A stretch of DNA of 64,000 bases from Lachnospiraceae bacterium. GTDB lineage: Bacteria > Bacillota > Clostridia > Lachnospirales > Lachnospiraceae. The stretch lies in contig JAEENL010000175.1 of the NCBI GenBank assembly GCA_016283775.1, positions 30,766 through 94,765 of the forward strand, read 5' to 3'. Positions 1-64,000 of this stretch are shown piece by piece (the stretch's first letter is position 1; every line of letters starts with the position of its first letter). The notes below the pieces were generated by a model, which saw only the letters and a program-made list of their open reading frames with translations, made no database searches and was not told the DNA's origin. The position numbers and the translations under genes are program-made.

Positions 1-528
1 TATGCCACCGCCGTATCGGACACCGACGGAGTGTACGTTGTCCCCGCATTTACGGGACTCGGCGCGCCATACTGGAACCAGTACGCGAGAGGCACCGTGG
101 TCGGCATCACACGAGGCTGCACTAAAGAGCATTTTGTGCGCGCTACGCTTGAATCGATAGACTATCAGGTTTACAGTGTTCTCCGCGCTATGGAAAAAGA
201 TACGGGAAACAAGCTTACCGGGCTCAAGGTGGACGGAGGCGCGAGCGCCAATGATTTCCTCATGCAGTTCCAGGCGGACATCCTCACGGAAAACGTATTC
301 CGCCCGGCATGTATTGAGACCACCGCACTCGGCGCGGCTTACCTTGCGGGATTGTCGGCCGGCTTCTGGAAAGACAAAGACGAGATAAAGAACAACTGGA
401 AACTCAGCCGCACCTTTACTCCCTCAATGGACGACAAACACAGAAGACAGCTTCTCCACGGCTGGAACAAAGCTGTCCGCGCTGCGCTCGCCTGGCAGGA
501 AGAGGTCCCGGAGGACGATTTCTTTTAG
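1..528 (+). CDS. glpK: Glycerol kinase, C-terminal fragment (5' end outside window)
   Basis: Frame 1 is open from base 1. The translation [22 protein letters not shown]...[19 protein letters not shown]...[12 protein letters not shown] matches the FGGY-family glycerol kinase C-terminal signature. Confidence 0.9.
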
Positions 529-559
529 ATGAGATGTGCCGTGGGGCACACGGATTTTG

Positions 560-1945
560 ATGAACAGAGAGCAATCAAAGAAATATGAGATAGACATGGC
601 GACAGGACCTTTGTTTTCAAAGATGCTGTTGTTCACCATACCGCTCATCCTGTCGAGCATTCTGCAGCTTTTGTTCAATGCCGCCGACATGATAGTCGCG
701 GGTAAATTTGCCGGAGCGAACGCTCTTGCTTCCATAAGCGCCACGAGTTCGCTTACAAACCTCATCGTGAATCTTTTTATCGGACTCTCGGTGGGCGCGA
801 ACGTGCTGATCGCAAAGTACTATGGACAGAAGGAAGAAAAAGGCATATCCGATACAGTCCATACCGCAGTGATGATAAGCATTGTGTCGGGCGCATTTCT
901 CGCGGTTTTCGGCATGATCGTCGCAAGGCCGCTTTTGCTCCTCATGGAGACTCCCGAGGATGTAATAGACGGCGCCGTGACCTATATGAGGATATACTTT
1001 GCGGGAATGCCCGTGATCATGCTCTACAACTTCACCTCAGCCATTCTGAGGGCTGTCGGTGACACGAGACGACCTCTCATATACCTTTCGTTTGCGGGCC
1101 TCATAAATGTCGTCCTGAACCTCTATTTCGTGATAGTGCTCCATATCGGAGTCGCGGGAGTGGCGATAGCAACGGTCGTTTCGCAGACCATTTCCGCTTT
1201 CCTCGTGCTGAGGGCGCTCGTGCTGTATGACGGTGCGCTGAAACTCGTGATAAAGGATTTAAGGATCAACGGGCGGACGCTTTTGCAGATGTTAAAGATC
1301 GGCCTTCCGGCAGGCCTTCAGGGGACGCTTTTTTCCATTTCAAACGTTCTGATACAGTCCTCGATCAACTCGTTCGGCTCCGCGGCAATGGCGGGAAACG
1401 CCGCAGCGGTAAACCTCGAAGGCTTTGTATATGTCGGGATGAATTCGTTCCACCATACATCGCTTTCGTTCACGGGGCAGAACTACGGAAGAGGCGAATA
1501 CAAGAGGATCAAAAAAGTGCTCATCTATGCGCTTTTCTTTACCTCATTCGTGGGACTTCTGCTCGGATGGAGCGCATATCTTCTGCGTTATCCGCTGCTC
1601 TCGATCTATGTGAGGAAAGAGCCCAACGTGGATGAGATAATCGGATACGGCGTGATCCGAATGACGGTGATCATGACCACCTATTTCACCTGCGGCACAA
1701 TGGATGTGCTTGTCGGAGCGCTGAGGGGCCTTGGGCATTCGATCCTTCCCATGATATCCACGCTCACATGCGTGTGCGGACTGAGGATACTCTGGATCTA
1801 CACCGTTTTCAAGCAGTTCAGGTCGCTCGAAGTCCTGTACGCGTCCTATCCGCTTTCCTGGATGCTCGCGACACTCGTGCATATAGTGAGCTATATAATA
1901 GTCTATTCACGGGTCAAAAAACAATTGATGTCGAAAGGTCTTTAA
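560..1945 (+). CDS. MATE family efflux transporter
   Basis: Polytopic hydrophobic ORF with a MATE-type N-terminus (ATGPLFSKMLLFTIPLILSSILQLLFNAADMIVAG) and two similar halves. ATG 560 is preferred over ATG 536. Confidence 0.85.
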   Translation: MNREQSKKYEIDMATGPLFSKMLLFTIPLILSSILQLLFNAADMIVAGKFAGANALASISATSSLTNLIVNLFIGLSVGANVLIAKYYGQKEEKGISDTVHTAVMISIVSGAFLAVFGMIVARPLLLLMETPEDVIDGAVTYMRIYFAGMPVIMLYNFTSAILRAVGDTRRPLIYLSFAGLINVVLNLYFVIVLHIGVAGVAIATVVSQTISAFLVLRALVLYDGALKLVIKDLRINGRTLLQMLKIGLPAGLQGTLFSISNVLIQSSINSFGSAAMAGNAAAVNLEGFVYVGMNSFHHTSLSFTGQNYGRGEYKRIKKVLIYALFFTSFVGLLLGWSAYLLRYPLLSIYVRKEPNVDEIIGYGVIRMTVIMTTYFTCGTMDVLVGALRGLGHSILPMISTLTCVCGLRILWIYTVFKQFRSLEVLYASYPLSWMLATLVHIVSYIIVYSRVKKQLMSKGL

Positions 1946-1951
1946 TGCCAC

Positions 1952-3028
1952 ATGAAAAAGATATTGCTTACAGGCGGCGGCACAGCCGGCCATGTCACAC
2001 CAAATCTCGCGCTCGTTCCGAGGCTCAGGGCCGAGGGCTATGAGATAGTATATGTCGGGTCATACAAGGGAATAGAAAAGGATCTCATCGAGGCGGAAGG
2101 CATAAAGTATTACGGCATTTCTTCCGGAAAACTCAGGAGATACTTTGACCTTAAAAATTTTTCCGACCCGTTCAAGGTCCTCAAAGGCTATTTTGAGGCA
2201 AAAAAGGTGATCAGAAAAGAACGTCCGGACATAGTGTTCTCAAAAGGCGGTTTTGTTGCGGTGCCTGTTGTCTATGCGGCGACCCGTTACAAGGTGCCAA
2301 GCATAATCCACGAATCCGATATCACACCGGGACTAGCAAACAAACTGTGCTTTAAAAAAGCCGAAAAGATCTGCGCCAATTTCCCGGAGACCATAAAATA
2401 CCTGCCTTCCGGCAAAGCCGTGCTCTCAGGATCGCCCATACGCGAAAAGCTGTTCAAGGGAAGCCGCGAGCGTGGACTCAAGTTTACAGGGCTTTCCGGA
2501 AACAAGCAGATCATTCTTGTTGTGGGCGGAAGCACCGGCGCAGTTCGTGTAAACGACGCCATAAGGGACATTCTTCCTACACTTCTCCGCGACTATGATA
2601 TCATCCATCTTTGCGGAAAAGGAAAGACCGACGACGAGTACAACAACACTGAAGGCTACAGGCAGTATGAGTTTATAGGGCCCGAACTGCCTGACATCCT
2701 TGCTGCCGCGGATATAGTCATTTCCCGTGCCGGCGCAAATTCGCTCTGCGAACTCCTTGCGCTCACAAAGCCGCACATCCTGATACCGCTTTCCGCGGAA
2801 GCCAGCCGCGGCGACCAGATCCTCAACGCCGAATCCTTTGAGCATCAGGGCTTTTCCTATGTCCTTCGTGAGGAAAACCTTACAAATGAGGAACTTTTAA
2901 AGGCTGTGCGCTATGTGAACGACAACCGTGCAAAGCTTGTCAAGGCTATGAGGGAGAGCAAGCAGGGAAATGCGATAGATACGATAGTGAACCTCATTGA
3001 AACATGCAGGAGGAAGACAGGAGCGTAA
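1952..3028 (+). CDS. murG: UDP-GlcNAc:lipid I N-acetylglucosaminyltransferase MurG (GT28)
   Basis: N-terminal G-loop LLTGGGTAGHVTPNLAL, central GGSTGA and C-terminal ISRAGANSLCELLAL...IPL are typical of MurG. Confidence 0.9.
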   Translation: MKKILLTGGGTAGHVTPNLALVPRLRAEGYEIVYVGSYKGIEKDLIEAEGIKYYGISSGKLRRYFDLKNFSDPFKVLKGYFEAKKVIRKERPDIVFSKGGFVAVPVVYAATRYKVPSIIHESDITPGLANKLCFKKAEKICANFPETIKYLPSGKAVLSGSPIREKLFKGSRERGLKFTGLSGNKQIILVVGGSTGAVRVNDAIRDILPTLLRDYDIIHLCGKGKTDDEYNNTEGYRQYEFIGPELPDILAAADIVISRAGANSLCELLALTKPHILIPLSAEASRGDQILNAESFEHQGFSYVLREENLTNEELLKAVRYVNDNRAKLVKAMRESKQGNAIDTIVNLIETCRRKTGA

Positions 3029-4593
3029 TGTCGTACACCGCTTTATATCGAAAATTCCGTCCGGCGACATTTGATGATGTCAAAGGGCAGGATCATATAG
3101 TCACCACGCTGAAAAACCAGATAAAGGCCGACAGGATAGGGCACGCTTTTCTTTTCTGCGGCACACGAGGCGTCGGAAAAACAACGATCGCAAAGATCCT
3201 CGCAAAAGCGGTAAACTGCGAGTCGCCCGTGGACGGCGGCCCATGCGGTGAATGCGCGACCTGCAGAGCGATCGCTGCGGGCACGTCCATGAACGTTATT
3301 GAGATCGATGCCGCGTCAAACAACGGCGTGGACAACATCCGTGAGATCATCGATGAAGTGCAGTATTCGCCCACAGAAGGGAAATACAAGGTCTACATCA
3401 TAGACGAGGTACACATGCTCTCGCCGGGCGCTTTCAACGCACTGCTAAAGACGCTCGAAGAGCCGCCGTCATATGTCATCTTTATCCTTGCGACGACAGA
3501 GGCGCACAAGATCCCCGTTACCATCCTTTCAAGGTGCCAGCGCTATGATTTTAAGCGCGCCACTGTGGATGACGTGGCATCAAGACTTCGCACGCTTGTT
3601 GATGCGGAGGGGGTAAAGGCGGAAGAAAAGGCACTCAGGTGCATAGCCGTAAAGGCGGACGGATCCTTCAGAGACGGTATCAGTCTTTTGGACCAGTGCA
3701 TAGCATTTTTCCTCGGGCAGGAACTGAAATACGACAGAGTGCTCGACGTGCTCGGAGCAGTGGACACCGCGACCTTCGGAGGGCTTGTGACCGCTATAAG
3801 GAAGGGCGATGTGAAACGTTGTCTTGAGATACTTGAAGGAGCGGTGATGCAGGGCAGGGAGCTCACGCAGTTTGTCGTGGATCTCACCTGGTTTTTGAGA
3901 AATCTTCTTGTCGCAAAGGCGGAGGGCTCCGCGGACAATGTCCTCGACATACCGAGCGACTATCTTCCGCAGTTCATGCAGGAGGTCAGCGCAAATTCGG
4001 AAGAGACTTTGTCGCGCTATATCAGGATACTTTCAAATCTCTCAAACGATTTGAGATTTTCTTCGCAAAAGCGCGTGCTCACGGAGGTGGCGCTGATAAA
4101 GCTCTGCCGCCCCGAAACAGAGGCTACGAACGACTCTGTGAACGAGCGCATGGAACGCCTTGAAAATGAGATAAAGAGCGGCGTGATCCGCCTTCCGAGT
4201 GCTGCGGCGCCTGTAAAACCGGAAGGACCGCAGGAGGCCGAAGAGGAGCCTGCGCCTGTTTACACAAAGGCGGTTCCCGAGGATCTTCAGGAGATAGCGA
4301 AAAGATGGCGCGAGATCGTAAAGGCTTTTAAAGGGCCTGTCAAAGAAGCGCTGTCGATCTGCAAGGTCAGCGTGACCGAGGATGACAAGCTCCTTCTCAT
4401 ATTTGCGGACGACTTTTCATACAGCTATGTGGCAGAACCTCCGGAAACACTGGAGGAGGTGGCCGGAAAGATCGCAGAGATAACCGGAAAGACAGTGGAT
4501 ATCGAGCTGAAGCTTGTCCAGTCAAAGAAAGAGAGCAAGGGCTTCCCGGATCTTGTAAAAATGTTCAAGGACATACCGGTAGAGGTCGTATAA
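3028..4593 (+). CDS. dnaX: DNA polymerase III subunit gamma/tau
   Basis: Walker A GTRGVGKTT, DEVHMLS box, zinc module CGECATC and sensor LSRCQRYDF. ATG 3028 (MSYTALYRKFRP) is preferred over ATG 3004, which overlaps murG. Confidence 0.9.
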   Translation: MSYTALYRKFRPATFDDVKGQDHIVTTLKNQIKADRIGHAFLFCGTRGVGKTTIAKILAKAVNCESPVDGGPCGECATCRAIAAGTSMNVIEIDAASNNGVDNIREIIDEVQYSPTEGKYKVYIIDEVHMLSPGAFNALLKTLEEPPSYVIFILATTEAHKIPVTILSRCQRYDFKRATVDDVASRLRTLVDAEGVKAEEKALRCIAVKADGSFRDGISLLDQCIAFFLGQELKYDRVLDVLGAVDTATFGGLVTAIRKGDVKRCLEILEGAVMQGRELTQFVVDLTWFLRNLLVAKAEGSADNVLDIPSDYLPQFMQEVSANSEETLSRYIRILSNLSNDLRFSSQKRVLTEVALIKLCRPETEATNDSVNERMERLENEIKSGVIRLPSAAAPVKPEGPQEAEEEPAPVYTKAVPEDLQEIAKRWREIVKAFKGPVKEALSICKVSVTEDDKLLLIFADDFSYSYVAEPPETLEEVAGKIAEITGKTVDIELKLVQSKKESKGFPDLVKMFKDIPVEVV

Positions 4594-4638
4594 AAACAGG
4601 ATATTTTAACAAATATAACTGAACAGGAGAACGAACAA

Positions 4639-5013
4639 ATGGGCAAAAAAGGTGGATTTATGGGCGGCGGCATGCCGGGAAACATGAGCAATCTCATGAA
4701 GCAGGCACAGAGGATGCAGCGCCAGATGGAGCAGCAGCAGGCAGAGGCCGAGGCAAAACTCGCCGATCTTGCAAATCAGCAGTTTACGGCATCAGCCGGC
4801 GGCGGAGCTGTCACCGTGACTTTTACGGGCGACGGAAAGCTTTCGGGCGTTAAGATATCTCCCGATGCGCTCGATCCCGATGACGCAGAGACACTTGAAG
4901 AAATGATAACCGTAGCCGTAAATGACGGCCTTGCCAAGGTACAGGCAGCGGTGGACGAGATCGAAAAGAGCGCGGGCAGCGGAATGAACGGCCTCAGCGG
5001 ATTTGGATTCTGA
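4639..5013 (+). CDS. ybaB: YbaB/EbfC family nucleoid-associated protein
   Basis: 124 aa with a Q/M-rich N-terminus followed by [34 protein letters not shown]...LEEMI. Sits in the conserved dnaX-ybaB-recR order. Confidence 0.85.
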
Positions 5014-5609
5014 TGGAATATTATAGTAACCACATCAACAAGCTTATAGAGTCTTTTGCTGCGCTGCCGGGTATAGGCACAAAGACGGCGCAGCGGCTGG
5101 CGTTCCATGTGATCAACATGCCGGAGGACGATGTGCAGGCGCTTGCCGATTCGATCATCGGCGCGAGGAAAAACGTGCAGTACTGCAAATGCTGCTGCAC
5201 ACTTACCGACAAAGATATATGCCCCATCTGCTCCAGTCCCGAAAGAGACAAAAAGACCATCATGGTGGTGGAAAACTCCAGGGATCTTGCGGCATACGAA
5301 AAGACAGGAAAATACAAAGGAGTCTATCATGTGCTGCAGGGCGCCATTTCCCCCATGCTCGGGATAACGCCGGCAGATTTGAGGATAAAGGAACTGCTTG
5401 AAAGACTGAAAGGTGACGTTAACGAAGTCATCATCGCTACAAACTCAGGGATCGAGGGCGAGGCAACGGCGATGTACTTAAGCCGTCTGATAAAGCCCAT
5501 AGGGATCAGGACCACCAGGATCGCGAGCGGCGTTCCGGTGGGCGGAGACCTTGAATATATTGACGAAGTGACGTTGCTTCGCGCACTTGACGGAAGAACG
5601 GAATTGTAG
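5013..5609 (+). CDS. recR: Recombination protein RecR
   Basis: Hh[17 protein letters not shown]4 zinc finger CKCC...CPIC and a Toprim region ([13 protein letters not shown]). The start overlaps the ybaB stop (TGATG). Confidence 0.92.
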
Positions 5610-5667
5610 ATCGTGTCAGGGCCGGTCACAAAAGGGTGACAAAGCGCTCTGGGAAAGGGAGACAATT

Positions 5668-6951
5668 ATGGCGGAATCGATACTTCATGGCGGTAGAGAA
5701 GAACTGTTGACACTTCGTGAGAGAGTTGTCGAGGCAGAGGCTGACAGAATCAAGGTAGACGAGCTTTTAAAGGAACAGTCTTCGCTTTCTAAAGATATTG
5801 ACGCAAGGCGGAAGGCGATGAACAACGAGATCGACCAGACCATCAGGCAGAGGAAGGCCGAGATCGAGAACGCTTACGACAAGGAGATCACGGAACTCAA
5901 CAAAAACAGGAAAAAGATCGTTGACGACAAGCAGAAGGAAAAGTCTGTCAAGGTTTCGGAAAAGGTGGTTCATGAAACAGAGAGCCATCATGAAAAGATC
6001 AAAGCGCTGAACCTTGAGATCCGTGCTGTCGCCAGGGAAAACAAGATCCCCGGGATATGCCGTTACAGGATATTCTATGCGCTCTTTATGCCAAGGACAT
6101 TTGCGGATGTCTGCATTTCCATCGTTGCATTCATCTTCCTGTTCCTGCTCGTTCCGTGCGCGATCTATACACTGCTTGACGGAAAGCCGTTCGGACCGAC
6201 GCTCACGCCCGCATTTGTATATGCTATCTGCATAATCGTTTTCGGCGGCATCTATGTGCTCGTAAACAACCTCATCAAAGACAAGCACCACGCCGAGATC
6301 AAAAAGATAATCGCTCTCCGTAAAGAGATCGCCCTTACGAACAAAGAGATAAAGCGCATAAAACGCGGCATTGAGAAGAGCAAGGATGAGTCTGAATATG
6401 GTCTTGAAGCATATGACAACGAGATCAGCGAGATGGACAGCAAGCTTTCGGGCTTAAGCGAAGAGCAGCGCGCCGCGCTTGAAGTGTTCAACCGTGAGAC
6501 AAAGGGCGTCGTTACCGATGAGATAAAAGGCCGCTATGAGCCCGAGATCAACAAGATGAAGGAGAGATTTGACGAAGCTGCCGCAGAACAGAAGCAGATA
6601 TCCGAAAAACTCCGCAATGAATCACTCGAGCTTTCCAGAAACTATGAGGCGCAGCTCGGCAAGAGCAACATGACCATCACAACGATAGACAAGCTTCTCG
6701 CAATCTTTGACGAAGGCCGTGCGAACACTGTTGCCGAAGCCATCACCGTCATGAATGAGGACGCGAGCGGAAAGACAGCGAAGGATACTGCAGCAGAGCC
6801 TGCCGAGGCAGCGGAGGGAGAGCCGTCTCAAGCGGAAACCGAGACAGTGGCAGATGCTGTTGAAAACGAGATTGCGACAGAGACTGCTCCCGAATATGAG
6901 CAGACAAACACAACTGAAATTCCCGATAACACAGAGCAGAACAATTTCTGA
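5668..6951 (+). CDS. Hypothetical coiled-coil membrane protein with acidic C-terminal tail
   Basis: ATG 5668 follows a GGGAAAGGGAG Shine-Dalgarno sequence (SD). Long K/E-rich heptad-like segments flank two central hydrophobic helices (VCISIVAFIFLFLLVPCAIY, FVYAICIIVFGGIYVLV). The tail is E/T/A-rich. No family recognised. Confidence 0.6.
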   Translation: MAESILHGGREELLTLRERVVEAEADRIKVDELLKEQSSLSKDIDARRKAMNNEIDQTIRQRKAEIENAYDKEITELNKNRKKIVDDKQKEKSVKVSEKVVHETESHHEKIKALNLEIRAVARENKIPGICRYRIFYALFMPRTFADVCISIVAFIFLFLLVPCAIYTLLDGKPFGPTLTPAFVYAICIIVFGGIYVLVNNLIKDKHHAEIKKIIALRKEIALTNKEIKRIKRGIEKSKDESEYGLEAYDNEISEMDSKLSGLSEEQRAALEVFNRETKGVVTDEIKGRYEPEINKMKERFDEAAAEQKQISEKLRNESLELSRNYEAQLGKSNMTITTIDKLLAIFDEGRANTVAEAITVMNEDASGKTAKDTAAEPAEAAEGEPSQAETETVADAVENEIATETAPEYEQTNTTEIPDNTEQNNF

Positions 6952-6960
6952 TCCGGAACG

Positions 6961-7005
6961 AAAAAACAGAGGGCGTCTTAAGGCGTCCTCTGCTTGTTTT
7001 TTTTT
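6961..7005. terminator. Bidirectional intrinsic terminator between convergent genes
   Basis: An 11-bp stem pairs 6967-6977 (CAGAGGGCGTC) with 6982-6992 (GGCGTCCTCTG) around a TTAA loop. An A-run (6961-6966) lies upstream and a T-run (6996-7005) downstream. Confidence 0.7.
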
Positions 7006-7011
7006 CAGTTT

Positions 7012-7797
7012 TCATACTGTCATGAACAGTCCCATGGTGAACACGACCAGAATGGCTACCGGAATAGCTATATAGCCCATCTTGCGCTTAAAAAGCTCCC
7101 AGTCGGAGGGGACGGCAGCCGCAGGATTGTGGACACTGAAACCCAGTTTCAAGCGGAACAGCTCATCCTCGAAAAGGATGGAAAGCACGTTGTAGACACT
7201 TATGATCACGCCGAGAATGTAAAATGTAGGAAAGCACCGCCTGACGATCTGAGGGTCCTTTACAAGACTTATGATGTCAAAGACCGAGGGCATGACGGGA
7301 TCGTAAGTGAGACCGCTGTCAAAAGTATCTGGTCTTTTGTCTACGTCAATGTTGGAAAACAGCAATTCACCGTTTGTATCACAGAGTATGTATCCGACAG
7401 TGCTTATCCTGTACAGCCCGCCGCGAAAGAGAAGGTCATCCCCCTGATAAATGCAGACGCCTTCCACATACTGCTGTACCCTTTTTTCGGAAAGCGGGGA
7501 GGAGGCAGGAATGACAGTGGGATCTGAAACAATCCTGTACGGGGCATATTCCTTGCCGTCATACCTGTAATATAAAGTCCCGTCGGGACGTACCGTAAGC
7601 ACGGCTTCCTTCAGATCGATCCAGCCGGAATATACTGTATTTCCGTTTTCCTCGCTCTTTACAAAAAACTTGTCTTTGTACAGAACGCCCACGCGGTTGT
7701 AACTGATAATGTAGAGCACCGCAAAGACCACGACCATGACCACCGAAGCGATCATGCCGGCCTTTTGCAGGGCGCTTGATTCTTTAAACCGATCCAT
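7012..7797 (-). CDS. Hypothetical membrane protein
   Basis: 261-aa ORF with an N-terminal TM (MIASVVMVVVFAVLYIISY), a soluble middle and C-terminal TMs. No recognisable catalytic motif. Confidence 0.55.
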   Translation of the reverse strand: MDRFKESSALQKAGMIASVVMVVVFAVLYIISYNRVGVLYKDKFFVKSEENGNTVYSGWIDLKEAVLTVRPDGTLYYRYDGKEYAPYRIVSDPTVIPASSPLSEKRVQQYVEGVCIYQGDDLLFRGGLYRISTVGYILCDTNGELLFSNIDVDKRPDTFDSGLTYDPVMPSVFDIISLVKDPQIVRRCFPTFYILGVIISVYNVLSILFEDELFRLKLGFSVHNPAAAVPSDWELFKRKMGYIAIPVAILVVFTMGLFMTV

Positions 7798-7799
7798 AG

Positions 7800-8759
7800 T
7801 TATTTCTGGAGAAGATGGATCTTGAAGCCTGCAAAATCGTCCTTAAGGTAGATGCGGACCATCTTGTCGTTCTTGTAGATCGCGGAATCCTTGTCAAACT
7901 CAAAGCCCTGCATCTCCATGTGGTAGATGGCTCTCTCGATATAGTTGGTGCCGATGGCGAGATGGCCGTGTGTGCCGGGGCCGGGAGTTTTGTTGAGCTC
8001 GATCGCGGAGCTTGCAAAAATGCTGCTGTTTCCGATCTTTGACTCAAATCCGAAGAACTGCTCAAACATCTTTGCGGTCTTAAGAGCCTGCTCTTCGTTC
8101 TCGCAGTTGATGCCGACATGCTTAAGTTCAAATCCGAGCATGGTCCTTACTGCTTCCTTTGTGAGGCGTTTGATCTCGTCGAAGTTGCCTTCTTTTATGA
8201 GGTCGCCCTTTACCATCCAGGAACCTCCGCATGCAACGATCTTCGGGAAGTCAAGGTAATCCTTGAGATTTGCGGCATTTACGCCGCCTGTGGGCATGAA
8301 GCGCACATTGGTGTAAGGAGCTGCCATTGCCTTGATCTTTGCGATGCCGCCGGACTGCTCGGCAGGGAAGAATTTTACAACGTCGAGGCCGAGTTCAAGA
8401 GCTGCTTCGATGTCTGTGGGACTTGATGTGCCGGGGGTGATCGGAACGCCCTTTTCCTGGCAGTAACGTACTACCTTGGGATTGAGTCCGGGGCTTACGA
8501 TGAACTTTGCGCCGGCGTTAACTGCTCTGTCCACCTGCTCTGTGGTGAGGACTGTGCCTGCGCCCACGAGCATTTCGGGGAACTCTTTGCTCATGATGCG
8601 GATGGATTCTTCTGCCGCATCTGTACGGAATGTTACCTCGGCAACGGGAAGACCGCCTTCGCAAAGCGCTTTTGCAAGAGGCGCGGCGTCTTTTGCGTCG
8701 TTAAGGACAACTACGGGGATGATTCCAAGTTTGGAAAACTGTTCAATGATGGGATGCAT
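7800..8759 (-). CDS. eda: KDPG/KHG aldolase fused to a C-terminal VOC/glyoxalase-like domain
   Basis: The N-terminal ~205 aa look like a class I Eda aldolase (IIPVVVLNDAKDA, LPVAEVTFRT, VVKFFPAE, PTGGV). The C-terminal ~110 aa (LKHVGINCENEEQA...GHLAIGTNYIERA) look VOC-like. Confidence 0.8.
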   Translation of the reverse strand: MHPIIEQFSKLGIIPVVVLNDAKDAAPLAKALCEGGLPVAEVTFRTDAAEESIRIMSKEFPEMLVGAGTVLTTEQVDRAVNAGAKFIVSPGLNPKVVRYCQEKGVPITPGTSSPTDIEAALELGLDVVKFFPAEQSGGIAKIKAMAAPYTNVRFMPTGGVNAANLKDYLDFPKIVACGGSWMVKGDLIKEGNFDEIKRLTKEAVRTMLGFELKHVGINCENEEQALKTAKMFEQFFGFESKIGNSSIFASSAIELNKTPGPGTHGHLAIGTNYIERAIYHMEMQGFEFDKDSAIYKNDKMVRIYLKDDFAGFKIHLLQK

Positions 8760-8801
8760 ATTTTTCTCCTTTAGTCATATTTGAAAGCGGGATGACCGCT
8801 G

Positions 8802-9572
8802 TCATTTCAAAAGTCCCAAGAGCCTCGCTGAAATGAAGTTGTGCTCATAGATGAAGTTGAGTAACGGGTTTGCGTTTATAAGTGAGAGCGTGCTCTGGCC
8901 GAATTCCGTGGTGCCGAGCATGGTGACGATGGTAAAGAAGAGCCACACGAGAAGGAGCCCTTCGAAAAGTCCCGCAGCGCCTCCGAGAACGGTGTTCAGC
9001 TGTTTGAGTCCCGGGATCTTTGTGATGAGGTTTAAGAGCTTTCCTACCACAAACACCACGATCGCCACGCCTATGAAGGTGATGAGGAAACCTACCGCGT
9101 TTACCACTGCTCCGGTGAGCACTTCGCATACATGGGCCTCGAGAGGCTTTAATTTCCCGCGGGCAAACTCGTCGGTATGTTTTGAAACATAATCCTTAAA
9201 GCCTTCGCTCTTTGTGACGGCTTTTCTGAGAGCCGAAGGAAGTCCAAAGCTTTCGAGCACCGCATCGACGTTGTTTGAAACGGCTTCTTCCGAATCGCCT
9301 TCAGCCGGCGCGTCCTTTGAGGACATTTTAGAGACGGCGTTGTCGTAAGCTTTTTCAAGATCCACAAAGCTATCGATCTTTTCGTAGACGCTCTTGTGGA
9401 AACTTTCGTTGTTTTTAAGCATATTTACAACGATAGGGCAGAGGATGATCGTGAGGACGATGATGAGAAAGGTGGCGAGCAGAGAATATATCGTGCTGGC
9501 AAAGCCCTTCACAAGTCCGTAGATCAGACCTCCCACAAGCAATATAAGTACAGTTATCAATAACCAGTTCAT
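8802..9572 (-). CDS. CvpA-like membrane protein
   Basis: The N-terminus MNWLLITVLILLVGGLIYGLVKGF and the multi-TM layout are typical of the CvpA family. Confidence 0.6.
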   Translation of the reverse strand: MNWLLITVLILLVGGLIYGLVKGFASTIYSLLATFLIIVLTIILCPIVVNMLKNNESFHKSVYEKIDSFVDLEKAYDNAVSKMSSKDAPAEGDSEEAVSNNVDAVLESFGLPSALRKAVTKSEGFKDYVSKHTDEFARGKLKPLEAHVCEVLTGAVVNAVGFLITFIGVAIVVFVVGKLLNLITKIPGLKQLNTVLGGAAGLFEGLLLVWLFFTIVTMLGTTEFGQSTLSLINANPLLNFIYEHNFISARLLGLLK

Positions 9573-10711
9573 TCACTGACCTCCGTGTTGCGCTTGCTCT
9601 TTGCAAGCTTGATGGTGCGGATCCGCCCGGAATCCACAAGGAAATATCGGTTGTCTCCGCCGAAATATACCGTATCCAGCGTGCCGTCAAAGGTACCGCT
9701 GTATTTTAATGTCCCGTTTTTACGATAGATGTGTACTTTTCCCGGACTAATGAGCGCCGCTTCGCCGTTTGCGGCCTGCAGTACGTCATATTCCGGGACC
9801 TTTCTGATCGTGCCTTGTTTTTTGCCGTCTGTCCCGTAAAAAGTGAGGATGCGTTCGGAATCCTTTTCGGTAACGGTGCAGACACCCTCGTCAAACATCG
9901 AGAGGTCCACGATCGTGCCTTCGGGTTTTATGTCGCACAGGGCTTCGGGTATCTCTTCCATCCCGTAAAGGACAAAGCCGTCCTCGAGCGTGATCCCGAC
10001 TGTGTCGTTCCCAAGGAATTCCACGTCATAGACGAGTCTTCCCGTGTATTTTTTCTGTCCTACGATGTTGTCGATGAAATTCTTGCCGACACTCGCCATA
10101 TTGTAAAACGTGACCTTGCTCACGAGCTCGTCTTTGTCAAAGGAGATGCAGAGAGTCACAAGCTTTGTCCCGTCATCAGAAAGCGCGATGTCAACAGGAA
10201 AGCCGTCCTGCTTTGTGCTGGTCGCAAGCTCCACCCTGAGGCTGCCGCCTATGTCGTATACCTGGACAATGTCGGTATTTCCGCTGTCCATGAGCACGGC
10301 GGTCACACCCTGCTTTGCGACGGCGATGCGGCTGATGGGGTAGTTGGTGGTGTAACTTGTGTAGATGCCGCTCTCGGGGATCACATAAACGCTGGTGCCG
10401 TTTATATCGGCGATGGCGGAAACCTCGCCGCACGATACGACTTCAGGGTTGTCCAGGCTGAAGGCCGCTTCCCATATGAGGGAACCCGTTCCGTTTATGG
10501 CTCTGGCGCCGTTTATCGAACTCATCGCAAGGATGTTTGCGTCATTATGGCATTTCACGTCCGAGGAGAGCTTCATTTCACTGATGACCTCATAAGACGA
10601 ATAGGTGCCGTACAGCCTTTCTTTTATGTAGTGCCATGCGAAGGCGGCAAGCGTGCCTATGACCACGACCGCGATTATTATTTTTATAAGTGATCTGGTA
10701 CTTTCTTTCAT
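9569..10711 (-). CDS. Hypothetical membrane-anchored extracytoplasmic protein (beta-rich)
   Basis: ATG 10711 gives MKESTRSLIKIIIAVVVIGTLAAF (signal anchor). The rest is beta-strand-like with repeated G-T/S motifs. The family may be a DUF seen in Clostridia, but this is unverified. Its stop overlaps the start of the CvpA-like gene. Confidence 0.55.
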   Translation of the reverse strand: MKESTRSLIKIIIAVVVIGTLAAFAWHYIKERLYGTYSSYEVISEMKLSSDVKCHNDANILAMSSINGARAINGTGSLIWEAAFSLDNPEVVSCGEVSAIADINGTSVYVIPESGIYTSYTTNYPISRIAVAKQGVTAVLMDSGNTDIVQVYDIGGSLRVELATSTKQDGFPVDIALSDDGTKLVTLCISFDKDELVSKVTFYNMASVGKNFIDNIVGQKKYTGRLVYDVEFLGNDTVGITLEDGFVLYGMEEIPEALCDIKPEGTIVDLSMFDEGVCTVTEKDSERILTFYGTDGKKQGTIRKVPEYDVLQAANGEAALISPGKVHIYRKNGTLKYSGTFDGTLDTVYFGGDNRYFLVDSGRIRTIKLAKSKRNTEVSE

Positions 10712-10871
10712 ACGCCTGTTTTGTGTTAAGCCAATATTCCACATCATTTTAGCACTATGCGGCATCTTCGGCAAGATATTTTGGTTGCACTTGAGTTTTA
10801 AGGTGTTTTATGTTAAATTAATAGTTTGGACCATAAGGTCCTTGAGTTCAGTGATAAACAGGAAACATGTA

Positions 10872-12740
10872 ATGCCGAAGAGATTCGTGAAAACAGCATA
10901 TATTTGTCTTTTGGCTCTGTTTCTCACAGGCTGCAACGGAGAGGTTTTTTATGACGACCCCGTAAGACCTACCCCCGTAGCAACTTCCGGAATATCGGGA
11001 ACGGTGACCGGCAATCCCGGGAAAAAAGATCCGGACGCTACGAAAGCACCTGCGGTGACAACGCCCGATCCCGGAAAAAAGAGCGCACCTTACGGGATTC
11101 TTACAAGGATCACACATGAAGCGGGAACAAAGCTCACGCCCGAGGAGTTCATCTCAGGGTATGAGGGGACCGTCACGGTGCTCACCGCATTTTCGGAGGA
11201 AGATCTGCTGGCGGTGGGAGCGTCGTTTGCCGCGGCCATCGACTGTGACGGCAGAGAGGTCACGGTGATCGTTGACATTTCTGACAATGCCGCGCCTATT
11301 TTCAAGGGGATACAGGATATCGAGATAAACGAGGGCGACACGATAGCGTACAAAAAGGGCGTGTCAGCCTATGACAACGTTGACGGCGAAGTTTCGTTCT
11401 CTGTCGACAATTCCAATGTGGACACGGATAAAGCCGGGATATACACGGTCACATATTCTGCCACCGACAGAGCAGGAAACACGGCCGAAGTCACCGCAAA
11501 GGTGACCGTGAATGCCTTGCGTGACCAGCTCCAGATACTTATCGACGATAAGGCGGATGAGGTCATAAGGAGCGTTGTGACTGACAATATGACCAAACGC
11601 GAAAAGGCATATGCGGTCTTTGTATGGTGCCATACAAATCTCACTTATAAAGGTGAAGAACGGGACCTGACCTACGATGAAGCCGCCTACGCAGGGCTGT
11701 TTGACCATGCCGGCGACTGCTATGTTTCTTATGTGCTCCTCGATGTGCTCTACAGGAGAATGGGCTTTGAGACCATGATGGTAGAGCGTGTGGGGGGAAC
11801 GAGCGACCATTTCTGGAACTATGTAAACTACGGAGAGGGCTGGTATCACTGCGACTGCATAAAACGCCGCACCGGAAACAAGGCTTTTGACGACTACTGG
11901 TGCTTCATGCAGACAGACAGCCAGGTTGAAGGATACAACAAGCTCCGCGGCGATACGATGCCAAACTGCTACACCTATGACAAGTCAGCATTCCCGGAAT
12001 GTGACAAGTTTAAGATATATGACGGCAACACGCATGAGTTCATACTTGACAAGGAAGCACCCGTTATAAATGGTGCGATGGATCTTTTTATCGCGAGGGG
12101 AGAGACGGTCGCCTACAAGAAAAATATCAGGGTGACGGACAATTCCGGCGAGGATATCACGGTGCACGTTAAAAACAGCGGCGTGAACCTGAATGTGGTT
12201 GGCATATATCCTATCACCTATTACGCAGAGGACTCTTCCGGAAACAGATCGGAGGTATCGGTCAATCTGCATGTCTGTGAGCCATCGGCTGAGCTCGCTT
12301 ATGACATTGCCGATACGCTTCTCGCAAATATCACAAATGACAAAATGTCCCAGTATGACAAGGCAAAGGCGATCTATTTCTGGATCGCGTACCACATTGC
12401 CTACGTGGATGCGCCCACAGGTACGGATCCGCTTCTTGCGGCTTACGACGGACTCACAAAATACAAGGGTGACTGCTATGTTTACGCAAATGTGGCACAG
12501 CTCCTTCTCACACGGGCGGGTATCGAAAACATCATGATCGTGAAATACCCGGTCTATGATGAGGAGCATTTCTGGAGCATCGTAAACGTGGGAGACGGCT
12601 GGTATCATTTTGACAGCACGCCCTGGTGGGACGGAACGCAGATATTTATGTGGACCGAATCCCAGCTTGAGAAGTTTTCAAAGAGAAACGATATGTCTCA
12701 CGCATACGACAAGAGCCTGTATCCTGAAGTGGTGCAATAG
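10872..12740 (+). CDS. Lipoprotein with two tandem [Ig-like + transglutaminase-like cysteine peptidase] modules
   Basis: ATG 10872 gives a lipobox (LALFLTGCNG). Two Ig-like segments are present (NAAPIFKG...GIYTVTYSATDRAGN and KEAPVING...GIYPITYYAEDSSGN). Each is followed by a Cys-His-Asp core (GDCYVSY...DHFWNYV...WYHCD and GDCYVYA...EHFWSIV...WYHFD). Confidence 0.75.
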   Translation: MPKRFVKTAYICLLALFLTGCNGEVFYDDPVRPTPVATSGISGTVTGNPGKKDPDATKAPAVTTPDPGKKSAPYGILTRITHEAGTKLTPEEFISGYEGTVTVLTAFSEEDLLAVGASFAAAIDCDGREVTVIVDISDNAAPIFKGIQDIEINEGDTIAYKKGVSAYDNVDGEVSFSVDNSNVDTDKAGIYTVTYSATDRAGNTAEVTAKVTVNALRDQLQILIDDKADEVIRSVVTDNMTKREKAYAVFVWCHTNLTYKGEERDLTYDEAAYAGLFDHAGDCYVSYVLLDVLYRRMGFETMMVERVGGTSDHFWNYVNYGEGWYHCDCIKRRTGNKAFDDYWCFMQTDSQVEGYNKLRGDTMPNCYTYDKSAFPECDKFKIYDGNTHEFILDKEAPVINGAMDLFIARGETVAYKKNIRVTDNSGEDITVHVKNSGVNLNVVGIYPITYYAEDSSGNRSEVSVNLHVCEPSAELAYDIADTLLANITNDKMSQYDKAKAIYFWIAYHIAYVDAPTGTDPLLAAYDGLTKYKGDCYVYANVAQLLLTRAGIENIMIVKYPVYDEEHFWSIVNVGDGWYHFDSTPWWDGTQIFMWTESQLEKFSKRNDMSHAYDKSLYPEVVQ

Positions 12741-12762
12741 AGGATACGGCGGAGGCTTTATT

Positions 12763-13515
12763 TTGGAAATTCATTCGGAAAACAGAAAAATACTCGGCGT
12801 GATCGGAGGCCTCGGCCCCATGGCTTCGGCTTATTTCATGAGGCTTGTGACGGAAATGACCGATGCGAAGACCGACCAGGAACATATTGAGATATTGCTG
12901 CACAGCAAGCCGCAGCTGCCTGACCGCACAGGTTTTATCATCGGAGAGAGCAAGGAATCGCCACTGCCCGGCATGCTCGAGGCAGGACAGGGATTGAGGC
13001 GCTCAGGCGCGGACATCATCGCGATCCCGTGCGTTACAGCGCATTTCTTCCAAAAGACGCTTGAGGAAGAAATAGGGATTCCTGTGCTGAATGCGATAGA
13101 AGATGCCGCAGAAGTCCTAAAACAGGCGGGTGTGAAAACAGCAGGCATCATGGCGACCGACGGCACTGTAAAAAGCGAACTGTTCCCGAAGGTGTTTAAG
13201 TCTCACGGGCTGGAATGTGTGATCCCGAGTGCCGAAAGGCAGCGTGACGTGATGCATGTCATCTATCACAACGTCAAAGCCGGGATACCGATAGAAAAAG
13301 ACAGGTTCATGGGCATCACCCGCGAACTCTTTGACAAAGGCGCAGAGGCTGTGATACTGGGCTGCACGGAGCTTTCGATCATGAAGCGTGACAACCCGGA
13401 TATTTTGCAGTGGGGCGGCGCGCGGCACGGGTTTCTCGATATCCTTGAAGTGCTCGCGCAGAGCAGCGTGAGGAAATGCGGGAAGCTGAAAGCTGAGTAT
13501 GAAAAATTGATATAA
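12763..13515 (+). CDS. Aspartate racemase-type Asp/Glu racemase superfamily protein
   Basis: ILGVIGGLGPMAS, DQEHIEILLHS..LPDRT, and the two catalytic Cys contexts IPCVTAHFF and LGCTELS. The TTG start at 12763 lies 7 nt after GGAGG (12751-12755). The ATG at 12610 in the track would overlap the upstream gene. Confidence 0.8.
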   Translation: MEIHSENRKILGVIGGLGPMASAYFMRLVTEMTDAKTDQEHIEILLHSKPQLPDRTGFIIGESKESPLPGMLEAGQGLRRSGADIIAIPCVTAHFFQKTLEEEIGIPVLNAIEDAAEVLKQAGVKTAGIMATDGTVKSELFPKVFKSHGLECVIPSAERQRDVMHVIYHNVKAGIPIEKDRFMGITRELFDKGAEAVILGCTELSIMKRDNPDILQWGGARHGFLDILEVLAQSSVRKCGKLKAEYEKLI

Positions 13516-13532
13516 GCGCCACGGAGGCAATT

Positions 13533-15053
13533 ATGCAAAACAATCTTTTGGATTATCTTTACGATATAGTGGACAGGGTACCGGACAAGACGGCGTTTTC
13601 AAACGGAACGGACAAGCTTTCGTTTAAGGAACTATACGAAGAGTGCGGCGCGGTCGCATCGGCTGTGGCTGAGCGCGGGATCTACAAGAAGCCTGTCGTG
13701 GTCTTTATGAAAAAAAGCCCCGCTGAGATCTCCGCATTTTTCGGAGTGATAAGAAGCGGTAACTATTATGTTCCGATAGACGAGGAAATGCCAAAGATCA
13801 GGGTCGACCTGATACTTGACAATGTGCAGACGGATCTTATCATCTGCGACGAGTCTACCATCGAGATCGCAAAGGGTTTTAAGTACAAATGCGAGCTTGC
13901 GCTCTATTCGGATCTCATAAAACACGAGACCGACAGCGAAAAGCTTAAGTTTATCTATGACCACCAGATAGACACGGATCCCATCTATATCGTGTTCACA
14001 TCAGGTTCCACAGGCATTCCCAAAGGCGTTGTGGCATGCCACAGGTCGGTCATCGACTATATCGAACAGCTTTCGGAAACTCTCGGGTTCAATGAGAACA
14101 CTGTTTTCGGAAACCAGTCGCCGCTTTACTTTGACGCATGCCTGAAAGAGGTATATCCGACACTTAAGTTCGGCGCGACCACATATCTCATCCCGCGCGA
14201 GCTTTTTATGATACCTGTGAAGCTTGTGGAATTTATCAATGAACATGAGATAAATACCATCTGCTGGGTCGTTTCCGCGCTCACCATGATCTCGGCGTTC
14301 GGCACTTTCAAAACGGTCGTGCCGCACACGCTCCGCACCATAGCGTTCGGAAGCGAGGTGTTCCCGATAAAGCAGTACAAGCTGTGGAAAGAAGCGCTTC
14401 CTGAAGTAAAGATGACAAATCTTTACGGACCCACGGAATGCACCGGCATGAGCTGCTTTTTCCATGTGCCCGAAAACTACGATCCGGAGGGACCCATCCC
14501 CATCGGAAGGCCCTTCAAAAACACAGAGATACTGCTCCTTGACGACAATGGCAGACTTGTGCCCGACGGGGAACAGGGAGAGATCTGCATAAGAGGTACC
14601 GCGCTCACTCTGGGCTATTACAACAATCCCGAGAAGACCGCCGAGTGCTTTGTACAAAATCCGCTAAACCACGTATATTCGGAGCTTATCTATAAGACCG
14701 GAGACATCGCAAAGCGCGACAAGGACGGAAATCTCATCTTTGTGTCCCGGAAAGACTATCAGATAAAGCACATGGGACACCGTATCGAACTCGGAGAGAT
14801 CGAGGCAAACGTTTCATCGATGGCCGGTATCCGCATGAATGCCTGCATCTATGACGAAGAAAAAGGAAAGATCGTGCTCTTTTACGTAGGAGACATGGAG
14901 AGCGCCGAATTAACTTCGGAACTAAAGGGGAGCCTTCCCAGATATATGCTCCCGAACCGTGTGATAAAGGTGGATTCACTGCCCCTCACACCCAACGGTA
15001 AACTTGACAGAAAGACACTGAAAGCCGACTACAAGAGTGGCGCGAGAGCCTGA
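13533..15053 (+). CDS. Stand-alone amino-acid adenylation enzyme, DltA-like carrier-protein ligase
   Basis: 506 aa with ANL core motifs IVFTSGSTGIPKG, YFDAC, NLYGPTECT, YKTGD, GRKDYQIKHMGHRIELGEIE and PNGKLDRK. The size and FDxx..xxYP context resemble DltA. Confidence 0.8.
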   Translation: MQNNLLDYLYDIVDRVPDKTAFSNGTDKLSFKELYEECGAVASAVAERGIYKKPVVVFMKKSPAEISAFFGVIRSGNYYVPIDEEMPKIRVDLILDNVQTDLIICDESTIEIAKGFKYKCELALYSDLIKHETDSEKLKFIYDHQIDTDPIYIVFTSGSTGIPKGVVACHRSVIDYIEQLSETLGFNENTVFGNQSPLYFDACLKEVYPTLKFGATTYLIPRELFMIPVKLVEFINEHEINTICWVVSALTMISAFGTFKTVVPHTLRTIAFGSEVFPIKQYKLWKEALPEVKMTNLYGPTECTGMSCFFHVPENYDPEGPIPIGRPFKNTEILLLDDNGRLVPDGEQGEICIRGTALTLGYYNNPEKTAECFVQNPLNHVYSELIYKTGDIAKRDKDGNLIFVSRKDYQIKHMGHRIELGEIEANVSSMAGIRMNACIYDEEKGKIVLFYVGDMESAELTSELKGSLPRYMLPNRVIKVDSLPLTPNGKLDRKTLKADYKSGARA

Positions 15054-15077
15054 TCGGGAGCAGAAAAGCAAGGATTT

Positions 15078-16163
15078 ATGAAAAGTTGGATAAAGTGGAT
15101 CGTGACCGCAGCGGTGGTCATTCTGGTCCTTTGGTGCCTGCAGCGGCTTGTTATGCCCAAATATGCAAAGGGTATCGTTGAGGGCGCCTTCATAGCAGAA
15201 TATTACAAAGACAGACCCGACCATGATGTGATATTTGTGGGGGACTGCGAAGTGTATGAAAACTTCACTCCTGTGCTCCTGTGGCAGGAATACGGGATAA
15301 ACAGCTATATCCGCGGAAGCTCACAGCAGACGGTATGGCAGTCGTATTACCTTGTCGAGGACACCTTCAGGTATGAAAAGCCGGATGTCGTGATCTTTAA
15401 TGTCCTTTCGATGGAGTTTGACAAGCCCGAGGACGGCGGGAGCAACATGGAAGCATACAACCGCATGACCCTTGAGGGAATGAGATGGAGCATGTCAAAG
15501 GTAAAAGACATACAGGCTTCCATGGTAAAGGGCGAGAAGTTTTTGGATTATGTTTTTCCTATCCTCCGGTATCATTCGAGGATCACGGAGCTTACGGCAG
15601 ACGATCTTAAATACTGCTTTAAGACCGAGAAGGTCTCGCATAACGGCTATTATCTGAGAGTTGACGTGAAGCCCGCGGCAAACGTCCCGGGTGGGCGTAT
15701 CCTGTCCGATTACAGCTTCGGAGAGAATGCATATTCCTATCTCGACAAGATGACAAAGCTTTGCAAGGAAAACGATGTGGAGCTGATCCTCATAAAGGCG
15801 CCGAGCCTTTACCCTTACTGGTATCCCGAATGGGACGCTCAGATGGAGGAATACGCAGAAAAGCATGGCCTTGAATATATCAATTTTCTCGATCTTAAGG
15901 AAGAATGCGGCCTTGACTATACCACAGACACATATGACGCAGGTCTTCATCTGAACCTGAGCGGCGCGGAAAAGACAACACGCTGGCTGGGGGAATTTCT
16001 CAGCACCCAAAAAGGTCTCAAGGACCGCAGAGATGACGAAAAACTCTCTGCCGAGTGGAAACAAAAGATCGAATTTTACGAGAATGCTATAGAGGAACAA
16101 AAAAAGAAATACGGTATCACCGATTTTACAGGAGAGTACAGAAAAGATGAAGAAAACAGTTAA
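15078..16163 (+). CDS. Membrane-anchored SGNH/DltD-like protein (putative MBOAT partner)
   Basis: N-terminal TM (WIVTAAVVILVLWCL), a block-I-like VIFVGDCEVYENF and a C-terminal block-V-like YDAGLHLN. The call rests on its position in a Dlt-like cluster. Confidence 0.55.
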   Translation: MKSWIKWIVTAAVVILVLWCLQRLVMPKYAKGIVEGAFIAEYYKDRPDHDVIFVGDCEVYENFTPVLLWQEYGINSYIRGSSQQTVWQSYYLVEDTFRYEKPDVVIFNVLSMEFDKPEDGGSNMEAYNRMTLEGMRWSMSKVKDIQASMVKGEKFLDYVFPILRYHSRITELTADDLKYCFKTEKVSHNGYYLRVDVKPAANVPGGRILSDYSFGENAYSYLDKMTKLCKENDVELILIKAPSLYPYWYPEWDAQMEEYAEKHGLEYINFLDLKEECGLDYTTDTYDAGLHLNLSGAEKTTRWLGEFLSTQKGLKDRRDDEKLSAEWKQKIEFYENAIEEQKKKYGITDFTGEYRKDEENS

Positions 16164-16740
16164 GATCATGTGCATGGTGCTCGGAACGGTACTTTTTATG
16201 AGTTTTGCCGCATGCGGAAAAGAGCAGGAGAAAGAACCTGAAGATGTGAGCGTGATATGTCCCACTGCGGATCCCGCGGATCCTTCAGGCGTTACGGACG
16301 TGACCTGCGACCCCGTGACCATTGACACACCCCCGACAGCTGCGGGTTTTGTTTTTACCTATAACGGGGTTGATGTGCGTGTGGACGCGGCTGCTGCGGA
16401 CATCGTGGACAAGCTTGGCACTTATTCGTATTTTGAAGCACCGAGCTGCGCGTTCAACGGACTTGACAAGATCTATACATACACGAGTTTTGAGATAGAC
16501 ACATATCCCGTCGGCGATGCGGACTACATTTCCGCCATCGTTTTCAAGGATGATACCGTGGAGACCGCGGAAGGCGCCTGCATAGGAATGAAAAAGGAAA
16601 AGGTGGTCGAAAAGTACGGCACTCCCTCAGAAGAATCCGGAACGCTCTCGATCTACGAGAAGGATTGCATGCAGCTTCGCTTTATCTTTGATGAAGAGGG
16701 TTATGTGATATCGATCCAGTATCTCAGCAGCGTGGTGTGA
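16147..16740 (+). CDS. Hypothetical lipoprotein
   Basis: Lipobox MSFAACG followed by an acidic/Pro-rich linker and a ~130-aa globular domain. Overlaps the upstream gene by 17 nt. Confidence 0.6.
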   Translation: MKKTVKIMCMVLGTVLFMSFAACGKEQEKEPEDVSVICPTADPADPSGVTDVTCDPVTIDTPPTAAGFVFTYNGVDVRVDAAAADIVDKLGTYSYFEAPSCAFNGLDKIYTYTSFEIDTYPVGDADYISAIVFKDDTVETAEGACIGMKKEKVVEKYGTPSEESGTLSIYEKDCMQLRFIFDEEGYVISIQYLSSVV

Positions 16741-16798
16741 ACTACCAATGAACTGTTTATTAAGATTTTTAATAATGGTGGAAAGTTTTTTTGTTCAG

Positions 16799-16807
16799 TG
16801 ATATAAT
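16799..16807 (+). promoter_or_regulatory. Candidate extended -10 promoter (TGaTATAAT)
   Basis: TG at 16799-16800 and TATAAT at 16802-16807. There is only a weak -35 (TGGAAA, 16779-16784). Lies in a 343-nt non-coding gap. Confidence 0.4.
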
Positions 16808-16814
16808 ACAGACA

Positions 16815-17083
16815 ATCCTAGAGTGTTCGACACTCCTTGCAATTTTGAACCTACAAAACTTTAAACGGGATTCCTATATTGCGTGACGGATGTCAGGCCG
16901 CAACCTCATCGCCCGGATCATATCCGGCCGCAGCGGAAGGCAGCAAGTCAGGCTGCGGTCACCCACCTGGCTGATAGCTAGGAGTCAAAATGCGGGAAAC
17001 GGCATATCCGGGATTATTTTTGTACCCGAAATGGGATTCGGGCGGGTTGTGAAGGATTTGACTCAAGAAATAACAGGTTATCG
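16815..17083 (+). promoter_or_regulatory. Long structured 5' leader or unclassified cis-regulatory RNA candidate
   Basis: About 270 nt of GC-rich non-coding sequence between the candidate promoter and ATG 17084. Hairpins: 16821-26/16830-35, 16913-18/16922-27, 16928-34/16952-58 and 17025-30/17037-42. Duplicated GUCAGGC and GGCCGCA segments allow alternative pairing. Confidence 0.35.
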
Positions 17084-18568
17084 ATGAAAAGATTTATCTT
17101 CAGTTTAATATTATTGTCTCTTTTTTGTTTCGGGGCAGCGGCATGTTCTTTGAAAGCGCAGAACGATACGGGATTTTTGGGACCGGTGTGGACACTCACG
17201 CCCACTCCCACGCTCACGCCGACTCTGATGCCGACTCTTACGCCCACAACATCCCCCACTATGACACCGGTGCCTACGGAGACACCGACTCCGACGCCTA
17301 CTTTCGGGCCGGACTATGAACCGCCTGTCATCTCAGGCGTACAGCCTATCGTTGTCGCCACGGGAGGAACTGTGTCCTACAAGCGCGGCGTTGAGATCAC
17401 CGACAACTCGGGAGGAGACGTGGAACTCATCATCGACAATTCCACAGTCGACCTTTCAAAGCCCGGAGAATATGATATTTCCTACACCGCCATAGATCAC
17501 GCGGGAAACACTACGATCATCTTTTCCACGGTCACGGTCAAAGACGCGGATATCCTTATGAAAGAAACGGAAGCGAACCGTCTTGCGGATGAGGTCATAG
17601 CCGAAGTCATAAACGATGACATGACCGAGTGGCAGAAGATTTACAAGCTCTGGCAGTGGGTAAGAGGAAACGTGAGATACTCCTACACCACGGGAGACAT
17701 GACTTCGGAATACACCGGGGCTTACGAAGGACTTCACGACAGGATTGGCGACTGCTACAGCTTTTACGCAACATACAAGATACTCCTTGACAAAGCGGGA
17801 ATACAAAATTTAAAATGTACAAGGGTCGGGGGCGAGAGCGACCACTATTGGAACCTTGTGATGTATGAGGGAAAATGGTACCACTGCGATGCCAGCCCGA
17901 GGCGTCTTGAAGACCCGTTCAACACATTCCTGCAGACGGATCTCCAGATAAAGGCCTATACCGAGAGCTATCCGGAGAAGCCGAACTACTACACGATAGA
18001 CTGGGATGCCTATCCCGAAAGGGGCACTGTCCCGGTTTATGACGGCTGGACACACAAAAGATTAAAGTCCGGAGTGGTGCTTACAAAGTCAGCGCTTCTT
18101 GCAAAGATCGAGGAACTGAAGACAGAGTTCCCCGCAGGCACCTACTGGAACGGTGAGAACCTCGGCGTGACCGATGTGCCGTGCGAAAATACTCCGGATT
18201 ATGCGGGCTGCAACTACTATCACGGACCGTCAAGCCTGTGCTTCGAATCGCATGATGCGGGATGGCAGTGCCTTGGATTTGCCAGCCTTTTGAGCGACAA
18301 ATGCTTCGGAGAGGACACTTCCGCCTATATCGTACGTGATTACGACCAGGTGAGGATCGGTGACCAGGTGAGACTTTCGCCGAACGAAAACAGCCCTTAT
18401 CACAGCGCATTCATCATCGACAAGACGGACGAATACATCGTTGTCGCGGAGTGCAACAGGGATTTCAGGACCTGCCTCATCGAGTGGGGAAGAGTGATAC
18501 TAAAGAGCGAGCTCGACAACATGGAAGTGTGGTATATCAGCAGGAGCTGTGAGATCAAAGACAAATGA
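17084..18568 (+). CDS. Lipoprotein: Thr/Pro linker + Ig-like + transglutaminase-like core + C-terminal CHAP/NlpC-like papain-fold domain
   Basis: Lipobox FGAAAC and a TPTPTLTPT linker. Ig-like segment YEPPVISG...GEYDISYTAIDHAGN. Transglutaminase-like core GDCYSFY...DHYWNLV...WYHCD. The C-terminus has GWQCLGFAS (Cys) and PYHSAFII (His). Confidence 0.75.
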   Translation: MKRFIFSLILLSLFCFGAAACSLKAQNDTGFLGPVWTLTPTPTLTPTLMPTLTPTTSPTMTPVPTETPTPTPTFGPDYEPPVISGVQPIVVATGGTVSYKRGVEITDNSGGDVELIIDNSTVDLSKPGEYDISYTAIDHAGNTTIIFSTVTVKDADILMKETEANRLADEVIAEVINDDMTEWQKIYKLWQWVRGNVRYSYTTGDMTSEYTGAYEGLHDRIGDCYSFYATYKILLDKAGIQNLKCTRVGGESDHYWNLVMYEGKWYHCDASPRRLEDPFNTFLQTDLQIKAYTESYPEKPNYYTIDWDAYPERGTVPVYDGWTHKRLKSGVVLTKSALLAKIEELKTEFPAGTYWNGENLGVTDVPCENTPDYAGCNYYHGPSSLCFESHDAGWQCLGFASLLSDKCFGEDTSAYIVRDYDQVRIGDQVRLSPNENSPYHSAFIIDKTDEYIVVAECNRDFRTCLIEWGRVILKSELDNMEVWYISRSCEIKDK

Positions 18569-18603
18569 CGGAACAATCCGTTTAAGCAAAAAAGGAGACA
18601 AAA

Positions 18604-18837
18604 ATGGAAAGACTGCTTGAAATATTGTCGGAACTTCATCCCGACATTGATTTTGAAACCGAGGAGCATCTGATCGACGACGTTATCATCGATTCTTTTG
18701 ACATCGTCACATTGATATCCGAGATACAGGAAGAGTTTGACGTGACTATCAGCGCCAAAGACATCATCCCGGAAAATTTCAATTCCGCAAAAGCAATCTG
18801 GGAGCTTATCGAACGTATTGAGGAAGAGGAAGCCTGA
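18604..18837 (+). CDS. Small carrier protein, DltC-like (phosphopantetheine attachment IIDSFDIV)
   Basis: 77 aa and acidic. The DSF serine context and following helix (IVTLISEIQEEFDV) resemble D-alanyl carrier protein. AAGGAG SD is present. Confidence 0.8.
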   Translation: MERLLEILSELHPDIDFETEEHLIDDVIIDSFDIVTLISEIQEEFDVTISAKDIIPENFNSAKAIWELIERIEEEEA

Positions 18838-18843
18838 TCTTTT

Positions 18844-20403
18844 ATGTTGTTCACCTCATATGAGTTCCTTGGCTTTGTTCTGATACTGGGGCTTTTATAT
18901 TACATCCTTCCGAAAAAGGCAAAATGGCCTCTGCTGCTCATTGCGAGCCTGGTGTTTTATGCGTTTTCGGGAGTGAAGGCGCTCATCTTTGTGGGAATCA
19001 CCGCGTTCACGGTATATGGTGCCGGAATGCTGATCGACAGGAACCGCGCCGCTGTGGATGCCTATATCAAGGCAAACAAGGACACACTTTCAAAAGAAGA
19101 AAAAAAGGCATACAAGGCAAAAGCGGCACGCATACGCACCGTGTATCTGCTGCTTTGCATGTGCCTTAATCTCGGAATTCTCGTTGCGCTGAAATTTGAG
19201 TTTGTTTCCCTTCTGCAGCCGATGGGAATTTCATTTTATACCCTGAGAGCAGTGGGATATCTTGTGGATATCCACAGGGGAAGCTATAAGGCGGAGAGGA
19301 ATCCATTGAGGTTCCTGCTTTTCATTTCGTTCTTCCCCATAGTGATACAGGGACCTTTGAGCAATTACGGGGATATCGCTCCGACTTTGTTTGAGGGGAA
19401 CGCCTTTGACAAAAAGAACGTGAGCTTTGGCTTACAGCGCATGCTCTGGGGCTTTTTTAAAAAGCTTGTGGTGGCTGACCGCGTGATGAAGGCTGTGATG
19501 GTCTATATCGGTGATCCCGTGACTTACCGCGGAGCATATGCGCTCATGGGAATGCTTCTCTACACGGTTGAGCTCTATGCCGATTTCACGGGAGGCATCG
19601 ACATCACGATTGGTGTTTCGGAAATGCTTGGGATCAAGGTTTCCGAAAACTTTGAAAGACCGTATTTCTCCACCTCCCTTAAAGAATATTGGAGACGCTG
19701 GCACATCACGATGTGCGAATGGTTCAAGAACTATGTGTTTTTCCCGGTTTCCGTGTCAAAGCCGATGCAAAAGCTTTTGAAGGTCACACGGAAAGTCTTT
19801 GGGGAACGTGTCGGGAAAAGGATCCCGGTATATGTGTCATCGTTTATCGTGTGGCTCCTTACGGGACTCTGGCACGGACCGACATGGAATTTTGTCGTAT
19901 GGGGGCTTTTGAACTGGCTGATCCTCATGGTATCAGAGGAGTTTGAACCCTTGTACGAAAAGTTCCACAAGCGGTTCGGATGGACCAATGCGGCGGGCTA
20001 CAAGGTTTTCATGATGATAAGGACATTCATCCTGATCACTGTATTAAATCTGTTTGACTGCTTTGTGAATGTAAAAACGACGCTCACTTCGATCGCATCG
20101 GTCGTGACCGCGGGTAATTACAAGGGTGCGCTTGCGGGCGCATACAAGGCTTTCGGCCTTTCGGCGGCGGATCTTGTGATACTTGGCATAAGCATAGCGA
20201 TCATGTTTACGGTGAGCATCGTTCAGGAAAAAATGTCAGGAAACGGGCAGACAAGCGGAAACAGCAAAGTAAGAGAAAGACTTTCGGCGCTTCCTTTCCC
20301 TGTGCAGGCATGCATCTGGACCGCGCTCTTTGCGGCAGTGCTGCTTTTCGGAGCATATGGAGTGGGATACGATCAGAGTCAGTTTATATATAACAAGTTT
20401 TAA
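18844..20403 (+). CDS. MBOAT family O-acyltransferase, DltB/AlgI-like
   Basis: Polytopic 519-aa ORF with the conserved His region EYWRRWHITMCEWFKNYVFFPV and WHGPTWNF. Confidence 0.85.
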   Translation: MLFTSYEFLGFVLILGLLYYILPKKAKWPLLLIASLVFYAFSGVKALIFVGITAFTVYGAGMLIDRNRAAVDAYIKANKDTLSKEEKKAYKAKAARIRTVYLLLCMCLNLGILVALKFEFVSLLQPMGISFYTLRAVGYLVDIHRGSYKAERNPLRFLLFISFFPIVIQGPLSNYGDIAPTLFEGNAFDKKNVSFGLQRMLWGFFKKLVVADRVMKAVMVYIGDPVTYRGAYALMGMLLYTVELYADFTGGIDITIGVSEMLGIKVSENFERPYFSTSLKEYWRRWHITMCEWFKNYVFFPVSVSKPMQKLLKVTRKVFGERVGKRIPVYVSSFIVWLLTGLWHGPTWNFVVWGLLNWLILMVSEEFEPLYEKFHKRFGWTNAAGYKVFMMIRTFILITVLNLFDCFVNVKTTLTSIASVVTAGNYKGALAGAYKAFGLSAADLVILGISIAIMFTVSIVQEKMSGNGQTSGNSKVRERLSALPFPVQACIWTALFAAVLLFGAYGVGYDQSQFIYNKF

Positions 20404-20474
20404 GCTACGGGGGCGGACAAGGACCGGAATGCCTCCGGCATTCCAATTATGGTCCCTCAAAGCCGGGACGGGCT

Positions 20475-20501
20475 CCCTCCCTGCTTTGAGAGCAGGGAGG
20501 G
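20475..20501 (+). promoter_or_regulatory. SD-sequestering hairpin in front of the asnB-like gene
   Basis: A perfect 11-bp stem pairs CCCTCCCTGCT (20475-20485) with AGCAGGGAGGG (20491-20501) around a TTGAG loop. The 3' arm contains the only SD (GGAGG), 4 nt before ATG 20505. Confidence 0.45.
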
Positions 20502-20504
20502 CAA

Positions 20505-22343
20505 ATGTGTGGCATAGCAGGTTTTTTTGATCTTCATAACAACAGCAAAACAGACATTTCCGTCATGGAACGGATGCTTGATGCGATAAAGCACCGCGGG
20601 CCCGACGGATCGCGTATTTTGGAACTCAAAGGGCTCACGCTTGGATTTAACAGGCTTTCGTTCCTCGACCTCACGGGCGGGATGCAGCCAATCAAAAATG
20701 AGGATGAGACCGTCACTGTCATCTGTAACGGTGAGATCTTTAACTACAGGGAACTGAAGGAAGAACTTGTAAAAAAAGGTCATTCCTTCAGGACAGAGAC
20801 CGATATCGAAGTGATCCTCCATCTTTACGAGGAGGAGGGGCTCGATTTCCCCAACCGTCTTAACGGACAGTTTGCGATAGCGCTCTATGACGAAAAGATA
20901 AAAAAACTGTTCCTCGTAAGGGACCAGATGGGAATATGCCCCCTGTTCTATTCGCTGATCGACGGGAAACTGGTTTTTGCGTCTGAGATAAAGGCCATAA
21001 TGGAGTATCCGAACGCTCCGAGAAAGCTCAACATGAAGGCTGTGGATCAGCTCATGAACTATCCGGGCGTGGTGTCTCCCGAGACCTTTTTCAAGGGCGT
21101 AAAATCGCTTAAAGCGGGCCATATGATCACAGCGGAATACGGTCACGACCTGATCGATGAGGAATACTGGGACCTGCAGTATTCTCCCGAAGAAGAGGAC
21201 AAGGGCGAAGCCTACTATGTGGAGCGTCTCAGGGAACTCATAAAGGATGCGATCACAAGGCGCCTCATCGCCGATGTGCCGATCGGCTTCTATGTGTCAG
21301 GAGGTCTTGACAGCTCTGTTGTTGCCTGCTTCATCGGAAAATACCTGCTGAACAGTATGTACTCTTTTTCGGCGGAGATCGGTGACGGTGAGCTTGACGA
21401 GAGCCGTTTCCAGCAGATGGTGAAGGAATGCGTGCATTCGCACCACTATATCACAAAGATCACCGAAAAGGAGATCTGGGAAAATCTCGAAAGCGTTATA
21501 TATCACTGCGAATCCGGCGTCAAGGAAAGCTACGATACCGCGGCGTTCCTGCTTTCAAAGCTTGTGAGCGGTTCGCCCGCAAAGGCGGTTCTTACCGGTC
21601 AGGGCTCTGATGAATTTTTCTCGGGCTATGTCGGATACATGGTGGACCTTTTTCGCCACATGCAAAAGGATAAAATGACAAAAGAGGAACTCGAAGTGAA
21701 TGAGCGCCTCTGGGGAGATCCTTATTTCCGCTATGAGAGGAACCATCCTGAGATCAGAAAGATACACGAAAAGGTCTATTCCGCAAATGTGCGCGGAGAG
21801 ATCGGGTCATTTTCGGCTTTTGCGGAAAGCCCCATTAATGTGAAGCGCGTGGAGGGGTTAAGCTCTCAGAAGCGCCGTTCCTACATCGATTACAAGCTCA
21901 GACTTTCCGACCATCTCCTCACAGAGCACGGCGACAGGATGTTTTTCTCGCATTCCGTTGAAGGACGTCACCCGTTCCTTGACAAGGACCTTCTGGAGTT
22001 TGTGATCACGATCCCGGATAAGTATAAGCTTAAGGGTGTGAACGAGAAATATATTCTTAAAAAAGCGGGTGAAGGCGTTGTGCCCGAACCTATATTAAAA
22101 CGCAAAAAGTTCCCGTTCCAGGCGCCCGGAATGTCCTCGATGATAAAAGAAGCCTCGGCGCTGCCTTATCTTGACGAAACACTTATCAGGAAATATGGTG
22201 TGTTTGACGTCGATTACGTGAACGAGATGAAAAAGATATACAGCGCCCCTGATTTCAAACTCATGGGAGCATTTGAGATAGACTATCTTTTGATAGTGAT
22301 GACAACGACCATGCTTTGCGAAAGGTATTCGCTGACATTGTAG
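20505..22343 (+). CDS. asnB: Asparagine synthase (glutamine-hydrolysing) family amidotransferase
   Basis: N-terminal nucleophile MCGIAG, GATase II domain and PP-loop YVSGGLDSS. 612 aa. Confidence 0.9.
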   Translation: MCGIAGFFDLHNNSKTDISVMERMLDAIKHRGPDGSRILELKGLTLGFNRLSFLDLTGGMQPIKNEDETVTVICNGEIFNYRELKEELVKKGHSFRTETDIEVILHLYEEEGLDFPNRLNGQFAIALYDEKIKKLFLVRDQMGICPLFYSLIDGKLVFASEIKAIMEYPNAPRKLNMKAVDQLMNYPGVVSPETFFKGVKSLKAGHMITAEYGHDLIDEEYWDLQYSPEEEDKGEAYYVERLRELIKDAITRRLIADVPIGFYVSGGLDSSVVACFIGKYLLNSMYSFSAEIGDGELDESRFQQMVKECVHSHHYITKITEKEIWENLESVIYHCESGVKESYDTAAFLLSKLVSGSPAKAVLTGQGSDEFFSGYVGYMVDLFRHMQKDKMTKEELEVNERLWGDPYFRYERNHPEIRKIHEKVYSANVRGEIGSFSAFAESPINVKRVEGLSSQKRRSYIDYKLRLSDHLLTEHGDRMFFSHSVEGRHPFLDKDLLEFVITIPDKYKLKGVNEKYILKKAGEGVVPEPILKRKKFPFQAPGMSSMIKEASALPYLDETLIRKYGVFDVDYVNEMKKIYSAPDFKLMGAFEIDYLLIVMTTTMLCERYSLTL

Positions 22344-22353
22344 AGGTGGGATA

Positions 22354-23424
22354 TTGTCCGGATACGACGATCACAATGACGAATACAGAAACAGAAAGAT
22401 CATAAGGACAAAGATATTGTGGGTCCTTATCCTCTCACTGGTGCTGGCGCTCCTCATCCTCACAGGTTTTCTGCTCGACAGACTTGCGGGAAACAAGGGA
22501 GAATATTTTGTCGCGACGCCGACGCCCACTCCTGTGAACGGAAGAGAGGTCACGCCGACACCTGTTCCTACAAAGGATCCTGCTTTGATCACGCCTCTTC
22601 CCACGGAGACACCCACACCCACGCCTGCGGAGCCTGAGACTACGCCTGCTCCGACGCCCACCGACATAGGAGGAGTCGTACTGACACCCACGCCTACTGA
22701 GCCTGTGGAGCACGATTTCACGCCGTGGGTCAGTGATGATACCGAGGACAAGGAAAAACAGCAGGAATTGCAGCAGGAGATCCTTAAGGCGGGAGGATTT
22801 ATCCCTATAGCAGAGCTCTTCCCTAATCTTGCGACTTACTTTAAGCGCGACAAGGTCACAGGTATCGAGCTTGGCTGGATCGATCAGAATCCTGAGCTCC
22901 CCAGCGGGTGTGAGAGCGTTTCGCTCACCATGGTCCTGAATTACTACGGGTTTGACCTTAAAAAGACCGATATCTCGGACAGATATATGATCTACGGCGA
23001 CAATTTCGTTACGAGTTTTGAGGGAAATCCTTATTCAAAGCAGGGAGGAGCCGTGTTCGCTCCGGGACTTGCCACAGTTGCAAACATCATTCTTTCGGAA
23101 AGAGAGAGCACGCTGAAAGCCGAAGATGTTTCAGGTACGGATTTTGAGACGCTGATCACGGAATATATATATCATTATGTTCCGGTAGTGATCTATACGA
23201 CGACTGATTATGGGAAAGTAAGCTATTATGATGCCGTAAGGACCTACAATGGCAGGGAATATCACGCTGTGCGGCGCGGACACTGCGTTGTGCTCGCAGG
23301 GTATGACGAGACGGATAACAGCGTGATCCTGTACGATCCCATTTCAGGTGTCATCAAGGTCGATAAGGAAAAGGTAAAGTCGATATACGACGATTTCTAT
23401 CAAATGGCGGTCGTGGTCAAGTGA
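22354..23424 (+). CDS. Membrane-anchored C39-like (papain-fold) peptidase with Thr/Pro linker
   Basis: TTG start 7 nt after GAGG. TM ILWVLILSLVLALLILTGFLL and a TPTPV-rich linker. Cys context ELPSGCESVSLTMVLNYYG and His context RGHCVVLAGYDE. Confidence 0.65.
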   Translation: MSGYDDHNDEYRNRKIIRTKILWVLILSLVLALLILTGFLLDRLAGNKGEYFVATPTPTPVNGREVTPTPVPTKDPALITPLPTETPTPTPAEPETTPAPTPTDIGGVVLTPTPTEPVEHDFTPWVSDDTEDKEKQQELQQEILKAGGFIPIAELFPNLATYFKRDKVTGIELGWIDQNPELPSGCESVSLTMVLNYYGFDLKKTDISDRYMIYGDNFVTSFEGNPYSKQGGAVFAPGLATVANIILSERESTLKAEDVSGTDFETLITEYIYHYVPVVIYTTTDYGKVSYYDAVRTYNGREYHAVRRGHCVVLAGYDETDNSVILYDPISGVIKVDKEKVKSIYDDFYQMAVVVK

Positions 23425-23460
23425 CTGTGTTTCTTCCCGGACCGCAAAATGGGGGTTTTT

Positions 23461-26400
23461 ATGAGTCTTCATCTTGTGACCGGTACAGCGGGAAGCGGAA
23501 AAACAACATATCTTTACAATGAAACGATACGTATGGCGGGAAACGATCCCGCCACTACGTATTATTTTATTGTGCCGGAGCAGTTTTCCATAAAAACCCA
23601 GTATGATCTGGTCCTCGCGCATCCCGACGGCGGGATCATGAACATCGATGTAACAAGCCTTGCGCGGCTCGCACACAAGGCATTTTCGGTGCTCAGCGGT
23701 GAAAAACACGAATTTTTACCTGAAATAGGAAAAAGCATGATCATCAAAAAGGTCTTAAGTGACCACAAAGATGAACTGCAGATATACGGGAGGAATGCAA
23801 GACGCGCAGGATTTGTGGCCGATGCAAAAGCGCTTGTTTCCGAGCTTTTTCAGTACTGTGTGGACGAGGAAGCGCTTGAAGAAGTGATACGGGCATCCTC
23901 GGACAGACCCCTCTTTCAAAAGAAAATGACTGATGCCCTCACGGTCTTCAGGGGTTTTAAGGAACACCTCACCGGCGGACTGATGACGGGGGAAGGACTG
24001 TATGACGCTTTTGCGGAGATCGCGGAAAGATCCGGGATATTAAAGGATTCCGTCATACTGATGGACGGCTTTACCGGGTTTACGCCCTCGCAGTATGAGC
24101 TTCTTCGCTGTTTTATGAGACAGTGCAGGGAAGTGTATATTTCGTTTACGGCGGACCGTACCGCGCTTTCCGGAAAAGAAATGAAGGATTATGAGCTTTT
24201 CAGGATAAGCCAGATTTCGATAAAAAAGGTCAGAGAGCTTGCGGCTGAAGCGGGCTGCGACGAAGCGGAGCCGGTCATCTGCGGGCATGATAAATTTTCC
24301 GAAGCGCCGGGGCTTAAGGCGCTTGAAAAGAACATTTTCGGGCATTCACGTATCAGGCAGAGCGCCTTTGGAAACATTGTGCTCTACAACGCCGAAAATG
24401 CACGCGAAGAGGCAAGATACGCCGCAATGCAGGTGGAAATGCTGCTCCGTGAAGGCGGGTACCGTTATCGTGACATCGCGATAGTCCTGTCTGATACAGA
24501 AAGCTACGGAGAACTTGTCGCAAGGGAACTTGAGCGCATCAATGTCAGATATTTCCTCGACAGAAAAAAGAGTCTCGGAGAGAACGAATGCGCGGGCCTC
24601 ATTGCAACGGTGCTGAGGCTTATGGAAAAAGGCACTGACACCGAACTTCTTTTGTCATTTGCAAAGAACGGACTTTCGGGTTTTGACAAGCGTGAAGTGT
24701 GCATACTTGAAAACTACTGCCTGGCGCTCGGGATAAAAGGGAGCAGGTTCAAACGCCCGTTTGACAGGGATTTTGTCAGTGCTTCGGGACTTGTCATCAC
24801 GGCAGAAGAGGTGAACAGGACAAGGGCTGCGCTCATGAGCATTCTTTCTCAGGTGACGGGCGTTAAGAAAAGCAGCGCGTTGTCACTCAACAGCCGGGTC
24901 ACCGGATTGTTTGAAAAGATCGGACTTGAAGAAAAACTTCAAACGCTGTCCGAGGAATTTACCGCAGCAAATGACAGGCTCAGAGCCATGGAGTATTCAC
25001 GTGTTTACGAAGCAGTGACCGAGATATTTGCCCAGCTTGACATGTTCCTCGGTGACGAAGTGATGAGTGCCGGCGAATACCGCGAAGTGATAGAGGCCGG
25101 ACTTTCCGAGGCGCGCGTGGGCCTTGTTCCCAGGGGCAATGAGCAGATACTTGTCGGAGATATAGAGCGCACAAGGCTTAAAGACATAAAGGTGCTGTTT
25201 TTGCTGGGCGCGAGTGACGGGAGCCTTCCAAAACCGGGTGCTTCGGGCGGCATTCTTTCTGAGAGAGATAAGGGAAGGCTTGAGGAATACGGTGTCGAGC
25301 TTTCTCCGGGGATGTTAAAGAAGATCGGCCGCGACAGATTTTATCTGTATCTTGCACTGACAAGGCCTGATCACAAACTGTTCGTAACATTTCCCGGAGC
25401 CGACGAGAACGGCATGCAGCTGAAGCCTTCGCAGATAGTGCCAAAGATAAAAAATCTTTACACGGATGTTTCCGTGATCACAAAAAAAGACCTTCCCGAA
25501 GTGCAGAGAGTGCTTTCGGATGACCTCGGACACGAGCAGTTCCTTCGCGAGGAACGGGATAAAAACGTAAAAGAGCTTGCCACGGCCCCGTATAAAAGAG
25601 AGATGCTCACAGAAGAAACGGCGGCAAAGCTGTACGGAGAGCGCCTTCAGGGAAGCATCTCAAAGCTAGAGACGTTTTCCAACTGTCCTTTTAAGTTTTT
25701 CCTGACCTACGGCTTACAGATACGTGTGAGAGACGAGTTTGAACTGGGTAATGCCGATTTCGGAAATGTGGCTCACGACGCGCTCGAGCATTACGGGAAA
25801 CTGCTGAGAGATGAAGGGCTGCAGTGGACCGATGTCGATGAGAGCCGCATGGATGCATTTGTGGAACGGGCTTCGAGGGAAACGCTTGAAACATACAAAG
25901 AAGGGATATTTACATCATCGGACAAAAACGCCTATATCGCGGAACGCGTGCGCGAACTGGTGGGCGTTACGGTCCGTGCGCTCACAAGACAGCTTGAGGG
26001 AAGCGATTTTGAGCCGCTTGCGTTTGAACAATCTTTTAAGGTGGAAGGAGAAAACTATTCTCTTTGCGGAAAGATAGACCGCATAGACATATGCACAACT
26101 GGATCCAAGTCGGTAAAAGTGATCGATTATAAATCCAGTGAGCATGAGCTGAATATCACCGATACCTATTACGGACTGTCACTTCAGCTTCCGGTATATC
26201 TGAGACCCGCCACCGAACTTGCAGGCGACAACGCGCGCCCTGCGGCGATGCTTTATGAGCAGATACAGAACCCTATCGTCGAGGACAGATCCCCCATGGA
26301 CCTCGACAGCGAAGAGGCTGTTGAAGAAGCGAAAAAGGATATTTTCAAAGAGTTTAAGACCAAAGGCATCGTGAACTCCGATCTTGAGATCATAAAGCAT

Positions 26401-26787
26401 CTGGACCACTCTTTTATCGACGACGAAGCCGCCATAAAAAAGAGCGTGACATCAGTAAAGATACCGGTGGCCACCATAGATCCGGCAAAGGGAAACGGGC
26501 TTTTCAGCGCATTCTCTCATGTGGCGACCGACAAGGAAATGAAGACGATCTGCGACCTCGCTTATTCAAAGATAAAGACCAGAAGCGAAGAGATCATGAA
26601 GGGCAATGTCGCGGTGACACCTGTGAGAAAAAAGGACGGGCTGGTGCCGTGCAGATACTGTGATTTTGCAGCTGTCTGCGGATTTGACGAAAAGAACGGC
26701 GACAGAAGCAAGAGCATCAGAGAATACAAAAACGATGAGATCTTTGAGAGACTGAAACGCGCGGAAACGGAGGAGAGCAATGGCTGA
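23461..26787 (+). CDS. addB: Helicase-nuclease AddAB, subunit B
   Basis: Walker A GTAGSGKT. C-terminal nuclease with Fe-S cysteines (CPFKFF ... CRYCDFAAVCG) and a DYKS motif. ATG 23461 follows GGGGG. Confidence 0.88.
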   Translation: MSLHLVTGTAGSGKTTYLYNETIRMAGNDPATTYYFIVPEQFSIKTQYDLVLAHPDGGIMNIDVTSLARLAHKAFSVLSGEKHEFLPEIGKSMIIKKVLSDHKDELQIYGRNARRAGFVADAKALVSELFQYCVDEEALEEVIRASSDRPLFQKKMTDALTVFRGFKEHLTGGLMTGEGLYDAFAEIAERSGILKDSVILMDGFTGFTPSQYELLRCFMRQCREVYISFTADRTALSGKEMKDYELFRISQISIKKVRELAAEAGCDEAEPVICGHDKFSEAPGLKALEKNIFGHSRIRQSAFGNIVLYNAENAREEARYAAMQVEMLLREGGYRYRDIAIVLSDTESYGELVARELERINVRYFLDRKKSLGENECAGLIATVLRLMEKGTDTELLLSFAKNGLSGFDKREVCILENYCLALGIKGSRFKRPFDRDFVSASGLVITAEEVNRTRAALMSILSQVTGVKKSSALSLNSRVTGLFEKIGLEEKLQTLSEEFTAANDRLRAMEYSRVYEAVTEIFAQLDMFLGDEVMSAGEYREVIEAGLSEARVGLVPRGNEQILVGDIERTRLKDIKVLFLLGASDGSLPKPGASGGILSERDKGRLEEYGVELSPGMLKKIGRDRFYLYLALTRPDHKLFVTFPGADENGMQLKPSQIVPKIKNLYTDVSVITKKDLPEVQRVLSDDLGHEQFLREERDKNVKELATAPYKREMLTEETAAKLYGERLQGSISKLETFSNCPFKFFLTYGLQIRVRDEFELGNADFGNVAHDALEHYGKLLRDEGLQWTDVDESRMDAFVERASRETLETYKEGIFTSSDKNAYIAERVRELVGVTVRALTRQLEGSDFEPLAFEQSFKVEGENYSLCGKIDRIDICTTGSKSVKVIDYKSSEHELNITDTYYGLSLQLPVYLRPATELAGDNARPAAMLYEQIQNPIVEDRSPMDLDSEEAVEEAKKDIFKEFKTKGIVNSDLEIIKHLDHSFIDDEAAIKKSVTSVKIPVATIDPAKGNGLFSAFSHVATDKEMKTICDLAYSKIKTRSEEIMKGNVAVTPVRKKDGLVPCRYCDFAAVCGFDEKNGDRSKSIREYKNDEIFERLKRAETEESNG

Positions 26788-29700
26788 AGTGGAACTTTCA
26801 AAGGAACAGCAGGCGGTCGTCGACGCTCGTGACTGCTCTCTTCTGGTCGCTGCGGCTGCAGGCTCCGGCAAGACTTTTGTGCTTGTAAAGCGCATAATGG
26901 ACAGGATACTGGACAAAATAGCTCCGCTTGACATAGACAGGCTGCTGATAGTAACCTTTACAAACGCCGCGGCAGCGGAAATGCGCGAACGCATCGGAAA
27001 TGCGATCGAAAAAGCGATAGAGAAGGATCCGGAAAACATGCAGCTGAAGAAACAGGCGGCGCTGCTTTCATCCGCGCAGATCTCGACCATAGACAGCTTT
27101 TGTATGTCGGTGGTAAAGGAAAACTACCATGCGCTGGATATAGATCCGGGCTTTACGATAGAGGATGAGAGCGTTCTTGCGCTCCTCAGGGACGATGTGC
27201 TAACCGAACTCCTCGATGAGGAGTATACGAGAGCGACCCCTGAATTTATGCAGCTTATGGCAAGCTACACAGGACACAAGGATGACGAAGGTGTGAGGAG
27301 CATGATCTACAAGATCCGTCATTACGCCGACAGCGATCCGAGACCTGAAGACTGGCTGGACAGGGCAGAAGAGGCGCTTGACGAGGGCTTTGATGAAAAT
27401 GGGGTCTTTGACGGAATACTCACCGAAAGCAAAGCTTTGATAAAGAGCCTTTTGTCCCGCGTGGAGGCTATGCGCGCCATAGCATTGTCGCCTCTGGGAC
27501 CGGCTCCTTACGACTCGACATGTGACGCCGACAGGGATTATTTTAATTCTCTTCTTTGCGCGGACACCTATGAAAAACTGGGCGAAATGCTCCGCACGAC
27601 CGCGTTTTCAAAGATGGCGACGATATCAAAAAAGGATATCGAAAGCGGGAAAATCCTTGAAGAAAAGAAAAAGGCGGCGGCTGATGTAAGAGACGAATAC
27701 AAGAAAAAACTCGGCAGTCTGAAAGAGCGATATTATGCCGGAACGCCCGAACAGCTGCAAGGGCAGTATGATCTCACAAAAGGCGTAACGCGTGAACTGC
27801 TGAGACTGACACGTGAATTCATGAAGCGCTGCATGGCTGCGCAGGCTGAGCGTAATGCTTACGGTTTTTCCGATGTGGAGCATTTTGCGCATCAGATACT
27901 TTGCGAAAAGGATGAGGAAGGAAACATCGTTCCCACTGCTGTCGCAAAGGAAATGAAGGAACGCTTCGATGAAATAATGATCGACGAGTATCAGGATTCG
28001 AGCTTTATGCAGGAAGACATCCTGAAAGCCGTATCGGGAGAATATGGCGGTATCCCCAATCTCTTTATGGTGGGAGACGTAAAACAGAGCATATACGGCT
28101 TCAGAAAAGCACGCCCGGAGCTGTTTAACAGGAAATACAGCGAATTTACGGCCGAAGGTGAACACAGAAAGATCGACCTTTTCAAAAATTTCCGGAGCAG
28201 ACAGGTGGTGCTCGATTCGGTAAATGTGCTGCTTTCGGCGCTTATGAAGCGTGACACGGCCGAGATAGAATATGACGAAAAGGCCGCCCTTCACTTTGGA
28301 TCTGCCGAGTTTACCAAGGATGAGGAAAAGCATGCAACAGAGCTCATGCTGATAGACAAAGACCTTGTGGAACTGCAGGAAGACAGCGAGGGAGCGGAAG
28401 GGGCGAACAGCAGGGAGGAGATTTTTGATTCCTCCAAGGACGAAAAGCTGAGTTCCGCGCGGACGACGCCCATGGAGCGTGAAGCGCTTGCGGTGGGCCT
28501 TCGCATAAAAGAACTCGAAAAAGAAGGCTTTAAGCTTTCGGATATTGCGATACTTGTGCGTACCGCAAAGGGAGTGACCGAAGTTTTTACAAAGGTGCTC
28601 GCAAAGCTGGGCATTCCGACATGCGCGGAAACAGGCTCGGGCTTTTTTGCCGCCGTGGAGATCAAAAAAGTACTCTCGTATCTTAAGATCATTGACAATC
28701 CCTGCCAAGATGTGGCTTTTGCGGCTGTTCTGTATTCTCATTTTGTGAACATGGATGCGGAGGAGATCGCCGGGATCGTTGCAGACTGCGGAATGAAGAA
28801 CGGAAAAAGGACAGGGCTCCTGTATGATGTCGCAAGGCTTGCCGCTGCACAGGGCAATAAAAAGCTCTCTGGATTTTTTACTGTCTACGATGAACTGTGC
28901 CGTGCAAGCGAACATCTTAACGTACACGATCTACTCGATCTTTTGTATGAGCGGACCGGGTACAAAGACCTGGTATCCGTGATGCCGCAGGGAGACAGAA
29001 GGCGCGGAAATCTTGAAAATCTCATACAGCTTGCGATGACTTTCGAAAACAGTTCATATGCAGGCGTGCATGACTTTCTGCGCTATATCGAGAGGCTTGA
29101 GGATTCTGAAAAGGATTTCGGTGAAGCTCCTGCAGAGAGCGGCGAGGGCCAGGTGAGGATCATGACGATCCACAAGAGCAAAGGTCTGGAGTTTCCCGTT
29201 GTTTTCTTAAGCTGTATGGGAAGGCAGTTTAATGATACGGACGCACGTGATAATCTACTCTGCGACCAAAAGCTCGGTGTTGGCATAAAGTGCATAAACT
29301 TAAAAAAACGGACCAAGGACGACGGGCTGAAGCTACGATTCCTGAAAAAAAAGAAACTGATGGAATCGAGGGCGGAGGATGTGCGGACGCTTTATGTTGC
29401 TCTCACACGTGCCAAAGAAAAACTCATCATGACCGGCACCGTTGACAAAATGCAGCAGAAGATAAGGACATGGGCGCAGAGGCCGCTTGATGACGGAGCG
29501 CTTTCTTATCTGGATATGTCATCTGCAAAGAATTACGTAGATTTTGTGGCACCAAAGATATTCAGCGGCATGGAAGAGGATGAGATATCGGAATTGTTCG
29601 AAGCCGGGACACGGACCCGCAGGATTTCGGGAATGTGCGGCACTGAGGAATATTCCTCGGGATTTGTGATATCGTGTCTGTGGTTTGCCGAGGAGGCTGC

Positions 29701-30553
29701 TCAAAAGTCACTTGAAGGAAACGGTGATGATATCCATGGCAGTGCGGGATCCGAAGAAGATAAGGAGACTTCTCTTCTTCAGGGATTCATGGATGAGATC
29801 GAAGCAAGGCGTTCTTTTGTCTATCCGTTCAAAGGCAAGGCGGATGCACCTGTAAAGGTCTCCGTGTCCGAGCTCAAGCTTATAGCGATCCATGACACCG
29901 AAGAGGAAAAAGCGGTAATGCTCGAAACCCCGACGGCGGCTGTGGACGATGAGCCTGAGAGCAATGAGGAAGCAAAGCCCGCGCCTGCAAAAGAACGAAA
30001 AGGCGCGCGTGGAGCGGAACGAGGCACGCTTTACCACGAAGTGCTCGAAAAACTGCAGTATATGGGAGATTATTCAAATGCCGCGGCCTGCATAGAATCC
30101 TTGGATGCCGAGATATCAAGGCTGATGGAAGAGGGCTTCCTTGAGAAAGACATTCTTGACACGGTTTCCGTCAAAAGACTTGTGAAATTCTGCATGAGCA
30201 GTGTGGGACAGCGTATGATCGCGGCGTTTAAGAACGGAAAGCTTTACCGTGAGCAGCAGTTCGTATATGGGCTCACAAATGAGGAATACCGCAGGTTTTC
30301 ACATTCCGACGCCGATACCGATATGGTAATGCTGCAAGGTGTTATAGATGCATTTTTTGAAGAGAACGACGGCCTTGTCCTGGTGGACTACAAGACCGAC
30401 AAGGTGGTAAGTGACGCGGCGAAGGAACTCACCGAGCGCTACAGCGTACAGCTTGAGCTCTATGCCAAAGCCCTCTCGGCTCTAAGAAAAAAGCCTGTTA
30501 AAGAGAAAGTGATCTATTCGGTCTCGAAGGATCTGGTGATAGCGGTGGAATAA
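26780..30553 (+). CDS. addA: Helicase-nuclease AddAB, subunit A
   Basis: UvrD-type motifs AAAGSGKT, IDEYQDSS, VGDVKQSIYGFR, TIHKSKGLEFP and YVALTRAK. C-terminal RecB nuclease GVIDAFF...VDYKTD. Overlaps addB by 8 nt. Confidence 0.92.
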   Translation: MAEVELSKEQQAVVDARDCSLLVAAAAGSGKTFVLVKRIMDRILDKIAPLDIDRLLIVTFTNAAAAEMRERIGNAIEKAIEKDPENMQLKKQAALLSSAQISTIDSFCMSVVKENYHALDIDPGFTIEDESVLALLRDDVLTELLDEEYTRATPEFMQLMASYTGHKDDEGVRSMIYKIRHYADSDPRPEDWLDRAEEALDEGFDENGVFDGILTESKALIKSLLSRVEAMRAIALSPLGPAPYDSTCDADRDYFNSLLCADTYEKLGEMLRTTAFSKMATISKKDIESGKILEEKKKAAADVRDEYKKKLGSLKERYYAGTPEQLQGQYDLTKGVTRELLRLTREFMKRCMAAQAERNAYGFSDVEHFAHQILCEKDEEGNIVPTAVAKEMKERFDEIMIDEYQDSSFMQEDILKAVSGEYGGIPNLFMVGDVKQSIYGFRKARPELFNRKYSEFTAEGEHRKIDLFKNFRSRQVVLDSVNVLLSALMKRDTAEIEYDEKAALHFGSAEFTKDEEKHATELMLIDKDLVELQEDSEGAEGANSREEIFDSSKDEKLSSARTTPMEREALAVGLRIKELEKEGFKLSDIAILVRTAKGVTEVFTKVLAKLGIPTCAETGSGFFAAVEIKKVLSYLKIIDNPCQDVAFAAVLYSHFVNMDAEEIAGIVADCGMKNGKRTGLLYDVARLAAAQGNKKLSGFFTVYDELCRASEHLNVHDLLDLLYERTGYKDLVSVMPQGDRRRGNLENLIQLAMTFENSSYAGVHDFLRYIERLEDSEKDFGEAPAESGEGQVRIMTIHKSKGLEFPVVFLSCMGRQFNDTDARDNLLCDQKLGVGIKCINLKKRTKDDGLKLRFLKKKKLMESRAEDVRTLYVALTRAKEKLIMTGTVDKMQQKIRTWAQRPLDDGALSYLDMSSAKNYVDFVAPKIFSGMEEDEISELFEAGTRTRRISGMCGTEEYSSGFVISCLWFAEEAAQKSLEGNGDDIHGSAGSEEDKETSLLQGFMDEIEARRSFVYPFKGKADAPVKVSVSELKLIAIHDTEEEKAVMLETPTAAVDDEPESNEEAKPAPAKERKGARGAERGTLYHEVLEKLQYMGDYSNAAACIESLDAEISRLMEEGFLEKDILDTVSVKRLVKFCMSSVGQRMIAAFKNGKLYREQQFVYGLTNEEYRRFSHSDADTDMVMLQGVIDAFFEENDGLVLVDYKTDKVVSDAAKELTERYSVQLELYAKALSALRKKPVKEKVIYSVSKDLVIAVE

Positions 30554-30554
30554 A

Positions 30555-31298
30555 ATGGACGAAAATATCGAACTTGCAGTGAAGCGCCTTAAGGATCTTG
30601 AAAAGCGCTCGTATAACAACAACACATTCGAATTCGGGGGTTTTTTGAGCCCCGCAGAGTTTGACGCTTTTCGTAAGGTATCACCGGCGGGTGAGGCTTT
30701 CGGAGGATATGCTCAGGCGGAGCGGCGCATGCTTCGTTTTGGCGACCCTGAGGAACTGGGCTATGACGTGCCTTTTCCGATAGACTGCATAAAGGTTTCT
30801 TCTGCTTCGGGAAAGTTTTCCGCACCGCTTTCGCACAGGGATTTTCTCGGAGCGCTCATGAGCCTTGGAGTGGAGCGGCGCGTTTTCGGGGATATCGTCG
30901 TAAGGAACGGCATTGCCTATATTTTCTGTGAGAACAGGATGAGTCCGTTTATCCTGGAAAACCTTGTTTCTGTCGGAAGAAACCAGGTGCACGTGGAGAT
31001 CTCCGATTTTCCTGAGGAGGAATATGAGGCAGGAAGGCAGCAGATGGCCATACAGGTCTCATCTCCCAGGGCGGATGCCGTCATCGCGCATGTTTGTAAA
31101 CTTTCACGTGGAAACGTAACGCCATATTTTACGGGTAAATTAGTACAGCTTAATGGCAGGATACTGGAACGCCCGGACAAGCTTCTCACCGAGGGAGACA
31201 TCTTTTCGGTGCGCGGCTTTGGAAAATATGCCGTGGGTGAGAGTACCGGCGTTTCCAAGAAAGGTAAAACAAACATATTGATCTACAAATACGTTTGA
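30555..31298 (+). CDS. YlmH-like RNA-binding protein with S4 domain
   Basis: 247 aa. The C-terminal S4-like segment is RADAVIAHVCKLSRGNVTPYFTGKLVQLNG...GDIFSVRGFGK. Confidence 0.7.
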   Translation: MDENIELAVKRLKDLEKRSYNNNTFEFGGFLSPAEFDAFRKVSPAGEAFGGYAQAERRMLRFGDPEELGYDVPFPIDCIKVSSASGKFSAPLSHRDFLGALMSLGVERRVFGDIVVRNGIAYIFCENRMSPFILENLVSVGRNQVHVEISDFPEEEYEAGRQQMAIQVSSPRADAVIAHVCKLSRGNVTPYFTGKLVQLNGRILERPDKLLTEGDIFSVRGFGKYAVGESTGVSKKGKTNILIYKYV

Positions 31299-31308
31299 CG
31301 ACGGAAAA

Positions 31309-32007
31309 ATGAAAAGAAAAAACAGAAATATTCGAAGTGTAGTTATTGTGGTGCTTTCAGTCATACTGGCGTGCGGAATTCTGGCGGTCGGTGTAATGGT
31401 GCTCATAAGACCTTTCCTCGGAACCTCCGACAAGCGCCGTGCTGACAGGTATAAGGGCGAGATCGCGCAGTATACGAGCAGCACGGACAAAGACGGAGAC
31501 GGGATCGACGACCAGACGGACATTTTAAACAGCGCTCTCGAATATGTTAAGACAAAGCCTAAGTACAAGAGCAGATACTATGCGGGAGGCTACCCCGACG
31601 ATGGCTATGGTGTGTGCACCGATGTTGTGGCATATGGCTTTCTGGGCGCGGGATACGACCTTAAGGAACTGGTATCTGAGGACATTAATGCCCACAGAGA
31701 ACGCTATGACATAGATGTCGTGGATCCTAATATCGATTACAGGCGTGTGAGAAACCTGAAGGTCTTTTTTGAAAACAATGCAGAGTCGCTCACGACCGAT
31801 GTGCATGATATTGAGGCATGGCAGGGCGGAGACATCGTTGTGTTCAAGTCGCACATTGGTATTGTTTCGGACCGCAGAAACAAAAGAGGCGTGACTTATG
31901 TGATACACCACGGCGATCCGAGGCAGCTTTATTATGAACAGGATATCCTTGAAAAACGAGAAGAGGATATCGTGGGACATTTCAGGATGACCGGCACGGA
32001 TAAATGA
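31309..32007 (+). CDS. DUF1287-like protein (signal-anchored)
   Basis: GGYPDDGYGVCTDVVAYGF, DPNIDYRRVRNL and GDIVVFKSHIGIVSD match my memory of DUF1287. Confidence 0.7.
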   Translation: MKRKNRNIRSVVIVVLSVILACGILAVGVMVLIRPFLGTSDKRRADRYKGEIAQYTSSTDKDGDGIDDQTDILNSALEYVKTKPKYKSRYYAGGYPDDGYGVCTDVVAYGFLGAGYDLKELVSEDINAHRERYDIDVVDPNIDYRRVRNLKVFFENNAESLTTDVHDIEAWQGGDIVVFKSHIGIVSDRRNKRGVTYVIHHGDPRQLYYEQDILEKREEDIVGHFRMTGTDK

Positions 32008-32678
32008 AAAAGATATCTGAGACAATAGAATACATTGAAACAAGAGAGACTCCACTTTCCGCGGAGGTGGTTTTTGTGCACGGAGACGGAAGACTTTTTG
32101 TGTTTGATGCAGGCTGCGGCGAAGAAGTGCTTTCCGAGACGCTTGACATGATAAAGGCGGCCGCATGCCCTGTGTCGGTGATATTGTCCCATTTTCACAC
32201 AGATCACGTGGACAACGTGGCAAAGATCCCTTATGACAGGCTGTACGTATCCGGATACACCGCAAAGCAGTTGTCAAAAAAAGGATATATTTCAGAGGAC
32301 GACACGCGTATCGTGATCGCTCCCGAAAAAGATCCCCTGCTCATCGGAAAGACGGCAGGGGATGAAGAGGTTGTAGTGCGTGCTCTGCCCTCAAGCCATT
32401 CAAAAGGCGGGCTGATGCTTGAAGCGGGGCGTTTTGCTTTCCTTGGAGACGGTGCATATCCTATGTACAAAAACGATGAGAGAGTGTACAACAACACCCG
32501 CCTCAGGGAAGAGATCGACGCGCTGAAACAGGTGAAAGCGGACACATGCTATTTAAGCCATGAGTTTGAAAAACCGAAGACACGTATCTGGATCGTGAAC
32601 AGGATGCAGATCATCTATTCGCATCGTGACAAGGATTCCGCCTTTGTCCCTGAGGGAAAAGACAAGATCATATTGTAG
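32004..32678 (+). CDS. MBL-fold metallo-hydrolase
   Basis: HxHxDH motif (SHFHTDHV) with later His/Asp ligand-like residues. The start overlaps the upstream stop (ATGA). Confidence 0.65.
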   Translation: MKKISETIEYIETRETPLSAEVVFVHGDGRLFVFDAGCGEEVLSETLDMIKAAACPVSVILSHFHTDHVDNVAKIPYDRLYVSGYTAKQLSKKGYISEDDTRIVIAPEKDPLLIGKTAGDEEVVVRALPSSHSKGGLMLEAGRFAFLGDGAYPMYKNDERVYNNTRLREEIDALKQVKADTCYLSHEFEKPKTRIWIVNRMQIIYSHRDKDSAFVPEGKDKIIL

Positions 32679-32698
32679 GCGTCCGGTTTTCACGCGGA

Positions 32699-34204
32699 TC
32701 AGATCTGCTCTATGTTTTCAAGCGTCACATTTCTGCAATACTTCATATTCACAGTGCCGAGAGAAGGATCCTCGGCCTTTTTTATCTTTATGTCTTTGAA
32801 GGTCACGTTGTTCAGTTCGTGGCCGGGCACATCAAAGCCCTGCAGGTCTATCGGGAAGCAGTTGTGCCATTCATTCTTTCCGCCATTGTTGTCAAAGAAA
32901 CGTCCGAGGAGCGTGAGGCGCTCAAAGTGGCAGTTTTCCAAAACAGGAGGCGTTTCCGCTCCGATGCCGTCATCGTTGTAGCCCACGGAATGGACCTGGA
33001 TGTGGGATGCTGCGCAATCGCGTACATCAATGTTCCGCACATATCCGCCGCGCTTTTTTGTGGCCTTTATCTCGATGCCGGACCAGGTTTCCGACACGTC
33101 GCAGTCCCAGATCTTTACGCCGTCGATACCGCCTGACATTTCCGATCCCATGCATATGCCGTGGCTTGACGGGGTGAAACAGTCAAAAACCCTGATATTT
33201 CTGGTGGGGCGGTTTATCACGTTGCCCTCGGGGTTTTTGCCGGATTTTATGGCGACGGAATCGTCCTCGGTGTGGAAGCGGCAGTTGAAGATGGTGCAGT
33301 CTTCGGAAGAATCGGGATCCCAGCCGTCGCCGTTCCAGATGCCTTCGGAATAAAACTCACAATCGTCCGTGACAACGTCGTATGAGTATATAAAATGCAC
33401 GTTCCACGATGCTCCGTGCCCGAGCTTCAGGCCGTGGATCCACACGTTTTTGCAGTTGCTTAAGTTTATGAGGCGGCCTCGTGCCCGGCTTGCTATTGTT
33501 TCTGGTTTTTCATATTCCTTTATCTTGTCGCCGAGGCTTGCGATGTAGTCTTTGAGGCGTTCGGCCTCGCTTTTTGCGATATCTTTTGCAAGAACCGCAC
33601 CGCCTCCGTAGATCTCTCCTTCACCGCGGAGCATGATGTTGAAGCAGTCCGGGCCTGAGGAATGGTCGAGATTGCCGCAGTTTATAAGGCTCTGATAGCA
33701 TTCCATCTCATAGCCTTCGAAACGGCTTTTGATCTTCGGAAGATAATCTTTTCTGTCTGAAGTGCCCTGGAGTACGGCTCCTTTTTCAAAATAAACATCG
33801 GTATCGGAGTGGAGACGTAATGCACCCGAGAGATAGACGCCCGCAGGGAAGTATACCGTATCCTCAGCCGTACACGCGTCAAACACAGCCTGAAGCGCTG
33901 CGGTGTTTACGGTCTTGCCGTCGCCGACCGCATTAAAGGGTGCTTTTGTGACGTCGAGACGGTTTTTGCTTTTTAATGTGCGGCACCTGATCTCTTCTGA
34001 AACAGAAGAACCCTTCATGACCATTTTTACGGTGTATTCCGTGTCTTCGTTGAGACCCCGGACAGTGCAGTGGGTCTTTTTTGTTTCCGCAGTCATCCTG
34101 CCGTCCAGAAAGATTTCGAAAATGCTTTCCGGCGTGGCTTCATCCGGCTTGTCCCAGTAGACTGTTATCTCGTTTTCGGTGCTTTTGTATGCTATGTATC
34201 CCAT
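32699..34204 (-). CDS. GH28 (exo-)polygalacturonase with N-terminal FN3-like domain
   Basis: GH28 signature series WNGDGWDPDS, TEDDSVAIKSG, SSHGICMGSE and GIEIKA. Pectate-lyase-fold start FNAVGDGKTVNTAALQ. No signal peptide. Confidence 0.8.
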   Translation of the reverse strand: MGYIAYKSTENEITVYWDKPDEATPESIFEIFLDGRMTAETKKTHCTVRGLNEDTEYTVKMVMKGSSVSEEIRCRTLKSKNRLDVTKAPFNAVGDGKTVNTAALQAVFDACTAEDTVYFPAGVYLSGALRLHSDTDVYFEKGAVLQGTSDRKDYLPKIKSRFEGYEMECYQSLINCGNLDHSSGPDCFNIMLRGEGEIYGGGAVLAKDIAKSEAERLKDYIASLGDKIKEYEKPETIASRARGRLINLSNCKNVWIHGLKLGHGASWNVHFIYSYDVVTDDCEFYSEGIWNGDGWDPDSSEDCTIFNCRFHTEDDSVAIKSGKNPEGNVINRPTRNIRVFDCFTPSSHGICMGSEMSGGIDGVKIWDCDVSETWSGIEIKATKKRGGYVRNIDVRDCAASHIQVHSVGYNDDGIGAETPPVLENCHFERLTLLGRFFDNNGGKNEWHNCFPIDLQGFDVPGHELNNVTFKDIKIKKAEDPSLGTVNMKYCRNVTLENIEQI

Positions 34205-34846
34205 TTAGTTTTCCCCTCTCTTTTTCCTGCCCGTTTTGATCTTTACAAGGAGGCATGCCACTCCGAAGGCAGCCCCTATTATGCATGCAAAAATGACGGC
34301 GCCGGGGGCAGGTCCCCAGTTCAGGAAACCATACCAGTCGTTTGTGTCCGGCCATTTGCCTTTGCCGTTTATCAGAATGTTTATGACATATGCCGTGCCG
34401 TATACAACGGTTGAAAGCGAAGCAAGCATGCAATGCTTGACCTTTAGTCCTTCGGCGTTGCCGACCGTGAGAAATTCCGCGATGCAGAGAAGAGGCACGA
34501 TCAAATGAAACTCAAGGTTCGAGCCCTGGTAGAGATTCAGCCATCCGTAAAGCGGTCCGAAGAAGCAGGCTACAACGAGGAACGTGAGAGTCACTGCGGT
34601 CACTGCGGTAAGCTTTAACACGCGCAGGTATTTTTTCTTTACGAGATCGAAAATGACCTGGATAAGCGCGACGATCCCCGCAAAGACGTTGGAGAGCGTG
34701 GTGTAGTATTTCAGGTTTTTCCAGCCGCTTGTGGTGAGTCCCGTGGCGCTCGCTTTGTTGCGGAGCATCACAAAGATGCCGAGGATCACAAGCAGCGCCG
34801 TTGCTGTATTAAGTATGATGCGTAACGCGATCTTTCGTTCTTTCAT
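34205..34846 (-). CDS. Hypothetical polytopic membrane protein
   Basis: ATG 34846 follows GGAGGT. About six TM helices and a YYTTLSN motif. Family uncertain (possibly Pr6Pr/AIG1-like). Confidence 0.5.
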   Translation of the reverse strand: MKERKIALRIILNTATALLVILGIFVMLRNKASATGLTTSGWKNLKYYTTLSNVFAGIVALIQVIFDLVKKKYLRVLKLTAVTAVTLTFLVVACFFGPLYGWLNLYQGSNLEFHLIVPLLCIAEFLTVGNAEGLKVKHCMLASLSTVVYGTAYVINILINGKGKWPDTNDWYGFLNWGPAPGAVIFACIIGAAFGVACLLVKIKTGRKKRGEN

Positions 34847-34940
34847 AGGTGTTACCTCCGAATGCATTATATTTTGCCATAAACCGGCACATAAAGCAAT
34901 TCTCGTTTTTCTTTTAACAGTATTTGTGACGATGCAAATG

Positions 34941-34961
34941 TTTTGTGCAAATTGCACAAAA
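34941..34961. promoter_or_regulatory. Perfect 10-1-10 palindrome TTTTGTGCAA-A-TTGCACAAAA (operator candidate)
   Basis: Lies in the divergent intergenic region upstream of the TetR gene. An identical 21-mer recurs at 41463-41483, and an extra half-site TTTTGTGCA lies at 34973-34981. Confidence 0.55.
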
Positions 34962-35017
34962 ACCACAACGTTTTTTGTGCATAATACCAATAGACCAAAC
35001 AAAAATCAGGTGCTAAT

Positions 35018-35701
35018 ATGGAAACCAAGAAACGAAAAACGGTTTCCAAGTTTCCAAGCCCCGGAGCAAAGGGGCGGCAAAGCTTGAAGAAAGAGGGCAA
35101 AATGCGCAGACGTGAAGAGAAAACCGAAGGATCGCTTTCCGAAAGAATAATACTTGCGGCCATATCGGAGTTCAGCAGGAGTGGGCTCAAATTCACGATG
35201 GACGACGTGGCTCAGAACATGGGCATAAGCAAAAAAACGCTCTATACCTGTTTTGACAGTAAAGAGGATATGCTTATGGCCATTGTGGACTACTGTTTCC
35301 GTGATATCAAACGGAGCGAGCAGGAGATACTCTTAGATCCCGATATGGACATAGTGGACAAGATAAAGAGCATCATAGTGGTGCTTCCGGAACGATACAA
35401 AAACATAGGCCTTAGCGCCCTCTATTCTCTTAAGGACAAGGAACCGGGCGTATACAGGAGGCTTGAGGAGCACCTTAAGACCGACTGGGATGCGACCATC
35501 ACTCTTCTTGAGAGCGGAATGGCGCAGGGGAGGATCAAAAAGATATCGATCCCGCTCCTTAAAGCCATGATAGAAAGCAGCATCGCCGGTTTTTTCTCCG
35601 GAAACGTGCTCGGCGAGGCAGGACTGACTTACGAAGAAGGACTTGAGCAACTTATTGACATCGTGATGGACGGGATAGTCACAGAACCTGGCGGAAAATA
35701 A
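35018..35701 (+). CDS. TetR/AcrR family transcriptional regulator
   Basis: HTH region ILAAISEFSRSGLKFTMDDVAQNMGISKKTLYTCF. The K/R-rich N-terminal extension may be spurious, since an alternative ATG lies near 35102. Confidence 0.85.
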   Translation: METKKRKTVSKFPSPGAKGRQSLKKEGKMRRREEKTEGSLSERIILAAISEFSRSGLKFTMDDVAQNMGISKKTLYTCFDSKEDMLMAIVDYCFRDIKRSEQEILLDPDMDIVDKIKSIIVVLPERYKNIGLSALYSLKDKEPGVYRRLEEHLKTDWDATITLLESGMAQGRIKKISIPLLKAMIESSIAGFFSGNVLGEAGLTYEEGLEQLIDIVMDGIVTEPGGK

Positions 35702-35717
35702 GGAAGGAGAGCTTTGT

Positions 35718-37211
35718 ATGGATGACAGATCTGCCTGCATATTCGGAAACGAGATGCCAAAGAAGGTCATAAAAAAGGCTGAAGCGTCAAAGCGGAAATT
35801 TGTAAAAAAATACGGTGACGACAGCAGCATTGATTATGGCCTTGAGATCGGCAAAAACCCGTATGTCGGGACAGCGCTCGGCATAATGAACGTGAAGGTC
35901 GGAAAAGAGTGCAGTGGCGGTGACTTTGACCGCGACAAGGGCATCATCGTCGGCAACATAAGGATGGGCTTCGGTCATTACAGGATATCCATGGCGATCG
36001 CATCGGCGGCGCATGCGCGAGGATACATTCCTTACTGGATGGACCTGAATTCCTATCCGGAGACCACCTGCACAAAGGTGATCGGAGCCCAGAACGACCT
36101 GTATTCCATGGGATCGAGGCTCTCTCAGAAGTCAAAGCTGTTCAACTCACTCTTCTGGGAACCCATGAACTATGAGGGCTTCAGACAGCTTTCCTACAAT
36201 GCTTCAGACCAGAAAAACGCCGAGCTGATGGCGCCTGTGTTTAAAAACGTGCCCCGTGACATCCCCGTTGTGGCGACTCATGTGTGGCCGGCGCAGGCCG
36301 CGCTCCACGCGGGAATGAAAAACGTGCTGAACGCCGTGCCGGACAACTGGCCGATGGCACTGCACTATGCCGAAGGAGCGCTGCATACAGTGCAGACCTG
36401 GTACGCATATCAGGGATACCGCATCGGAAACGGGTTCCTCAAAGAAAAAATTGTAAAACCCATGCCCAAGGATTCCCTGATGTATGTCGGTCATTACATC
36501 GATCATGAGCTGGTGTCAAACATAGAAAAAGACTGCGAAGCGAGGACCGCCCGTGTGAAAAACGGGGAACCGATGAGGTTTCTCCTTACGATCGGCGGAG
36601 CCGGCGCGCAGAAGGAGATATTTGCGGAGATCATAAAGTATCTCCTGCCTTATGTGAAGGAGAACAAAGCCGCGATATATGTGAACGTCGGCGATTACAG
36701 AAATGTGTGGGATTCGCTGAACGAAGAGATCCCCGAGATGAAAAAGATCTCAGTGGCGCATTTTGGAGACGGCATTAAGGAAAGAAGCCTTGAAGACAGG
36801 ATACCTGAGATCCTCTCCGGAAAGTTTGACGGCGAGCCGCTTGACAAAGGGATCCACGGCTTCTGGCACCAAAACATATTTGAAGCGGTCTATTGCACGA
36901 ACATACTGATGAGGATCAGCGATGTCCTTGTCACAAAGCCTTCGGAGCTTGCGTTCTATCCTGTCCCGAAACTCTTTATTAAACGCGTGGGCGGGCATGA
37001 ACAGTGGGGCGCAGTGCACTCGGCGGAGATCGGAGACGGAACGCTTGAATGCAGGGATGTACCACATACTCTGCAGATGCTGGACATGTTCCTGAAAGAC
37101 AGGACATACCTTCCGATGATGTGCGAAAACATAATACATAACAAAGCCTGCGGGATATATGACGGCGTGTACCGCGTTGTCGAAGAGGCAATGAAGCTTA
37201 AGGACAGATGA
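35718..37211 (+). CDS. GT-B-fold glycosyltransferase-like protein (MurG/MGDG-synthase-like), function unknown
   Basis: N-terminal G-loop-like NIRMGFGHYRISMAIASAA, mid TIGGAGAQKE and C-terminal VLVTKPSELAFYPVPKLFI resemble GT28-type folds. SD GGAGA lies 7 nt upstream. Confidence 0.45.
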   Translation: MDDRSACIFGNEMPKKVIKKAEASKRKFVKKYGDDSSIDYGLEIGKNPYVGTALGIMNVKVGKECSGGDFDRDKGIIVGNIRMGFGHYRISMAIASAAHARGYIPYWMDLNSYPETTCTKVIGAQNDLYSMGSRLSQKSKLFNSLFWEPMNYEGFRQLSYNASDQKNAELMAPVFKNVPRDIPVVATHVWPAQAALHAGMKNVLNAVPDNWPMALHYAEGALHTVQTWYAYQGYRIGNGFLKEKIVKPMPKDSLMYVGHYIDHELVSNIEKDCEARTARVKNGEPMRFLLTIGGAGAQKEIFAEIIKYLLPYVKENKAAIYVNVGDYRNVWDSLNEEIPEMKKISVAHFGDGIKERSLEDRIPEILSGKFDGEPLDKGIHGFWHQNIFEAVYCTNILMRISDVLVTKPSELAFYPVPKLFIKRVGGHEQWGAVHSAEIGDGTLECRDVPHTLQMLDMFLKDRTYLPMMCENIIHNKACGIYDGVYRVVEEAMKLKDR

Positions 37212-37252
37212 ACACTTCGTCATCTGCATTGAACAGACAAAAGGAGAAAATT

Positions 37253-38719
37253 ATGAACAAGACTGCTGCGGACAAAAAGAACCTGATCTTTTATCCTCTT
37301 GGCACGGTGGGGCGTGACATGGTCTATGCGCTCATTTCCAGCTATCTGCTGACTTTTGTGCTTTTTACGAGAAGCCTCACAAAAGCACAGCTTGGCGCGA
37401 TCACCGCGATCATGGTGTTTGCGCGTGTGTTTGACGCGCTCAACGATCCCATCATGGGAAACATCATCGAGAGCACAAGGACAAAATGGGGCAAATTCAA
37501 GCCCTGGCTCATTGCCGGCTGCATCACCACAGGTGGCGTCATCATCACGCTCTTCAATTCCAAACTGAACGGCTGGCCGTTCATCTGGCTCTTTGGCGCA
37601 ATGTACCTGCTTTTCAGTATCACCTATACGATGAGTGACATTTCATACTGGGGCATGGTCCCTGCGCTTTCGTCAAATGCCGACATGAGAAATCAGCTCA
37701 CGAGCCGCGCGACTCTTTTTGCAGGCATTGGCTCGACCGCTGTCTCCGTATTTCTTCCCCTTCTTACCGCAGGCACTTACTGCATAGGAGGCGATGCGCG
37801 CACAGCATATGGCGTTATTGCGATAGGTATCGCGGTCCTCACTCCTCTCTTTGCGCTCTTTACGTTCTTTGGAGTCAAGGAGACAAGGGATCTGAACAAA
37901 CAGCCGAAAACAAAGGTATCGCTTAAAAAGATCGTTTCCACGATAGGCGGAAACGACCAGCTTCTCTGGATCACCATCATCTTCCTTATCCAGCAGATCG
38001 GTAACAGCATTGTTTTCGGAGGCCTCGGAAGCACATATATCTATTTCAGCTATGGCTATGAGGGCGGAAAATATTCCACCTTTACCATTGTAGGAATGAT
38101 GGCAACGGCGGTGCTCATGGTATTTTATCCCGTGATCTCCCGTCATATCAAGAGAAAGAAGCTCATGGGCATAATGATGATAATCTCATCCGTGGGCTAT
38201 GGCATGATGTTTGGCTCGGGACTCGTGATGAAGGGTGACATTTCCTTCTGGATACTTGTCATCGGCTACATGCTCGGAAACTTCGGAAGCTACAGCTATT
38301 ACCTCATCATGATGATCTCCATCATGAACACCGTGGAATACAACGAACTCAAAAAAGGCACCAGAGACGAGGGCATCATCACATCCATCCGTCCTTTCAT
38401 CACCAAGATGGCTTCGGCAGTTGTAGTCATAGTGACTGCAGGTGTTTACGCGATGCTCGGGGTGACAGACTATACCAACCAGATCTCGGACCTTGAAAAT
38501 GCCGCAAATGCAGGCACCATCACCGATGCCGAAAAGATCTCACAGATCGCGGATGTTTTAAAGAATGTCACAAGTGGCGAGACAAACGGACTTCTTGTCT
38601 GGATCACGATAGTGCCGTTCATCTTCATGCTTGCGTCGTACTTCCTGTACAAGAAGAAATATACGCTTGACGAGGATGTTTACGAGGACATCTGCAGACA
38701 GCTCGAGGCAAAAAAGTGA
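37253..38719 (+). CDS. GPH-family (MelB-like) glycoside:cation symporter
   Basis: 12-TM MFS with a GPH-type N-terminus (IFYPLGTVGRDMVYALISSYLLTF, FDALNDPIMGNIIE). ATG 37253 follows AAGGAG. Confidence 0.85.
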   Translation: MNKTAADKKNLIFYPLGTVGRDMVYALISSYLLTFVLFTRSLTKAQLGAITAIMVFARVFDALNDPIMGNIIESTRTKWGKFKPWLIAGCITTGGVIITLFNSKLNGWPFIWLFGAMYLLFSITYTMSDISYWGMVPALSSNADMRNQLTSRATLFAGIGSTAVSVFLPLLTAGTYCIGGDARTAYGVIAIGIAVLTPLFALFTFFGVKETRDLNKQPKTKVSLKKIVSTIGGNDQLLWITIIFLIQQIGNSIVFGGLGSTYIYFSYGYEGGKYSTFTIVGMMATAVLMVFYPVISRHIKRKKLMGIMMIISSVGYGMMFGSGLVMKGDISFWILVIGYMLGNFGSYSYYLIMMISIMNTVEYNELKKGTRDEGIITSIRPFITKMASAVVVIVTAGVYAMLGVTDYTNQISDLENAANAGTITDAEKISQIADVLKNVTSGETNGLLVWITIVPFIFMLASYFLYKKKYTLDEDVYEDICRQLEAKK

Positions 38720-38761
38720 TAAGACGCTGACGGGCTTCTTTTGCCCGGACCGGAGGAAGAT

Positions 38762-41191
38762 ATGATAGTTGTTTCCCAGAATACTTTTGAACTGAAAACG
38801 GAAAATACGTCGTACATCTTTACAACGGGAGAAAACAATGAGCTGCTCCATCTTTACTATGGGGCAGCTCTGTCTCTTGAAAGCGACGGAAGACAGGCTC
38901 TTTTGCAGAAATGGTCAAATCAGAACGGATGCAGCATCGTGCATGATGAGGCTGGAAACAAGAGATGTCCGGATGATGAAAAATATGAGATTTCGGCACC
39001 GGGAACCGGGGATGTGAAGACGCCGATGGCAGCGCTGAGATACACAGACGGAGGCACTACCGGGGATTTCCGCTTTGAGAGCTATGAGATAAAGGACATA
39101 GCGGAAGTGGCAAAAGCCCACGAAGAAAGCGGGCTTCCGCATACTCACACGAAAACAAGGGGTGAGAAAAACGCGCTTGTAGTGACGCTCAAAGAAAAGA
39201 AGACAGGCGTTGTGATGAAGCTCGTTTACTGTGTTTATGAGGATTGCGACTGCATAACGCGCTCCTGTGAGGTGTGCGGGAACGGTGCGCCTGTGACGGT
39301 GGAAGCTTTGTACAGCCTGCAGCTCGATCTGGATGCGGACGCAGTGAAAGTCAGCTCTTTCCACGGCGACTGGGGAAGAGAGATGGACAAGTGTGATGTA
39401 ATGCTGTCCGGAGGCTCGTTTGTTTCGGGATCCCGCACAGGAAACTCTTCAAACCACGCGAATCCGTTTGTTATGTACGGGGAGCCCTGTGTATGCGAGA
39501 CTTCGGGAGAGTGTTATGCCACAAATCTCATCTATTCCGGGGATCACAGGGAATCGGTGGAATTTGGCGGACATGGGAAAGCACGCATTCTTACGGGCAT
39601 AAATCCTGATTTCCTTGGGTTTACTCTTTCCGAAAACGAGATATTTACCGCTCCGGAAGCCGTGATGACATATTCTTCTTCCGGATACCGCGGGATATCA
39701 AAGAACATGCACGCTTTTGTACGTTCCCATGTTGTGCGCGGGAACTGGCAGTACAAGGAAAGACCTGTACTTCTGAATTCATGGGAAGCAGCGTATTTTA
39801 AGATAACAGAGCACAAACTCCTGAAGCTCGCGCGGGCCGCAAAAGATGTGGGGATCGAGCTTTTTGTGGTGGACGACGGGTGGTTCGGAAAGAGGAATGA
39901 TGACACTTCCTCGCTCGGCGACTGGTATGACAACAAAGAAAAACTCCCTGACGGGATCGGAGCGCTCTCAAAGAAGATAAAGGACATGGGTCTCATGTTT
40001 GGCATCTGGGTGGAGCCCGAGATGGTGAACGAAGAGTCCGATCTGTTCAGAGCACATCCCGACTGGGCAGTGAGAGACGCGGCTCGCACACAGGCGCTCG
40101 GAAGAAATCAGATGATACTTGACCTCTCAAAGACAGAAGTCCAGGAGTACATCATCGAAACGATGAGCGATGTGTTTGAGCGGAGTCACGCGGACTATGT
40201 GAAATGGGACATGAACCGGAATTTCTCCGACAGGTTTTCTGCGGGGAGAGACAGCGAAGGACAGCGGAGGCTCCCGCATTCTTACATACTTGGGCTTTAC
40301 CGCGTGATGCGTGAACTCACGAAACGCTTCCCGGACATTTTGTTTGAGGGTTGCGCTTCGGGCGGAAACCGTTTTGACCTTGGAATACTGTCGTTTTTCT
40401 CGCAGATATGGGCAAGCGACGACACGGATGCTGCGGAACGCTGCAGGATCCAGGCGGGGTATTCCTACGGATATCCGCAGAGCACCTGGTCGGCACATGT
40501 TTCTGCTAGTCCCAATCACCAGACGCTGAGAAGTACGCCTCTTGAGACCCGTTTTGCGGTGGCTTCCATGGGTGTTTTCGGATATGAACTGAATCTCTGC
40601 GATCTTTCCGCGGATGAGCTGAAGGAGATAGAGACAGAAGTCGAGATCTATAAGGGGATACGCCGCACTATGCAGTTTGGGGATTTTTACAGGCTAGGCG
40701 GAAGTGTCTGCGCGGATTCGTTTGAAGGCTACACCGCCGGCTTTCTCGGGAGTAGGCTGGAAAACGCGCTTTTACGCGCATGTGTTGTTTCTCCGGATAA
40801 AAAAGATGCGGTGGGAATCCTTGTGAACGGAACAGTGAGAGCAAATTATTCCCATACAGGCTTCAGATTTGCGGGGCTTGACGACAAGGCTCTGTACCAT
40901 ATGGTGAACCGCCCGAGAAAGTTTGACGTGCGTGTGATGGGAGACCTTGTGAACACCATGGCTCCCATCCATATCAAACAGGATTCCGCGCTTCACAGAA
41001 TGGTCGCGCGGTTTGTGAAACTTGACGGAGAGACTGAAGACTACAGAGTGAGCGGTTCGCTCCTGAACAATGCAGGTGTCTCGCTCGCGCAGACCTTTGC
41101 CGGAGTCGGTTACGGGGAGAACACAAGGATATACAAGGATTTTGAGGCAAGGATGTATTTCGCGACAGAAGAGCGGGATACCGCCGGCTGA
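38762..41191 (+). CDS. GH36 alpha-galactosidase
   Basis: NSWEAAYF, VVDDGWFG, YVKWDMNR and the nucleophile/acid region CASGGNRFD. ATG 38762 follows GGAGGA. Confidence 0.88.
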   Translation: MIVVSQNTFELKTENTSYIFTTGENNELLHLYYGAALSLESDGRQALLQKWSNQNGCSIVHDEAGNKRCPDDEKYEISAPGTGDVKTPMAALRYTDGGTTGDFRFESYEIKDIAEVAKAHEESGLPHTHTKTRGEKNALVVTLKEKKTGVVMKLVYCVYEDCDCITRSCEVCGNGAPVTVEALYSLQLDLDADAVKVSSFHGDWGREMDKCDVMLSGGSFVSGSRTGNSSNHANPFVMYGEPCVCETSGECYATNLIYSGDHRESVEFGGHGKARILTGINPDFLGFTLSENEIFTAPEAVMTYSSSGYRGISKNMHAFVRSHVVRGNWQYKERPVLLNSWEAAYFKITEHKLLKLARAAKDVGIELFVVDDGWFGKRNDDTSSLGDWYDNKEKLPDGIGALSKKIKDMGLMFGIWVEPEMVNEESDLFRAHPDWAVRDAARTQALGRNQMILDLSKTEVQEYIIETMSDVFERSHADYVKWDMNRNFSDRFSAGRDSEGQRRLPHSYILGLYRVMRELTKRFPDILFEGCASGGNRFDLGILSFFSQIWASDDTDAAERCRIQAGYSYGYPQSTWSAHVSASPNHQTLRSTPLETRFAVASMGVFGYELNLCDLSADELKEIETEVEIYKGIRRTMQFGDFYRLGGSVCADSFEGYTAGFLGSRLENALLRACVVSPDKKDAVGILVNGTVRANYSHTGFRFAGLDDKALYHMVNRPRKFDVRVMGDLVNTMAPIHIKQDSALHRMVARFVKLDGETEDYRVSGSLLNNAGVSLAQTFAGVGYGENTRIYKDFEARMYFATEERDTAG

Positions 41192-41210
41192 AACTGAAAA
41201 CAGCAGATCG

Positions 41211-41246
41211 AAAGAGTCGGTTCTTATGAATTGACTCTTTTTTTCT
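41211..41246 (+). terminator. Intrinsic terminator after the GH36 gene
   Basis: The stem pairs AAAGAGTC (41211-41218) with GACTCTTT (41233-41240), followed by a T-run. Confidence 0.7.
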
Positions 41247-41462
41247 TGCGACAGATTCAATTCCGCAACAAATTGCATAGATTTTTTGGGGCCGGAAATA
41301 GGATCAAAAACCGTTCCACATCGCATTTTTACTGGCTAATTATCAGAATTATGACTTAAAAGATAGTGAATTTACTTAAACGATTAACATTGTTATAGTT
41401 GCTGCCACGGAACGTTTCAACAAGGTAAAGTGGCTATGTGAAACCGATTGTGCCACATATAT

Positions 41463-41483
41463 TTTTGTGCAAATTGCACAAAA
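41463..41483. promoter_or_regulatory. Second copy of the 21-bp palindrome TTTTGTGCAAATTGCACAAAA
   Basis: Identical to 34941-34961. Located 113 nt upstream of the GH43 lipoprotein start. Confidence 0.55.
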
Positions 41484-41504
41484 AATCGATTGCATTTTTG
41501 TATA

Positions 41505-41518
41505 TGTAATCGATTGCA
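41505..41518. promoter_or_regulatory. LacI/CcpA-type operator candidate TGTAATCGATTGCA
   Basis: Matches 13 of 14 positions of the TGWAANCGNTNWCA consensus and is near-palindromic. It is one of four AAnCGATT motifs in 41378-41516. Confidence 0.4.
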
Positions 41519-41595
41519 CAATTTTCATTTTGGGTTTATGATAAGTTTAGAATTAAAAGACAGTTTCTGAAAACTTATATGAACAGGGAGAATTT

Positions 41596-43644
41596 ATGAA
41601 ATATACAAGGGGAAAAAGGAGAACGGCTGCGCTTGCAGTTGCGATACTCACAGTATCTCTCCTCACTTCGGGGTGCGCATCCGGGGATACCGGAAAAAAC
41701 ATCTCCGAGAGTACACCGACTAACATAGCAACACCGACCGCAAGCCTTCCGACTTCGGCGCCGACACCTGAAGCAACGCCTGAAGTCACAAAGGCGGCAG
41801 TGATCCCGGAATGGAGCGCGGAAGAGCTTATGCTTGCGGATTTCATGCTCTATCGCGTGGATTGCGCGTCCCAGGAACGTGAAAGTTTTCCCGAAGGCAT
41901 CGTAGCAGGACTTTGTCAGACCGTTTCCGATATGCCGTATGGCGAAGACCCGGGAACACATCTCACCTGGGGCTACAGACCGGAAAGATCCGTGATCTCC
42001 GCGCCCGATTCTCTCGGAGAAGGGCTCACCGCATATAAATGGGTCATTGACAGAGAAAGCGAGGATATCGCCAAGGCGGAGATACGGTACGATTTTACGG
42101 TGCCTGTGGGAACATACACTGTAACGCTCGGCTTTTACAATCCGTTCGGAGTGAGAAAGATCGACGTTGACTGTGAAGACACACACTGCGTTTCGGGTGA
42201 AAAGATCCTGCGCTATCTGGAAAATGAAAAAACCTTTGACGTCGAGGTCACTGACGGTGAGCTGAACTTAAGAGTGTACAACGCGGACGCCATGAATTTC
42301 ATGGATACACCGATCTTAAGCTATATAAACATAGCCATTGAGCCGGAATACACAAGAGACCTTCTTGAAGCCGCGGTCAGCGCGATGACGGTGGAAAACG
42401 CCGGGGAGATATATACCACTGCTTCCGCAGAGGCATATCTTGACAGTCTGGAAAAGGCAAAGTCGTTCTTAAACGGCGACAACTCCGGTGAAAACGCCAT
42501 CAAACTCAGATTCAATAATCTTAGGGAGAGTTTTAAAATGCTTACAGAGAAGAACAAATATTCATCATTCCGTCCGGGCGCCGTCTGGACAGATACGGAG
42601 AATACGCCCATACAGGCTCACGGCGGCCAGGTACAGCAGCTTGAGATACCCGATCCCGAAACGGGAAAGACCGTTACCAAGTGGGTCTGGGTAGGTGAAG
42701 ACAAGACACACGGCTATCGCGGAGGCGTATGCGCATATACCTCGGATGACCTTTACAACTGGCAGTTTGAAGGCATCATCATGAGAAACGTACCTTCGAG
42801 GCACTCCCTTGAAGCTGAGGTGTATTTTAAAGAACTCTACAAAGATTACACTTCCGAACAGCTTGACAGCGTAGCGCTTGCACTTGACGCCGAGCGCGCA
42901 GTCATCGAGCGTCCGAAGCTCATCTACAACGAAAAGAACAAGCAGTACGTCCTCTGGTTCCATGCGGACGGCCCCACGGCCACCAGCGACAGTAACTATG
43001 CGGCGGCCTGCGCGGGAGTTGCCGTGAGCGACACACCTTTCGGACCTTACCGTTTTGTAGGAAGATACAGACTGAACACCTGCCCGCCCGATCAGGAGGA
43101 CAAGCACCCCCAGAGCAAGGGAATGGCGCGTGACATGAACCTGTTCAAGGATACCGACGGCACAGCATATATCATCTATTCCAGCGAGGAAAACCTTACG
43201 CTGTATATTTCAAAGCTGAACGATGATTATACCTATCTTGCGACTCCTCCGGAAACGGCAGTATACGGGAAAGATTTCATAAGGCTTTTCCCCGGCGCGC
43301 AGAGAGAAGCGCCCGCCCTTTTCCTCAAGGACGGAAAATATTATCTCATGACTTCCGGCTGCACCGGATGGGCGCCCAACCAGGCAAGATATTATGTTTC
43401 CGATTCCGTGATGGGCGAATGGGTATCAAAGGGTGATCCCTGTGTGGGCGATGACAACCGCACCACCTTCGAGTCCCAGAGCACATGCATTTTCCGCGAT
43501 GTGAACAGCGGCACATGGATCTATATGGGAGACAGATGGTTCGCGGACACGCTGAACGACTCCAGATATGTATGGCTCCCCATCGTTTTCAAGGAAAACG
43601 GAGACATGGAGATATCTTTCGTAAACGAATGGACATTACAGTAA
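41596..43644 (+). CDS. Lipoprotein: malectin/CBM-like + helical linker + GH43 domain (GH43_24 exo-beta-1,3-galactanase-like)
   Basis: Lipobox LLTSGCASG. The N-terminal beta-sandwich has YDFTVPVGTYTVTLGFYNP. The catalytic part has PIQAHGGQV, WFHADG, ARDMNLFKDTDGTAYIIYSSEEN and REAPALFLKDGKYYLMTSGCTGW. The subfamily call is from memory. Confidence 0.7.
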   Translation: MKYTRGKRRTAALAVAILTVSLLTSGCASGDTGKNISESTPTNIATPTASLPTSAPTPEATPEVTKAAVIPEWSAEELMLADFMLYRVDCASQERESFPEGIVAGLCQTVSDMPYGEDPGTHLTWGYRPERSVISAPDSLGEGLTAYKWVIDRESEDIAKAEIRYDFTVPVGTYTVTLGFYNPFGVRKIDVDCEDTHCVSGEKILRYLENEKTFDVEVTDGELNLRVYNADAMNFMDTPILSYINIAIEPEYTRDLLEAAVSAMTVENAGEIYTTASAEAYLDSLEKAKSFLNGDNSGENAIKLRFNNLRESFKMLTEKNKYSSFRPGAVWTDTENTPIQAHGGQVQQLEIPDPETGKTVTKWVWVGEDKTHGYRGGVCAYTSDDLYNWQFEGIIMRNVPSRHSLEAEVYFKELYKDYTSEQLDSVALALDAERAVIERPKLIYNEKNKQYVLWFHADGPTATSDSNYAAACAGVAVSDTPFGPYRFVGRYRLNTCPPDQEDKHPQSKGMARDMNLFKDTDGTAYIIYSSEENLTLYISKLNDDYTYLATPPETAVYGKDFIRLFPGAQREAPALFLKDGKYYLMTSGCTGWAPNQARYYVSDSVMGEWVSKGDPCVGDDNRTTFESQSTCIFRDVNSGTWIYMGDRWFADTLNDSRYVWLPIVFKENGDMEISFVNEWTLQ

Positions 43645-43687
43645 CTCACATCACGACAGCAGTGTAAAGTGGAGTGCGAAACTAAAG

Positions 43688-46594
43688 ATGACAAATCCTT
43701 TTAAAAGTCCTTTTATAAATAAAGCCTTAGCGCTGACTCTGGCGGCAGTCCTTGTATTGCCTCTCGCATCTGCGGATGCGTCCCCCCGCGGCAATGACGA
43801 CAGCCGCCCGGATATCAGCGCAATGGTGCACAATGCCGACAGTTACAGCGTTTATATGGCTGAGCACAGCGGCGCGGCAGAGCCCGATGTGGAGATAAAA
43901 CTCTCCGGCGACGGATTCATCAAAGCTTCCGAGGATTTTGAGGTCCTCGATTCTTATGAAGGCAGGAGCGGAAAAAGCCTTTTCACAAAAGAAGAAGGCT
44001 CCGTCACATACAGTTTTGACGTTCCCGAGACCGGTCTCTACAGCATCCGCCTCACATATTATCCCGTAAAGGGAAAGAACAACACGATAGAGCGTAAGGT
44101 CTACATAAACGACGAGATCCCGTTTGACGGTTCGCAGTACATTGAATTTTCGAGGATATGGACAAACGCGGAGCAGATCTTACGAGACTCGAGAGACAAT
44201 GACATCCGTCCGAGCCAGAAAGAAGCTCCCGAATGGATCACATCTTTCATGAAAGACAGCAACGGATATGTGACCGGGGCGTACAAGTATTACCTTGAAA
44301 AGGGTCCGAACACCGTAACGCTCGTATCCGTAAAAGAGCCGATGGTGATAGGAGAGATAGCTCTCACAAAGGAGACAATGCTCCCGACCTATGCGGAATA
44401 TGACGCGGCAAACCGCGCAGACGGCTTTTCGGAGATACAGAACGCAGAGATAAAGATACAGGGCGAGGAAGCGATCTTAAAATCCGACTCCACACTCTAC
44501 CCCATACCCGACAGAACGTCACCGCTCACAGAGCCTTACAATGCCTCAAAGACACGTCTCAACGTGATCGGAGGAACAAACTGGAAGCTTGTGGGACAGT
44601 GGATAACCTGGGAATTTGACGCTCCCGAGGATGGTCTGTACAGGATAATGGTAAAGTACAGACAGAACAAAAACACCGGCGTTACCGTCTGCCGCTCGCT
44701 GGAGATAGACGGCGCGACGCCGTTCAGAGAAGCGGAAGAGTTCTACTTCTACTACGAGAACGCATGGCAGATGTCAGTGCTCGGAAACGGCAGCAATCCA
44801 TATTATTTCAGACTTTCCAAAGGAAAACACCGCCTGACCTTTCGTGTCGGACTTGGTCAGGATCTTGCGGACATATTGCTTGTGGCAAGTGACAGCGTTG
44901 AAGAACTGAACGCGGCATATCGCGAGCTTCTCATGATCATCGGCAGCACGCCCGATACGATGCGTGATTACCAGCTTGAAGTAAAGTGCCCTGATACTCT
45001 TAAGCGTCTTGCGCGCCAGTACGATGCGGTGAGTAAGCTTAAAGAAATGGTCGGCATATATTCCAAAGGCCGCAAGGGAAGCGAGACACAGGCGATAGAC
45101 AACCTTATAAACCAGCTTGACCGCATGACGAAAAAGCCCGAGAACATCGCCAAACAGTGGACAGCCTTTAAGGACAACATAGTTTCCCTGAGTTCCTGGA
45201 TACTCACGATGAGCGAGCAGCCTCTTGAGATAGACTATATGCTGGTCTGCGGAAAGTCCACCAAAAAGCCGAAAGCAGACCCCGGATTCTTCCAGAGCTT
45301 TTTCCACGAGATAAGGCAGTTTGCAGCAAGCTTTGTGGAGGATTACGACAGCATCGGAGAGATCTATGATGACAAGACTGAAGTGCTCGACGTGTGGATC
45401 CTCGCAGACGGAAGCAACATAACGAGCATGACCGGCGGCGGACGCGATCAGGCGACCGTTATAAAGACTCTTGTGGACAACTACTTTGTTCCTCAGAAGG
45501 GGATACCCGTAAATATCAAGCTTGTAAACAAAGATGTCCTGCTCTCCGCAACGCTTGCCGGAAAAGGACCTGACGTCGCATTGAACGTTGCGGGCATAGA
45601 ACCCATGAACTACGCATTGAGGAACGCGGTCGTAGATCTCACTCAATTTGATGATTTTGAGGATGTAAAGAAGCATTTTTACAGCGAGGCGTTTGACCAG
45701 TTCACTCTTGAAGGCGGTGTTTACGCGCTTCCGCAGACGATGTCCTTCCATGTGATGTTTTACAGAGCGGATATCTTGAGCGAGCTGGGACTTGAAGTTC
45801 CCACCACATGGGACGAGTTTTACAGGTGCCTCTCGGTGATCCAGAAGAACAACATGAACATCGGTATCTTCCCCGACTGGACAACATTTGCGATGTTCCT
45901 GTACCAGCACGGAGGACAGTACTACACCGAAGATTCAAAGCACAGCGCGCTCGACACCGAAAATGCGGTGGCTGCGTTCAAGCAGTGGAGCGGAAATTAT
46001 GTAAATTACGGAATGCCCGTATCGTACGATATGGCAAACCGTTTCCGTACAGGCGAGATGCCTCTTGCGATAGGAGACTACACTCAGTACAACTACCTTT
46101 CGGTATTTGCTCCCGAGATCAAGGGAGACTGGGGATTCACGCTCGTACCCGGATTTGAAAATGAGGACGGCACACTTGACCGCTCGGTTTCCGCATGGGA
46201 GACGGCATGCGTCATAATGGCCACCAGCGACCACAAGAAAGAGGGCTGGGAATTCCTAAAATGGTGGATGGGCGACGACACACAGACAGAGTACGGCAAC
46301 GAGATAGAAAACGTGCTCGGCGTGGCGGGACGAGTTGCGACAGCCAACATGAAAGCACTTGAGAATCTGCCGTGGGCCACAGCCGACTACAGAGAGCTCG
46401 TAAAGCAGCTTTCATGGGTAAAGGCACTTCCTCAGGTGCCCGGCGGATATTTCACCGAACGCCATATAAAGAACGCATTCTACACTGTTTACAACAACAA
46501 CGAAGACCCGCGTGAAACACTTTCTGACTACGTAAAGCAGATCAATTACGAGATAACGAGAAAACGTCTCGAATTTGGCCTGCCTGTCGATTAG
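43688..46594 (+). CDS. Giant extracellular solute-binding protein (tandem CBM-like domains + family-1 SBP)
   Basis: Signal peptide present. Two similar beta-sandwich segments (VTYSFDVPETGLYSIRLTYYP and ITWEFDAPEDGLYRIMVKYRQ). The C-terminal ~450 aa have SBP character (WDEFYRCL, GIFPDW, FKQWSGNYVNYG). Confidence 0.75.
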   Translation: MTNPFKSPFINKALALTLAAVLVLPLASADASPRGNDDSRPDISAMVHNADSYSVYMAEHSGAAEPDVEIKLSGDGFIKASEDFEVLDSYEGRSGKSLFTKEEGSVTYSFDVPETGLYSIRLTYYPVKGKNNTIERKVYINDEIPFDGSQYIEFSRIWTNAEQILRDSRDNDIRPSQKEAPEWITSFMKDSNGYVTGAYKYYLEKGPNTVTLVSVKEPMVIGEIALTKETMLPTYAEYDAANRADGFSEIQNAEIKIQGEEAILKSDSTLYPIPDRTSPLTEPYNASKTRLNVIGGTNWKLVGQWITWEFDAPEDGLYRIMVKYRQNKNTGVTVCRSLEIDGATPFREAEEFYFYYENAWQMSVLGNGSNPYYFRLSKGKHRLTFRVGLGQDLADILLVASDSVEELNAAYRELLMIIGSTPDTMRDYQLEVKCPDTLKRLARQYDAVSKLKEMVGIYSKGRKGSETQAIDNLINQLDRMTKKPENIAKQWTAFKDNIVSLSSWILTMSEQPLEIDYMLVCGKSTKKPKADPGFFQSFFHEIRQFAASFVEDYDSIGEIYDDKTEVLDVWILADGSNITSMTGGGRDQATVIKTLVDNYFVPQKGIPVNIKLVNKDVLLSATLAGKGPDVALNVAGIEPMNYALRNAVVDLTQFDDFEDVKKHFYSEAFDQFTLEGGVYALPQTMSFHVMFYRADILSELGLEVPTTWDEFYRCLSVIQKNNMNIGIFPDWTTFAMFLYQHGGQYYTEDSKHSALDTENAVAAFKQWSGNYVNYGMPVSYDMANRFRTGEMPLAIGDYTQYNYLSVFAPEIKGDWGFTLVPGFENEDGTLDRSVSAWETACVIMATSDHKKEGWEFLKWWMGDDTQTEYGNEIENVLGVAGRVATANMKALENLPWATADYRELVKQLSWVKALPQVPGGYFTERHIKNAFYTVYNNNEDPRETLSDYVKQINYEITRKRLEFGLPVD

Positions 46595-46605
46595 GAGCTT
46601 ACGTA

Positions 46606-47568
46606 ATGGAAAAGGACGTTAAAAAAGAAAAAAGCTCGTGGTCCATTTACCCGCGCTACATGTTAAAGCAGGCAAAGCACGTCTTTAAGGACATGCGAAG
46701 ACATAAGGTCTCATATCTGTTCATGCTGCCTTATTTACTGCTTTTTACCGTGTTCATCCTTGCGCCGGTCATCGTATCCATCGGACTCAGCTTCACCTAC
46801 TTCAACATCCTTGAAAAGCCGAGATTTGTGGGATGGCAGAACTACGTGGATCTGTTCTTTGCGGACGAGGTGTTCCTCACCGCGGTAAAGAACACATTCC
46901 TCTTTGCGGTGGTAACAGGCCCCATCGGCTATTTCATGGCGCTTTTCATTGCGTGGATGATAAACGACATCAGGAACAAAAAGGTGCGCGCTTTTATGAC
47001 ACTTTTGTTCTATGCGCCGACTATCTCCGGACAGGCTTACATCGTGTGGAAATACATCTTTTCCAGCGATACCTACGGCTTTGCAAATGCATGGCTCATG
47101 AAGCTCGGGATCACTTATTCCGCACATCTGTGGTTTGAAGACCAGAAATACATAGTTCCGATCCTCATAATAGTAGTGCTCTGGATGAGCATGGGCACCG
47201 GCTTCCTTTCATTCATTGCCGGTCTCCAGAACGTGGATCAGTCGCTCTACGAAGCAGGATATATGGACGGAATAAAAAACCGTTTCCAGGAACTCTGGTA
47301 CATAACACTTCCTTCGATGAAGCCTCAGCTTATGTTTGGTGCCGTAATGACCATCACTTCGTCATTTGCGATACATGAGCAGCTTGCCGCGCTGGCAGGC
47401 TTCCCCAGCGTAAACTACGCCGCGCATACCGTTGTGTCACATCTTGTGGACTACGGCAGCATCCGTTTTGAAATGGGATATGCATCGGCGATAGCAACGC
47501 TTTTGTTCATCGTCATGATCGTATGCAATAAGGGGATCCAGGCATTGCTCAGAAAGGTAGGGCAGTGA
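46606..47568 (+). CDS. CUT1 sugar ABC transporter permease (MalF-like)
   Basis: 6 TM with an EAA-like loop (LYEAGYMDGIKNRFQELWYITLP). Confidence 0.85.
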   Translation: MEKDVKKEKSSWSIYPRYMLKQAKHVFKDMRRHKVSYLFMLPYLLLFTVFILAPVIVSIGLSFTYFNILEKPRFVGWQNYVDLFFADEVFLTAVKNTFLFAVVTGPIGYFMALFIAWMINDIRNKKVRAFMTLLFYAPTISGQAYIVWKYIFSSDTYGFANAWLMKLGITYSAHLWFEDQKYIVPILIIVVLWMSMGTGFLSFIAGLQNVDQSLYEAGYMDGIKNRFQELWYITLPSMKPQLMFGAVMTITSSFAIHEQLAALAGFPSVNYAAHTVVSHLVDYGSIRFEMGYASAIATLLFIVMIVCNKGIQALLRKVGQ

Positions 47569-47570
47569 TC

Positions 47571-48434
47571 ATGGCATTCAGGCACAAAAAGAGAGCAAAA
47601 CAGACTCACTCCATGGCGGGAAATGCAGTCTGCATAGCGATACTCATAATCATGGGCTCTTTCATGGGACTTCCGCTCGTACTAGCGGTTTGCAATTCCC
47701 TGAAGCCCCTTGAAGAACTTTTTATCTTCCCGCCCAGATTTTTCGTAAGGAACCCAACCGGAAAGAACTTCCACGACATTTTCGTTCTGATGAGCGAATC
47801 GTGGGTGCCTTTCAGCAGATATATCTTCAACACGGTGTTCATCACGCTTTTCGGAACCGCAGGACACCTGTTTGTGGCAAGCCTCTGCGCATATCCTCTG
47901 GCAAAGCACAAGTTCCCCGGAAGGAACCTGATATTCTGGCTGATCGTGACCGCCCTCATGTTTTCGGGGCATGTCACAGCGATCCCGAACTATCTGGTAA
48001 TGGCAAAGCTCAACTGGCTTGACAACTACCTTTCGCTCATTGTACCCGCCATCGTTAAGCCTATGGGACTCTTCCTCATGAAGCAGTTCATGGAGCAGGT
48101 GCCGGATTCACTGATCGAAGCCGCAAAGATAGACGGATCGGGCGAGTTCAGGATATTCTCCACGATCGTGATGCCGTCGGTAAAACCCGCATGGCTCACG
48201 CTCATAATATTCTGCTTCCAGGATCTGTGGAACCTGCAGGGTTCAAACTATATCTACAGTGAGAACTTAAAGACACTGCCTTACGCACTCTCCCAGATAT
48301 CCGCAGCGGGTATCTCAAGAGCCGGAGCTACGGCAGCGGTCGCAGTCATCATGATGATCATACCTATCACGATCTTTATACTGTGCCAGAGCAACATCAT
48401 CGAAACGATGGTATCCTCGGGCATCAAGGAATAG
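47571..48434 (+). CDS. CUT1 sugar ABC transporter permease (MalG-like)
   Basis: EAA loop LIEAAKIDGSGEFRIFSTIVMP. An alternative GTG start at 47565 overlaps the upstream stop. Confidence 0.85.
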   Translation: MAFRHKKRAKQTHSMAGNAVCIAILIIMGSFMGLPLVLAVCNSLKPLEELFIFPPRFFVRNPTGKNFHDIFVLMSESWVPFSRYIFNTVFITLFGTAGHLFVASLCAYPLAKHKFPGRNLIFWLIVTALMFSGHVTAIPNYLVMAKLNWLDNYLSLIVPAIVKPMGLFLMKQFMEQVPDSLIEAAKIDGSGEFRIFSTIVMPSVKPAWLTLIIFCFQDLWNLQGSNYIYSENLKTLPYALSQISAAGISRAGATAAVAVIMMIIPITIFILCQSNIIETMVSSGIKE

Positions 48435-48443
48435 GGGGTGCGC

Positions 48444-49919
48444 ATGAGAAAAAGTCTGTTTTTCGCAGCTGTCGCATCGGCGTCACTCCTGCTGATACAG
48501 CCTGTCGCAGCGCATGCGGAAGTGCCGTATGAGACCTACAGCTACAACTATTACCAGGAAACGGTGGCTCAGCCTCACGTTTACCTGTATGACGAGACTT
48601 ACACCTTTGACGGGTTTGAGACTCCCGTGAAGAACCCGCAGGACATGTTTGTAAAGGATGATGTCTTTTATATCGCGGACACGGGTAATTCCAGGATAGT
48701 AAAGACAAACAGCGAAGGTGAGCTCCTTTTGGAAATAAAGAGCGCATCGTCCGAAGAGGATCTGCTTTCAAAACCGCAGGGCGTCTTTGTTACCGATGAA
48801 GACCACATCTATGTGGCGGACAGCGGAAACGGCCGTCTTGTCGAATATGATGAAAACGGCGGATATATAAGGCAGATAGGACGTCCCGTAACGGATCTCA
48901 TTGAGAAAGATGTGGCTTACACGCCGCAAAAGGTCGTTGTGGACAAAGACGGCAGGATCTATGTCACCGCTTACGGTATCAACATGGGCCTTCTTGAGTT
49001 CAACATCGAGGGTGATTTCCAGAGCTTCATGGGCGCCGTACAGGTTTCGGTATCACCGTTTGAGTACATCTGGAAGCACTATTTTTCCACAAAGGAACAG
49101 CAGGCCAGAATGGCGACCATCGTTCCCACGGAGTACAGCAACATCTTTGTGGACAAGGACAACTTCATCTACGCGACCATCAACAACCTGACAAACGCGG
49201 ATTATGTGAACGGTGCGGATGCCATAAGAAGGCTGAACCCCACCGGAAAAGACATTCTCCGCCGCCTCGGTCACTATTCGATAATCGGAGATCTCTACAA
49301 GTCCGAGGATAACAAGTGGTCATCGTTCATAGACGTTGCGGCGACCGATTACGGCTGCTATTTCATCCTGGACAACGCAAACGGCAAGGTCTTTGGCTAT
49401 GATTACGACGGAAACTCACTTTTCGTTTTCGGAAGGAACGGAAACCGCGAAGGGAACGTGATGAACGCTGTCGCGATAGGCACAAACTCCGACGCTTCGA
49501 CGATCTACATTTTGGATTATCAGTTAAACAGCATACTTACATTTTCCATCACCGATTACGGAAGGCACCTGCTCGACGCGCTGAGACTGAACGACACCGG
49601 AGATACGGAAGGGTCGATCGCCGAATGGCGTGAGGTGCTGAGGCTCAACAGCAACAACGAATTTGCCTATACGGGTCTCGGAAAGAGCTTCCTTGCAAAC
49701 GGCGAGTACAAGAAGGCGATGGAATACTTCAAGAACGGAAATAACAAGAAATATTACTCAAAGGCACTGTACTACCACCGTAAAGAACTCATGGAAAAGA
49801 ACTTCGGGAAGATCATGGCCGTGCTTGCCGCGATCGTGCTGATCCCTGTGGTCGTAGTGACGTTCAAAAAGATAAAGAGATGGGCGGGTGAAGTGAAATG
49901 CGCTATGTCAAAGAATTAA
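48444..49919 (+). CDS. Secreted NHL-repeat beta-propeller + TPR protein with C-terminal TM anchor
   Basis: Signal peptide present. NHL-like repeats (FYIADTGNSRIVK, IYVADSGNGRLVEYD, RIYVTAYG). TPR-like EWREVLRLNSNNEFAYTGLGKSFLANGEYKKAMEYF. C-terminal TM IMAVLAAIVLIPVVVV. Confidence 0.7.
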   Translation: MRKSLFFAAVASASLLLIQPVAAHAEVPYETYSYNYYQETVAQPHVYLYDETYTFDGFETPVKNPQDMFVKDDVFYIADTGNSRIVKTNSEGELLLEIKSASSEEDLLSKPQGVFVTDEDHIYVADSGNGRLVEYDENGGYIRQIGRPVTDLIEKDVAYTPQKVVVDKDGRIYVTAYGINMGLLEFNIEGDFQSFMGAVQVSVSPFEYIWKHYFSTKEQQARMATIVPTEYSNIFVDKDNFIYATINNLTNADYVNGADAIRRLNPTGKDILRRLGHYSIIGDLYKSEDNKWSSFIDVAATDYGCYFILDNANGKVFGYDYDGNSLFVFGRNGNREGNVMNAVAIGTNSDASTIYILDYQLNSILTFSITDYGRHLLDALRLNDTGDTEGSIAEWREVLRLNSNNEFAYTGLGKSFLANGEYKKAMEYFKNGNNKKYYSKALYYHRKELMEKNFGKIMAVLAAIVLIPVVVVTFKKIKRWAGEVKCAMSKN

Positions 49920-50515
49920 AATACGGCTTTCATATCCTGTTCCATCCGTTTGACGGATTTTGGCAGCTGAAGCGTGAGCACAAGGGCTCCCTTGCGGCTG
50001 CGCTCACCTTTGTCGGCATAGTGATCATGCTCACCACCTTCGAAAAGCAGACGACGGGATTTCTCTTTAACGCCGTACGTTTAAAAGACGTGAACGTGGT
50101 GGTGGATATTCTTACGGTTACCATGATCTATGTGCTCTGGTGCGTAGCAAACTGGTGCCTCACATCGCTCATGGACGGCGAGGGAAACATGAAGGACATC
50201 TTCATCGCGATGGGTTATGCACTGCTCCCGATGATCCTTATAAGGCTTCCCATGATCGCTCTGTCTCTCGGAATAACCGCCGAGGAAGGGACATTCTACT
50301 ATGTCCTCAACTCTGTGAGCTACATCTGGACCGGCATACTGGTCTTTTTCGGAACAATGGTCACACACCAGTATTCCTTCAAGAAAACAGTGCTGACCTG
50401 TATCTGCACCGTGGTGGGAATGGGGATCATAATGTTCATAGGACTCCTGTTCTTTTCGGTAATACAGCAGATGATCACGTTTTTTACAACGATCTACAAG
50501 GAGATCAGGTTTTAG
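49898..50515 (+). CDS. YIP1-like polytopic membrane protein
   Basis: 205 aa with five TM helices and a short N-terminus (HPFDGFWQLK) typical of Yip1-domain proteins. Overlaps the NHL gene by 22 nt. Confidence 0.6.
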   Translation: MRYVKELKYGFHILFHPFDGFWQLKREHKGSLAAALTFVGIVIMLTTFEKQTTGFLFNAVRLKDVNVVVDILTVTMIYVLWCVANWCLTSLMDGEGNMKDIFIAMGYALLPMILIRLPMIALSLGITAEEGTFYYVLNSVSYIWTGILVFFGTMVTHQYSFKKTVLTCICTVVGMGIIMFIGLLFFSVIQQMITFFTTIYKEIRF

Positions 50516-50529
50516 GAAAGGGGTAAAAC

Positions 50530-53076
50530 ATGAAAAAAGGGCATATCATCACGGCCTGTCTTTTGATCATAGCGCTGCTCTTTTCCCTGGTTCCCGCTGT
50601 TCCGGCGAGAGCCGATGAGGTTCCTTCCGGTATTCCAGGGAAGATGAAACAGGTGGCGGAAAACGACAGCCTGATCCTTTACCTTGATGAAGAAGAGACA
50701 AGCATTGCAGTCTATGTGAAAGAAAACGGGGATGTATGGTTCAGCAATCCCGTTGACGCGGATTCAGACACTTCCGCATCGGATTATCAGAAAAACCAGC
50801 TGAAAGCCCAGCTCTTTGTGCGTTATTTCAATGAAAACGTGCAGGAAGCAACTATGGACAACTACAGCCAGTGCATAAAGGACGGACAGTTTGAGATCGA
50901 GCCGCTTTCCGACGGCGTAAAGATCACTTACACCATCGGAGAGGGCATATCAAAGCTTCTCCTTCCGCAGGTCATCAGCGTGGAGCGTATGGAACAGTTT
51001 GCTTCAAAGCTGGAATCCTCGCAGTCGAAAAAGCTTTTGAGAAACTATACGAAATATGAGCTCGCAACAGTGAAGGAATCCGACAAAAAGGACCTTCTCG
51101 AAAACTATCCGGGGCTTGAAAACCACAGCATTTACGTGCTGAAGAGCAGCGTAAAGGATTACATCAAAGAGGAGCTTTCGGGCTATATCCAGGAAGCGGG
51201 CTACACCTGGGAAGATTACGATTTTGATCTTACCGACAACGGTTACCAGACAGCCGACACAAAGCCGTGGTTCGTCATTCCGCTCACCTACCGCCTTGAG
51301 GGAAGAAACCTCATAGCCGAGGTGGATCCGGAAGAGATCACCTATAACGAAGAAGGCTATTATCCTGTCGAAGTGGAGATGCTTCCCTATTTCGGAGCCG
51401 CAAAGAAAGGCGAGGAAGGATACATATTCGTTCCCGACGGAAGCGGCGCGCTGATCTACAACGATACAAAGAGCAACATAGCATATAACGCAAGGGTGTA
51501 CGGACAGGATGTCACGATGAACGTTCTGTCGACCGTAAAGTCACAGATAGACCAGTCCGTTACCATAAAGCTTCCGGTGTTCGGAATGAAAAAAGGTGAT
51601 ACGGCATGGTATGCGGTCATCGAAGACGGTGATGCATATGCCGACATAACCGCATCCACATCGGGACGTGTAAACAATTACAACAACGTCTATGCCGGTT
51701 TTCAGTTCCTTGAATACGGTGTGAGCACGCTAGGCAGCATGGTGGGCTCAAACAGTTTCCAGATGTATTCCTTAAGGGAATTTGACGGCACCTATAAGCT
51801 GCGATTCGGATTCCTTTCGGGTGAAAATGCAGATTATTCGGGAATGGCATGCGCTTACAGGGATTACCTTACCGGAAAGGGTGTCCTTAAGACAAGACTT
51901 ACGGAAGGCTCTGCGCCGTTTTATGTGGAATACATAGGCGCGATCGACAAGAGCGCCACATTCCTCGGCATCAAATACCGCGCAGTGACGCCGGTAACCA
52001 CATATGCCCAGGCAGAAAAGATCACGGACGCGCTGCTCACTGCGGGCGTGAATGACATAAATGTCATATGGTCCGGATGGGCAAATCACGGACTGCACGG
52101 GACTGCGCATACTGAGATCAAAAATGTGGGAAAACTGTCAAACGGAGGAGTTTCGCAGAAAAAATTCCTTTCGGACATGGCAGGAAAAGGGATAGACACA
52201 TATTTCACGGCGGAATACCAGCATGTCTACAGAGATCTTCCGGCAGACGGCTATACGGTACTCGGGTCCGCTCCCAAGTATTTTGACCGCTCCGCGGTTA
52301 AAGAAGCGACATATTACCTTTCAAACAACATGGTCGACTCAAACGACAAGATCGCGCTCATAAAGCCCACACTTGCAGTAAAAGTCACGAATGCGCTCAA
52401 AAAAGCATTTGCGAAGCAGACGGGCGTAGGTTTTAACATCGGAACGATCAGCAGCAATCTCTACACTGACCAGCAGACCGAAAACTATACCGATCGTCAG
52501 CGGGCGCTCCTTTTGAACACGGCCGCCGTAAAGGATCTTTACGACGCCTTCGGGGGAAAGATCATCGCTGACAACGCGAACGCATACATGTTCGGATATG
52601 CGGCAGATATCATAAACGTTCCGCTTGATTCAAACCGTTCAAGGATAATAAGCGAAGCGGTACCGTTTTATGAGATGGTGCTGCACGGCTATGTGGATTT
52701 TGCGGGCGACTGCCTCAATATGACCGATGACTACAACACAACGCTCTTAAAGAGCATAGAATCCGGGGCAGGACTCTATTTCAAGTGGATCTACTCCGAT
52801 AATTCGGTCCTCAAAGAAACAGATTTTGACTCTCTTTATTCGGTCAACTACAAGAGCTGGATCGACCGCGCAACGGAAGATTACGGCACGGTAAACCGGG
52901 TCCTTGGGCCTCTTCGCGGACAGACGATCGTAAAACATGAGATCGTTTCAAAGAAGGTCGTTCGCGTAACGTACGAGAAAGGAACGCAGATTCTGGTGAA
53001 TTACTCAAAGGAAAACGTCACGGTTGACGGACAGACAGTGAACGCCGGAAGTTTTGCGGTGGTGACCGGGAAATGA
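50530..53076 (+). CDS. Large secreted uncharacterised protein (I believe DUF5696-like; unverified)
   Basis: 848 aa with a signal peptide (LFSLVPAVPARADE). No glycoside-hydrolase signature that I recognise. Motifs include YIFVPDGSGALIY and WSGWANHGLHG. Confidence 0.5.
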   Translation: MKKGHIITACLLIIALLFSLVPAVPARADEVPSGIPGKMKQVAENDSLILYLDEEETSIAVYVKENGDVWFSNPVDADSDTSASDYQKNQLKAQLFVRYFNENVQEATMDNYSQCIKDGQFEIEPLSDGVKITYTIGEGISKLLLPQVISVERMEQFASKLESSQSKKLLRNYTKYELATVKESDKKDLLENYPGLENHSIYVLKSSVKDYIKEELSGYIQEAGYTWEDYDFDLTDNGYQTADTKPWFVIPLTYRLEGRNLIAEVDPEEITYNEEGYYPVEVEMLPYFGAAKKGEEGYIFVPDGSGALIYNDTKSNIAYNARVYGQDVTMNVLSTVKSQIDQSVTIKLPVFGMKKGDTAWYAVIEDGDAYADITASTSGRVNNYNNVYAGFQFLEYGVSTLGSMVGSNSFQMYSLREFDGTYKLRFGFLSGENADYSGMACAYRDYLTGKGVLKTRLTEGSAPFYVEYIGAIDKSATFLGIKYRAVTPVTTYAQAEKITDALLTAGVNDINVIWSGWANHGLHGTAHTEIKNVGKLSNGGVSQKKFLSDMAGKGIDTYFTAEYQHVYRDLPADGYTVLGSAPKYFDRSAVKEATYYLSNNMVDSNDKIALIKPTLAVKVTNALKKAFAKQTGVGFNIGTISSNLYTDQQTENYTDRQRALLLNTAAVKDLYDAFGGKIIADNANAYMFGYAADIINVPLDSNRSRIISEAVPFYEMVLHGYVDFAGDCLNMTDDYNTTLLKSIESGAGLYFKWIYSDNSVLKETDFDSLYSVNYKSWIDRATEDYGTVNRVLGPLRGQTIVKHEIVSKKVVRVTYEKGTQILVNYSKENVTVDGQTVNAGSFAVVTGK

Positions 53077-54017
53077 AAAACAAAGGCTATTTCAAAAAAG
53101 CAAACGGAAAATGGAGACTTTCGCTCCTGGGACGTGAGGCTCTGGCGGGGATAGGCTTTGCGCTTCCTTTCCTCATCGGTTTCTTTGGGCTGTTCCTTCC
53201 CATGATCGTAAAGTCGGTGAGCTACAGCTTCAGCAATATGAGTGTCGAGAGCACGGGATATGTGCTGACAAGGGCGGAGAAGAACGGTCTTGAGCATTAT
53301 ATCAGGGCGCTCACGATAGACCCCGATTTCAACAGGATGCTGTTACAGGCGATCGTCGACATGTTCACAAAAGTGCCGCTCGTCATCATTTTCAGCTTCT
53401 TTATGGCAAACATGCTGAACCAGAAGTTCCACGGGCGCGCCATAGCAAGATCGATCCTGTTTCTACCTGTTATCCTGACTTCGGGTGTCGTTCTCGGACT
53501 TGAGTCTTCGGACCTTCTCCTTACGACGCTCAGCCCTGCGGAAATGTCAAACACGGATTTCAGCACAATACTTAATATTTCCGCTCTGCTCCTTAAATAC
53601 ACCGATCTCCCGGCATCTGCGATCAATTTCCTCGCAAGTGCCGTAAACGGGATATATAACATCATCATTGCGTCGGGCGTGCAGATCCTGATCTTCCTTG
53701 CAGGCTTGCAATCGATCAGCCCGTCGCTTTACGAGGCTTCCTCCATGGAGGGCGCGACAGCGTGGGAGAACTTCTGGAAGATCACATTCCCGATGATCAG
53801 CCCTCTGATCCTCGTAAACAGCATCTATACGATCATCGACTCATTTACGAGTGAGACCAACGCCATCATGAAGGACATCAAAGACACGATCTTCGGCGAG
53901 GTAAAATACGGTCTCGGCTCTGCGATGGCCTGGATCTATTTCATTTGCATCGGCGTGATACTGCTGATCGTAGGCGGCATCATCTCGAGACATGTATTCT
54001 ACAATGATGAACGATAG
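53073..54017 (+). CDS. CUT1 sugar ABC transporter permease (MalF-like), second system
   Basis: 6 TM with EAA-like LYEASSMEGATAWENFWKITFP. The ATGA overlaps the upstream stop. Confidence 0.8.
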   Translation: MKNKGYFKKANGKWRLSLLGREALAGIGFALPFLIGFFGLFLPMIVKSVSYSFSNMSVESTGYVLTRAEKNGLEHYIRALTIDPDFNRMLLQAIVDMFTKVPLVIIFSFFMANMLNQKFHGRAIARSILFLPVILTSGVVLGLESSDLLLTTLSPAEMSNTDFSTILNISALLLKYTDLPASAINFLASAVNGIYNIIIASGVQILIFLAGLQSISPSLYEASSMEGATAWENFWKITFPMISPLILVNSIYTIIDSFTSETNAIMKDIKDTIFGEVKYGLGSAMAWIYFICIGVILLIVGGIISRHVFYNDER

Positions 54018-54033
54018 TACGGGAGAGACTCTT

Positions 54034-55005
54034 ATGAAAGCAAGGCCAAAAAATCACGTTCCGCACAGGATCACGGCGGCCAAAGTGGGAAGAGCGCTTT
54101 GGAGCATTGTGCGCGGCGTCATAATCATAGGGATATGTTTCACGATCCTGCAGCCTTTGTTCGTCAAGCTCAGCGTATCGTTCATGAGTGAAAGGGATCT
54201 GTTTGACTCGGGCGTAAAATACATTCCAAAGCATTTTACACTGAACAACTACAGGCTGGCACTGAAAGGAATGGACTACTGGCGTTCGCTGCTCAGGACC
54301 TTCCTTCTGTCGGGCGGAGTGGCTCTCCTTCAGCTCTGCAGCTGCATGCTCGCGGCATATGGGTTTGCGAGATTCCGTTTCCCGTTTAAAAAACTACTGT
54401 TCGCCTGCGTGATCCTCATGCTGATCGTGCCGCCGCAGATAATCATGTTGCCGCTGTTCATGCATTTCAGGTTTTTTGATATCCTCGGGATCATAAAGGC
54501 GGTAAAAGGAGGCCCCATAAGCCTTCTGGACAGCTACTGGCCGTTCGTCATCCAGGCAGTGACCTGCACAGGCTTTAAGAACGGACTGTTTATCTACATG
54601 CTGAGACAGTTCTTCAAGGGGATGCCGAGAGAGCTTGAAGAGGCCGCATTTGTTGACGGCTGCACAAAGCTCAAGACCTTTACAAAGATCATCGTGCCGA
54701 GTTCCGTGCCGATGATGGTGACCATTTTCCTTTTCGGATTTGTATGGCAGTGGATGGATTCCTTCTACACATCACTTTACCTTAAGGGAACAATGGTAAT
54801 ACCTGTGGCTCTCGATTCGCTTGCCGCGTCTGTATACAACGAGTATTCAAATTACGGCGGAAGCATGAATTTCATAAGCCCGGGCTACATTTCGATGATG
54901 AACAATACGGGAACCGTTCTGGCAATGCTCCCGCTCATCGTGCTTTACATCGTCTGCCAGAGATACTTTGTGGAGGGCATCGAGCGCTCCGGTATCGTGG
55001 GATAA
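54034..55005 (+). CDS. CUT1 sugar ABC transporter permease (MalG-like), second system
   Basis: EAA loop LEEAAFVDGCTKLKTFTKIIVP. ATG 54034 follows GGGAGAG; the track start at 53992 overlaps the upstream gene. Confidence 0.8.
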   Translation: MKARPKNHVPHRITAAKVGRALWSIVRGVIIIGICFTILQPLFVKLSVSFMSERDLFDSGVKYIPKHFTLNNYRLALKGMDYWRSLLRTFLLSGGVALLQLCSCMLAAYGFARFRFPFKKLLFACVILMLIVPPQIIMLPLFMHFRFFDILGIIKAVKGGPISLLDSYWPFVIQAVTCTGFKNGLFIYMLRQFFKGMPRELEEAAFVDGCTKLKTFTKIIVPSSVPMMVTIFLFGFVWQWMDSFYTSLYLKGTMVIPVALDSLAASVYNEYSNYGGSMNFISPGYISMMNNTGTVLAMLPLIVLYIVCQRYFVEGIERSGIVG

Positions 55006-55090
55006 TTGCACACGGACCGCCCAAAGGGCAGGACACCACGTGCTTTATTTAATAATTTTTCACCTGCGAAAGCAGAAAAGGAGGTTTTTT

Positions 55091-56605
55091 ATGAAAAACA
55101 CTTTAGGCAAAAGGCTGCTTGCAAGTGCACTTGCTCTTGTAATGGTATTCGCGCTCGCAGCCTGCGGCAATGAAGGCAGTGAGGCTTCGAATACTCCGGC
55201 CGCAAATCCTACAGCTGCCGCAAAGGCGACCGACACACCGGCACCCACAAAAGCAACAGAGCCGGCCGCAACACCCGCAGCAACAGCAACACCCGAACCC
55301 ACACCCGAACCGACTTATGATTTTGGGGGAAGAGTATTCAAGATCGGTTCATATTATGACATGACTCCTTCACCCGACGAAGGCGCTCTTGAAGCAGCTC
55401 TTGCAGACAGGATCGCAGAAGTTGAGTCGAAGTACAACTGCAAGATCGAGTTTGTAAACCTCGGCGGCGACTACGTTGCAGAGTATGTTACAAGCGTACT
55501 TGCAGGCACACCTGTTGTTGATATCGGTTATGTTGTAACCCAGAAGCTCCTTCCTTCACTTATCGAAGGCGGCATCGCTTATCCTTTAAGCCAGCTCAAG
55601 GCTCTCGATCTTTCCGAGTACAAGTGGCGTTCCGACGTTGTCGAGGCAGGTAAGTACAAGGGCGAATATTACGCAATGCTCCTCAAGGATCCCGAGATCC
55701 GTTACGGTATCTTCTGGAACAAGACATTATTCAACAAGTATGGTCTTCCCGATCTCTACACTCTCGTTGACAACGGCCAGTGGACATGGGAGAAATTCCA
55801 GGAGATCGCAGCTCTCGGAAACCAGGATACAGACGGTGACGGCGAGATCGACCTTTACGGCTTCAACGCAAGAGAAAACCTTGCATGGTGCTATCTGTAC
55901 TCCAACGGCGCTTACGTTGCAAACAAGACCAACGCAGGCATCGACATCAACTTAAAGGATCCCAAGGTTGTTGAGGCTCTTACAGGCCTTCAGAATTTCA
56001 CTCAGAACGTTAAGTTCCGTGATGCCATCGACTGGTCCAAAGAGGGCTGGGACAGCTTCATCAAGGATTTCCGTGACGGTAAGTATATGATGTGCCTTGA
56101 GGAGTTCTGGATCTCCTATGCATACCTCAACAAGGCTGACGGCGGTATGACCGACGACTGGGGCTGGGTACCTTTCCCGAAGGGACCTTCCGCAACAGAC
56201 TGGTCATGCTATGGTAAGGAAAATGGCGCACGTTTCATTCTTAACGGCGTTGAGAAGCCTGAGGACGTTGCACTTGTTTACGATCTCATCACAGATCTTG
56301 CAGACACCAACGAAGAGTGGGATGAGCTCATGGAAGACAAGCTTGAGAACTGGTGCGATGATGCCAAGACAGCTGAACTCGTTTCTTACATCTACAACAA
56401 CAAGCTCTCCGTTATCAACGGTATCCAGGGCTTTGGCGATCTGAACGGCGCAGTTAACAACATGGTAAACGAAGTTTCCAAGGGAAGCATGACTCCTCAG
56501 GTAGCACTTGAGACATATCAATCAGCGATCGATGCGGCTATCGCAGATCTCGCAAATCACGATTACAGTGCAGAAATGCAGGAATACAAGGTTGACGAAG
56601 AGTAA
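55091..56605 (+). CDS. Sugar ABC transporter substrate-binding lipoprotein
   Basis: ATG 55091 follows AGGAGG. Lipobox ALAACGNEG, an Ala/Thr/Pro linker and a family-1 SBP body (WTWEKFQEIA, DGDGEIDLYGF). Confidence 0.8.
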   Translation: MKNTLGKRLLASALALVMVFALAACGNEGSEASNTPAANPTAAAKATDTPAPTKATEPAATPAATATPEPTPEPTYDFGGRVFKIGSYYDMTPSPDEGALEAALADRIAEVESKYNCKIEFVNLGGDYVAEYVTSVLAGTPVVDIGYVVTQKLLPSLIEGGIAYPLSQLKALDLSEYKWRSDVVEAGKYKGEYYAMLLKDPEIRYGIFWNKTLFNKYGLPDLYTLVDNGQWTWEKFQEIAALGNQDTDGDGEIDLYGFNARENLAWCYLYSNGAYVANKTNAGIDINLKDPKVVEALTGLQNFTQNVKFRDAIDWSKEGWDSFIKDFRDGKYMMCLEEFWISYAYLNKADGGMTDDWGWVPFPKGPSATDWSCYGKENGARFILNGVEKPEDVALVYDLITDLADTNEEWDELMEDKLENWCDDAKTAELVSYIYNNKLSVINGIQGFGDLNGAVNNMVNEVSKGSMTPQVALETYQSAIDAAIADLANHDYSAEMQEYKVDEE

Positions 56606-56632
56606 TCTTTAAGAACGGACTTAAAACTATCA

Positions 56633-57676
56633 ATGGACAGCGAAAAGAAGATCACAATCTATGACATCGCCAGAGAAGCCGGGGTATCCGCATCGCAGGT
56701 ATCCCGGGCCATCTCGGGCAGGGGATACGTATCGGAGGAAACGCAGGCAAAGATAAGCGAGCTGGTCGAGAAGTACAACTATCGTCCGAACGCCGTTGCC
56801 AGAAACCTCCAGAGAGGCCAGAGCAATACTGTGGGCTTCCTTATTCCGCATGTCTATCAGGAATATTTCCCGCTCGTATACTCGGTTTTTGAAAGGGAAA
56901 TGACCGAAAAAGGTTATGTTACCGTTGTCTTCAACGGTAAGAGCACACCCGCCGACGAGATAAAAAACTTAAATCTCCTTGAGGAACTGAGGGTAGACGC
57001 GGTGGTAATCATCGGCGGAAGTCTTGACTTTGCCGACTGGGAGTCCAGAAAAGATTACGTAGAGGCAATAAAACGCCTGAGCAGGAACATCCCCTGCATT
57101 TTGGGAAACGAAAGGGCGGGAACATTATCCTGTTCCGGAGTGTATGTGAACATCGACAGGGGCGTTGACGACCTTGTAAGACACCTCGCGGAACTGGGAC
57201 ACAAGACCATGGGCATCCTCGGAGGTTTCAGGACCGTCCATCCTTCGTTCCGTCTTCAGGAAAGCCTGAAAAAGAGCGGAAAGAAGTACGGCCTGGAATT
57301 CCGTCCGGAGTGGCAGGTGTTCTCTTCCTACAACTCGCACGATGGTGCGGAGGCGATGAGAAAACTCCTTCAGCAAAAAGAATTGCCGACTGCAGTATGT
57401 TGCATAAACGACGAGATCGCAGTCGGAGCGATGGGCGTTGCAATGGATATGGGAATGCGGATCCCCGAGGATATCGCGTTCACCGGCTATGACGGCGTTG
57501 ACCTGAGCCGTGAATTCCGTCCGCAGCTCACTACCATCCAGATGGATTTTGAAACGATGGGAAAAAAGCTTGCGGAGCTCGCATACAACAGCATCAAGGG
57601 TGATCGTACGATCACCGAGGTGATAGTGGATCCGACGGTCGTGCTGCGTCACAGCACCGAAGGCGGCAAAAAATAA
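56633..57676 (+). CDS. LacI family transcriptional regulator
   Basis: HTH ITIYDIAREAGVSASQVSRAISGRGYVSEETQAKI plus a periplasmic-binding-fold sensor domain. Confidence 0.9.
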   Translation: MDSEKKITIYDIAREAGVSASQVSRAISGRGYVSEETQAKISELVEKYNYRPNAVARNLQRGQSNTVGFLIPHVYQEYFPLVYSVFEREMTEKGYVTVVFNGKSTPADEIKNLNLLEELRVDAVVIIGGSLDFADWESRKDYVEAIKRLSRNIPCILGNERAGTLSCSGVYVNIDRGVDDLVRHLAELGHKTMGILGGFRTVHPSFRLQESLKKSGKKYGLEFRPEWQVFSSYNSHDGAEAMRKLLQQKELPTAVCCINDEIAVGAMGVAMDMGMRIPEDIAFTGYDGVDLSREFRPQLTTIQMDFETMGKKLAELAYNSIKGDRTITEVIVDPTVVLRHSTEGGKK

Positions 57677-57744
57677 AAAATGCGCATATCCTGCGCGATG
57701 AAAATGCTGATTTTACTATTTCTATAGGGTTTCTCCAAAGTAAA

Positions 57745-57825
57745 CGGGGGCGGCTTTGAAGCAGCGTGTAAGCTGTTTCGGGGTCGCCCTCGTTTTTTGT
57801 CGGAACTGTGTTAGAGGCAGTTCCG
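57745..57825. terminator. Terminator region between convergent lacI-type and GH51 genes
   Basis: A 10-bp outer stem (57745-57754 with 57783-57792) is followed by TTTTTT (57793-57798). A second 8-bp hairpin pairs 57801-57808 with 57818-57825. Confidence 0.6.
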
Positions 57826-57833
57826 CATTGGAC

Positions 57834-60662
57834 TTATCTTGTGTGTAGCCTCAGTACCGTAACCGAATACTGAGGAACGGTATAATTGAACGCTTGTCTT
57901 ATCCCGTCGGTCTTTCCGGTCTCGAGAGTGACAGCTTCCTTGGAGCCCAGGATATTGTCGTCTGCGAGAGAATGTCCAGCCACCGTGTAGATGTCCGCAA
58001 AGCCTGTGAGCGAAGGATCTCCGGCAAGAGAGATCGCGACAGTCTTTTCATTTCCTGTGGTGTTTACGAATTTTATGATGATGTCACCGGTCTTTTCGTC
58101 GTAGCCTGTGACCTGGTAGTTTTCGAGCATGGTGGAGCTTCCGAAATCATAGTCGACATAGAGGTCGTCGTTGATATAGCACTTGACGAGCGAGCCGCTT
58201 ACCACGATCTTCAGGTGGTAGGTCTTGTTAACCTTTATGACACATTTCTTTACGTTTCCGAGCTGCCCGGACTTTGCGCCGCCCGAAACTTCCTGAAGGC
58301 ATGAGACGGTGTTCCCCCATCCGCCTATGTTCCAGAACACATTATTGTTTTTGTCCTTTACGGCGAACGGGATGAGAAATCCTTCGGAGCCTGTGAGCTT
58401 TGTGGCATCGAGCTCGTAGGTGTAGTTTTCCCACGATGCGTCGCCAAAGTATGCCGCGGCACCTGTTGATGAGTACCTGTCCACATCGGTCCTTGCGTTT
58501 GACTGCATAAGTGCGCCGTCGTCGATCCTCCAGGAGCCGTCGGAGATCATTGTCCATTTTTTGATCGAATCGTCTGTGGAAAAATCTTCGGAAGCGAGGA
58601 CTTCTCCGGTATCGTTGTTTGTGATCTTGATATTGTCAAACTTTGCGGCTGTTGACCATGTGCCCACGCCGACCTTTCCGGAGAGGCCTTCGGAGCCCAC
58701 TGGAACAGCATCCATCTCGGACTTTAACACCTGAGTGGCCGCGTTGTTTGAAAAGACCTGCTGCATGTAATAGTTGACGGACGCAGTGGACGTGTGGTTG
58801 TTGAACCAGATGAGGTCGGGAGCCCAGTGTGTTGCCGTGGTGTTTCCGAAAAGCGGTGCGTAGGCCGCCATGACAACGATGTCGGAATTCCGCTCAAGGC
58901 CTGTCATGTAGGAGGCTTCGGCAAGCGCGGCTTTTAAAGTGTTTGAACGCGCCGCGTATTCTCCGAGAAAAACATTGATGCCGCCGCAGAATTTTGCGTT
59001 TTTGTAGTCCGCGATGTCTCTTGAATAGTTGGCTTCGTCGTAGTAATCATTGTGTGTGAAGAACCATTCGGGTGTATTGTAGTAATGGTGGTCTGTGGCA
59101 CCCGCAAAGGCTGTCATTTCTTTTCCGGGATGCTCCGAAAGCCATTTTGCGGCGTACTGGTAAGAGTTTGAATAGCCGGAGCCGCCTTCGCCGTCGTCAA
59201 GGCCTGCGGAGAAGATAAGCTCGATGTCACCGTAGAGAGCGGGGTTTTCGGTCCTTGCTTTTTCAAAGGCTTCGACGAACGCGGTGTAGTTTGAGTAGAA
59301 AACGCCGCCGTACTGCTCGTTTCCTATGCAGATGTATTTGAGCGCGAACGGTTCTCTGTGACCCATGTCGGTACGGAGTTTTCCCCATTTGGTGGACGAG
59401 TCGCCTCTGCAGAATTCCACAAGGTCGAGAGCATCCTGTATATAGCCCTGTAATTCCTTTTCGCTTGCGTTGTTCCCGGTGCCCTGCCCCTGACAATGCA
59501 TGCCGCAGTTCAGCACAGGAACACCTGTGGCGCCCACATCCTCGCAGAGCAGGAAATATTCATAAAAGCCGAGTCCGTAGGTCATGAAGGACGGGAATTT
59601 GTCGTTTGTGAGGCGTTCATCGGTCCAGATGTTCTGTCCCATCTTTCTCGCCGCAACATCGCCGTAGGTGCCGTTGAACAAAAGAGGCTCTCCGTTTTTG
59701 TCAACGCCGACCGAATCTTTCCAGTCATATGCAAGAGCAAGCGTGTAACCCTCGATGACGCAGCCTCCCGGGAACCTGATGAACGAAGGCGACAGGGCTT
59801 CTATCTTTTCCACAAGATCGCGTCTGAGGCCGTTTTCACGTCCCTTGTAGGTGTCCGCAGGGAAGAGCGAGATCATGTCCAGGGCGACGGAGCCTTTGTC
59901 AGCGGTGATCTGCAGGAAAACATTCTTTGCCGCGCTTTTTTCAGGGGTAAGCGTAACGGTGTATTTTGTCCATCCTTTTGTGATGCCGGTGACCGCCGCC
60001 GAAGCAACTATGTCCTTGGAAGCCCTTAGGCTTACATAGATCTTTCCTGTGTATCCGTCGAGCGCTCGCGCATAGAAACTGCATCTGTACTGCTCATCGG
60101 CTTTTATGTACATACCCTCAAGAAATCCACTGTTTTCAATGCCTGCGGGGCTGTCGCCCGTGTTTTTTATAACTGCATAGTTGGGATTGTTTTCATTAAG
60201 TCTTCCCGCGGCATCGTCTTTTATCACAGTGACTTCGGCATCCCCGACCTTTGTCCAGGCGTGGAGCTCGTTGTCCTGCGCGATCTTGTTGAACTCAAAG
60301 GACCTGTTCTGCACCATTTCAGCATAGAGACCGCCGTCGGCGGCAAAGTTTATGTCCTCAAAAAATATCCCGTAGAGCATGGGGGATACGTCATGAAGTT
60401 TCGTGGAAAAGTCTGCGGAAAGCTTGTAATCAGCGGATTCTGAGGAATAGTCGCTAAGCACTCCGACAAAACCTTCGGTCATAGTCTGCACGACCGGAGA
60501 CGGTTTAACAGGTTCTGTGGGAGCAGTGGTATATGTCGCAGCAGGTGACGGTGAGGGAGTCACTGCGGAAACAACAGGATCGTTAGGCTTTTCGGAACAG
60601 CCGGTCAGCTGCAATGCCAGGCAGAATGAGATAAGTAAAGGTGTGAGTGTCCTTTTTTTCAT
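57834..60662 (-). CDS. Lipoprotein GH51 alpha-L-arabinofuranosidase with CBM4/9-like N-terminus and LamG/DUF1080-like insert
   Basis: ATG 60662 follows GGAGGA. Lipobox LQLTGCS. Motifs FFEDINFAADGGLYAEMVQNRSFE, IRFPGGCVIEG, ICIGNEQYG and FLGEYAA. The C-terminal region has FDNIKITN. Confidence 0.8.
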   Translation of the reverse strand: MKKRTLTPLLISFCLALQLTGCSEKPNDPVVSAVTPSPSPAATYTTAPTEPVKPSPVVQTMTEGFVGVLSDYSSESADYKLSADFSTKLHDVSPMLYGIFFEDINFAADGGLYAEMVQNRSFEFNKIAQDNELHAWTKVGDAEVTVIKDDAAGRLNENNPNYAVIKNTGDSPAGIENSGFLEGMYIKADEQYRCSFYARALDGYTGKIYVSLRASKDIVASAAVTGITKGWTKYTVTLTPEKSAAKNVFLQITADKGSVALDMISLFPADTYKGRENGLRRDLVEKIEALSPSFIRFPGGCVIEGYTLALAYDWKDSVGVDKNGEPLLFNGTYGDVAARKMGQNIWTDERLTNDKFPSFMTYGLGFYEYFLLCEDVGATGVPVLNCGMHCQGQGTGNNASEKELQGYIQDALDLVEFCRGDSSTKWGKLRTDMGHREPFALKYICIGNEQYGGVFYSNYTAFVEAFEKARTENPALYGDIELIFSAGLDDGEGGSGYSNSYQYAAKWLSEHPGKEMTAFAGATDHHYYNTPEWFFTHNDYYDEANYSRDIADYKNAKFCGGINVFLGEYAARSNTLKAALAEASYMTGLERNSDIVVMAAYAPLFGNTTATHWAPDLIWFNNHTSTASVNYYMQQVFSNNAATQVLKSEMDAVPVGSEGLSGKVGVGTWSTAAKFDNIKITNNDTGEVLASEDFSTDDSIKKWTMISDGSWRIDDGALMQSNARTDVDRYSSTGAAAYFGDASWENYTYELDATKLTGSEGFLIPFAVKDKNNNVFWNIGGWGNTVSCLQEVSGGAKSGQLGNVKKCVIKVNKTYHLKIVVSGSLVKCYINDDLYVDYDFGSSTMLENYQVTGYDEKTGDIIIKFVNTTGNEKTVAISLAGDPSLTGFADIYTVAGHSLADDNILGSKEAVTLETGKTDGIRQAFNYTVPQYSVTVLRLHTR

Positions 60663-60753
60663 GATTCCTCCGTGTTTTACGGCGGGATATGCCACCGCCG
60701 GAAAATAAACCATTTTTTATATTATCACAAGTCCCTGTCGGAGTGCAATTACA

Positions 60754-60782
60754 TTGACAACCCATTTTTTGCGGTGTATACT
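60754..60782 (+). promoter_or_regulatory. Sigma-A type promoter for gltX (TTGACA-17-TATACT)
   Basis: TTGACA at 60754-60759, an exact 17-nt spacer and TATACT at 60777-60782, 47 nt before ATG 60829. Confidence 0.55.
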
Positions 60783-60828
60783 TACGTGGCACGTGAAAGT
60801 GCGCACAAATACTATCGAGGTGTATTTT

Positions 60829-62316
60829 ATGGACAAGATTCGTACACGTTATGCTCCGAGCCCCACGGGAAAAATGCATGTTGGAAACCTTCGTACCGCT
60901 CTTTATGAGTATCTGGTGGCCAAGCATGAAGGCGGAGATTTTATATTCAGGATAGAGGATACCGATCAGGGACGTTTTGTTGAAGGCGCCACCGATCTTA
61001 TTTACAGAGTTATGAAAAAGACGGGACTTGAATATGACGAGGGTCCCGACAAGGACAAGGGAAACGGCCCTTATGTGCAGAGTGAGAGAGTAAAGGCCGG
61101 TATCTACATGAAGTATGCAAAGCAGCTTGTTGAGAAGGGCGAGGCATACTATTGTTTCTGTACGAAAGAGCGCCTGGATTCCCTTAAGACGCCCGTAAAT
61201 GCTTCTGAGGACGGCGAAGAGGGCGGCAAGGAGATCAGAAAATATGACAAGCACTGCCTTTCCCTTTCCAAAGAGGAGGTGCAGGCAAATCTTGACGCAG
61301 GCATGCCGTTCGTTATAAGGCAGAACATTCCCACAGAGGGTACCACAAGCTTTACCGACGCGATCTATGGTGAGATCACCGTGAACAATGATGAGCTTGA
61401 CGATATGATCCTCATCAAGTCGGACGGTTTCCCGACATACAATTTTGCAAATGTCATCGACGACCATCTTATGCACATTACACACGTTGTGCGCGGAAAC
61501 GAGTATCTGTCGTCGACTCCGAAATATACACGTCTTTACCATGCTTTCGGATGGGAGGAGCCCGTTTATATCCACTGCCCTCTCATCACAAACGAGGAGC
61601 ATCAGAAGCTTTCAAAGAGAAGCGGACATTCATCGTTTGAGGATCTGGAGGAGCAGGGCTTTTTACCTGAGGCGATCGTGAACTTCATGGCTCTTCTCGG
61701 CTGGAGCTCGGGCACGGACAGAGAGATCTATTCTCTTAAGGAGCTTGTGGAGGTGTTTGATTATCACCACATCAACAAGTCGCCTTCCGTATTTGACATG
61801 AACAAGCTGCGCTGGATGAACGGCGAGTACATAAAGGCGCTTGACGATGAGAGATATCTTTCTATCGCTGTACCTTATGTTGAGCAGGTCGTTAAGCGCG
61901 ACTATGACAAGGCAAAGATCGCAATGCTCGTAAAGACAAGGATCGAGACATTCCTCGACATCGCCGAGAAGATCGATTTCTTTGATGAACTTCCTGACTA
62001 TGACACAGAGATGTATGTTCATAAAAAGATGAAGACCACCCGTGAGAGCTCGCTCGAGGTGCTAAGAGACCTCCTTCCGAGGCTTGAGGCTCTTGATGAT
62101 TATTCCATCGCCGGAGTTGAGGGCGTTCTGATGGGCTATATCAATGAAAAGGGAATCAAGAACGGGCAGGGCCTGTGGCCTGTGAGAACAGCGGTTTCCG
62201 GTAAGCAGATGACTCCGGGCGGAGCTTATGAGATCATGGAGATCATAGGCAAGGAAGAGTCGCTGAAGCGTGTGAGAAAAGCGATAGAAATGCTTGAAAA
62301 AGCCGTAGGATGCTGA
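60829..62316 (+). CDS. gltX: Glutamate--tRNA ligase
   Basis: HIGH region [15 protein letters not shown] and KMSKS region KLSKRSG, with class I GluRS sequence throughout. Confidence 0.93.
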
Positions 62317-62353
62317 AGAACGCCCTGCGGTATACAGGGGAAGAACAAGGGGT

Positions 62354-64000
62354 TTGCAATTGGAATTTAATAAAGCGCAGAAAGACGCTGTAAACGTTTT
62401 CCGGGGCCCCGGGCTTGTGCTCGCGGGCCCGGGGAGCGGTAAGACCGCCGTGGTCACCGCAAGGACGGAAAGGCTCATAAAAAGGGGTGTGGGCCCGGAA
62501 AACATCCTGGTCGTTTCTTTTACAAGGGCTGCGGCAAAAGAGACTGAACAGCGTTTCAAAAAACTTATGCCGGAAATTTCAGGCGTGACATTCGGAACGT
62601 TTCATTCGGTCTTCTTTAAGATCCTGAGATTTGCATATGGTCTTGACGGTTCAAACATCATCAGGGAAGAACAGTCGGACAGGATTTTACGTGAGCTCGC
62701 GGAGGAACTGGGTATCATCCCGGATGACGCCGGGAGCTTTATTTGTGACCTGAAAAGTGAGATAGGGAAAGTGAAATCGTCGGGGCAGGACCCTTTAAAG
62801 TATCATTCTCTCAGCATCGACGCATCACTGTTTCCCACGGTTTTCGGAAGATACAATGAGGAACTTTTAAAAAGGCGGCTGTACGATTTTGACGATATGC
62901 TGACCGAAACTCTGAAGCTCTTCAGAGCGCGCCCTGACATACTTGAGGCCTGGCGCGACAGATACAGGTTCATCATGGTGGATGAGTTTCAGGACATAAA
63001 TCCGGTACAGTACGAGAACATAAAAATGATCGCGGCCCCACAGAACAATCTGTTTGTGGTGGGTGACGACGATCAGTCGATATATGGTTTCAGAGGCGCA
63101 GACCCCGGGACGATGGTACGTTTTGCAAAGGATTTTCCCGAGGCACAGCTCATAAAGCTCAGCGTGAACCACAGATCGGGAAAAGCCGTCGTGGATGCTG
63201 CGAGCCGTGTGATCTCACACAATACATCGCGTTTTGAAAAGGAGATCACCGCGTTTAAAAAAGAGAACTCCGCCGTAAAAGTGATGGAGTTTCAGTCGCT
63301 TTCTGAGGAAACGGACAGGATCGCCGACATGATCGAAGAGTTTCATGCGAGAGGCGTTCCTTACAGAGAGATCGCGATCCTCACGCGGACGGTCGCAGGT
63401 TCCGCATGTTTTCTCGGAAGGCTGTCCGACAAGTGCATACCTGTAAATGTGAGGGACAGGATACCGGGACCTTATGACAGTTTTCAGGCGGCGGACATGC
63501 TTTCCTATATCCGTGCCTCGGCAGACGCGCCGGCAAGGGCCGATGTCGTAAGGATAATGAACCGGCCGTGCAGATGGATCCCAAGGGATATTTTTCTGTC
63601 GGATCCGGTATCGTGGCAGGATGCCGCAAAACATGCCGCTTTGCGGAAAGGCGCAAAGGAAGGGCTGGAGAGGCTGAGGTACGATCTTTTTATGATCGGA
63701 AAATGCACGCCATCTGCGGCGATCACTTATATCAGGCGCTCGGGTTATGACGGTTTTCTTTCGGAATATGGAAAGGAAAGAGGGATACACATCGAGGACC
63801 TGACAGCTCCTCTGGATAAACTGAAAGAGGATGCAAATGGTTTTTTGACACATGAGGAATGGCTTTTGCATGTGGAACGCACCGAGCAGGCGCTTTTGGA
63901 TGCTGAACGGGAGCGCAGCCAAGGACGGGTAAGAGACGCGGTGACCCTTTCCACGATGCACGGCGCAAAGGGGCTGGAATACAGGATAGTCTTTATCCCT
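62354..64000 (+). CDS. UvrD/PcrA/Rep-family ATP-dependent DNA helicase (3' end outside window; absent from ORF track)
   Basis: Hand translation of the frame containing 62354: LQLEFNKAQKDAV..AGPGSGKT..VSFTRAAAKE..VDEFQDINPVQY..VGDDDQSIYGFRGA..LSVNHRS..TMHGAKGLE. The start is probably TTG 62354 or 62360, after AAGGGG. No stop occurs before base 64000. Confidence 0.85.
   Translation, partial: MQLEFNKAQKDAVNVFRGPGLVLAGPGSGKTAVVTARTERLIKRGVGPENILVVSFTRAAAKETEQRFKKLMPEISGVTFGTFHSVFFKILRFAYGLDGSNIIREEQSDRILRELAEELGIIPDDAGSFICDLKSEIGKVKSSGQDPLKYHSLSIDASLFPTVFGRYNEELLKRRLYDFDDMLTETLKLFRARPDILEAWRDRYRFIMVDEFQDINPVQYENIKMIAAPQNNLFVVGDDDQSIYGFRGADPGTMVRFAKDFPEAQLIKLSVNHRSGKAVVDAASRVISHNTSRFEKEITAFKKENSAVKVMEFQSLSEETDRIADMIEEFHARGVPYREIAILTRTVAGSACFLGRLSDKCIPVNVRDRIPGPYDSFQAADMLSYIRASADAPARADVVRIMNRPCRWIPRDIFLSDPVSWQDAAKHAALRKGAKEGLERLRYDLFMIGKCTPSAAITYIRRSGYDGFLSEYGKERGIHIEDLTAPLDKLKEDANGFLTHEEWLLHVERTEQALLDAERERSQGRVRDAVTLSTMHGAKGLEYRIVFIP

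Follow-up and report, generated by a model that had tools for sequence, protein, structure and literature searches.

Many Lachnospiraceae, a major gut and rumen family, conserve a seven-gene module that resembles the Dlt system. One copy lies in the window, the 64,000-nucleotide stretch of Lachnospiraceae DNA that was analyzed here. The Dlt-type architecture proposed in the original prediction is complete, in that an adenylation enzyme, a carrier protein, an MBOAT acyltransferase and an anchored SGNH-fold protein are all present. We regard it as rather probable that the module is a Dlt-like, non-orthologous, carrier-dependent MBOAT/SGNH relay, which is predicted to place a D-amino acid other than D-Ala on an acceptor in the cell envelope.

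A gene module conserved in Lachnospiraceae

An ORF check recovered all ten genes of the predicted same-strand run (Table 1), and the domains that had been named for them were borne out by Pfam and NCBIfam profile searches, with the exception of a CHAP-like call considered below. The run is tightly packed, with spacers that range from a 17-nt overlap, between the end of the SGNH gene and the start of the lipoprotein gene, up to 101 nt.

Table 1. Features of the gene run in the window
Feature	Coordinates	Strand	Matches and signals
Double transglutaminase-like lipoprotein	10872..12740	+	2x Bact_surface_Ig-like (PF16403) + Transglut_core (PF01841), lipobox LTGC
Asp-type racemase	12763..13515	+	PF01177 1e-38; TIGR00035 206 bits (cutoff 93)
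Stand-alone adenylation enzyme, DltA role	13533..15053	+	AMP-binding; TIGR01733 333 bits (cutoff 317)
Membrane-anchored SGNH-fold protein, DltD role	15078..16163	+	N-terminal TM helix, weak GDSL_2 match
Small lipoprotein	16147..16740	+	Lipobox; no Pfam family
6S (SsrS) RNA gene	16812..17018	+	Rfam RF00013, 58.7 bits (gathering score 46.4)
Second transglutaminase-like lipoprotein	17084..18568	+	PF16403 + PF01841
77-aa carrier protein, DltC role	18604..18837	+	PP-binding PF00550
MBOAT acyltransferase, DltB role	18844..20403	+	PF03062
AsnB-type amidotransferase	20505..22343	+	GATase_7 + Asn_synthase; TIGR01536 451 bits (cutoff 267)
Membrane-anchored C39-like protein	22354..23424	+	Peptidase_C39_2 PF13529, 5e-21

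Relatives of the adenylation enzyme are encoded in at least 581 species-level genomes. Synteny was counted in the best 80 loci among these, nearly all from Lachnospiraceae; 42 of the 80 form a full-flank subset. Cultured bacteria that carry the module include Agathobacter ruminis JK623 and Acetatifactor aquisgranensis DSM 110981. In the best 80 loci the core is composed of a transglutaminase-like protein (present in 67), the racemase (75), the adenylation enzyme, the carrier protein (76), the MBOAT (70), the SGNH-fold protein (64) and the small lipoprotein (61), all encoded on one strand. The complete seven-gene core is found in 38 of the 42 full-flank loci, and the median span is 7.8 kb. Such recurrence of the core genes together on the same strand, in dozens of species-level genomes, far exceeds what chance would produce. 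The racemase, whose wiring to the adenylation gene had been predicted, lies directly upstream of it in 75 of the best 80 loci and in all 42 full-flank loci, and the MBOAT gene almost always follows the carrier gene immediately, in the window 6 nt after its end. No conserved outer flanks were seen around the module in the loci of the best-80 set. The core membership of the small lipoprotein and of one transglutaminase-like protein had gone unrecognized in the original prediction.

In the window the layout is split, a lineage-specific rearrangement of a module that is normally contiguous over about 7.8 kb. The double transglutaminase-like gene holds the core position directly upstream of the racemase, where such a gene is found in 67 of the best 80 loci. 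Both GDC...HxW...D triads are intact in its product, and an alignment of 23 cores shows no variation in the triad. The second transglutaminase-like protein is made up of a signal sequence with lipobox, a Pro/Thr linker, an Ig-like domain, a transglutaminase core with an intact GDC...HYW...D triad and a Cys-rich C-terminal domain. Among the best 80 loci this complete 494-aa architecture occurs only in the near relatives of the window. Its C-terminal part of about 160 aa (162-182 aa) matched no Pfam family, and the CHAP-like domain that had been assigned to the protein finds no HMM support. The sequence between 16740 and 17084, formerly described as a leader of about 270 nt, instead holds a 6S RNA gene with a full-length match to RF00013, preceded by a promoter-like site (TGGAAA-17-TATAAT with an extended TG, 16779-16807). 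The gene is found at the same position in the closest relative (locus L001) and is absent from the five other loci scanned; it sits inside the split module and is not part of the pathway. The C39-like protein has a Pro/Thr-rich linker and carries the public names 'C39 family peptidase' or 'YvpB'. It had been counted as a cluster member, yet among the best 80 loci it has a homolog only in L001, and its gene is peripheral and probably does not belong to the module.

The predicted membrane relay and its optional AsnB

The carrier protein has its Ser30 within an invariant DS motif, and the DltC models give it 32.5 and 21.8 bits, below their cutoffs of 68 and 52. The MBOAT, which is labelled 'DltB' in IMG, similarly reaches only 149 bits against the DltB cutoff of 375. 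Its WRRWH and LWHG histidine motifs are conserved, two additional TM helices lie at its C-terminal end, and its last residues are the hexapeptide FIYNKF (20383-20400). The corresponding C-terminus, QFIYN[Q/R/K]F, is invariant in 68 of 68 full-length MBOAT orthologs. In DltX and PatA the acyl group is carried by the Tyr of an FxYxxF acyl-shuttle motif, of which a fused form has also been described (PMC12148441). As judged from its sequence, the FIYNxF of the MBOAT is such a DltX-type motif fused to the enzyme.

An AF2 model of the SGNH-fold protein, of moderate confidence (pLDDT 69), has DltD 6PFX as its best PDB fold match (E 6e-5, TM about 0.36), followed by GDSL/SGNH hydrolases and PatB. More than 7000 homologs in public data are named only 'SGNH/GDSL hydrolase family protein'. 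Residues G55-D56-C57-E58, G80, N108 and D287...H291 are invariant in its orthologs, so that Cys57 (codon 15246-15248) stands at the SGNH nucleophile position, giving 'CGNH', and is the predicted nucleophile on the basis of motif order rather than residue-level structural superposition. Neither this Cys nor the fused shuttle motif had been noticed in the original prediction. The small lipoprotein consists of a lipobox, a variable linker and a domain of about 130 aa with an invariant FEAPSCAF; no Pfam family was matched in the Pfam search, and its AF2 model (pLDDT 81) bears a weak likeness to the CAP-associated N-terminal domain, DUF4309 (YjgB) and BLIP-like folds.

The AsnB-type enzyme, a glutamine-dependent amidotransferase in which Cys2 and SGGLDSS are conserved, had been predicted to belong to this wiring. 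The prediction stands in part: on the adenylation-enzyme tree, at least four clades contain modules with AsnB beside the MBOAT/SGNH unit, and about 76% of modules lack the enzyme. Its gene lies inside the module in 19 of the best 80 loci (about 24%) and in 10 of the 42 full-flank loci, at 59-88% identity, and always adjoins that unit in three or four gene orders. Its presence in only about a quarter of loci makes AsnB an optional accessory, and its recurrence across clades and gene orders suggests that the link is probably functional where AsnB is present.

A somewhat unlikely alternative is that a local rearrangement happened to place AsnB, the second transglutaminase-like protein and the C39-like peptidase beside the module, with AsnB serving peptidoglycan amidation or asparagine synthesis. 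In Bacillus subtilis and Lactiplantibacillus plantarum, meso-diaminopimelate is amidated by AsnB paralogs of similar size, and accidental adjacency would fit both the lack of AsnB from 61 of the best 80 loci and the restriction of the C39-like gene to L001 and of the 494-aa architecture to near relatives. It fits less well with the persistence of AsnB beside the MBOAT/SGNH unit through at least three gene orders and at least four clades, or with its covariation with the shuttle motif, in which position 5 is R or K in 13 of the 18 related loci that have AsnB versus 2 of the 50 that do not. The window itself follows this pattern, with AsnB present and K at position 5.

Predicted cargo, acceptor and route

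The adenylation enzyme appears from its profile scores to fill the role of DltA without being its ortholog: DltA models rank among its top NCBIfam matches, with 289 and 297 bits where 560 and 476 are required. In DltA the cavity for the D-Ala methyl group is formed by Leu197, Met200 and Cys268 (PMC8972799; also PMC4176424). A gapless alignment to Bacillus cereus DltA 3DHV places A202, K205 and G273 opposite L198, M201 and C269, the residues of this cavity. The original prediction had raised the matter of a D-Ala preference like that of canonical DltA; as far as can be told from sequence, this is not a D-Ala pocket. The enlarged side-chain cavity would instead carry an invariant Lys (Lys205, encoded at 14145-14147). 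The full pocket code, D-A-K-C-A-G-L-G-M-K, is invariant in 81 sequences (63-84% identity) except at position 299, which is A in 78. As the D-selecting Cys of DltA is replaced by Gly, the enzyme could also take an L-amino acid, and the sole pointer to a D-configured cargo is the adjacent racemase.

For the racemase, the most likely start codon is a TTG at 12763, which has a GGAGG site ahead and agrees with a 250-aa public gene call. Its best PDB match is the Pyrococcus horikoshii aspartate racemase 1JFL (169 bits), and it retains both catalytic Cys residues (IPCVTAH and GCTELS) together with the equivalents of Arg48 and Lys164. It is of the aspartate-racemase type, a two-cysteine amino-acid racemase that works without PLP. 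The cargo is probably an acidic D-amino acid, for which D-Asp is our best guess.

It is unlikely, in our estimate, that the same relay instead carries D-Glu, D-Asn, D-cysteate or another polar D-amino acid. A Lys at code position 239 is typical of Glu-activating NRPS domains (DAKDLGVVDK) and not of Asp-activating ones, and Lys239, Ala236 and Gly301 together resemble the Glu code, which keeps D-Glu as a candidate. The Glu code is, however, matched at only 5 of 10 positions, MurI-type glutamate racemase models fall far below cutoff on the racemase (29.6 versus 147), and D-Glu is already required for peptidoglycan, so that a dedicated racemase would be less necessary. The CuyB cysteate racemase model scores 189.3 bits, less than 1 bit short of its cutoff of 190, and the NCBI name is only 'amino acid racemase'; against this, the best structural relative is a biochemically defined aspartate racemase. 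Were the cargo D-Asn, AsnB, which passes the generic asparagine-synthase model TIGR01536, would simply raise asparagine supply.

With regard to the acceptor, it is quite improbable that this is something other than a wall polymer, such as a protein (for example the co-encoded lipoprotein, with its invariant Ser-Cys), a membrane glycolipid, or an amine on which the transglutaminase-like enzyme makes an amide. The flanks of the module in the surveyed loci share no conserved gene for the synthesis of teichoic acid, polysaccharide or peptidoglycan, a result that favors such an acceptor, as do the FEAPSCAF motif and the presence of two extracytoplasmic thiol enzymes in the core, the Cys-SGNH protein and the Cys-His-Asp transglutaminase-like protein, given that thioesters favor aminolysis. 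The fold matches of the lipoprotein are nevertheless weak and non-enzymatic, and characterized MBOAT/SGNH pairs all acylate glycopolymers (PMC12148441).

There is very little chance that the module is simply the Lachnospiraceae DltABCD, which D-alanylates teichoic acids with a divergent racemase as D-Ala source, since the identical four-part architecture, the IMG label, the DltD fold match and the ranking of the DltA models are outweighed by four proteins far below Dlt equivalog cutoffs, the change of all three methyl cavity residues including the enantiomer-selecting Cys, a racemase of the Asp/Glu family and not a PLP-dependent alanine racemase, the lack of a separate DltX, and a Cys rather than a Ser at the nucleophile position.

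In the non-D-Ala relay that we favor, the two-cysteine racemase would make the D-amino acid, perhaps D-Asp, in the cytoplasm, and the adenylation enzyme would activate it and load it onto the carrier protein. Next, the MBOAT would bring the aminoacyl group across the membrane and place it on the Tyr of its FIYNxF motif, from which the SGNH-fold protein would accept it on Cys57 as a thioester and hand it to the final acceptor. Partner roles outside the cell, possibly in transfer, trimming or scaffolding, would fall to the transglutaminase-like thiol enzyme and the small lipoprotein. In the quarter or so of modules with AsnB, including that of the window, this enzyme would amidate the free side-chain carboxylate, most likely on the carrier-bound intermediate, as the adenylation pocket is identical in modules with and without AsnB. 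Amidation would convert a neutral, zwitterionic substituent into a cationic one.

Comparison with known systems

The closest counterpart is DltA/DltC/DltB/DltX/DltD, the pathway by which Bacillota D-alanylate their teichoic acids, in which a stand-alone adenylation enzyme likewise loads a carrier protein of about 77 aa, an MBOAT shifts the aminoacyl group to the other side of the membrane, onto the Tyr of FxYxxF, and an N-terminally anchored SGNH-fold protein delivers it, the latter two steps being predicted for the module. In contrast to Dlt, none of the four module proteins reaches an equivalog cutoff, the Leu/Met/Cys cavity has become Ala/Lys/Gly, the shuttle motif resides on the MBOAT rather than on the DltX microprotein, and Cys replaces Ser in the SGNH-fold protein. 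The module also adds the Asp-type racemase, the transglutaminase-like thiol enzyme, the small lipoprotein and, in some genomes, AsnB.

The AlmE/AlmF/AlmG system attaches glycine to lipid A of the Gram-negative outer membrane in Vibrio cholerae. In the way predicted for the module, it employs a ligase and a carrier that resemble DltA and DltC to modify an envelope component with an amino acid that is not D-Ala, but AlmG is a lipid A acyltransferase and not an MBOAT/SGNH pair, and there is no racemase. The D-Asp cross-bridge of Lactococcus and Enterococcus involves the racemase RacD, the ATP-grasp ligase AslA/Aslfm and the amidotransferase AsnH. As is predicted for the module, D-Asp destined for the wall comes from an aspartate racemase and is amidated by an enzyme of the AsnB family; there, however, the ATP-grasp enzyme joins D-Asp to a peptidoglycan precursor in the cytoplasm, with no carrier, MBOAT or SGNH protein.

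Finally, PatA/PatB, AlgI/AlgJ/AlgF/AlgX and related O-acetylation systems share with the module an MBOAT with two extra C-terminal TM helices and a fused FxYxxF, along with a separate SGNH partner (PMC12148441). PatA/PatB and the Alg-type systems use acetyl-CoA, with neither adenylation enzyme nor carrier protein, and fused-motif MBOAT pathways are stated to lack a carrier protein (PMC12148441). Unlike these pathways, the module combines a carrier-protein donor with a fused shuttle motif.

Gene content of the module and its conservation

The genes that the original prediction had named between 10872 and 23424 are all present on the forward strand, as judged from the list of open reading frames and from Pfam and NCBIfam HMM scans, and the run is followed downstream by addB and addA. 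The start of the racemase gene is most likely the TTG codon at 12763, ahead of which lies a GGAGG site. Public annotation of the module proteins is generic, and the metagenome assembly GCA_016648415.1 has an identical stretch on one of its contigs, 45 kb in length.

Features of the module and of the region adjoining it in the window
Feature	Coordinates	Strand	Evidence
KDPG-aldolase-domain protein	7800-8759	-	
CvpA/Colicin_V-family protein	8802-9572	-	
DUF5711 membrane protein	9569-10774	-	
Lipoprotein, two [Ig-like + transglutaminase core] units	10872-12740	+	Pfam
Asp/Glu-family racemase	12763-13515	+	TIGR00035, 206 bits
Stand-alone adenylation enzyme, 506 aa	13533-15053	+	TIGR01733, 333 bits
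N-terminally anchored protein (SGNH protein), 361 aa	15078-16163	+	weak GDSL signal
Lipoprotein, 197 aa	16147-16740	+	no family
6S/SsrS RNA	16812-17018	+	RF00013, 58.7 bits (gathering 46.4), model positions 1-187 of 187
Second Ig + transglutaminase lipoprotein	17084-18568	+	Pfam
Carrier protein, 77 aa	18604-18837	+	Pfam
MBOAT	18844-20403	+	Pfam
AsnB-type amidotransferase	20505-22343	+	TIGR01536, 451 bits
Peptidase_C39_2 protein	22354-23424	+	Pfam

When one genome per species was scanned for relatives of the adenylation enzyme, these were found to be encoded in at least 581 species-level genomes. Genes were counted in the best 80 of these loci, using tblastn and blastp of the window proteins together with clustering of all flanking open reading frames. 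This comparison defines a single-strand core of seven genes, which encode the adenylation enzyme (80/80 loci), the carrier protein (76/80), the racemase (75/80), the MBOAT (70/80), a transglutaminase-like protein of around 549 residues (67/80), the SGNH-like protein (64/80) and the small lipoprotein (61/80). Among the 42 loci with complete 10-kb flanks, the full set of seven is found in 38 and the racemase in all, with a median module span of 7.8 kb. The commonest gene order is TG-Rac-A-ACP-MBOAT-SGNH-LP (transglutaminase-like, racemase, adenylation enzyme, carrier, MBOAT, SGNH protein, lipoprotein), and the module of the window and of its closest relative (L001) is rearranged and split by a 6S RNA gene. 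The predicted co-occurrence of racemase, DltA-like enzyme, MBOAT and AsnB holds in its first three members for most of the 80 loci, and AsnB is an occasional addition, found within the module in 19/80 loci and in 10 of the 42 with complete flanks. The C39-like gene recurs, among the 80, in L001 only.

Nearly all of the best 80 loci come from Lachnospiraceae, including Acetatifactor, Agathobacter, Roseburia, Butyrivibrio, Blautia and Lachnoclostridium. Complete modules with adenylation enzymes 63-69% identical are also present on contigs labeled as Bacteroides sp. (L069), Paludibacteraceae (L071) and Oscillospiraceae (L003, L005 and L072), for which mis-binning is more likely than transfer into Bacteroidota. 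Two loci with complete 10-kb flanks, L015 and L049, harbor the racemase and adenylation genes, and in L049 also the carrier gene, while the MBOAT, SGNH and lipoprotein genes are all missing from the neighborhood. Evidently a module may lie in pieces at different places of a genome, as in the window, or may lose some of its genes. Four further loci (L034, L036, L077 and L078) are similar but are cut by contig ends. In a homology search with the adenylation enzyme among protein representatives, the best 150 matches, ranked by summed score, were all giant multi-module NRPSs, and single homologs of the SGNH protein are found on up to 396 metagenomic contigs.

Within the 10-kb flanks, the non-core neighbors of the module are metabolic and not conserved, oxaloacetate decarboxylase subunits being one example, and a link to teichoic-acid or polysaccharide genes was therefore rejected for these flanks. 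Three divergent genes lie upstream of the module (window 7800-10774). Of these, the DUF5711 gene alone was compared with the other loci; upstream homologs of it occur in L001 and L002 only, which places it outside the module.

The intergenic region 16740-17084, originally read as a leader of about 270 nt, holds instead a full-length 6S RNA gene, and a riboswitch or leader was rejected. The gene is preceded by a promoter-like site, TGGAAA-17-TATAAT with an extended TG (16779-16807). A 6S RNA also separates the module halves in L001 (13342-13546), and was not found at this place in five other loci scanned.

The adenylation pocket, the racemase and the predicted cargo

In DltA, the methyl group of D-Ala sits in a small cavity made by Leu197, Met200 and Cys268 (PMC8972799), the Cys of which shuts out L-Ala and so selects the D-enantiomer (PMC8972799; PMC4176424). 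The pocket of the module enzyme aligns without gaps to that of the Bacillus cereus DltA (D197/D201, L198/A202, M201/K205, C269/G273), and none of the three cavity residues is kept, a Lys standing in for the Met and smaller residues for the other two. The resulting pocket code, D-A-K-C-A-G-L-G-M-K, is invariant in 81 sequences of 63-84% identity, apart from position 299, where 78 of them have A. Such invariance predicts a single substrate for all of the modules, and one that is not alanine; from the pocket residues, its side chain should be longer than that of alanine and able to pair with the Lys. A Lys at position 239 is the hallmark of Glu-activating codes, which tells against D-Asp as the cargo.

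The racemase scores 206.3 bits on TIGR00035, against a cutoff of 93.1, and is closest to the aspartate racemase of Pyrococcus horikoshii (1JFL, 169 bits). The alignment to 1JFL retains both catalytic Cys residues, the Arg of the PDRT motif and the Lys of VKAG, and both Cys residues and the equivalents of Arg48 and Lys164, which have a substrate role in racemases of the PhAspR type, are conserved in 76 racemase orthologs. This likeness, with the catalytic residues kept, makes D-Asp the best single guess for the cargo. The racemase also scores 189.3 bits on the NCBIfam equivalog for cysteate racemase (CuyB), where the cutoff is 190, and the cargo may be a sulfonate amino acid. As Gly takes the place of the enantiomer-selecting Cys in the adenylation pocket, it is the racemase by itself that argues for the D-configuration of the cargo.

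The AsnB-type protein retains MCGIAG, with the Cys2 of the glutaminase, and the PP-loop SGGLDSS, and scores 450.8 bits on TIGR01536 (cutoff 267.1) and 322 bits on the Escherichia coli AsnB equivalog, below its 499. In a neighbor-joining tree of the adenylation enzymes, AsnB-bearing modules are found in at least four clades and in three or four gene orders, and AsnB in these modules always adjoins the MBOAT/SGNH unit. The adenylation pocket is the same in modules with and without AsnB, which suggests that amidation follows loading; AsnB would then amidate the loaded amino acid, so that a zwitterionic substituent would become cationic.

Position 5 of the acyl-shuttle motif, an FxYxxF hexapeptide at the end of the MBOAT, varies with AsnB, being Arg or Lys rather than Gln in 13 of 18 related AsnB loci and in 2 of 50 lacking AsnB; the window itself has Lys. 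The two modules with Arg or Lys but no AsnB (L055 and L070) lie within an AsnB-positive clade. The covariation could be an adaptation to an amidated cargo, or could reflect shared ancestry of an MBOAT-SGNH-AsnB block.

The acyl-shuttle MBOAT and its extracytoplasmic partners

The MBOAT scores 65.8 bits on PF03062 (cutoff 27), and 69 sequences keep its catalytic His motifs, WRRWH and LWHG. It ends, as do all 68 of 68 full-length orthologs, in QFIYN[Q/R/K]F, the shuttle motif of the window being FIYNKF (encoded at 20383-20400) and that of the module MBOAT following two extra transmembrane helices. The Tyr of FxYxxF is the acceptor of D-Ala on the microprotein DltX and of acetyl on the C-terminus of PatA, and pathways with a fused motif use acyl-CoA and so have no carrier protein (PMC12148441). 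The carrier gene of the module ends 6 nt ahead of the MBOAT gene and the adenylation enzyme is always present, which points to a Dlt-type donor joined to a PatA-type fused shuttle.

The SGNH protein is encoded next to the MBOAT in most loci. It matched no NCBIfam family, and a profile of it gave no significant match to PDB sequences. Its AlphaFold2 model, with a mean pLDDT of 69 and a confident catalytic core, was closest in a Foldseek search of the PDB to the DltD of Enterococcus faecium (6PFX, E 6e-5), followed by GDSL/SGNH hydrolases and PatB. The SGNH block is invariant and in canonical order, with G55-D56-C57-E58 directly after strand 1, then G80, N108 and D287...H291. By motif order and predicted secondary structure, the nucleophile position is thus occupied by the invariant Cys57 instead of Ser, from which we infer a thioester intermediate. 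Some close homologs carry Pfam PF27429.1, and a newer Pfam release may already define the subfamily.

The last 17 nt of the SGNH gene are shared with the start of the small lipoprotein gene, an overlap that suggests a complex of the two proteins. A Pfam scan of the lipoprotein family found nothing, and its confident model (pLDDT 81) has weak likeness to DUF4309, CAP-associated and BLIP-like folds. The family alignment contains an invariant stretch, FEAPSCAFxGLDKIYTY, the Ser-Cys pair of which is odd for a purely structural BLIP/DUF4309-like domain and may serve in catalysis or as an acceptor.

The transglutaminase-like proteins score 70.6 and 28 bits on PF01841 (cutoff 23). The triad GDC...HxW...D is invariant in 23 aligned cores, 63 of the 72 family members carry the motif, and the core protein is accordingly probably an active extracytoplasmic thiol enzyme. 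A PDB search with a profile of the transglutaminase core yielded marginal matches (E about 0.01-0.05), to LapG-like proteins and to entries from structural genomics named 'putative cysteine proteases', and gave no lead to its function. For the second such protein (17084-18568), the C-terminus had been described as CHAP-like, a reading for which the CHAP and NlpC/P60 HMMs give no support; this domain matched no Pfam family at E<=10 besides one spurious SH3-B hit. The public gene call shortens this protein to 398 residues (L081 13840-15036, window ~17372-18568) and adds a 64-residue ORF in a different frame (L081 13593-13787, window ~17125-17319). The 494-residue frame from 17084 opens with a lipoprotein signal (...FGAAAC) and a Pro/Thr linker, and is for this reason probably the right one.

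These partners could be drawn together into an extracytoplasmic, ATP-independent relay, in which the cargo would pass from the carrier thioester to a Tyr ester on the MBOAT tail, to a thioester on the Cys of the 'CGNH' protein, and possibly to the Cys of the transglutaminase-like protein. Such a relay would finish with an amide bond in place of an ester, placing D-Asp or D-isoAsn/D-Asn on an amine of peptidoglycan or of a surface protein. We regard this complete scheme, with its amide end, as improbable. Were it true, a dominant gut anaerobe family would possess a new, extracellular way to branch or cross-link its wall.

Relation to Dlt and other MBOAT-SGNH systems

Lachnospiraceae are among the most abundant bacteria of the gut and rumen, and their envelope chemistry is little known. 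Surface charge has a bearing on how cells resist cationic peptides, adsorb phages and are recognized by the host. The module would be a new determinant of this charge if it decorates the surface with a D-amino acid that is acidic or amidated. The prediction is testable in cultured carriers, which include Agathobacter ruminis JK623, Acetatifactor aquisgranensis DSM 110981, Lachnospiraceae bacterium NC2008 and Anaerocolumna spp.

On the Dlt equivalog models, no cutoff is reached by any of the four Dlt-like proteins. The adenylation enzyme scores 288.8 bits on the DltA model TIGR01734 (cutoff 559.85) and 297.3 on PRK04813 (cutoff 476), and in a PDB search it matches the NRPS A domain of LgrA and DltA equally, at 214 bits. 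The carrier scores 32.5 and 21.8 bits on the DltC models (cutoffs 68 and 52.35), and the MBOAT 149.3 bits on the DltB model TIGR04091 (cutoff 375). The module is thus predicted to function like Dlt and the wider MBOAT-SGNH shuttles, yet these comparisons place it outside Dlt itself; its cargo and product are predicted. Full-text literature searching gave no description of a Dlt system with such wiring, as had been supposed, and no earlier account of the module, the 2023 MBOAT survey by Schultz et al. lying beyond its reach.

In Dlt, FxYxxF is carried by the separate microprotein DltX, whereas in the module it is fused to the MBOAT's C-terminal end. DltD is a membrane-anchored SGNH fold with a Ser nucleophile; the module protein has the same predicted fold and an N-terminal anchor, with Cys57 at the putative nucleophile position, so that the SGNH serine would be replaced by cysteine. 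The Leu/Met/Cys cavity for D-Ala in Dlt corresponds to Ala202/Lys205/Gly273 in the module enzyme. With the MBOAT-SGNH acyl-shuttle acyltransferases (Schultz/Walker, Anderson/Clarke), the module shares the His motifs, the extracytoplasmic C-terminal FxYxxF with its invariant Tyr and a co-encoded SGNH partner, and like the PatA-type enzymes its MBOAT bears the fused motif after two extra helices. The fused-motif pathways have an acyl-CoA donor and no carrier protein, whereas the donor of the module is carrier-dependent, so that it unites what are alternatives in the literature (PMC12148441). Compared with every described system found, the module has its own Asp-type racemase and a non-Ala pocket with a Lys, combines a carrier-dependent donor with a fused shuttle motif, carries Cys at the putative SGNH nucleophile position, and adds two conserved extracytoplasmic partners.

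Follow-up and report, generated by a model that had tools for sequence, protein, structure and literature searches.

The gene at 13533-15053 of the window, as we call the whole 64,000-nucleotide stretch of Lachnospiraceae DNA analysed here, probably encodes a stand-alone carrier-protein ligase for a Dlt-like pathway of envelope aminoacylation, with a substrate pocket that appears to be rebuilt for an acidic D-amino acid, most likely D-aspartate. The parts of this reading, drawn from sequence comparison, are not equally firm. We have good confidence that the substrate is acidic and not alanine, and its assignment to D-aspartate in particular is tentative, close to an even call. A non-alanine, possibly acidic substrate had already been put forward in the original prediction, and this part of it is supported, as the residues of the D-alanine methyl cavity are replaced, the specificity code is fixed in 76 of 80 orthologues, a racemase gene accompanies the adenylase in about 75 of 80 loci and the lysine at the position equivalent to 239 of GrsA is linked to glutamate recognition; the accompanying argument from a cysteine-to-phenylalanine replacement falls away.

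The adenylase and its gene cluster

The open reading frame had been described as a DltA-like adenylation enzyme, and it does encode a 506-residue AMP-binding/adenylation enzyme on the plus strand. Profile search matched PF00501 (226 bits) and PF13193, and all the core motifs were found (TSGSTGIPKG, NLYGPTE, YKTGD, PNGKLDR). The protein exceeds the cut-off of the NRPS-type amino acid adenylation domain model TIGR01733 (333.4 bits, cut-off 317.4), whereas with the DltA equivalog model TIGR01734 it reaches 288.8 bits, half of the cut-off of 559.85; B. cereus DltA, taken as a control, scored 711 bits. The AF2 model (pLDDT 87.5) matched LgrA, TycA, PheA and DltA with VIA Z scores of 49-51, and comparison with DltA structures (Z 48.5-48.9, core rmsd about 2 Å) indicates that the stand-alone A-domain fold is that of DltA, at an identity of only about 30%. 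A quick ML tree resolved three separate groups, namely canonical DltA (support 100), NRPS A domains (99) and Lachnospiraceae Dlt-like adenylases (100), and placed the enzyme in the last of these, apart from canonical DltA. The public-database name of these adenylases is only "amino acid adenylation domain-containing protein". The cluster comprises the following genes.

10653..12740, plus strand: Ig-like and transglutaminase-core surface protein (PF01841, PF16403), directly upstream of the racemase
12763..13515, plus strand: PLP-independent aspartate-type racemase, 250 aa, with a TTG start after GGAGG at 12751
13533..15053, plus strand: DltA-like stand-alone adenylation enzyme / carrier-protein ligase, 506 aa, code DAKCAGLGMK
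15078..16163, plus strand: membrane-anchored SGNH/DltD-like protein, 361 aa (weak PF13472 and DUF1574 matches)
16147..16740, plus strand: conserved lipoprotein, 197 aa, of no family, with a lipobox-like N-terminus
17084..18568, plus strand: second Ig-like and transglutaminase-core protein (profile search)
18604..18837, plus strand: DltC-like carrier protein, 77 aa, with the Ser in IDSFD (PF00550, 24.2 bits, above the cut-off of 20.8)
18844..20403, plus strand: DltB-like MBOAT, 519 aa, with a WHITMCEW histidine motif (PF03062, 65.8 bits)
20505..22343, plus strand: AsnB-type glutamine amidotransferase (TIGR01536, 451 bits)

Analogues of DltC, DltB and DltD are thus all encoded with the adenylase and conserved across loci, each below its own equivalog cut-off; the MBOAT, for instance, scores 149 bits against a cut-off of 375 for TIGR04091. 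The MBOAT gene is present in 74 of 81 loci and the lipoprotein gene in 62 of 81, in 74 of 81 a transglutaminase-core homologue comes before the racemase, and the carrier gene adjoins that of the adenylase or the MBOAT in most related loci. In the DltD-like protein, GDC replaces the GDS nucleophile motif, a feature found in 64 of 66 orthologues, and the GLH block is also conserved. The asnB gene lies within the cluster in only 20 of 80 loci, and the genome has three full-length copies, of which the window contains one.

If DltB and DltD are taken as a guide, an acyl group loaded by the ligase would be passed to the phosphopantetheine arm of the carrier protein; the MBOAT would then move it through the membrane and hand it to the anchored SGNH-like protein, whose nucleophile motif has Cys, for transfer to a surface acceptor. 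The transglutaminase-like proteins and the lipoprotein would be conserved partners of this route, and more speculatively the AsnB-type enzyme could amidate the free carboxylate in about one quarter of the loci.

The substrate pocket

Pocket columns were taken from a MAFFT alignment with DltA of B. cereus (99% identical to PDB 3FCC/3DHV), in which D197, L198, M201, T240, L267, C269, T293, V301, A302 and K492 correspond to D201, A202, K205, C244, A271, G273, L297, G305, M306 and K490 of the present enzyme; GrsA position numbers follow from this mapping together with the control codes. As a control of the columns we used 937 NRPS A domains, from giant multi-module NRPSs matched in a search of a 1.8-billion-protein representative library, and the same columns recovered textbook codes in them (DFWNIGMVHK, DVWHFSLVDK, DAWFLGNVVK, DLTKIGEVGK). 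Placing position 278 at Ser248, by analogy to "PPT", was ruled out, since the controls then read DFWSIGMVHK instead of DFWNIGMVHK, and residue 244 restores the expected code. The ten-residue code of the adenylase is DAKCAGLGMK, against DLM[TV]LCTVAK in canonical DltA, and its codons lie as follows.

14133..14147, plus strand: A4-core helix codons, with D201 (B. cereus DltA D197, the alpha-amino binder), A202 (L198) and K205 (M201; position 239), by alignment
14262..14264, plus strand: C244, equivalent of position 278 (B. cereus DltA T240), in the validated column and invariant in 80 of 80 orthologues
14343..14351, plus strand: A271 (position 299), F272 (DltA F268) and G273 (position 301, the gatekeeper C269), by alignments
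14421..14450, plus strand: A5 core NLYGPTECTGM, with L297 (322), G305 (330, DltA V301) and M306 (331), by alignment
15000..15002, plus strand: K490, the A10 catalytic lysine (B. cereus DltA K492, GrsA K517), by alignment

The alpha-amino aspartate and the A10 lysine of DltA are retained in the alignment as D201 and K490, and a catalytic role is documented for K492 of B. cereus DltA (PMC4176424). The residues that form the D-alanine methyl cavity of DltA, L198, M201 and C269 (PMC8972799, PMC11253843), are all three replaced, by Ala202, Lys205 and Gly273. Both motifs on which the original prediction was built were located, YFDACLKEVYP at residues 199-209 (14127-14159) and IAFGSEVFP at residues 270-278 (14340-14366), and its lysine at the 239-equivalent was borne out, as K205 aligns with Met201 of B. 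cereus DltA, that is, with GrsA position 239. This lysine is more than a chance feature, given that it occurs in 80 of 80 orthologues (63-84% identity) and in 2% of the NRPS domains (20 of 937), and that canonical DltAs have M, L or T there. Among these orthologues, 76 of 80 carry the full code unchanged, and 8 of the 20 NRPS domains with the lysine have codes resembling DAKD[IL]G[IV]VDK. In the surfactin initiation module, K239 recognises Glu, and its mutation shifts selectivity to Gln (PMC11355689). A literature search for the exact code string DAKDLGVVDK gave no match. Among NRPS domains, Lys239 goes with the longer side chain of Glu, and Asp codes use Lys278/His322, a point against D-aspartate as the substrate.

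The earlier claim that Phe replaces the gatekeeper Cys did not hold. Every alignment pairs Cys269 with Gly273, and Phe272 with the conserved Phe268 of DltA; even the ungapped pairing of IAFGSEVFP with FMFCGEVLP sets the Cys against Gly273, so that the supposed change to Phe was a miscount and the actual change is Cys to Gly. The steric D/L gate would thus be removed and the pocket enlarged, not filled as a Phe would have implied. Since C269 gates D versus L in DltA (PMC8972799, PMC4176424, PMC11253843), the only known gate of this kind is lost with Gly at position 301, and the enantiomer is not readable from the pocket. An L-amino acid (L-Asp or L-Glu) might then be loaded, with the racemase serving another purpose or acting after loading. 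Indeed, the substitution C269A alone relaxes the D-selectivity of B. cereus DltA (PMC4176424), and a sister clade discussed below appears, by analogy with BtrK, to use carrier-bound L-Glu. However, the position of the racemase gene, 17 nt upstream of the adenylase here and just upstream of it in about 75 of 80 orthologue loci, is difficult to account for if the ligase does not use the racemase product, and we consider loading of an L-amino acid very unlikely.

For an acidic D-amino acid, adenylation could proceed as in DltA, with the two conserved residues Asp201 and Lys490 holding the alpha-amino group and the carboxylate, respectively. Lys205 would pair with the side-chain carboxylate, in a cavity enlarged by the changes of Leu to Ala202, Cys to Gly273 and Val to Gly305. 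In the AF2 model, D201 and K205 are one turn apart on a predicted helix (200-213), and A271, F272 and G273 lie on a predicted strand (269-273); it is this placement of helix and strand that supports the proposed geometry of Lys205. The volume freed by the three changes would also fit Glu or a bigger side chain.

The racemase and the amino acid it may supply

An adjacent aspartate-type racemase had been noted before, and the gene was confirmed as such. Its product scores 206.3 bits with TIGR00035, above the cut-off of 93.1, and matches the P. horikoshii aspartate racemase 1JFL with E 4e-49 (170 bits), while YgeA, EcL-DER and McyF give 54-59 bits. The cysteines of its PCVTAH and GCTEL motifs align with Cys82 and Cys194 of 1JFL, both catalytic, and these motifs are conserved in 76 orthologous loci. 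No other member of its family was found in the genome. The family also includes enzymes of broad spectrum, RacX and YgeA among them (PMC12838360). By sequence, the protein is a putative aspartate racemase of the TIGR00035 subfamily, of the P. horikoshii AspR type, and it would make the D-amino acid that the ligase adenylates.

MurI was not found in the source genome, a 93%-complete MAG. It is present in 71 of the 80 Lachnospiraceae genomes surveyed, including all 12 genomes common to the list of orthologues (E < 1e-190) and the MurI survey, which speaks against the cluster racemase being the glutamate racemase of the cell. With MurI present, D-Glu is already supplied, so a dedicated racemase points to a D-amino acid for which the cell has no other source. 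This bears on the possibility that the ligase acts on D-glutamate or on some longer acidic amino acid, with Lys205 pairing with the gamma-carboxylate as Lys239 does in NRPSs and the racemase acting on Glu. The code of the enzyme has A236, K239 and G301 in common with the Glu-type DAKD[IL]G[IV]VDK, K239 is tied to Glu recognition (PMC11355689), the three shrunken pocket residues would free more room than Asp needs, and some asp_race family members are Asp/Glu racemases (5HQT, for one, is among the racemase matches). Nevertheless, the racemase scores far higher with the Asp-specific enzyme of P. horikoshii than with the Asp/Glu racemase of E. coli (170 against 54 bits), MurI already provides D-Glu in cluster-bearing genomes, the code lacks the acidic D278 and D331 found in Glu-type codes, and AsnB-type partners suit Asp better. 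D-Glu thus appears an unlikely substrate.

Another anionic or polar substrate, such as D-cysteate, a beta-substituted aspartate, D-Asn or D-Gln, might also be considered, as the racemase stands at the cut-off of the cysteate-racemase (CuyB) model (189-190 bits, cut-off 190), the Lys would pair with a sulfonate too and AsnB could form an amide before loading. However, the CuyB model is not specific: it also exceeds its cut-off in 1 of 14 ordinary control genomes, on which ground the cysteate-racemase reading is rated unlikely. Moreover, the cassette occurs in about one in eight of the Lachnospiraceae genera sampled, wider than expected for a sulfonate speciality, and asnB accompanies it in only a minority of loci. 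We regard substrates of this kind as quite improbable, and D-aspartate remains our preferred, if tentative, assignment.

Distribution and comparison with known systems

Cultured bacteria that carry the ligase include Agathobacter ruminis JK623 (WP_031542063.1), Acetatifactor aquisgranensis DSM 110981 (WP_251207899.1) and Lachnospiraceae bacterium NC2008. Of 251 sampled Lachnospiraceae genera, only 7 gave a canonical DltA, and none was found in the source genome. Because canonical DltA is so rare in the family, the cassette could in principle substitute for D-alanylation, and the adenylase might be a Lachnospiraceae version of DltA that still activates D-alanine, Gly or D-Ser. The full DltA/B/C/D-like set in the cluster and the example of AlmE, which shows that relatives of DltA can be promiscuous (PMC11253843), would agree with this. 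Against it, the methyl-cavity residues are all replaced, with a charged Lys where the DltA cavity is hydrophobic, the linked racemase is of the aspartate type and not an alanine racemase, and the enzyme falls outside the DltA clade with half the equivalog cut-off score. Moreover, one genome, G201, carries a full orthologue together with a near-canonical DltA (539.7 bits, just below the cut-off), which suggests non-redundant roles; another, G361, has a DltA above the cut-off, but only a partial orthologue. Activation of D-alanine or these other small substrates is therefore highly improbable.

The clade of Lachnospiraceae Dlt-like adenylases comprises at least 8 different codes, 3 of them without the alpha-amino Asp. 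A second Lachnospiraceae adenylase clade also has a basic residue at position 239 (DVKS..CNK) and is linked to a BtrK-like decarboxylase; in the source genome itself, a sister cluster encodes a Lys239 adenylase, a carrier protein and a fold-III PLP decarboxylase resembling BtrK, an L-glutamyl-ACP decarboxylase. Six paralogues without a basic residue 239 have neither a racemase nor a decarboxylase partner. The clade with basic 239 and a decarboxylase is thus an independent parallel that supports an acidic substrate for the window enzyme. The sister cluster resembles BtrI/BtrJ/BtrK and the exosortase-A-associated ligase/ACP/decarboxylase trio (TIGR03098/TIGR03099), from which the window enzyme differs in having a racemase, not a decarboxylase, as its partner.

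With the DltXABCD pathway (DltA structures 3DHV/3FCC of B. cereus and 3E7W of B. subtilis), the cluster shares a stand-alone A domain of about 500 residues with the same fold and a small carrier protein, an MBOAT and an anchored SGNH-like protein encoded alongside. It differs from this pathway in its dedicated aspartate-type racemase, transglutaminase-like proteins and lipoprotein, in gene order and in the Cys that stands for the nucleophile Ser of the DltD-like protein. A precedent for retuning is found in AlmE-AlmF-AlmG of Vibrio cholerae, which adds Gly onto lipid A and in which a DltA relative has been altered at the positions equivalent to L198 and C269 (PMC11253843). In AlmE, however, the pocket is narrowed for Gly and the amino acid is handed to a lipid A acyltransferase, whereas the window enzyme has a pocket that appears widened and charged, and MBOAT/DltD-type partners. 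NRPS Glu A domains (surfactin initiation module, DAKDLGVVDK type) have Asp235, Ala236, Lys239, Gly301 and Lys517 in common with the window enzyme, but they are multimodular, use L-Glu and carry Asp at 278 and 331, where this stand-alone enzyme of an envelope operon has Cys and Met.

In lactococci and enterococci, an aspartate racemase, a D-aspartate ligase and AsnH make D-Asp (D-Asn) peptidoglycan cross-bridges. The likeness to the present cluster lies in an aspartate racemase that supplies the envelope and in an amidotransferase of the AsnB family, which in those bacteria acts on envelope D-Asp. Their ligase, of the ATP-grasp type, adds D-Asp to the peptidoglycan precursor in the cytoplasm, without an A domain, a carrier or an MBOAT. 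No paper on a Dlt system linked to a racemase or to a non-alanine substrate was found in a literature search.

Candidate supply or tailoring enzymes across the cassettes are the aspartate-type racemase, the BtrK-like carrier-linked decarboxylase, a GNAT, a formyltransferase and a radical-SAM enzyme. A broader and more speculative reading, which we hold to be possible though doubtful, is that Lachnospiraceae have radiated Dlt-like envelope-acylation cassettes that work like one-module NRPSs, each clade with its own code and its own supply or tailoring enzyme, and that the product in the window would be a D-aspartyl ester on a surface polymer, amidated in some species.

Dlt D-alanylation is the textbook means by which Firmicutes tune surface charge, cationic-peptide resistance and immune recognition, and it is treated as D-Ala-specific. 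Our results point to an envelope decoration that is undescribed so far, an acidic D-amino acid that is most probably D-aspartate. If the adenylase does load such an amino acid, it would be the first natural enzyme of the DltA fold that selects a charged D-amino acid, and it would be useful for A-domain engineering. A D-aspartyl ester would give a zwitterionic or anionic decoration, with a charge logic opposite to that of D-alanylation. The carriers of the cassette are dominant gut and rumen commensals, mostly without canonical DltA. Loading of an acidic D-amino acid would mean that the envelopes of major microbiota members have a chemistry not recognised so far, with possible effects on host sensing, phage adsorption and cation binding.

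Fold and substrate pocket of the adenylase

The window adenylase (13533-15053, + strand) is a 506-aa protein with an AMP-binding domain and a C-terminal subdomain, and its translation contains the complete set of A-domain core motifs (TSGSTGIPKG, NLYGPTE, YKTGD, the KDYQIKHMGHRIELGEIE block and PNGKLDR). It scored 333.4 bits against the NCBIfam model TIGR01733 'amino acid adenylation domain' (cut-off 317.4) and 288.8 bits against the DltA equivalog TIGR01734, half of the cut-off of 559.85. Among solved structures, NRPS A domains matched it about as well as DltA (GrsA 225 bits, LgrA A2 214, DltA 214). The core of an AF2 model built from 30 sequences (mean pLDDT 87.5) superposed on LgrA, TycA, PheA (1AMU) and DltA (7R27, 3E7W) at 1.8-2.0 Å (Z 48.5-51); relatives in public records bear generic names only. 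A quick ML tree placed canonical DltA, NRPS A domains and Lachnospiraceae stand-alone Dlt-like adenylases in separate groups, all three well supported, with the window clade inside the last. Given its score, its pocket residues and its clade, the protein is not a DltA equivalog, although it is predicted to work in a Dlt-like manner.

The pocket was mapped on a reference DltA from a genome of the phylum sample, whose 99% identity to the B. cereus DltA of PDB 3FCC/3DHV fixes the crystal numbering. MAFFT alignments had no gaps in the A4 and A5 regions.

Substrate-pocket residues (GrsA position: B. cereus DltA, window adenylase)
235: D197, D201
236: L198, A202
239: M201, K205
278: T240, C244
299: L267, A271
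301: C269, G273
322: T293, L297
330: V301, G305
331: A302, M306
517: K492, K490

As a control, the same columns were read on 937 A domains of 150 large NRPSs. When residue 244 was taken for position 278, the textbook codes DFWNIGMVHK, DVWHFSLVDK, DAWFLGNVVK, DAFWLGGTFK, DLFNNALTYK and DLTKIGEVGK were recovered; Ser248 as the position-278 equivalent was ruled out by this control. The columns being thus validated, the window adenylase has the code DAKCAGLGMK; canonical DltAs have DLM[TV]LCTVAK. The original prediction, of which only part held, had placed a Lys at the 239-equivalent and a Phe where DltA has its gatekeeper Cys. Both peptide strings that it cited occur at the expected places and the Lys was borne out by K205. 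The Phe was misassigned: the Cys has Gly273 as its counterpart, and Phe272 corresponds to the conserved Phe268 of DltA. The cited strings themselves, aligned without gaps, set Cys against Gly.

In B. cereus DltA, the D-alanyl methyl faces a small hydrophobic cavity of Leu198, Met201 and Cys269, the amino and carboxylate groups are bound by Asp197 and Lys492, respectively, and Cys269 clashes with L-alanine, enantioselectivity being relaxed in C269A (PMC8972799, PMC4176424, PMC11253843). The window adenylase retains both anchoring residues, and all the methyl-cavity walls are exchanged (Leu to Ala, Met to Lys, Cys to Gly), as is Val301 (to Gly); its cavity should therefore be larger and positively charged. 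In the AF2 model, a predicted helix (200-213) carries Asp201 and Lys205 one turn apart and a predicted strand (269-273) carries Ala271 and Gly273, a placement that would be expected of pocket-facing residues. Since position 301 is a Gly, the enantiomer cannot be read from the pocket by itself.

Conserved gene neighbourhood and racemase

At least 577 adenylase relatives turned up in species-representative genomes, and the best 80 of them (63-84% identical) were used. Nearly all of these 80 are from Lachnospiraceae, including the cultured Agathobacter ruminis, Acetatifactor aquisgranensis and strain NC2008. The code is unchanged in 76 of these 80 orthologues, and K205, C244 and G273 are present in every one. 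Gene content was established by tblastn and ORF clustering at 81 loci (the 80 orthologues and the window): an aspartate-type racemase occurs at 76, an Ig-like/transglutaminase-core protein and an MBOAT at 74 each, an anchored SGNH-like protein at 65, a 197-aa lipoprotein at 62 and a DltC-like carrier at most, with an AsnB-type amidotransferase at 20 of about 80. The typical order is transglutaminase-like, racemase, adenylase, carrier, MBOAT, SGNH-like and lipoprotein; the window departs from it, its carrier and MBOAT genes lying farther downstream.

Partner genes of the adenylase in the window
12763 (TTG start, preceded by GGAGG): racemase, stopping 17 nt short of the adenylase start
15078-16163: anchored SGNH-like, DltD-like protein
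20505-22343: AsnB-type amidotransferase, after a 101-nt gap behind the MBOAT gene

The MBOAT orthologues retain the WH histidine motif. In the SGNH-like protein, GDC replaces the GDS nucleophile; 64 of 66 orthologues share the Cys, and conservation extends to the GLH block. The source genome (3 Mb) encodes three full-length AsnB-type amidotransferases (in the window and on contigs C49 and C119), so the cluster copy need not be the housekeeping enzyme. A 343-nt gap (16741-17083) separates the lipoprotein gene from a second transglutaminase-like gene; its sole ORF (16890-17087, 65 aa, Arg-rich) had no family match and is not gene-like.

The racemase has its best structural match in the aspartate racemase of P. 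horikoshii (E 4e-49), whose two catalytic cysteines both have counterparts in the alignment; YgeA, EcL-DER and McyF are far more distant. Both Cys motifs are kept across the orthologous loci, and no other member of the family was found in the source genome.

A probable acidic substrate

The original prediction had also proposed a non-alanine, possibly acidic substrate, which our results support in part. Its Cys-to-Phe argument falls; an acidic, non-alanine amino acid fits the charged, enlarged pocket and the tightly linked racemase of the Asp/Glu superfamily. Few of the NRPS domains (20 of 937) have Lys at position 239, and 8 of these 20 have DAKD[IL]G[IV]VDK-like codes. According to a review, the surfactin initiation module, which activates Glu, moves in selectivity towards Gln when its K239 is mutated (PMC11355689).

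D-Glu might be the substrate, since Lys239 of NRPS domains recognises Glu, Asp codes rely on other positions, and the volume freed in the pocket is more than Asp requires. Against this, the racemase is nearest to an Asp-specific enzyme, and a quarter of loci include an AsnB-type enzyme in the cluster. Moreover, 71 of 80 sampled Lachnospiraceae genomes encode the glutamate racemase MurI, among them all 12 that are known to carry an orthologue at E < 1e-190. Canonical dlt operons are not known to include a racemase, since the cell makes D-Ala for its peptidoglycan anyway; a dedicated racemase thus points to a D-amino acid with no other source in the cell. MurI (TIGR00067) was not found in the source genome, a 93%-complete MAG, probably owing to an assembly gap or incompleteness. 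We therefore infer that D-Asp is favoured over D-Glu.

Among retuned relatives of DltA, the nearest precedent is the glycine-activating AlmE of Vibrio cholerae (PMC11253843). The literature searched, in which few subscription journals were represented, yielded no account of a Dlt-like system that is linked to a racemase or uses an acidic amino acid.

Dlt-like relatives in the Lachnospiraceae

About 32 of 250 Lachnospiraceae genera sampled have an orthologue of at least 55% identity, and about 45 further genera have paralogues at 37-47% identity; canonical DltA above the equivalog cut-off occurs in 7 of 251. True D-alanylation genes are far rarer in the sampled Lachnospiraceae than Dlt-like variants. 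G201 carries a full orthologue and a near-canonical DltA (539.7 bits, slightly under the 559.85 cut-off), and G361 a partial orthologue and a DltA that exceeds this cut-off.

MBOAT, carrier or SGNH genes adjoin all 20 paralogue adenylases (loci L104-L123), which have at least 8 different codes. DVK[IT][MIL]S[LV]CNK occurs at 13 loci, and DNLFLCLDVK, DAVRIGNGVK, DAKDMLLGDK, DVHFFAMHVK and IARGCSQASK at one each. At three loci (L111, L116, L120), SM.. codes without the alpha-amino-binding Asp hint at non-amino-acid substrates. Tailoring genes also vary: GNAT (L106, L110), formyltransferase (L109), M15 peptidase (L123), and aminoglycoside-N-acetyltransferase-like and radical SAM/SPASM genes (L112).

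The DVK clade has a member in the source genome.

Second Dlt-like cluster of the source genome
Contig C126, L103:7704-11585, minus strand: SGNH-like protein; 505-aa adenylase; fold-III PLP decarboxylase; 73-aa DltC-like carrier

Its adenylase code, DVKTMSLCNK, again has Lys at position 239, and DVK-clade adenylases are usually paired with such a decarboxylase, which best matches diaminopimelate decarboxylase, BtrK (a decarboxylase of L-glutamyl-ACP) and the decarboxylase family associated with exosortase A. The C126 cluster may load Glu, which would then be converted to 4-aminobutyryl by decarboxylation on the carrier. A basic 239 would thus accompany an enzyme of acidic-amino-acid metabolism in two separate clades, and both partners, racemase and decarboxylase, are absent beside the six paralogues without a basic 239. 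As the loci are kin to each other, this pattern is suggestive and does not amount to a statistical test.

To conclude, our results replace the Cys-to-Phe change by Cys-to-Gly, and add a validated 10-residue code for the window adenylase, the change at all three methyl-cavity residues, the argument from MurI co-occurrence and a family-wide view of diversified codes and partner enzymes.

Follow-up and report, generated by a model that had tools for sequence, protein, structure and literature searches.

The type II arabinogalactan system of Bifidobacterium longum places a surface-anchored GH43_24 enzyme (Bl1,3Gal, 7bys) beside oligosaccharide uptake genes, and to our knowledge it includes no DUF5696, NHL/TPR or Yip1 protein. 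Related precedents are the Gram-positive polysaccharide utilisation loci (gpPULs) (Sheridan et al. 2016, PMC5320581), the Bacillus subtilis importers that lack their own NBD gene and are powered by shared MsmX (PMC7658222, PMC5730181), and YknW of B. subtilis, a Yip1-family protein that modulates assembly of the YknXYZ ABC system (PMC4887032). The window, a 64-kb stretch of Lachnospiraceae DNA, holds nine genes that are one fixed, widespread and hitherto undescribed Firmicute cassette.

With moderate confidence, the locus is interpreted as a member of this cassette that forms the central part of a polysaccharide-utilisation locus of the Gram-positive type. Glycan would be captured at the cell surface via CBM-like modules of a giant substrate-binding protein (SBP), cleaved or shortened by the DUF5696 enzyme and, in the clade of the window, also attacked by a co-transcribed GH43_24 exo-beta-1,3-galactanase lipoprotein. 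The oligosaccharide products would then be passed to both SBPs and imported via two permease pairs. No experimental work on the NHL/TPR, Yip1 or DUF5696 proteins was found in the literature.

Gene order, conservation and importer components

The ORF listing recovers the nine ORFs where the initial annotation placed them, all on the + strand, except for the start of the small SBP, and its gene order, tight coupling and missing ATPase are upheld by the ORFs, the junction sequences and a six-frame scan. Its domain calls are each backed by Pfam (SBP_bac_1, four BPD_transp_1, NHL with TPR, Yip1 and DUF5696). Couplings verified in the junction sequences include start/stop codon overlaps, with the NHL/TPR and Yip1 genes sharing 22 nt and the DUF5696 gene entering permease C through an ATGA overlap at 53073.

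At least 595 species carry a DUF5696 relative, and 80 loci from other species were examined, from Lachnospiraceae, other Clostridia, Paenibacillus, Cohnella and Bacillaceae. The arrangement SBP968-permA-permB-NHL/TPR-Yip1-DUF5696-permC-permD plus the small SBP is kept in 80/80 related loci with enough flank; the full set of nine is seen in 55, eight parts remain in 15 owing to fusion or truncation, and contig ends cut off the others. Wherever the flank is long enough, loci from two bacterial classes all show one and the same eight-gene order, with component identities of 29-62 % between Lachnospiraceae and Bacilli, and the recurrence of the same order in 80/80 loci from other species places the arrangement far beyond chance. 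The central triad is strictly syntenic with ABC importer genes in 80/80 loci, and the similar gene sets noted earlier for Paenibacillus and Clostridia are borne out by the survey. The earlier label of a composite locus is misleading, as this is one fixed nine-gene module whose two importers are not there by chance. Paralogous cassettes in single genomes are 34-39 % identical, and the cassette has probably spread both vertically and horizontally.

The giant membrane-anchored SBP (SBP968, 968 aa; 43688..46594, +) comprises an N-terminal hydrophobic helix, two duplicated CBM-like beta-sandwiches, a helical bundle and a MalE-type SBP domain (Pfam SBP_bac_1/8, residues 604-873). Its AF2 model has a pLDDT of 75.5, with oligosaccharide SBPs as Foldseek matches. 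The two CBM-like modules represent an internal duplication (E 4e-8); their CBM assignment is sub-threshold, with CBM35/Golvesin_C matches of that strength among SBP968 homologues. The N-terminal hydrophobic segment is found in 67/67 orthologues and a lipobox in just two of the 67.

All four permeases retain EAA loops. Permease A (46606..47568, +) has a MalF/UgpA-like TMD (Pfam BPD_transp_1, 42 bits; NCBIfam GlcT/UgpA-like) and is ~60 % identical to Paenibacillus orthologues, and permease B (47565..48434, +) is MalG/UgpE-like (Pfam 45 bits; NCBIfam UgpE-like, 102 bits). Permease C (53073..54017, +) is a divergent MalF-like TMD with six predicted TMs, scoring 22.8 bits against BPD_transp_1, below the curated cut-off of 26.4; it matches an NCBIfam MalF/UgpA-like model and is found in all loci. 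Permease D (53992..55005, +) is MalG/UgpE-like (Pfam 51.9 bits; NCBIfam UgpE/MalG-like). The small SBP lipoprotein (504 aa, Pfam SBP_bac_1; 55091..56605, +) does not start at 54968, as first proposed, and instead begins at ATG 55091 behind an AAGGAGG ribosome-binding site, with a lipoprotein signal ending in LAAC. This start leaves an 85-nt gap and no overlap with permease D. The protein matches the arabino-oligosaccharide SBP 6rjy weakly (3e-9), is the most divergent component of the cassette and lies 5' of SBP968 in Bacilli.

A Walker-A...LSGGQ scan in all six frames detected no ABC ATPase in the window, and none was found adjoining the cassette at other loci. Both permease pairs would be energised in trans by a common MsmX/MsmK-type ATPase.

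The NHL/TPR-Yip1 pair and the DUF5696 protein

The secreted NHL beta-propeller and TPR protein (48438..49919, +; Pfam NHL 53 bits, TPR) has a C-terminal TM anchor, which is present in 69 of 71 orthologues. The Yip1-family polytopic membrane protein (49898..50515, +) scores 55.7 bits in Pfam (cut-off 28.6) and has 4-5 predicted TMs; no solved structural relative of it was found. In many Paenibacillus the two form one fused protein; the fusion appears among the examined loci and in some 118 of the 120 best clusters, and it occurs inside the same cassette. The initial annotation placed YIP1-family proteins mainly in eukaryotic vesicle traffic, and YknW provides a bacterial precedent as an ABC-transporter accessory (PMC4887032). 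Like YknW with YknXYZ, NHL/TPR-Yip1 may sit in the membrane as an accessory that anchors extracellular partners to the transporters or arranges them there. Its contacts with the transporters or the enzyme are purely inferential, and a physical complex at the cell surface may be envisaged.

The NHL/TPR relatives in the PDB are TRIM NHL domains and the sensor propeller of PknD. The latter is the bacterial solved relative of the NHL domain, a kinase sensor thought to bind a ligand, and it raises the possibility, unlikely in our judgement, that NHL/TPR-Yip1 is a sensor or regulator and no scaffold, its propeller binding glycan or product and gating the transporter or signalling, with DUF5696 still the enzyme. 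The regulators nearly always found beside the cassette (HK with RR-AraC, or LacI) would suit such a role, as would YknW, which modulates assembly and does not transport; however, these dedicated regulators are present already, neither Yip1 nor the fusion proteins carry a known signalling output domain, and the gene lies among transporter genes to which it is translationally coupled.

The DUF5696 protein (PF18952, 580 bits; 848 aa; 50530..53076, +) consists of a signal/anchor, an N-terminal beta-sandwich, a (beta/alpha)8 barrel and a C-terminal beta-sandwich. In its AF2 model (pLDDT 88, pTM 0.83) the fold is, with confidence, a cryptic three-domain glycosidase fold of the GH129/GH101/GH36 type. 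The Foldseek search suggested earlier to look for a cryptic glycosidase returned GH129-like DagB (5opq, E 9e-31) and NagBb (5wzn, 2e-25), then GH101, GH36 and GH31, and a profile search also ranked GH129 proteins first, in three co-linear segments. No GH family model in Pfam or NCBIfam, GH129 included, matches the protein. The family spans ~3,700 clusters at 50 % identity, and look-ups agree with the earlier view that this is no well-characterised glycoside hydrolase: no characterised member and no literature mention of DUF5696/PF18952 were found.

Among 148 representatives clustered at 50 % identity, D647 is conserved in 141 (and in 75/79), and it lies within residues 625-659, the range to which the DagB nucleophile D486 maps by interpolation between co-linear segments. 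D647 is a candidate nucleophile at the expected position, judged from the model and conservation and not from a superposition. Other candidate active-site residues are R656, N684, N730, E744, D303 and D327; together with D647, all of these except N684 are 93-100 % conserved over the 148 representatives. The best acid/base candidate is D708, about 89-91 % conserved, whereas the adjacent residue E709 is variable. From the model and these conserved positions, the DUF5696 enzyme probably founds a new glycosidase family with a retaining mechanism.

Less probable still than the sensor is a DUF5696 protein that lacks catalytic activity, be it in this lineage or throughout, and uses its glycosidase fold to bind or hold glycan and feed the SBPs while flanking enzymes alone, such as the GH43_24 lipoprotein, depolymerise. 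In the window protein the ~90 %-conserved D708 is replaced by Ser, Asn stands at each of D303, D327 and D647 in about five of the 148 representatives, and no GH model matches. The NagBb acid/base position is likewise not kept, being Asn/Gly in DUF5696, yet DagB also lacks it and is active. The six residues conserved at 93-100 % are typical of an active site, and the flanking GH26 and GH10 enzymes of Paenibacillus clades have no signal peptides, which leaves DUF5696 as the sole extracellular enzyme-like protein in those clades and argues for the enzymatic reading.

Transcription unit, flanking genes and substrate

The earlier proposal of a nine-gene transcription unit holds for the coupling and falls short on the limits, the unit probably running from ~41505 to 57792, past the nine genes both ways. 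It opens with an operator-like palindrome of LacI/CcpA type (TGTAATCGATTGCA, 41505..41518, no strand assigned), present as a single copy in the window and overlapping the -35 element of a promoter-like site (TGCACA-16-TATGAT, 41515..41542, +) that is a consensus-scan match only and comes after the GH36-operon terminator at 41210-41241. Across 82 loci, the same 14-mer lies just 5' of a GH43_24-like gene in three (L002, L020, L025) and is absent elsewhere. The GH43_24-type exo-beta-1,3-galactanase lipoprotein follows (682 aa, with an N-terminal extension and lipobox LTSGC; 41596..43644, +), matching PDB sequences 6eug (1e-63), 3vsf (2e-41) and 7bys (galactan 1,3-beta-galactosidase, 5e-41); a GH43-like gene is immediately 5' of the cassette in 11/61 loci. 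Beyond the nine genes, the last gene encodes a LacI-family regulator (56633..57676, +; Pfam LacI and Peripla_BP_3), with an orthologue 3' of the cassette in 6-7 loci and LacI-type genes 5' of it in 20 of 61. The unit closes with an intrinsic-terminator-like hairpin (57745..57792, +; 20 pairs and a T run, consensus match only), the longest stem among terminator-like sites in the scanned region; the few + strand hits within the unit have stems of only 6-8 pairs. LacI may control the unit via the palindromic operator at the promoter.

The GH43_24-type enzyme in the unit indicates type II arabinogalactan for the window clade, the likely substrate being its side-chain oligosaccharides. For the window, the earlier arabinogalactan proposal gains from this 5' neighbour; the cassette as a whole is not restricted to a single glycan. 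Flanking enzymes differ between clades (GH26, GH53, GH38, GH10, GH35, GH2), clade membership correlates with the flanking genes, and other DUF5696 clades pair the cassette with mannanase, GH10 (xylanase) or GH38 (alpha-mannosidase) genes; this heterogeneity keeps the substrate assignment tentative, and the cassette behaves as a diversified PUL-type platform. Flanking regulators, a two-component HK with RR-AraC or LacI, are almost always present.

That the cassette works on glycans of the cell itself, recycling or remodelling its envelope or exopolysaccharide, is very improbable: the neighbours are plant-glycan catabolic enzymes (GH43_24, GH53, GH26, GH10, GH35, GH36, GH51), sugar-responsive LacI/AraC regulators adjoin the cassette, its SBP domain resembles oligosaccharide-uptake SBPs, and the several diverged copies found in one genome are consistent with substrate diversification, although many EPS-producing Paenibacillus carry it, NHL/TPR and Yip1 have no catabolic precedent, and the flanks are heterogeneous. 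A chance composite of two independent CUT1 importers around three unrelated genes, to which two full sets of SBP and permease pair and the differing small SBP position in Clostridia and Bacilli might point, is effectively refuted by synteny, given the order shared by two classes at 29-62 % identity, the start/stop overlaps, the NHL-Yip1 fusion within the cassette, and the location of 80/80 examined DUF5696 relatives in it.

Comparison with known systems

What sets the locus apart is two ATPase-less sugar importers permanently teamed with a glycosidase-like surface protein and a propeller/Yip1 accessory. Like gpPULs, it brings a CAZyme together with an ABC sugar importer and a regulator of the LacI/AraC kind, with an extracellular enzyme, a lipid- or TM-anchored SBP and several diverged copies per genome. 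Whereas gpPULs are loosely defined and variable in content, the cassette is a rigid nine-gene core across classes, and it adds two translocators plus NHL/TPR, Yip1 and DUF5696 proteins absent from any described gpPUL. MalF/MalG-type permease pairs with EAA loops, cluster-type oligosaccharide SBPs and an operon without an NBD gene are shared with MsmX-type CUT1 importers; in contrast, the 968 aa SBP is TM-anchored and not lipidated, carrying two CBM-like modules and a helical bundle, and the cassette obligatorily links two importers and adds membrane and surface subunits.

With GH129 (NagBb alpha-N-acetylgalactosaminidase 5wzn, Zobellia DagB 3,6-anhydro-D-galactosidase 5opq) and GH101, DUF5696 shares a three-domain architecture of distorted N-terminal beta-sandwich, TIM barrel and C-terminal Ig-like domain, and a conserved Asp where their nucleophile sits. 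It differs in its identity of just 10-13 %, the lack of a Pfam GH129 match, ~190 more residues (among them a helical insertion in the N-domain) and its conserved acids (D303, D327, D708, E744). YknWXYZ likewise has a Yip1-family polytopic membrane protein encoded in an ABC transporter operon (PMC4887032), but YknYZ exports, being of the MacB type and paired with a membrane-fusion protein, whereas the cassette partners are type-I importers and its Yip1 is linked to an extracellular NHL propeller/TPR by coupling or fusion. The Bacteroides AGP PULs (6eug series) also place a surface-anchored GH43_24 exo-beta-1,3-galactanase beside oligosaccharide uptake genes; they and the B. longum system use single importers or SusCD and are not known to include DUF5696, NHL/TPR or Yip1 proteins. 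Finally, in the SusCD-based PULs of Bacteroidota a capture-and-import core is similarly duplicated and diversified, its copies paired with different enzymes and regulators, but the proteins and envelope architecture are wholly different and show no homology, so that the likeness is one of analogous logic.

Gene layout and probable operon limits

The nine cassette genes encode, in order, a giant 968-aa substrate-binding protein (SBP968), two ABC permeases (permA and permB), an NHL/TPR protein, a Yip1 protein, the 848-aa DUF5696 protein (PF18952; window 50530-53076, + strand), two further permeases (permC and permD) and a second, smaller SBP lipoprotein. The ORF map reproduces the gene list of the initial annotation exactly apart from the start of the small SBP, and Pfam backs each of its domain calls. 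The reported gene couplings are visible in the junction sequences: permA and permB meet at GTGATCATG, NHL/TPR and Yip1 overlap by 22 nt, and DUF5696 is coupled to permC through ATGA. The start of the small SBP was corrected to ATG 55091, preceded by an AAGGAGG ribosome-binding site; the protein is therefore 504 aa long, lies 85 nt from permD and carries the lipoprotein signal MKNTLGKRLLASALALVMVFALAAC at its N-terminus.

The transcription unit also appears longer than first proposed. A 682-aa lipoprotein (lipobox LTSGC) is encoded 43 nt upstream of the cassette with no terminator between them. Its catalytic part matches GH43_24 exo-beta-1,3-galactanases among PDB sequences (6eug, 1e-63; Ct1,3Gal43A, 3vsf, 2e-41; B. 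longum Bl1,3Gal, 7bys, 5e-41), and by sequence it closely matches the GH43 subfamily 24 exo-beta-1,3-galactanase type. The region is bounded by terminator-like hairpins, one behind the preceding GH36 gene (41210-41241) and one behind a LacI gene downstream of the cassette (57745-57792). A 14-bp palindrome with a single occurrence in the window, TGTAATCGATTGCA (41505-41518), matches the LacI/CcpA operator consensus and overlaps the -35 element of a promoter-like site. The identical palindrome stands just upstream of the GH43_24-like gene in three related loci from other genomes (L002, L020 and L025), all with a LacI gene downstream, and is absent elsewhere in 82 loci. The flanking hairpins, the putative operator and promoter and the close GH43_24 gene together make it likely that operator/promoter, GH43_24, the nine genes, LacI and terminator constitute one operon. 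An Rfam scan of the locus found no riboswitch or leader. A gpPUL is defined by the co-localisation of a CAZyme, a transporter and a transcriptional regulator (PMC5320581); the window holds a GH43_24-like gene, two ABC systems and LacI in one apparent unit.

Elsewhere the window carries ordinary chromosomal genes, including MurG, DnaX, AddAB, asparagine synthase and GltX, and the closest proteins come from rumen Lachnospiraceae MAGs (99-100 % identity). The sole Rfam match in the window at the gathering threshold is a 6S/SsrS RNA gene (16812-17018, + strand; 58.7 bits). Two transglutaminase-core surface proteins with bacterial Ig-like domains lie in the 9569-12740 and 17084-18568 region; a DUF5711 protein on the - strand overlaps the start of one of them, and a DltA-like AMP-binding enzyme and an MBOAT acyltransferase are encoded nearby.

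Importer components and the NHL/TPR-Yip1 pair

BPD_transp_1 matches permA, permB and permD above the Pfam cut-off; permC scores 22.8 bits against the curated cut-off of 26.4, is MalF/UgpA-like by NCBIfam and has six predicted TMs. The four permeases resemble MalF/UgpA- and MalG/UgpE-type TMDs (NCBIfam), and EAA-type loops were read directly in all four sequences; on these sequence features, each permease pair should therefore dock an NBD dimer. As first annotated, the window lacks an ABC ATPase: a six-frame scan found no Walker-A...LSGGQ protein, nor does one adjoin the cassette in 80 loci. A shared MsmX-type ATPase serves importers in Bacilli (PMC7658222, PMC5730181), and by analogy the missing NBD gene is consistent with a trans-acting MsmX/MsmK-type ATPase.

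SBP_bac_1 is matched in both SBPs (Pfam), and in SBP968 the SBP_bac_1/8 match covers residues 604-873 of 968. In the SBP968 model (pLDDT 75.5) an N-terminal helix precedes two beta-sandwich modules (about residues 70-227 and 254-388), followed by a helical bundle (390-509) and the MalE-type domain. By Foldseek, the MalE-type domain matches SBPs for cello-, sophoro-, cycloisomalto- and malto-oligosaccharides and for cycloalternan, with target-length-normalised TM-scores up to about 0.75. It dominates the search with full SBP968, which did not identify the N-terminal modules. The two beta-sandwich modules are duplicates of each other within the protein (36 % identity over 59 aa, E 4e-8). Pfam gave nothing above threshold on the isolated modules, with Golvesin_C/CBM35-type hits sub-threshold, and such sub-threshold CBM35/Golvesin_C matches recur in the homologues. 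An N-terminal hydrophobic segment is present in all 67 SBP968 orthologues and a lipobox in two of the 67; SBP968 is probably anchored by a TM.

The NHL repeats score 53.4 bits (PF01436; cut-off 20 bits), with TPR also matched; NHL/TPR orthologues carry a signal peptide, and 69 of 71 have a C-terminal TM. Yip1 scores 55.7 bits against the PF04893 cut-off of 28.6, covering 171 of 173 profile positions, and its orthologues are polytopic with 4-5 predicted TMs. In several Paenibacillus loci NHL/TPR, its C-terminal TM helix and Yip1 form a single 688-aa polypeptide. When this fusion protein was used as a query, essentially every one of the best 120 clusters combined PF04893 with PF01436 in a protein of about 685 aa, at identities down to 49 % and across many Paenibacillus, Cohnella and Bacillus species, with two copies in some genomes. 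The two fusion genes checked by precomputed Pfam labels both lie within a cassette that has a histidine kinase and RR-AraC pair upstream.

A PDB search found no solved relative of Yip1; those of the NHL domain are the TRIM NHL propellers and PknD, whose extracellular sensor domain is such a propeller. The PknD likeness and the kinase pair beside the two fusions are the observations nearest to a rival reading, in which NHL/TPR-Yip1 would be a sensor. The reading preferred here, a membrane-embedded organiser, has a precedent in YknW, a bacterial Yip1-family protein that modulates assembly of the ABC transporter YknXYZ (PMC4887032). Literature searches found no relevant paper on Yip1 in Paenibacillus, and neither Yip1 nor MsmX appears in a 2026 review of glycoside transporters.

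The DUF5696 protein and its glycan context

DUF5696 matches PF18952 with 580 bits (E 5e-174), and its family comprises 3,711 clusters at 50 % identity (E <= 1e-30). Literature searches turned up no relevant paper on DUF5696/PF18952. An AlphaFold2 model built on a 38-sequence alignment (pLDDT 88.1, pTM 0.83) opens with an N-terminal hydrophobic segment, followed by a large beta-sandwich that contains a helical insertion; the (beta/alpha)8 barrel begins near residue 463, and a second beta-sandwich forms the C-terminal domain. A Foldseek search of the PDB matched this model, at 8-13 % identity, to the Zobellia GH129-like 3,6-anhydro-D-galactosidase DagB (5opq; E 9e-31, target-normalised TM-score 0.69), B. 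bifidum GH129 NagBb (5wzn; E 2e-25, TM-score 0.71), GH101 endo-alpha-GalNAc-ases (E about 1e-17), and GH36 alpha-galactosidases and GH31 enzymes (E about 1e-13). The Foldseek check proposed in the initial annotation thus points to a cryptic glycosidase fold in the predicted structure. The model and Foldseek agree on a GH129 architecture of N-terminal beta-sandwich, TIM barrel and C-terminal beta-sandwich, the three-domain layout described for DagB (PMC5698469). With the family profile, GH129 proteins ranked top among PDB sequences, weakly (5opq, E 0.023; NagBb, E 0.38) and over three co-linear segments; the single sequence gave nothing useful against the PDB, and Pfam reported the DUF5696 model alone at E <= 0.01, with no GH129 match.

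Conservation was assessed in 79 cassette proteins and in 148 representatives clustered at 50 % identity. Among the latter, D647, in the loop after the barrel strand taken as beta4, is kept in 141 (75 of 79 in the cassette set). Other conserved barrel residues are R656 (145/148), N684 (133/148), D708 (131/148), N730 (148/148) and E744 (143/148), joined in the N-domain by D303 of the VPDGSG motif (138/148) and D327 (143/148). DagB shares with NagBb only the nucleophile Asp (D486/D435), is without a counterpart of the NagBb acid/base Glu E478, and was suggested by its authors to merit a separate family (PMC5698469). Interpolation between the co-linear HMMER segments places DagB D486 at DUF5696 residues 625-659, a span that includes D647, the candidate nucleophile. 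The position of NagBb E478 falls, by rough interpolation, near residues 681-684 (D/E/N/S-G-x-N) and is not conserved, D681 occurring in 52 of 148.

D708/E709 was dropped as a firm acid/base pair, given Ser708 in the window protein and the variability of E709. Ser708 occurs in the window protein, its 99 % identical twin (a MAG protein) and the relative P0019, where it arose independently; Asp stands at this position in about 90 % of the family. The window codon is AGC (52651-52653), two changes from Asp. The substitution could alter or abolish activity in the window's lineage, an observation that sits most easily with the rival reading of DUF5696 as non-catalytic; the near-invariant residues argue for the preferred reading of an enzyme.

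The genes around the operon bear on its substrate. Upstream, a separate apparent operon (35018-41191, + strand) of TetR, a DUF6937+DUF6938 protein, MFS_2 and a GH36 alpha-galactosidase ends at the 41210-41241 hairpin. Its MFS_2 transporter is of the melibiose/glucuronide type, and its 497-aa DUF6937/6938 protein may be a further uncharacterised glycan-processing enzyme. A 959-aa GH51-like alpha-L-arabinofuranosidase, encoded convergently to LacI (57834-60713, - strand), carries a CBM_4_9 module, and its C-terminal domain is interrupted by a 3-keto-disaccharide-hydrolase-like insertion. The GH36 operon and the GH51-like gene would fit the side chains of type II arabinogalactan or arabinogalactan-proteins, and so speak for an external plant glycan over the rival of self-glycan recycling.

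Conservation, diversification and relation to known systems

One genome per species was scanned with a back-translated pattern, which yielded at least 595 confirmed DUF5696 relatives, and ORFs of the best 80 of these loci were probed with the window's own proteins. The order SBP968-permA-permB-NHL/TPR-Yip1-DUF5696-permC-permD is kept on one strand in every probed locus with enough flank, the synteny of triad and ABC genes that the initial annotation had proposed checking. Among these best 80, 55 loci hold all nine components and 15 hold eight (fusions or truncation); the remainder end at contig ends. Hosts include Lachnospiraceae (among them Butyrivibrio, Roseburia-like, Acetatifactor and Anaerotaenia), Oscillospiraceae, Defluviitaleaceae, Clostridiaceae, Paenibacillus, Cohnella, Lederbergia, Amphibacillus and Marinicrinis. 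Searches of viral contigs found no relative. Identity between the window proteins and Bacilli orthologues is about 56-62 % for permA/B, 45-50 % for permC/D, 41-44 % for SBP968, 40-47 % for Yip1, 36-38 % for NHL/TPR, 33-35 % for DUF5696 and about 29 % for the small SBP. The last is the only rearranged part: Clostridia have it 3' of permD, Bacilli upstream of the giant SBP.

Constant gene order across the probed loci and these cross-class identities therefore recast the supposed composite of two ATPase-less CUT1 systems around an NHL/TPR-YIP1-DUF triad as a single ancient module, and a chance composite of unrelated genes is effectively excluded. The earlier interpretation is otherwise largely borne out by the synteny and Foldseek checks, with unit boundary, start codon and composite nature revised.

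Small SBP genes vary in number. A Bacillota MAG locus (L036, 10498-18090) has about five to six paralogous copies in tandem after the cassette, and two Bacilli loci with a histidine kinase and RR-AraC system upstream (L081, 2206-5088; L082, 786-5072) have one or two additional copies ahead of the giant SBP, one of which may serve the two-component system as a sensor SBP and not act in transport.

The flanks differ in step with DUF5696 phylogeny. Downstream neighbours in 72 loci are GH26 (13), LacI (6-7), GH53 (5), GH38 (5), GH10 (4), GH35 (2) and GH2 beta-mannosidase (2); upstream neighbours in 61 loci are LacI-type (20), AraC-type (15) and GH43 (11, all in Clostridia and in the same position as in the window). 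Lachnospiraceae clades are paired with GH43_24, GH53 and LacI. In one Paenibacillus clade the partner is an intracellular GH26 of endo-mannanase type (13/18; 6hpf, 3e-84), another clade has RR-AraC and GH10, and another has GH38 together with the NHL-Yip1 fusion. A single universal substrate was rejected in favour of clade-specific pairing because of this heterogeneity. Two cassettes per genome occur in Paenibacillus/Cohnella (locus pairs L059/L060, L054/L068, L066/L074 and L070/L073; relatives P0277/P0320 and P0288/P0354). In three of the four sampled two-cassette genomes the copies belong to different clades with DUF5696 34-39 % identical, implying old duplication or independent acquisition; in the fourth, L070/L073, identity is 62 %. 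The cassette thus behaves as a diversified platform.

Gene content and order, topology, fold, the NHL-Yip1 fusion, the missing ATPase gene and the operator motif are shown directly; how the parts work together is a proposal. In the proposed mechanism, glycan would be captured at the cell surface by the CBM-like modules of the giant SBP and cut extracellularly by DUF5696, in the window also by the GH43_24 lipoprotein. The two SBPs would deliver the products to two translocators energised in trans, with NHL/TPR-Yip1 as the membrane-embedded organiser. More tentatively, NHL/TPR-Yip1 might represent an unrecognised class of ABC-importer accessory that builds a surface 'utilisome', in which DUF5696, as founder of a new GH family, and the CBM-bearing giant SBP dock on two translocators; this speculative assembly would be a Firmicute counterpart of SusCD, duplicated for plant glycans.

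Firmicutes are dominant in fibre degradation in guts and soils, yet much less is understood of how they take up glycans than of the Bacteroidota Sus systems. The cassette is widespread and rigidly conserved, with a DUF5696 relative in at least 595 species representatives and often several diverged copies per genome, and three of its nine proteins are without known function. If the inferred roles are true, it would establish a new glycoside hydrolase family, add the propeller-Yip1 pair as a new type of accessory to ABC importers, give the Yip1 fold a bacterial function beyond YknW, and supply a genomic marker of Gram-positive PULs for better annotation of rumen, gut and soil metagenomes. The locus itself belongs to a known kind, the gpPUL-type CUT1 import loci; the searchable literature describes neither its invariant nine-gene core nor its three uncharacterised components nor its cross-class conservation. 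The cassette follows the same logic as PULs, a constant capture-and-import core that is duplicated and re-paired.
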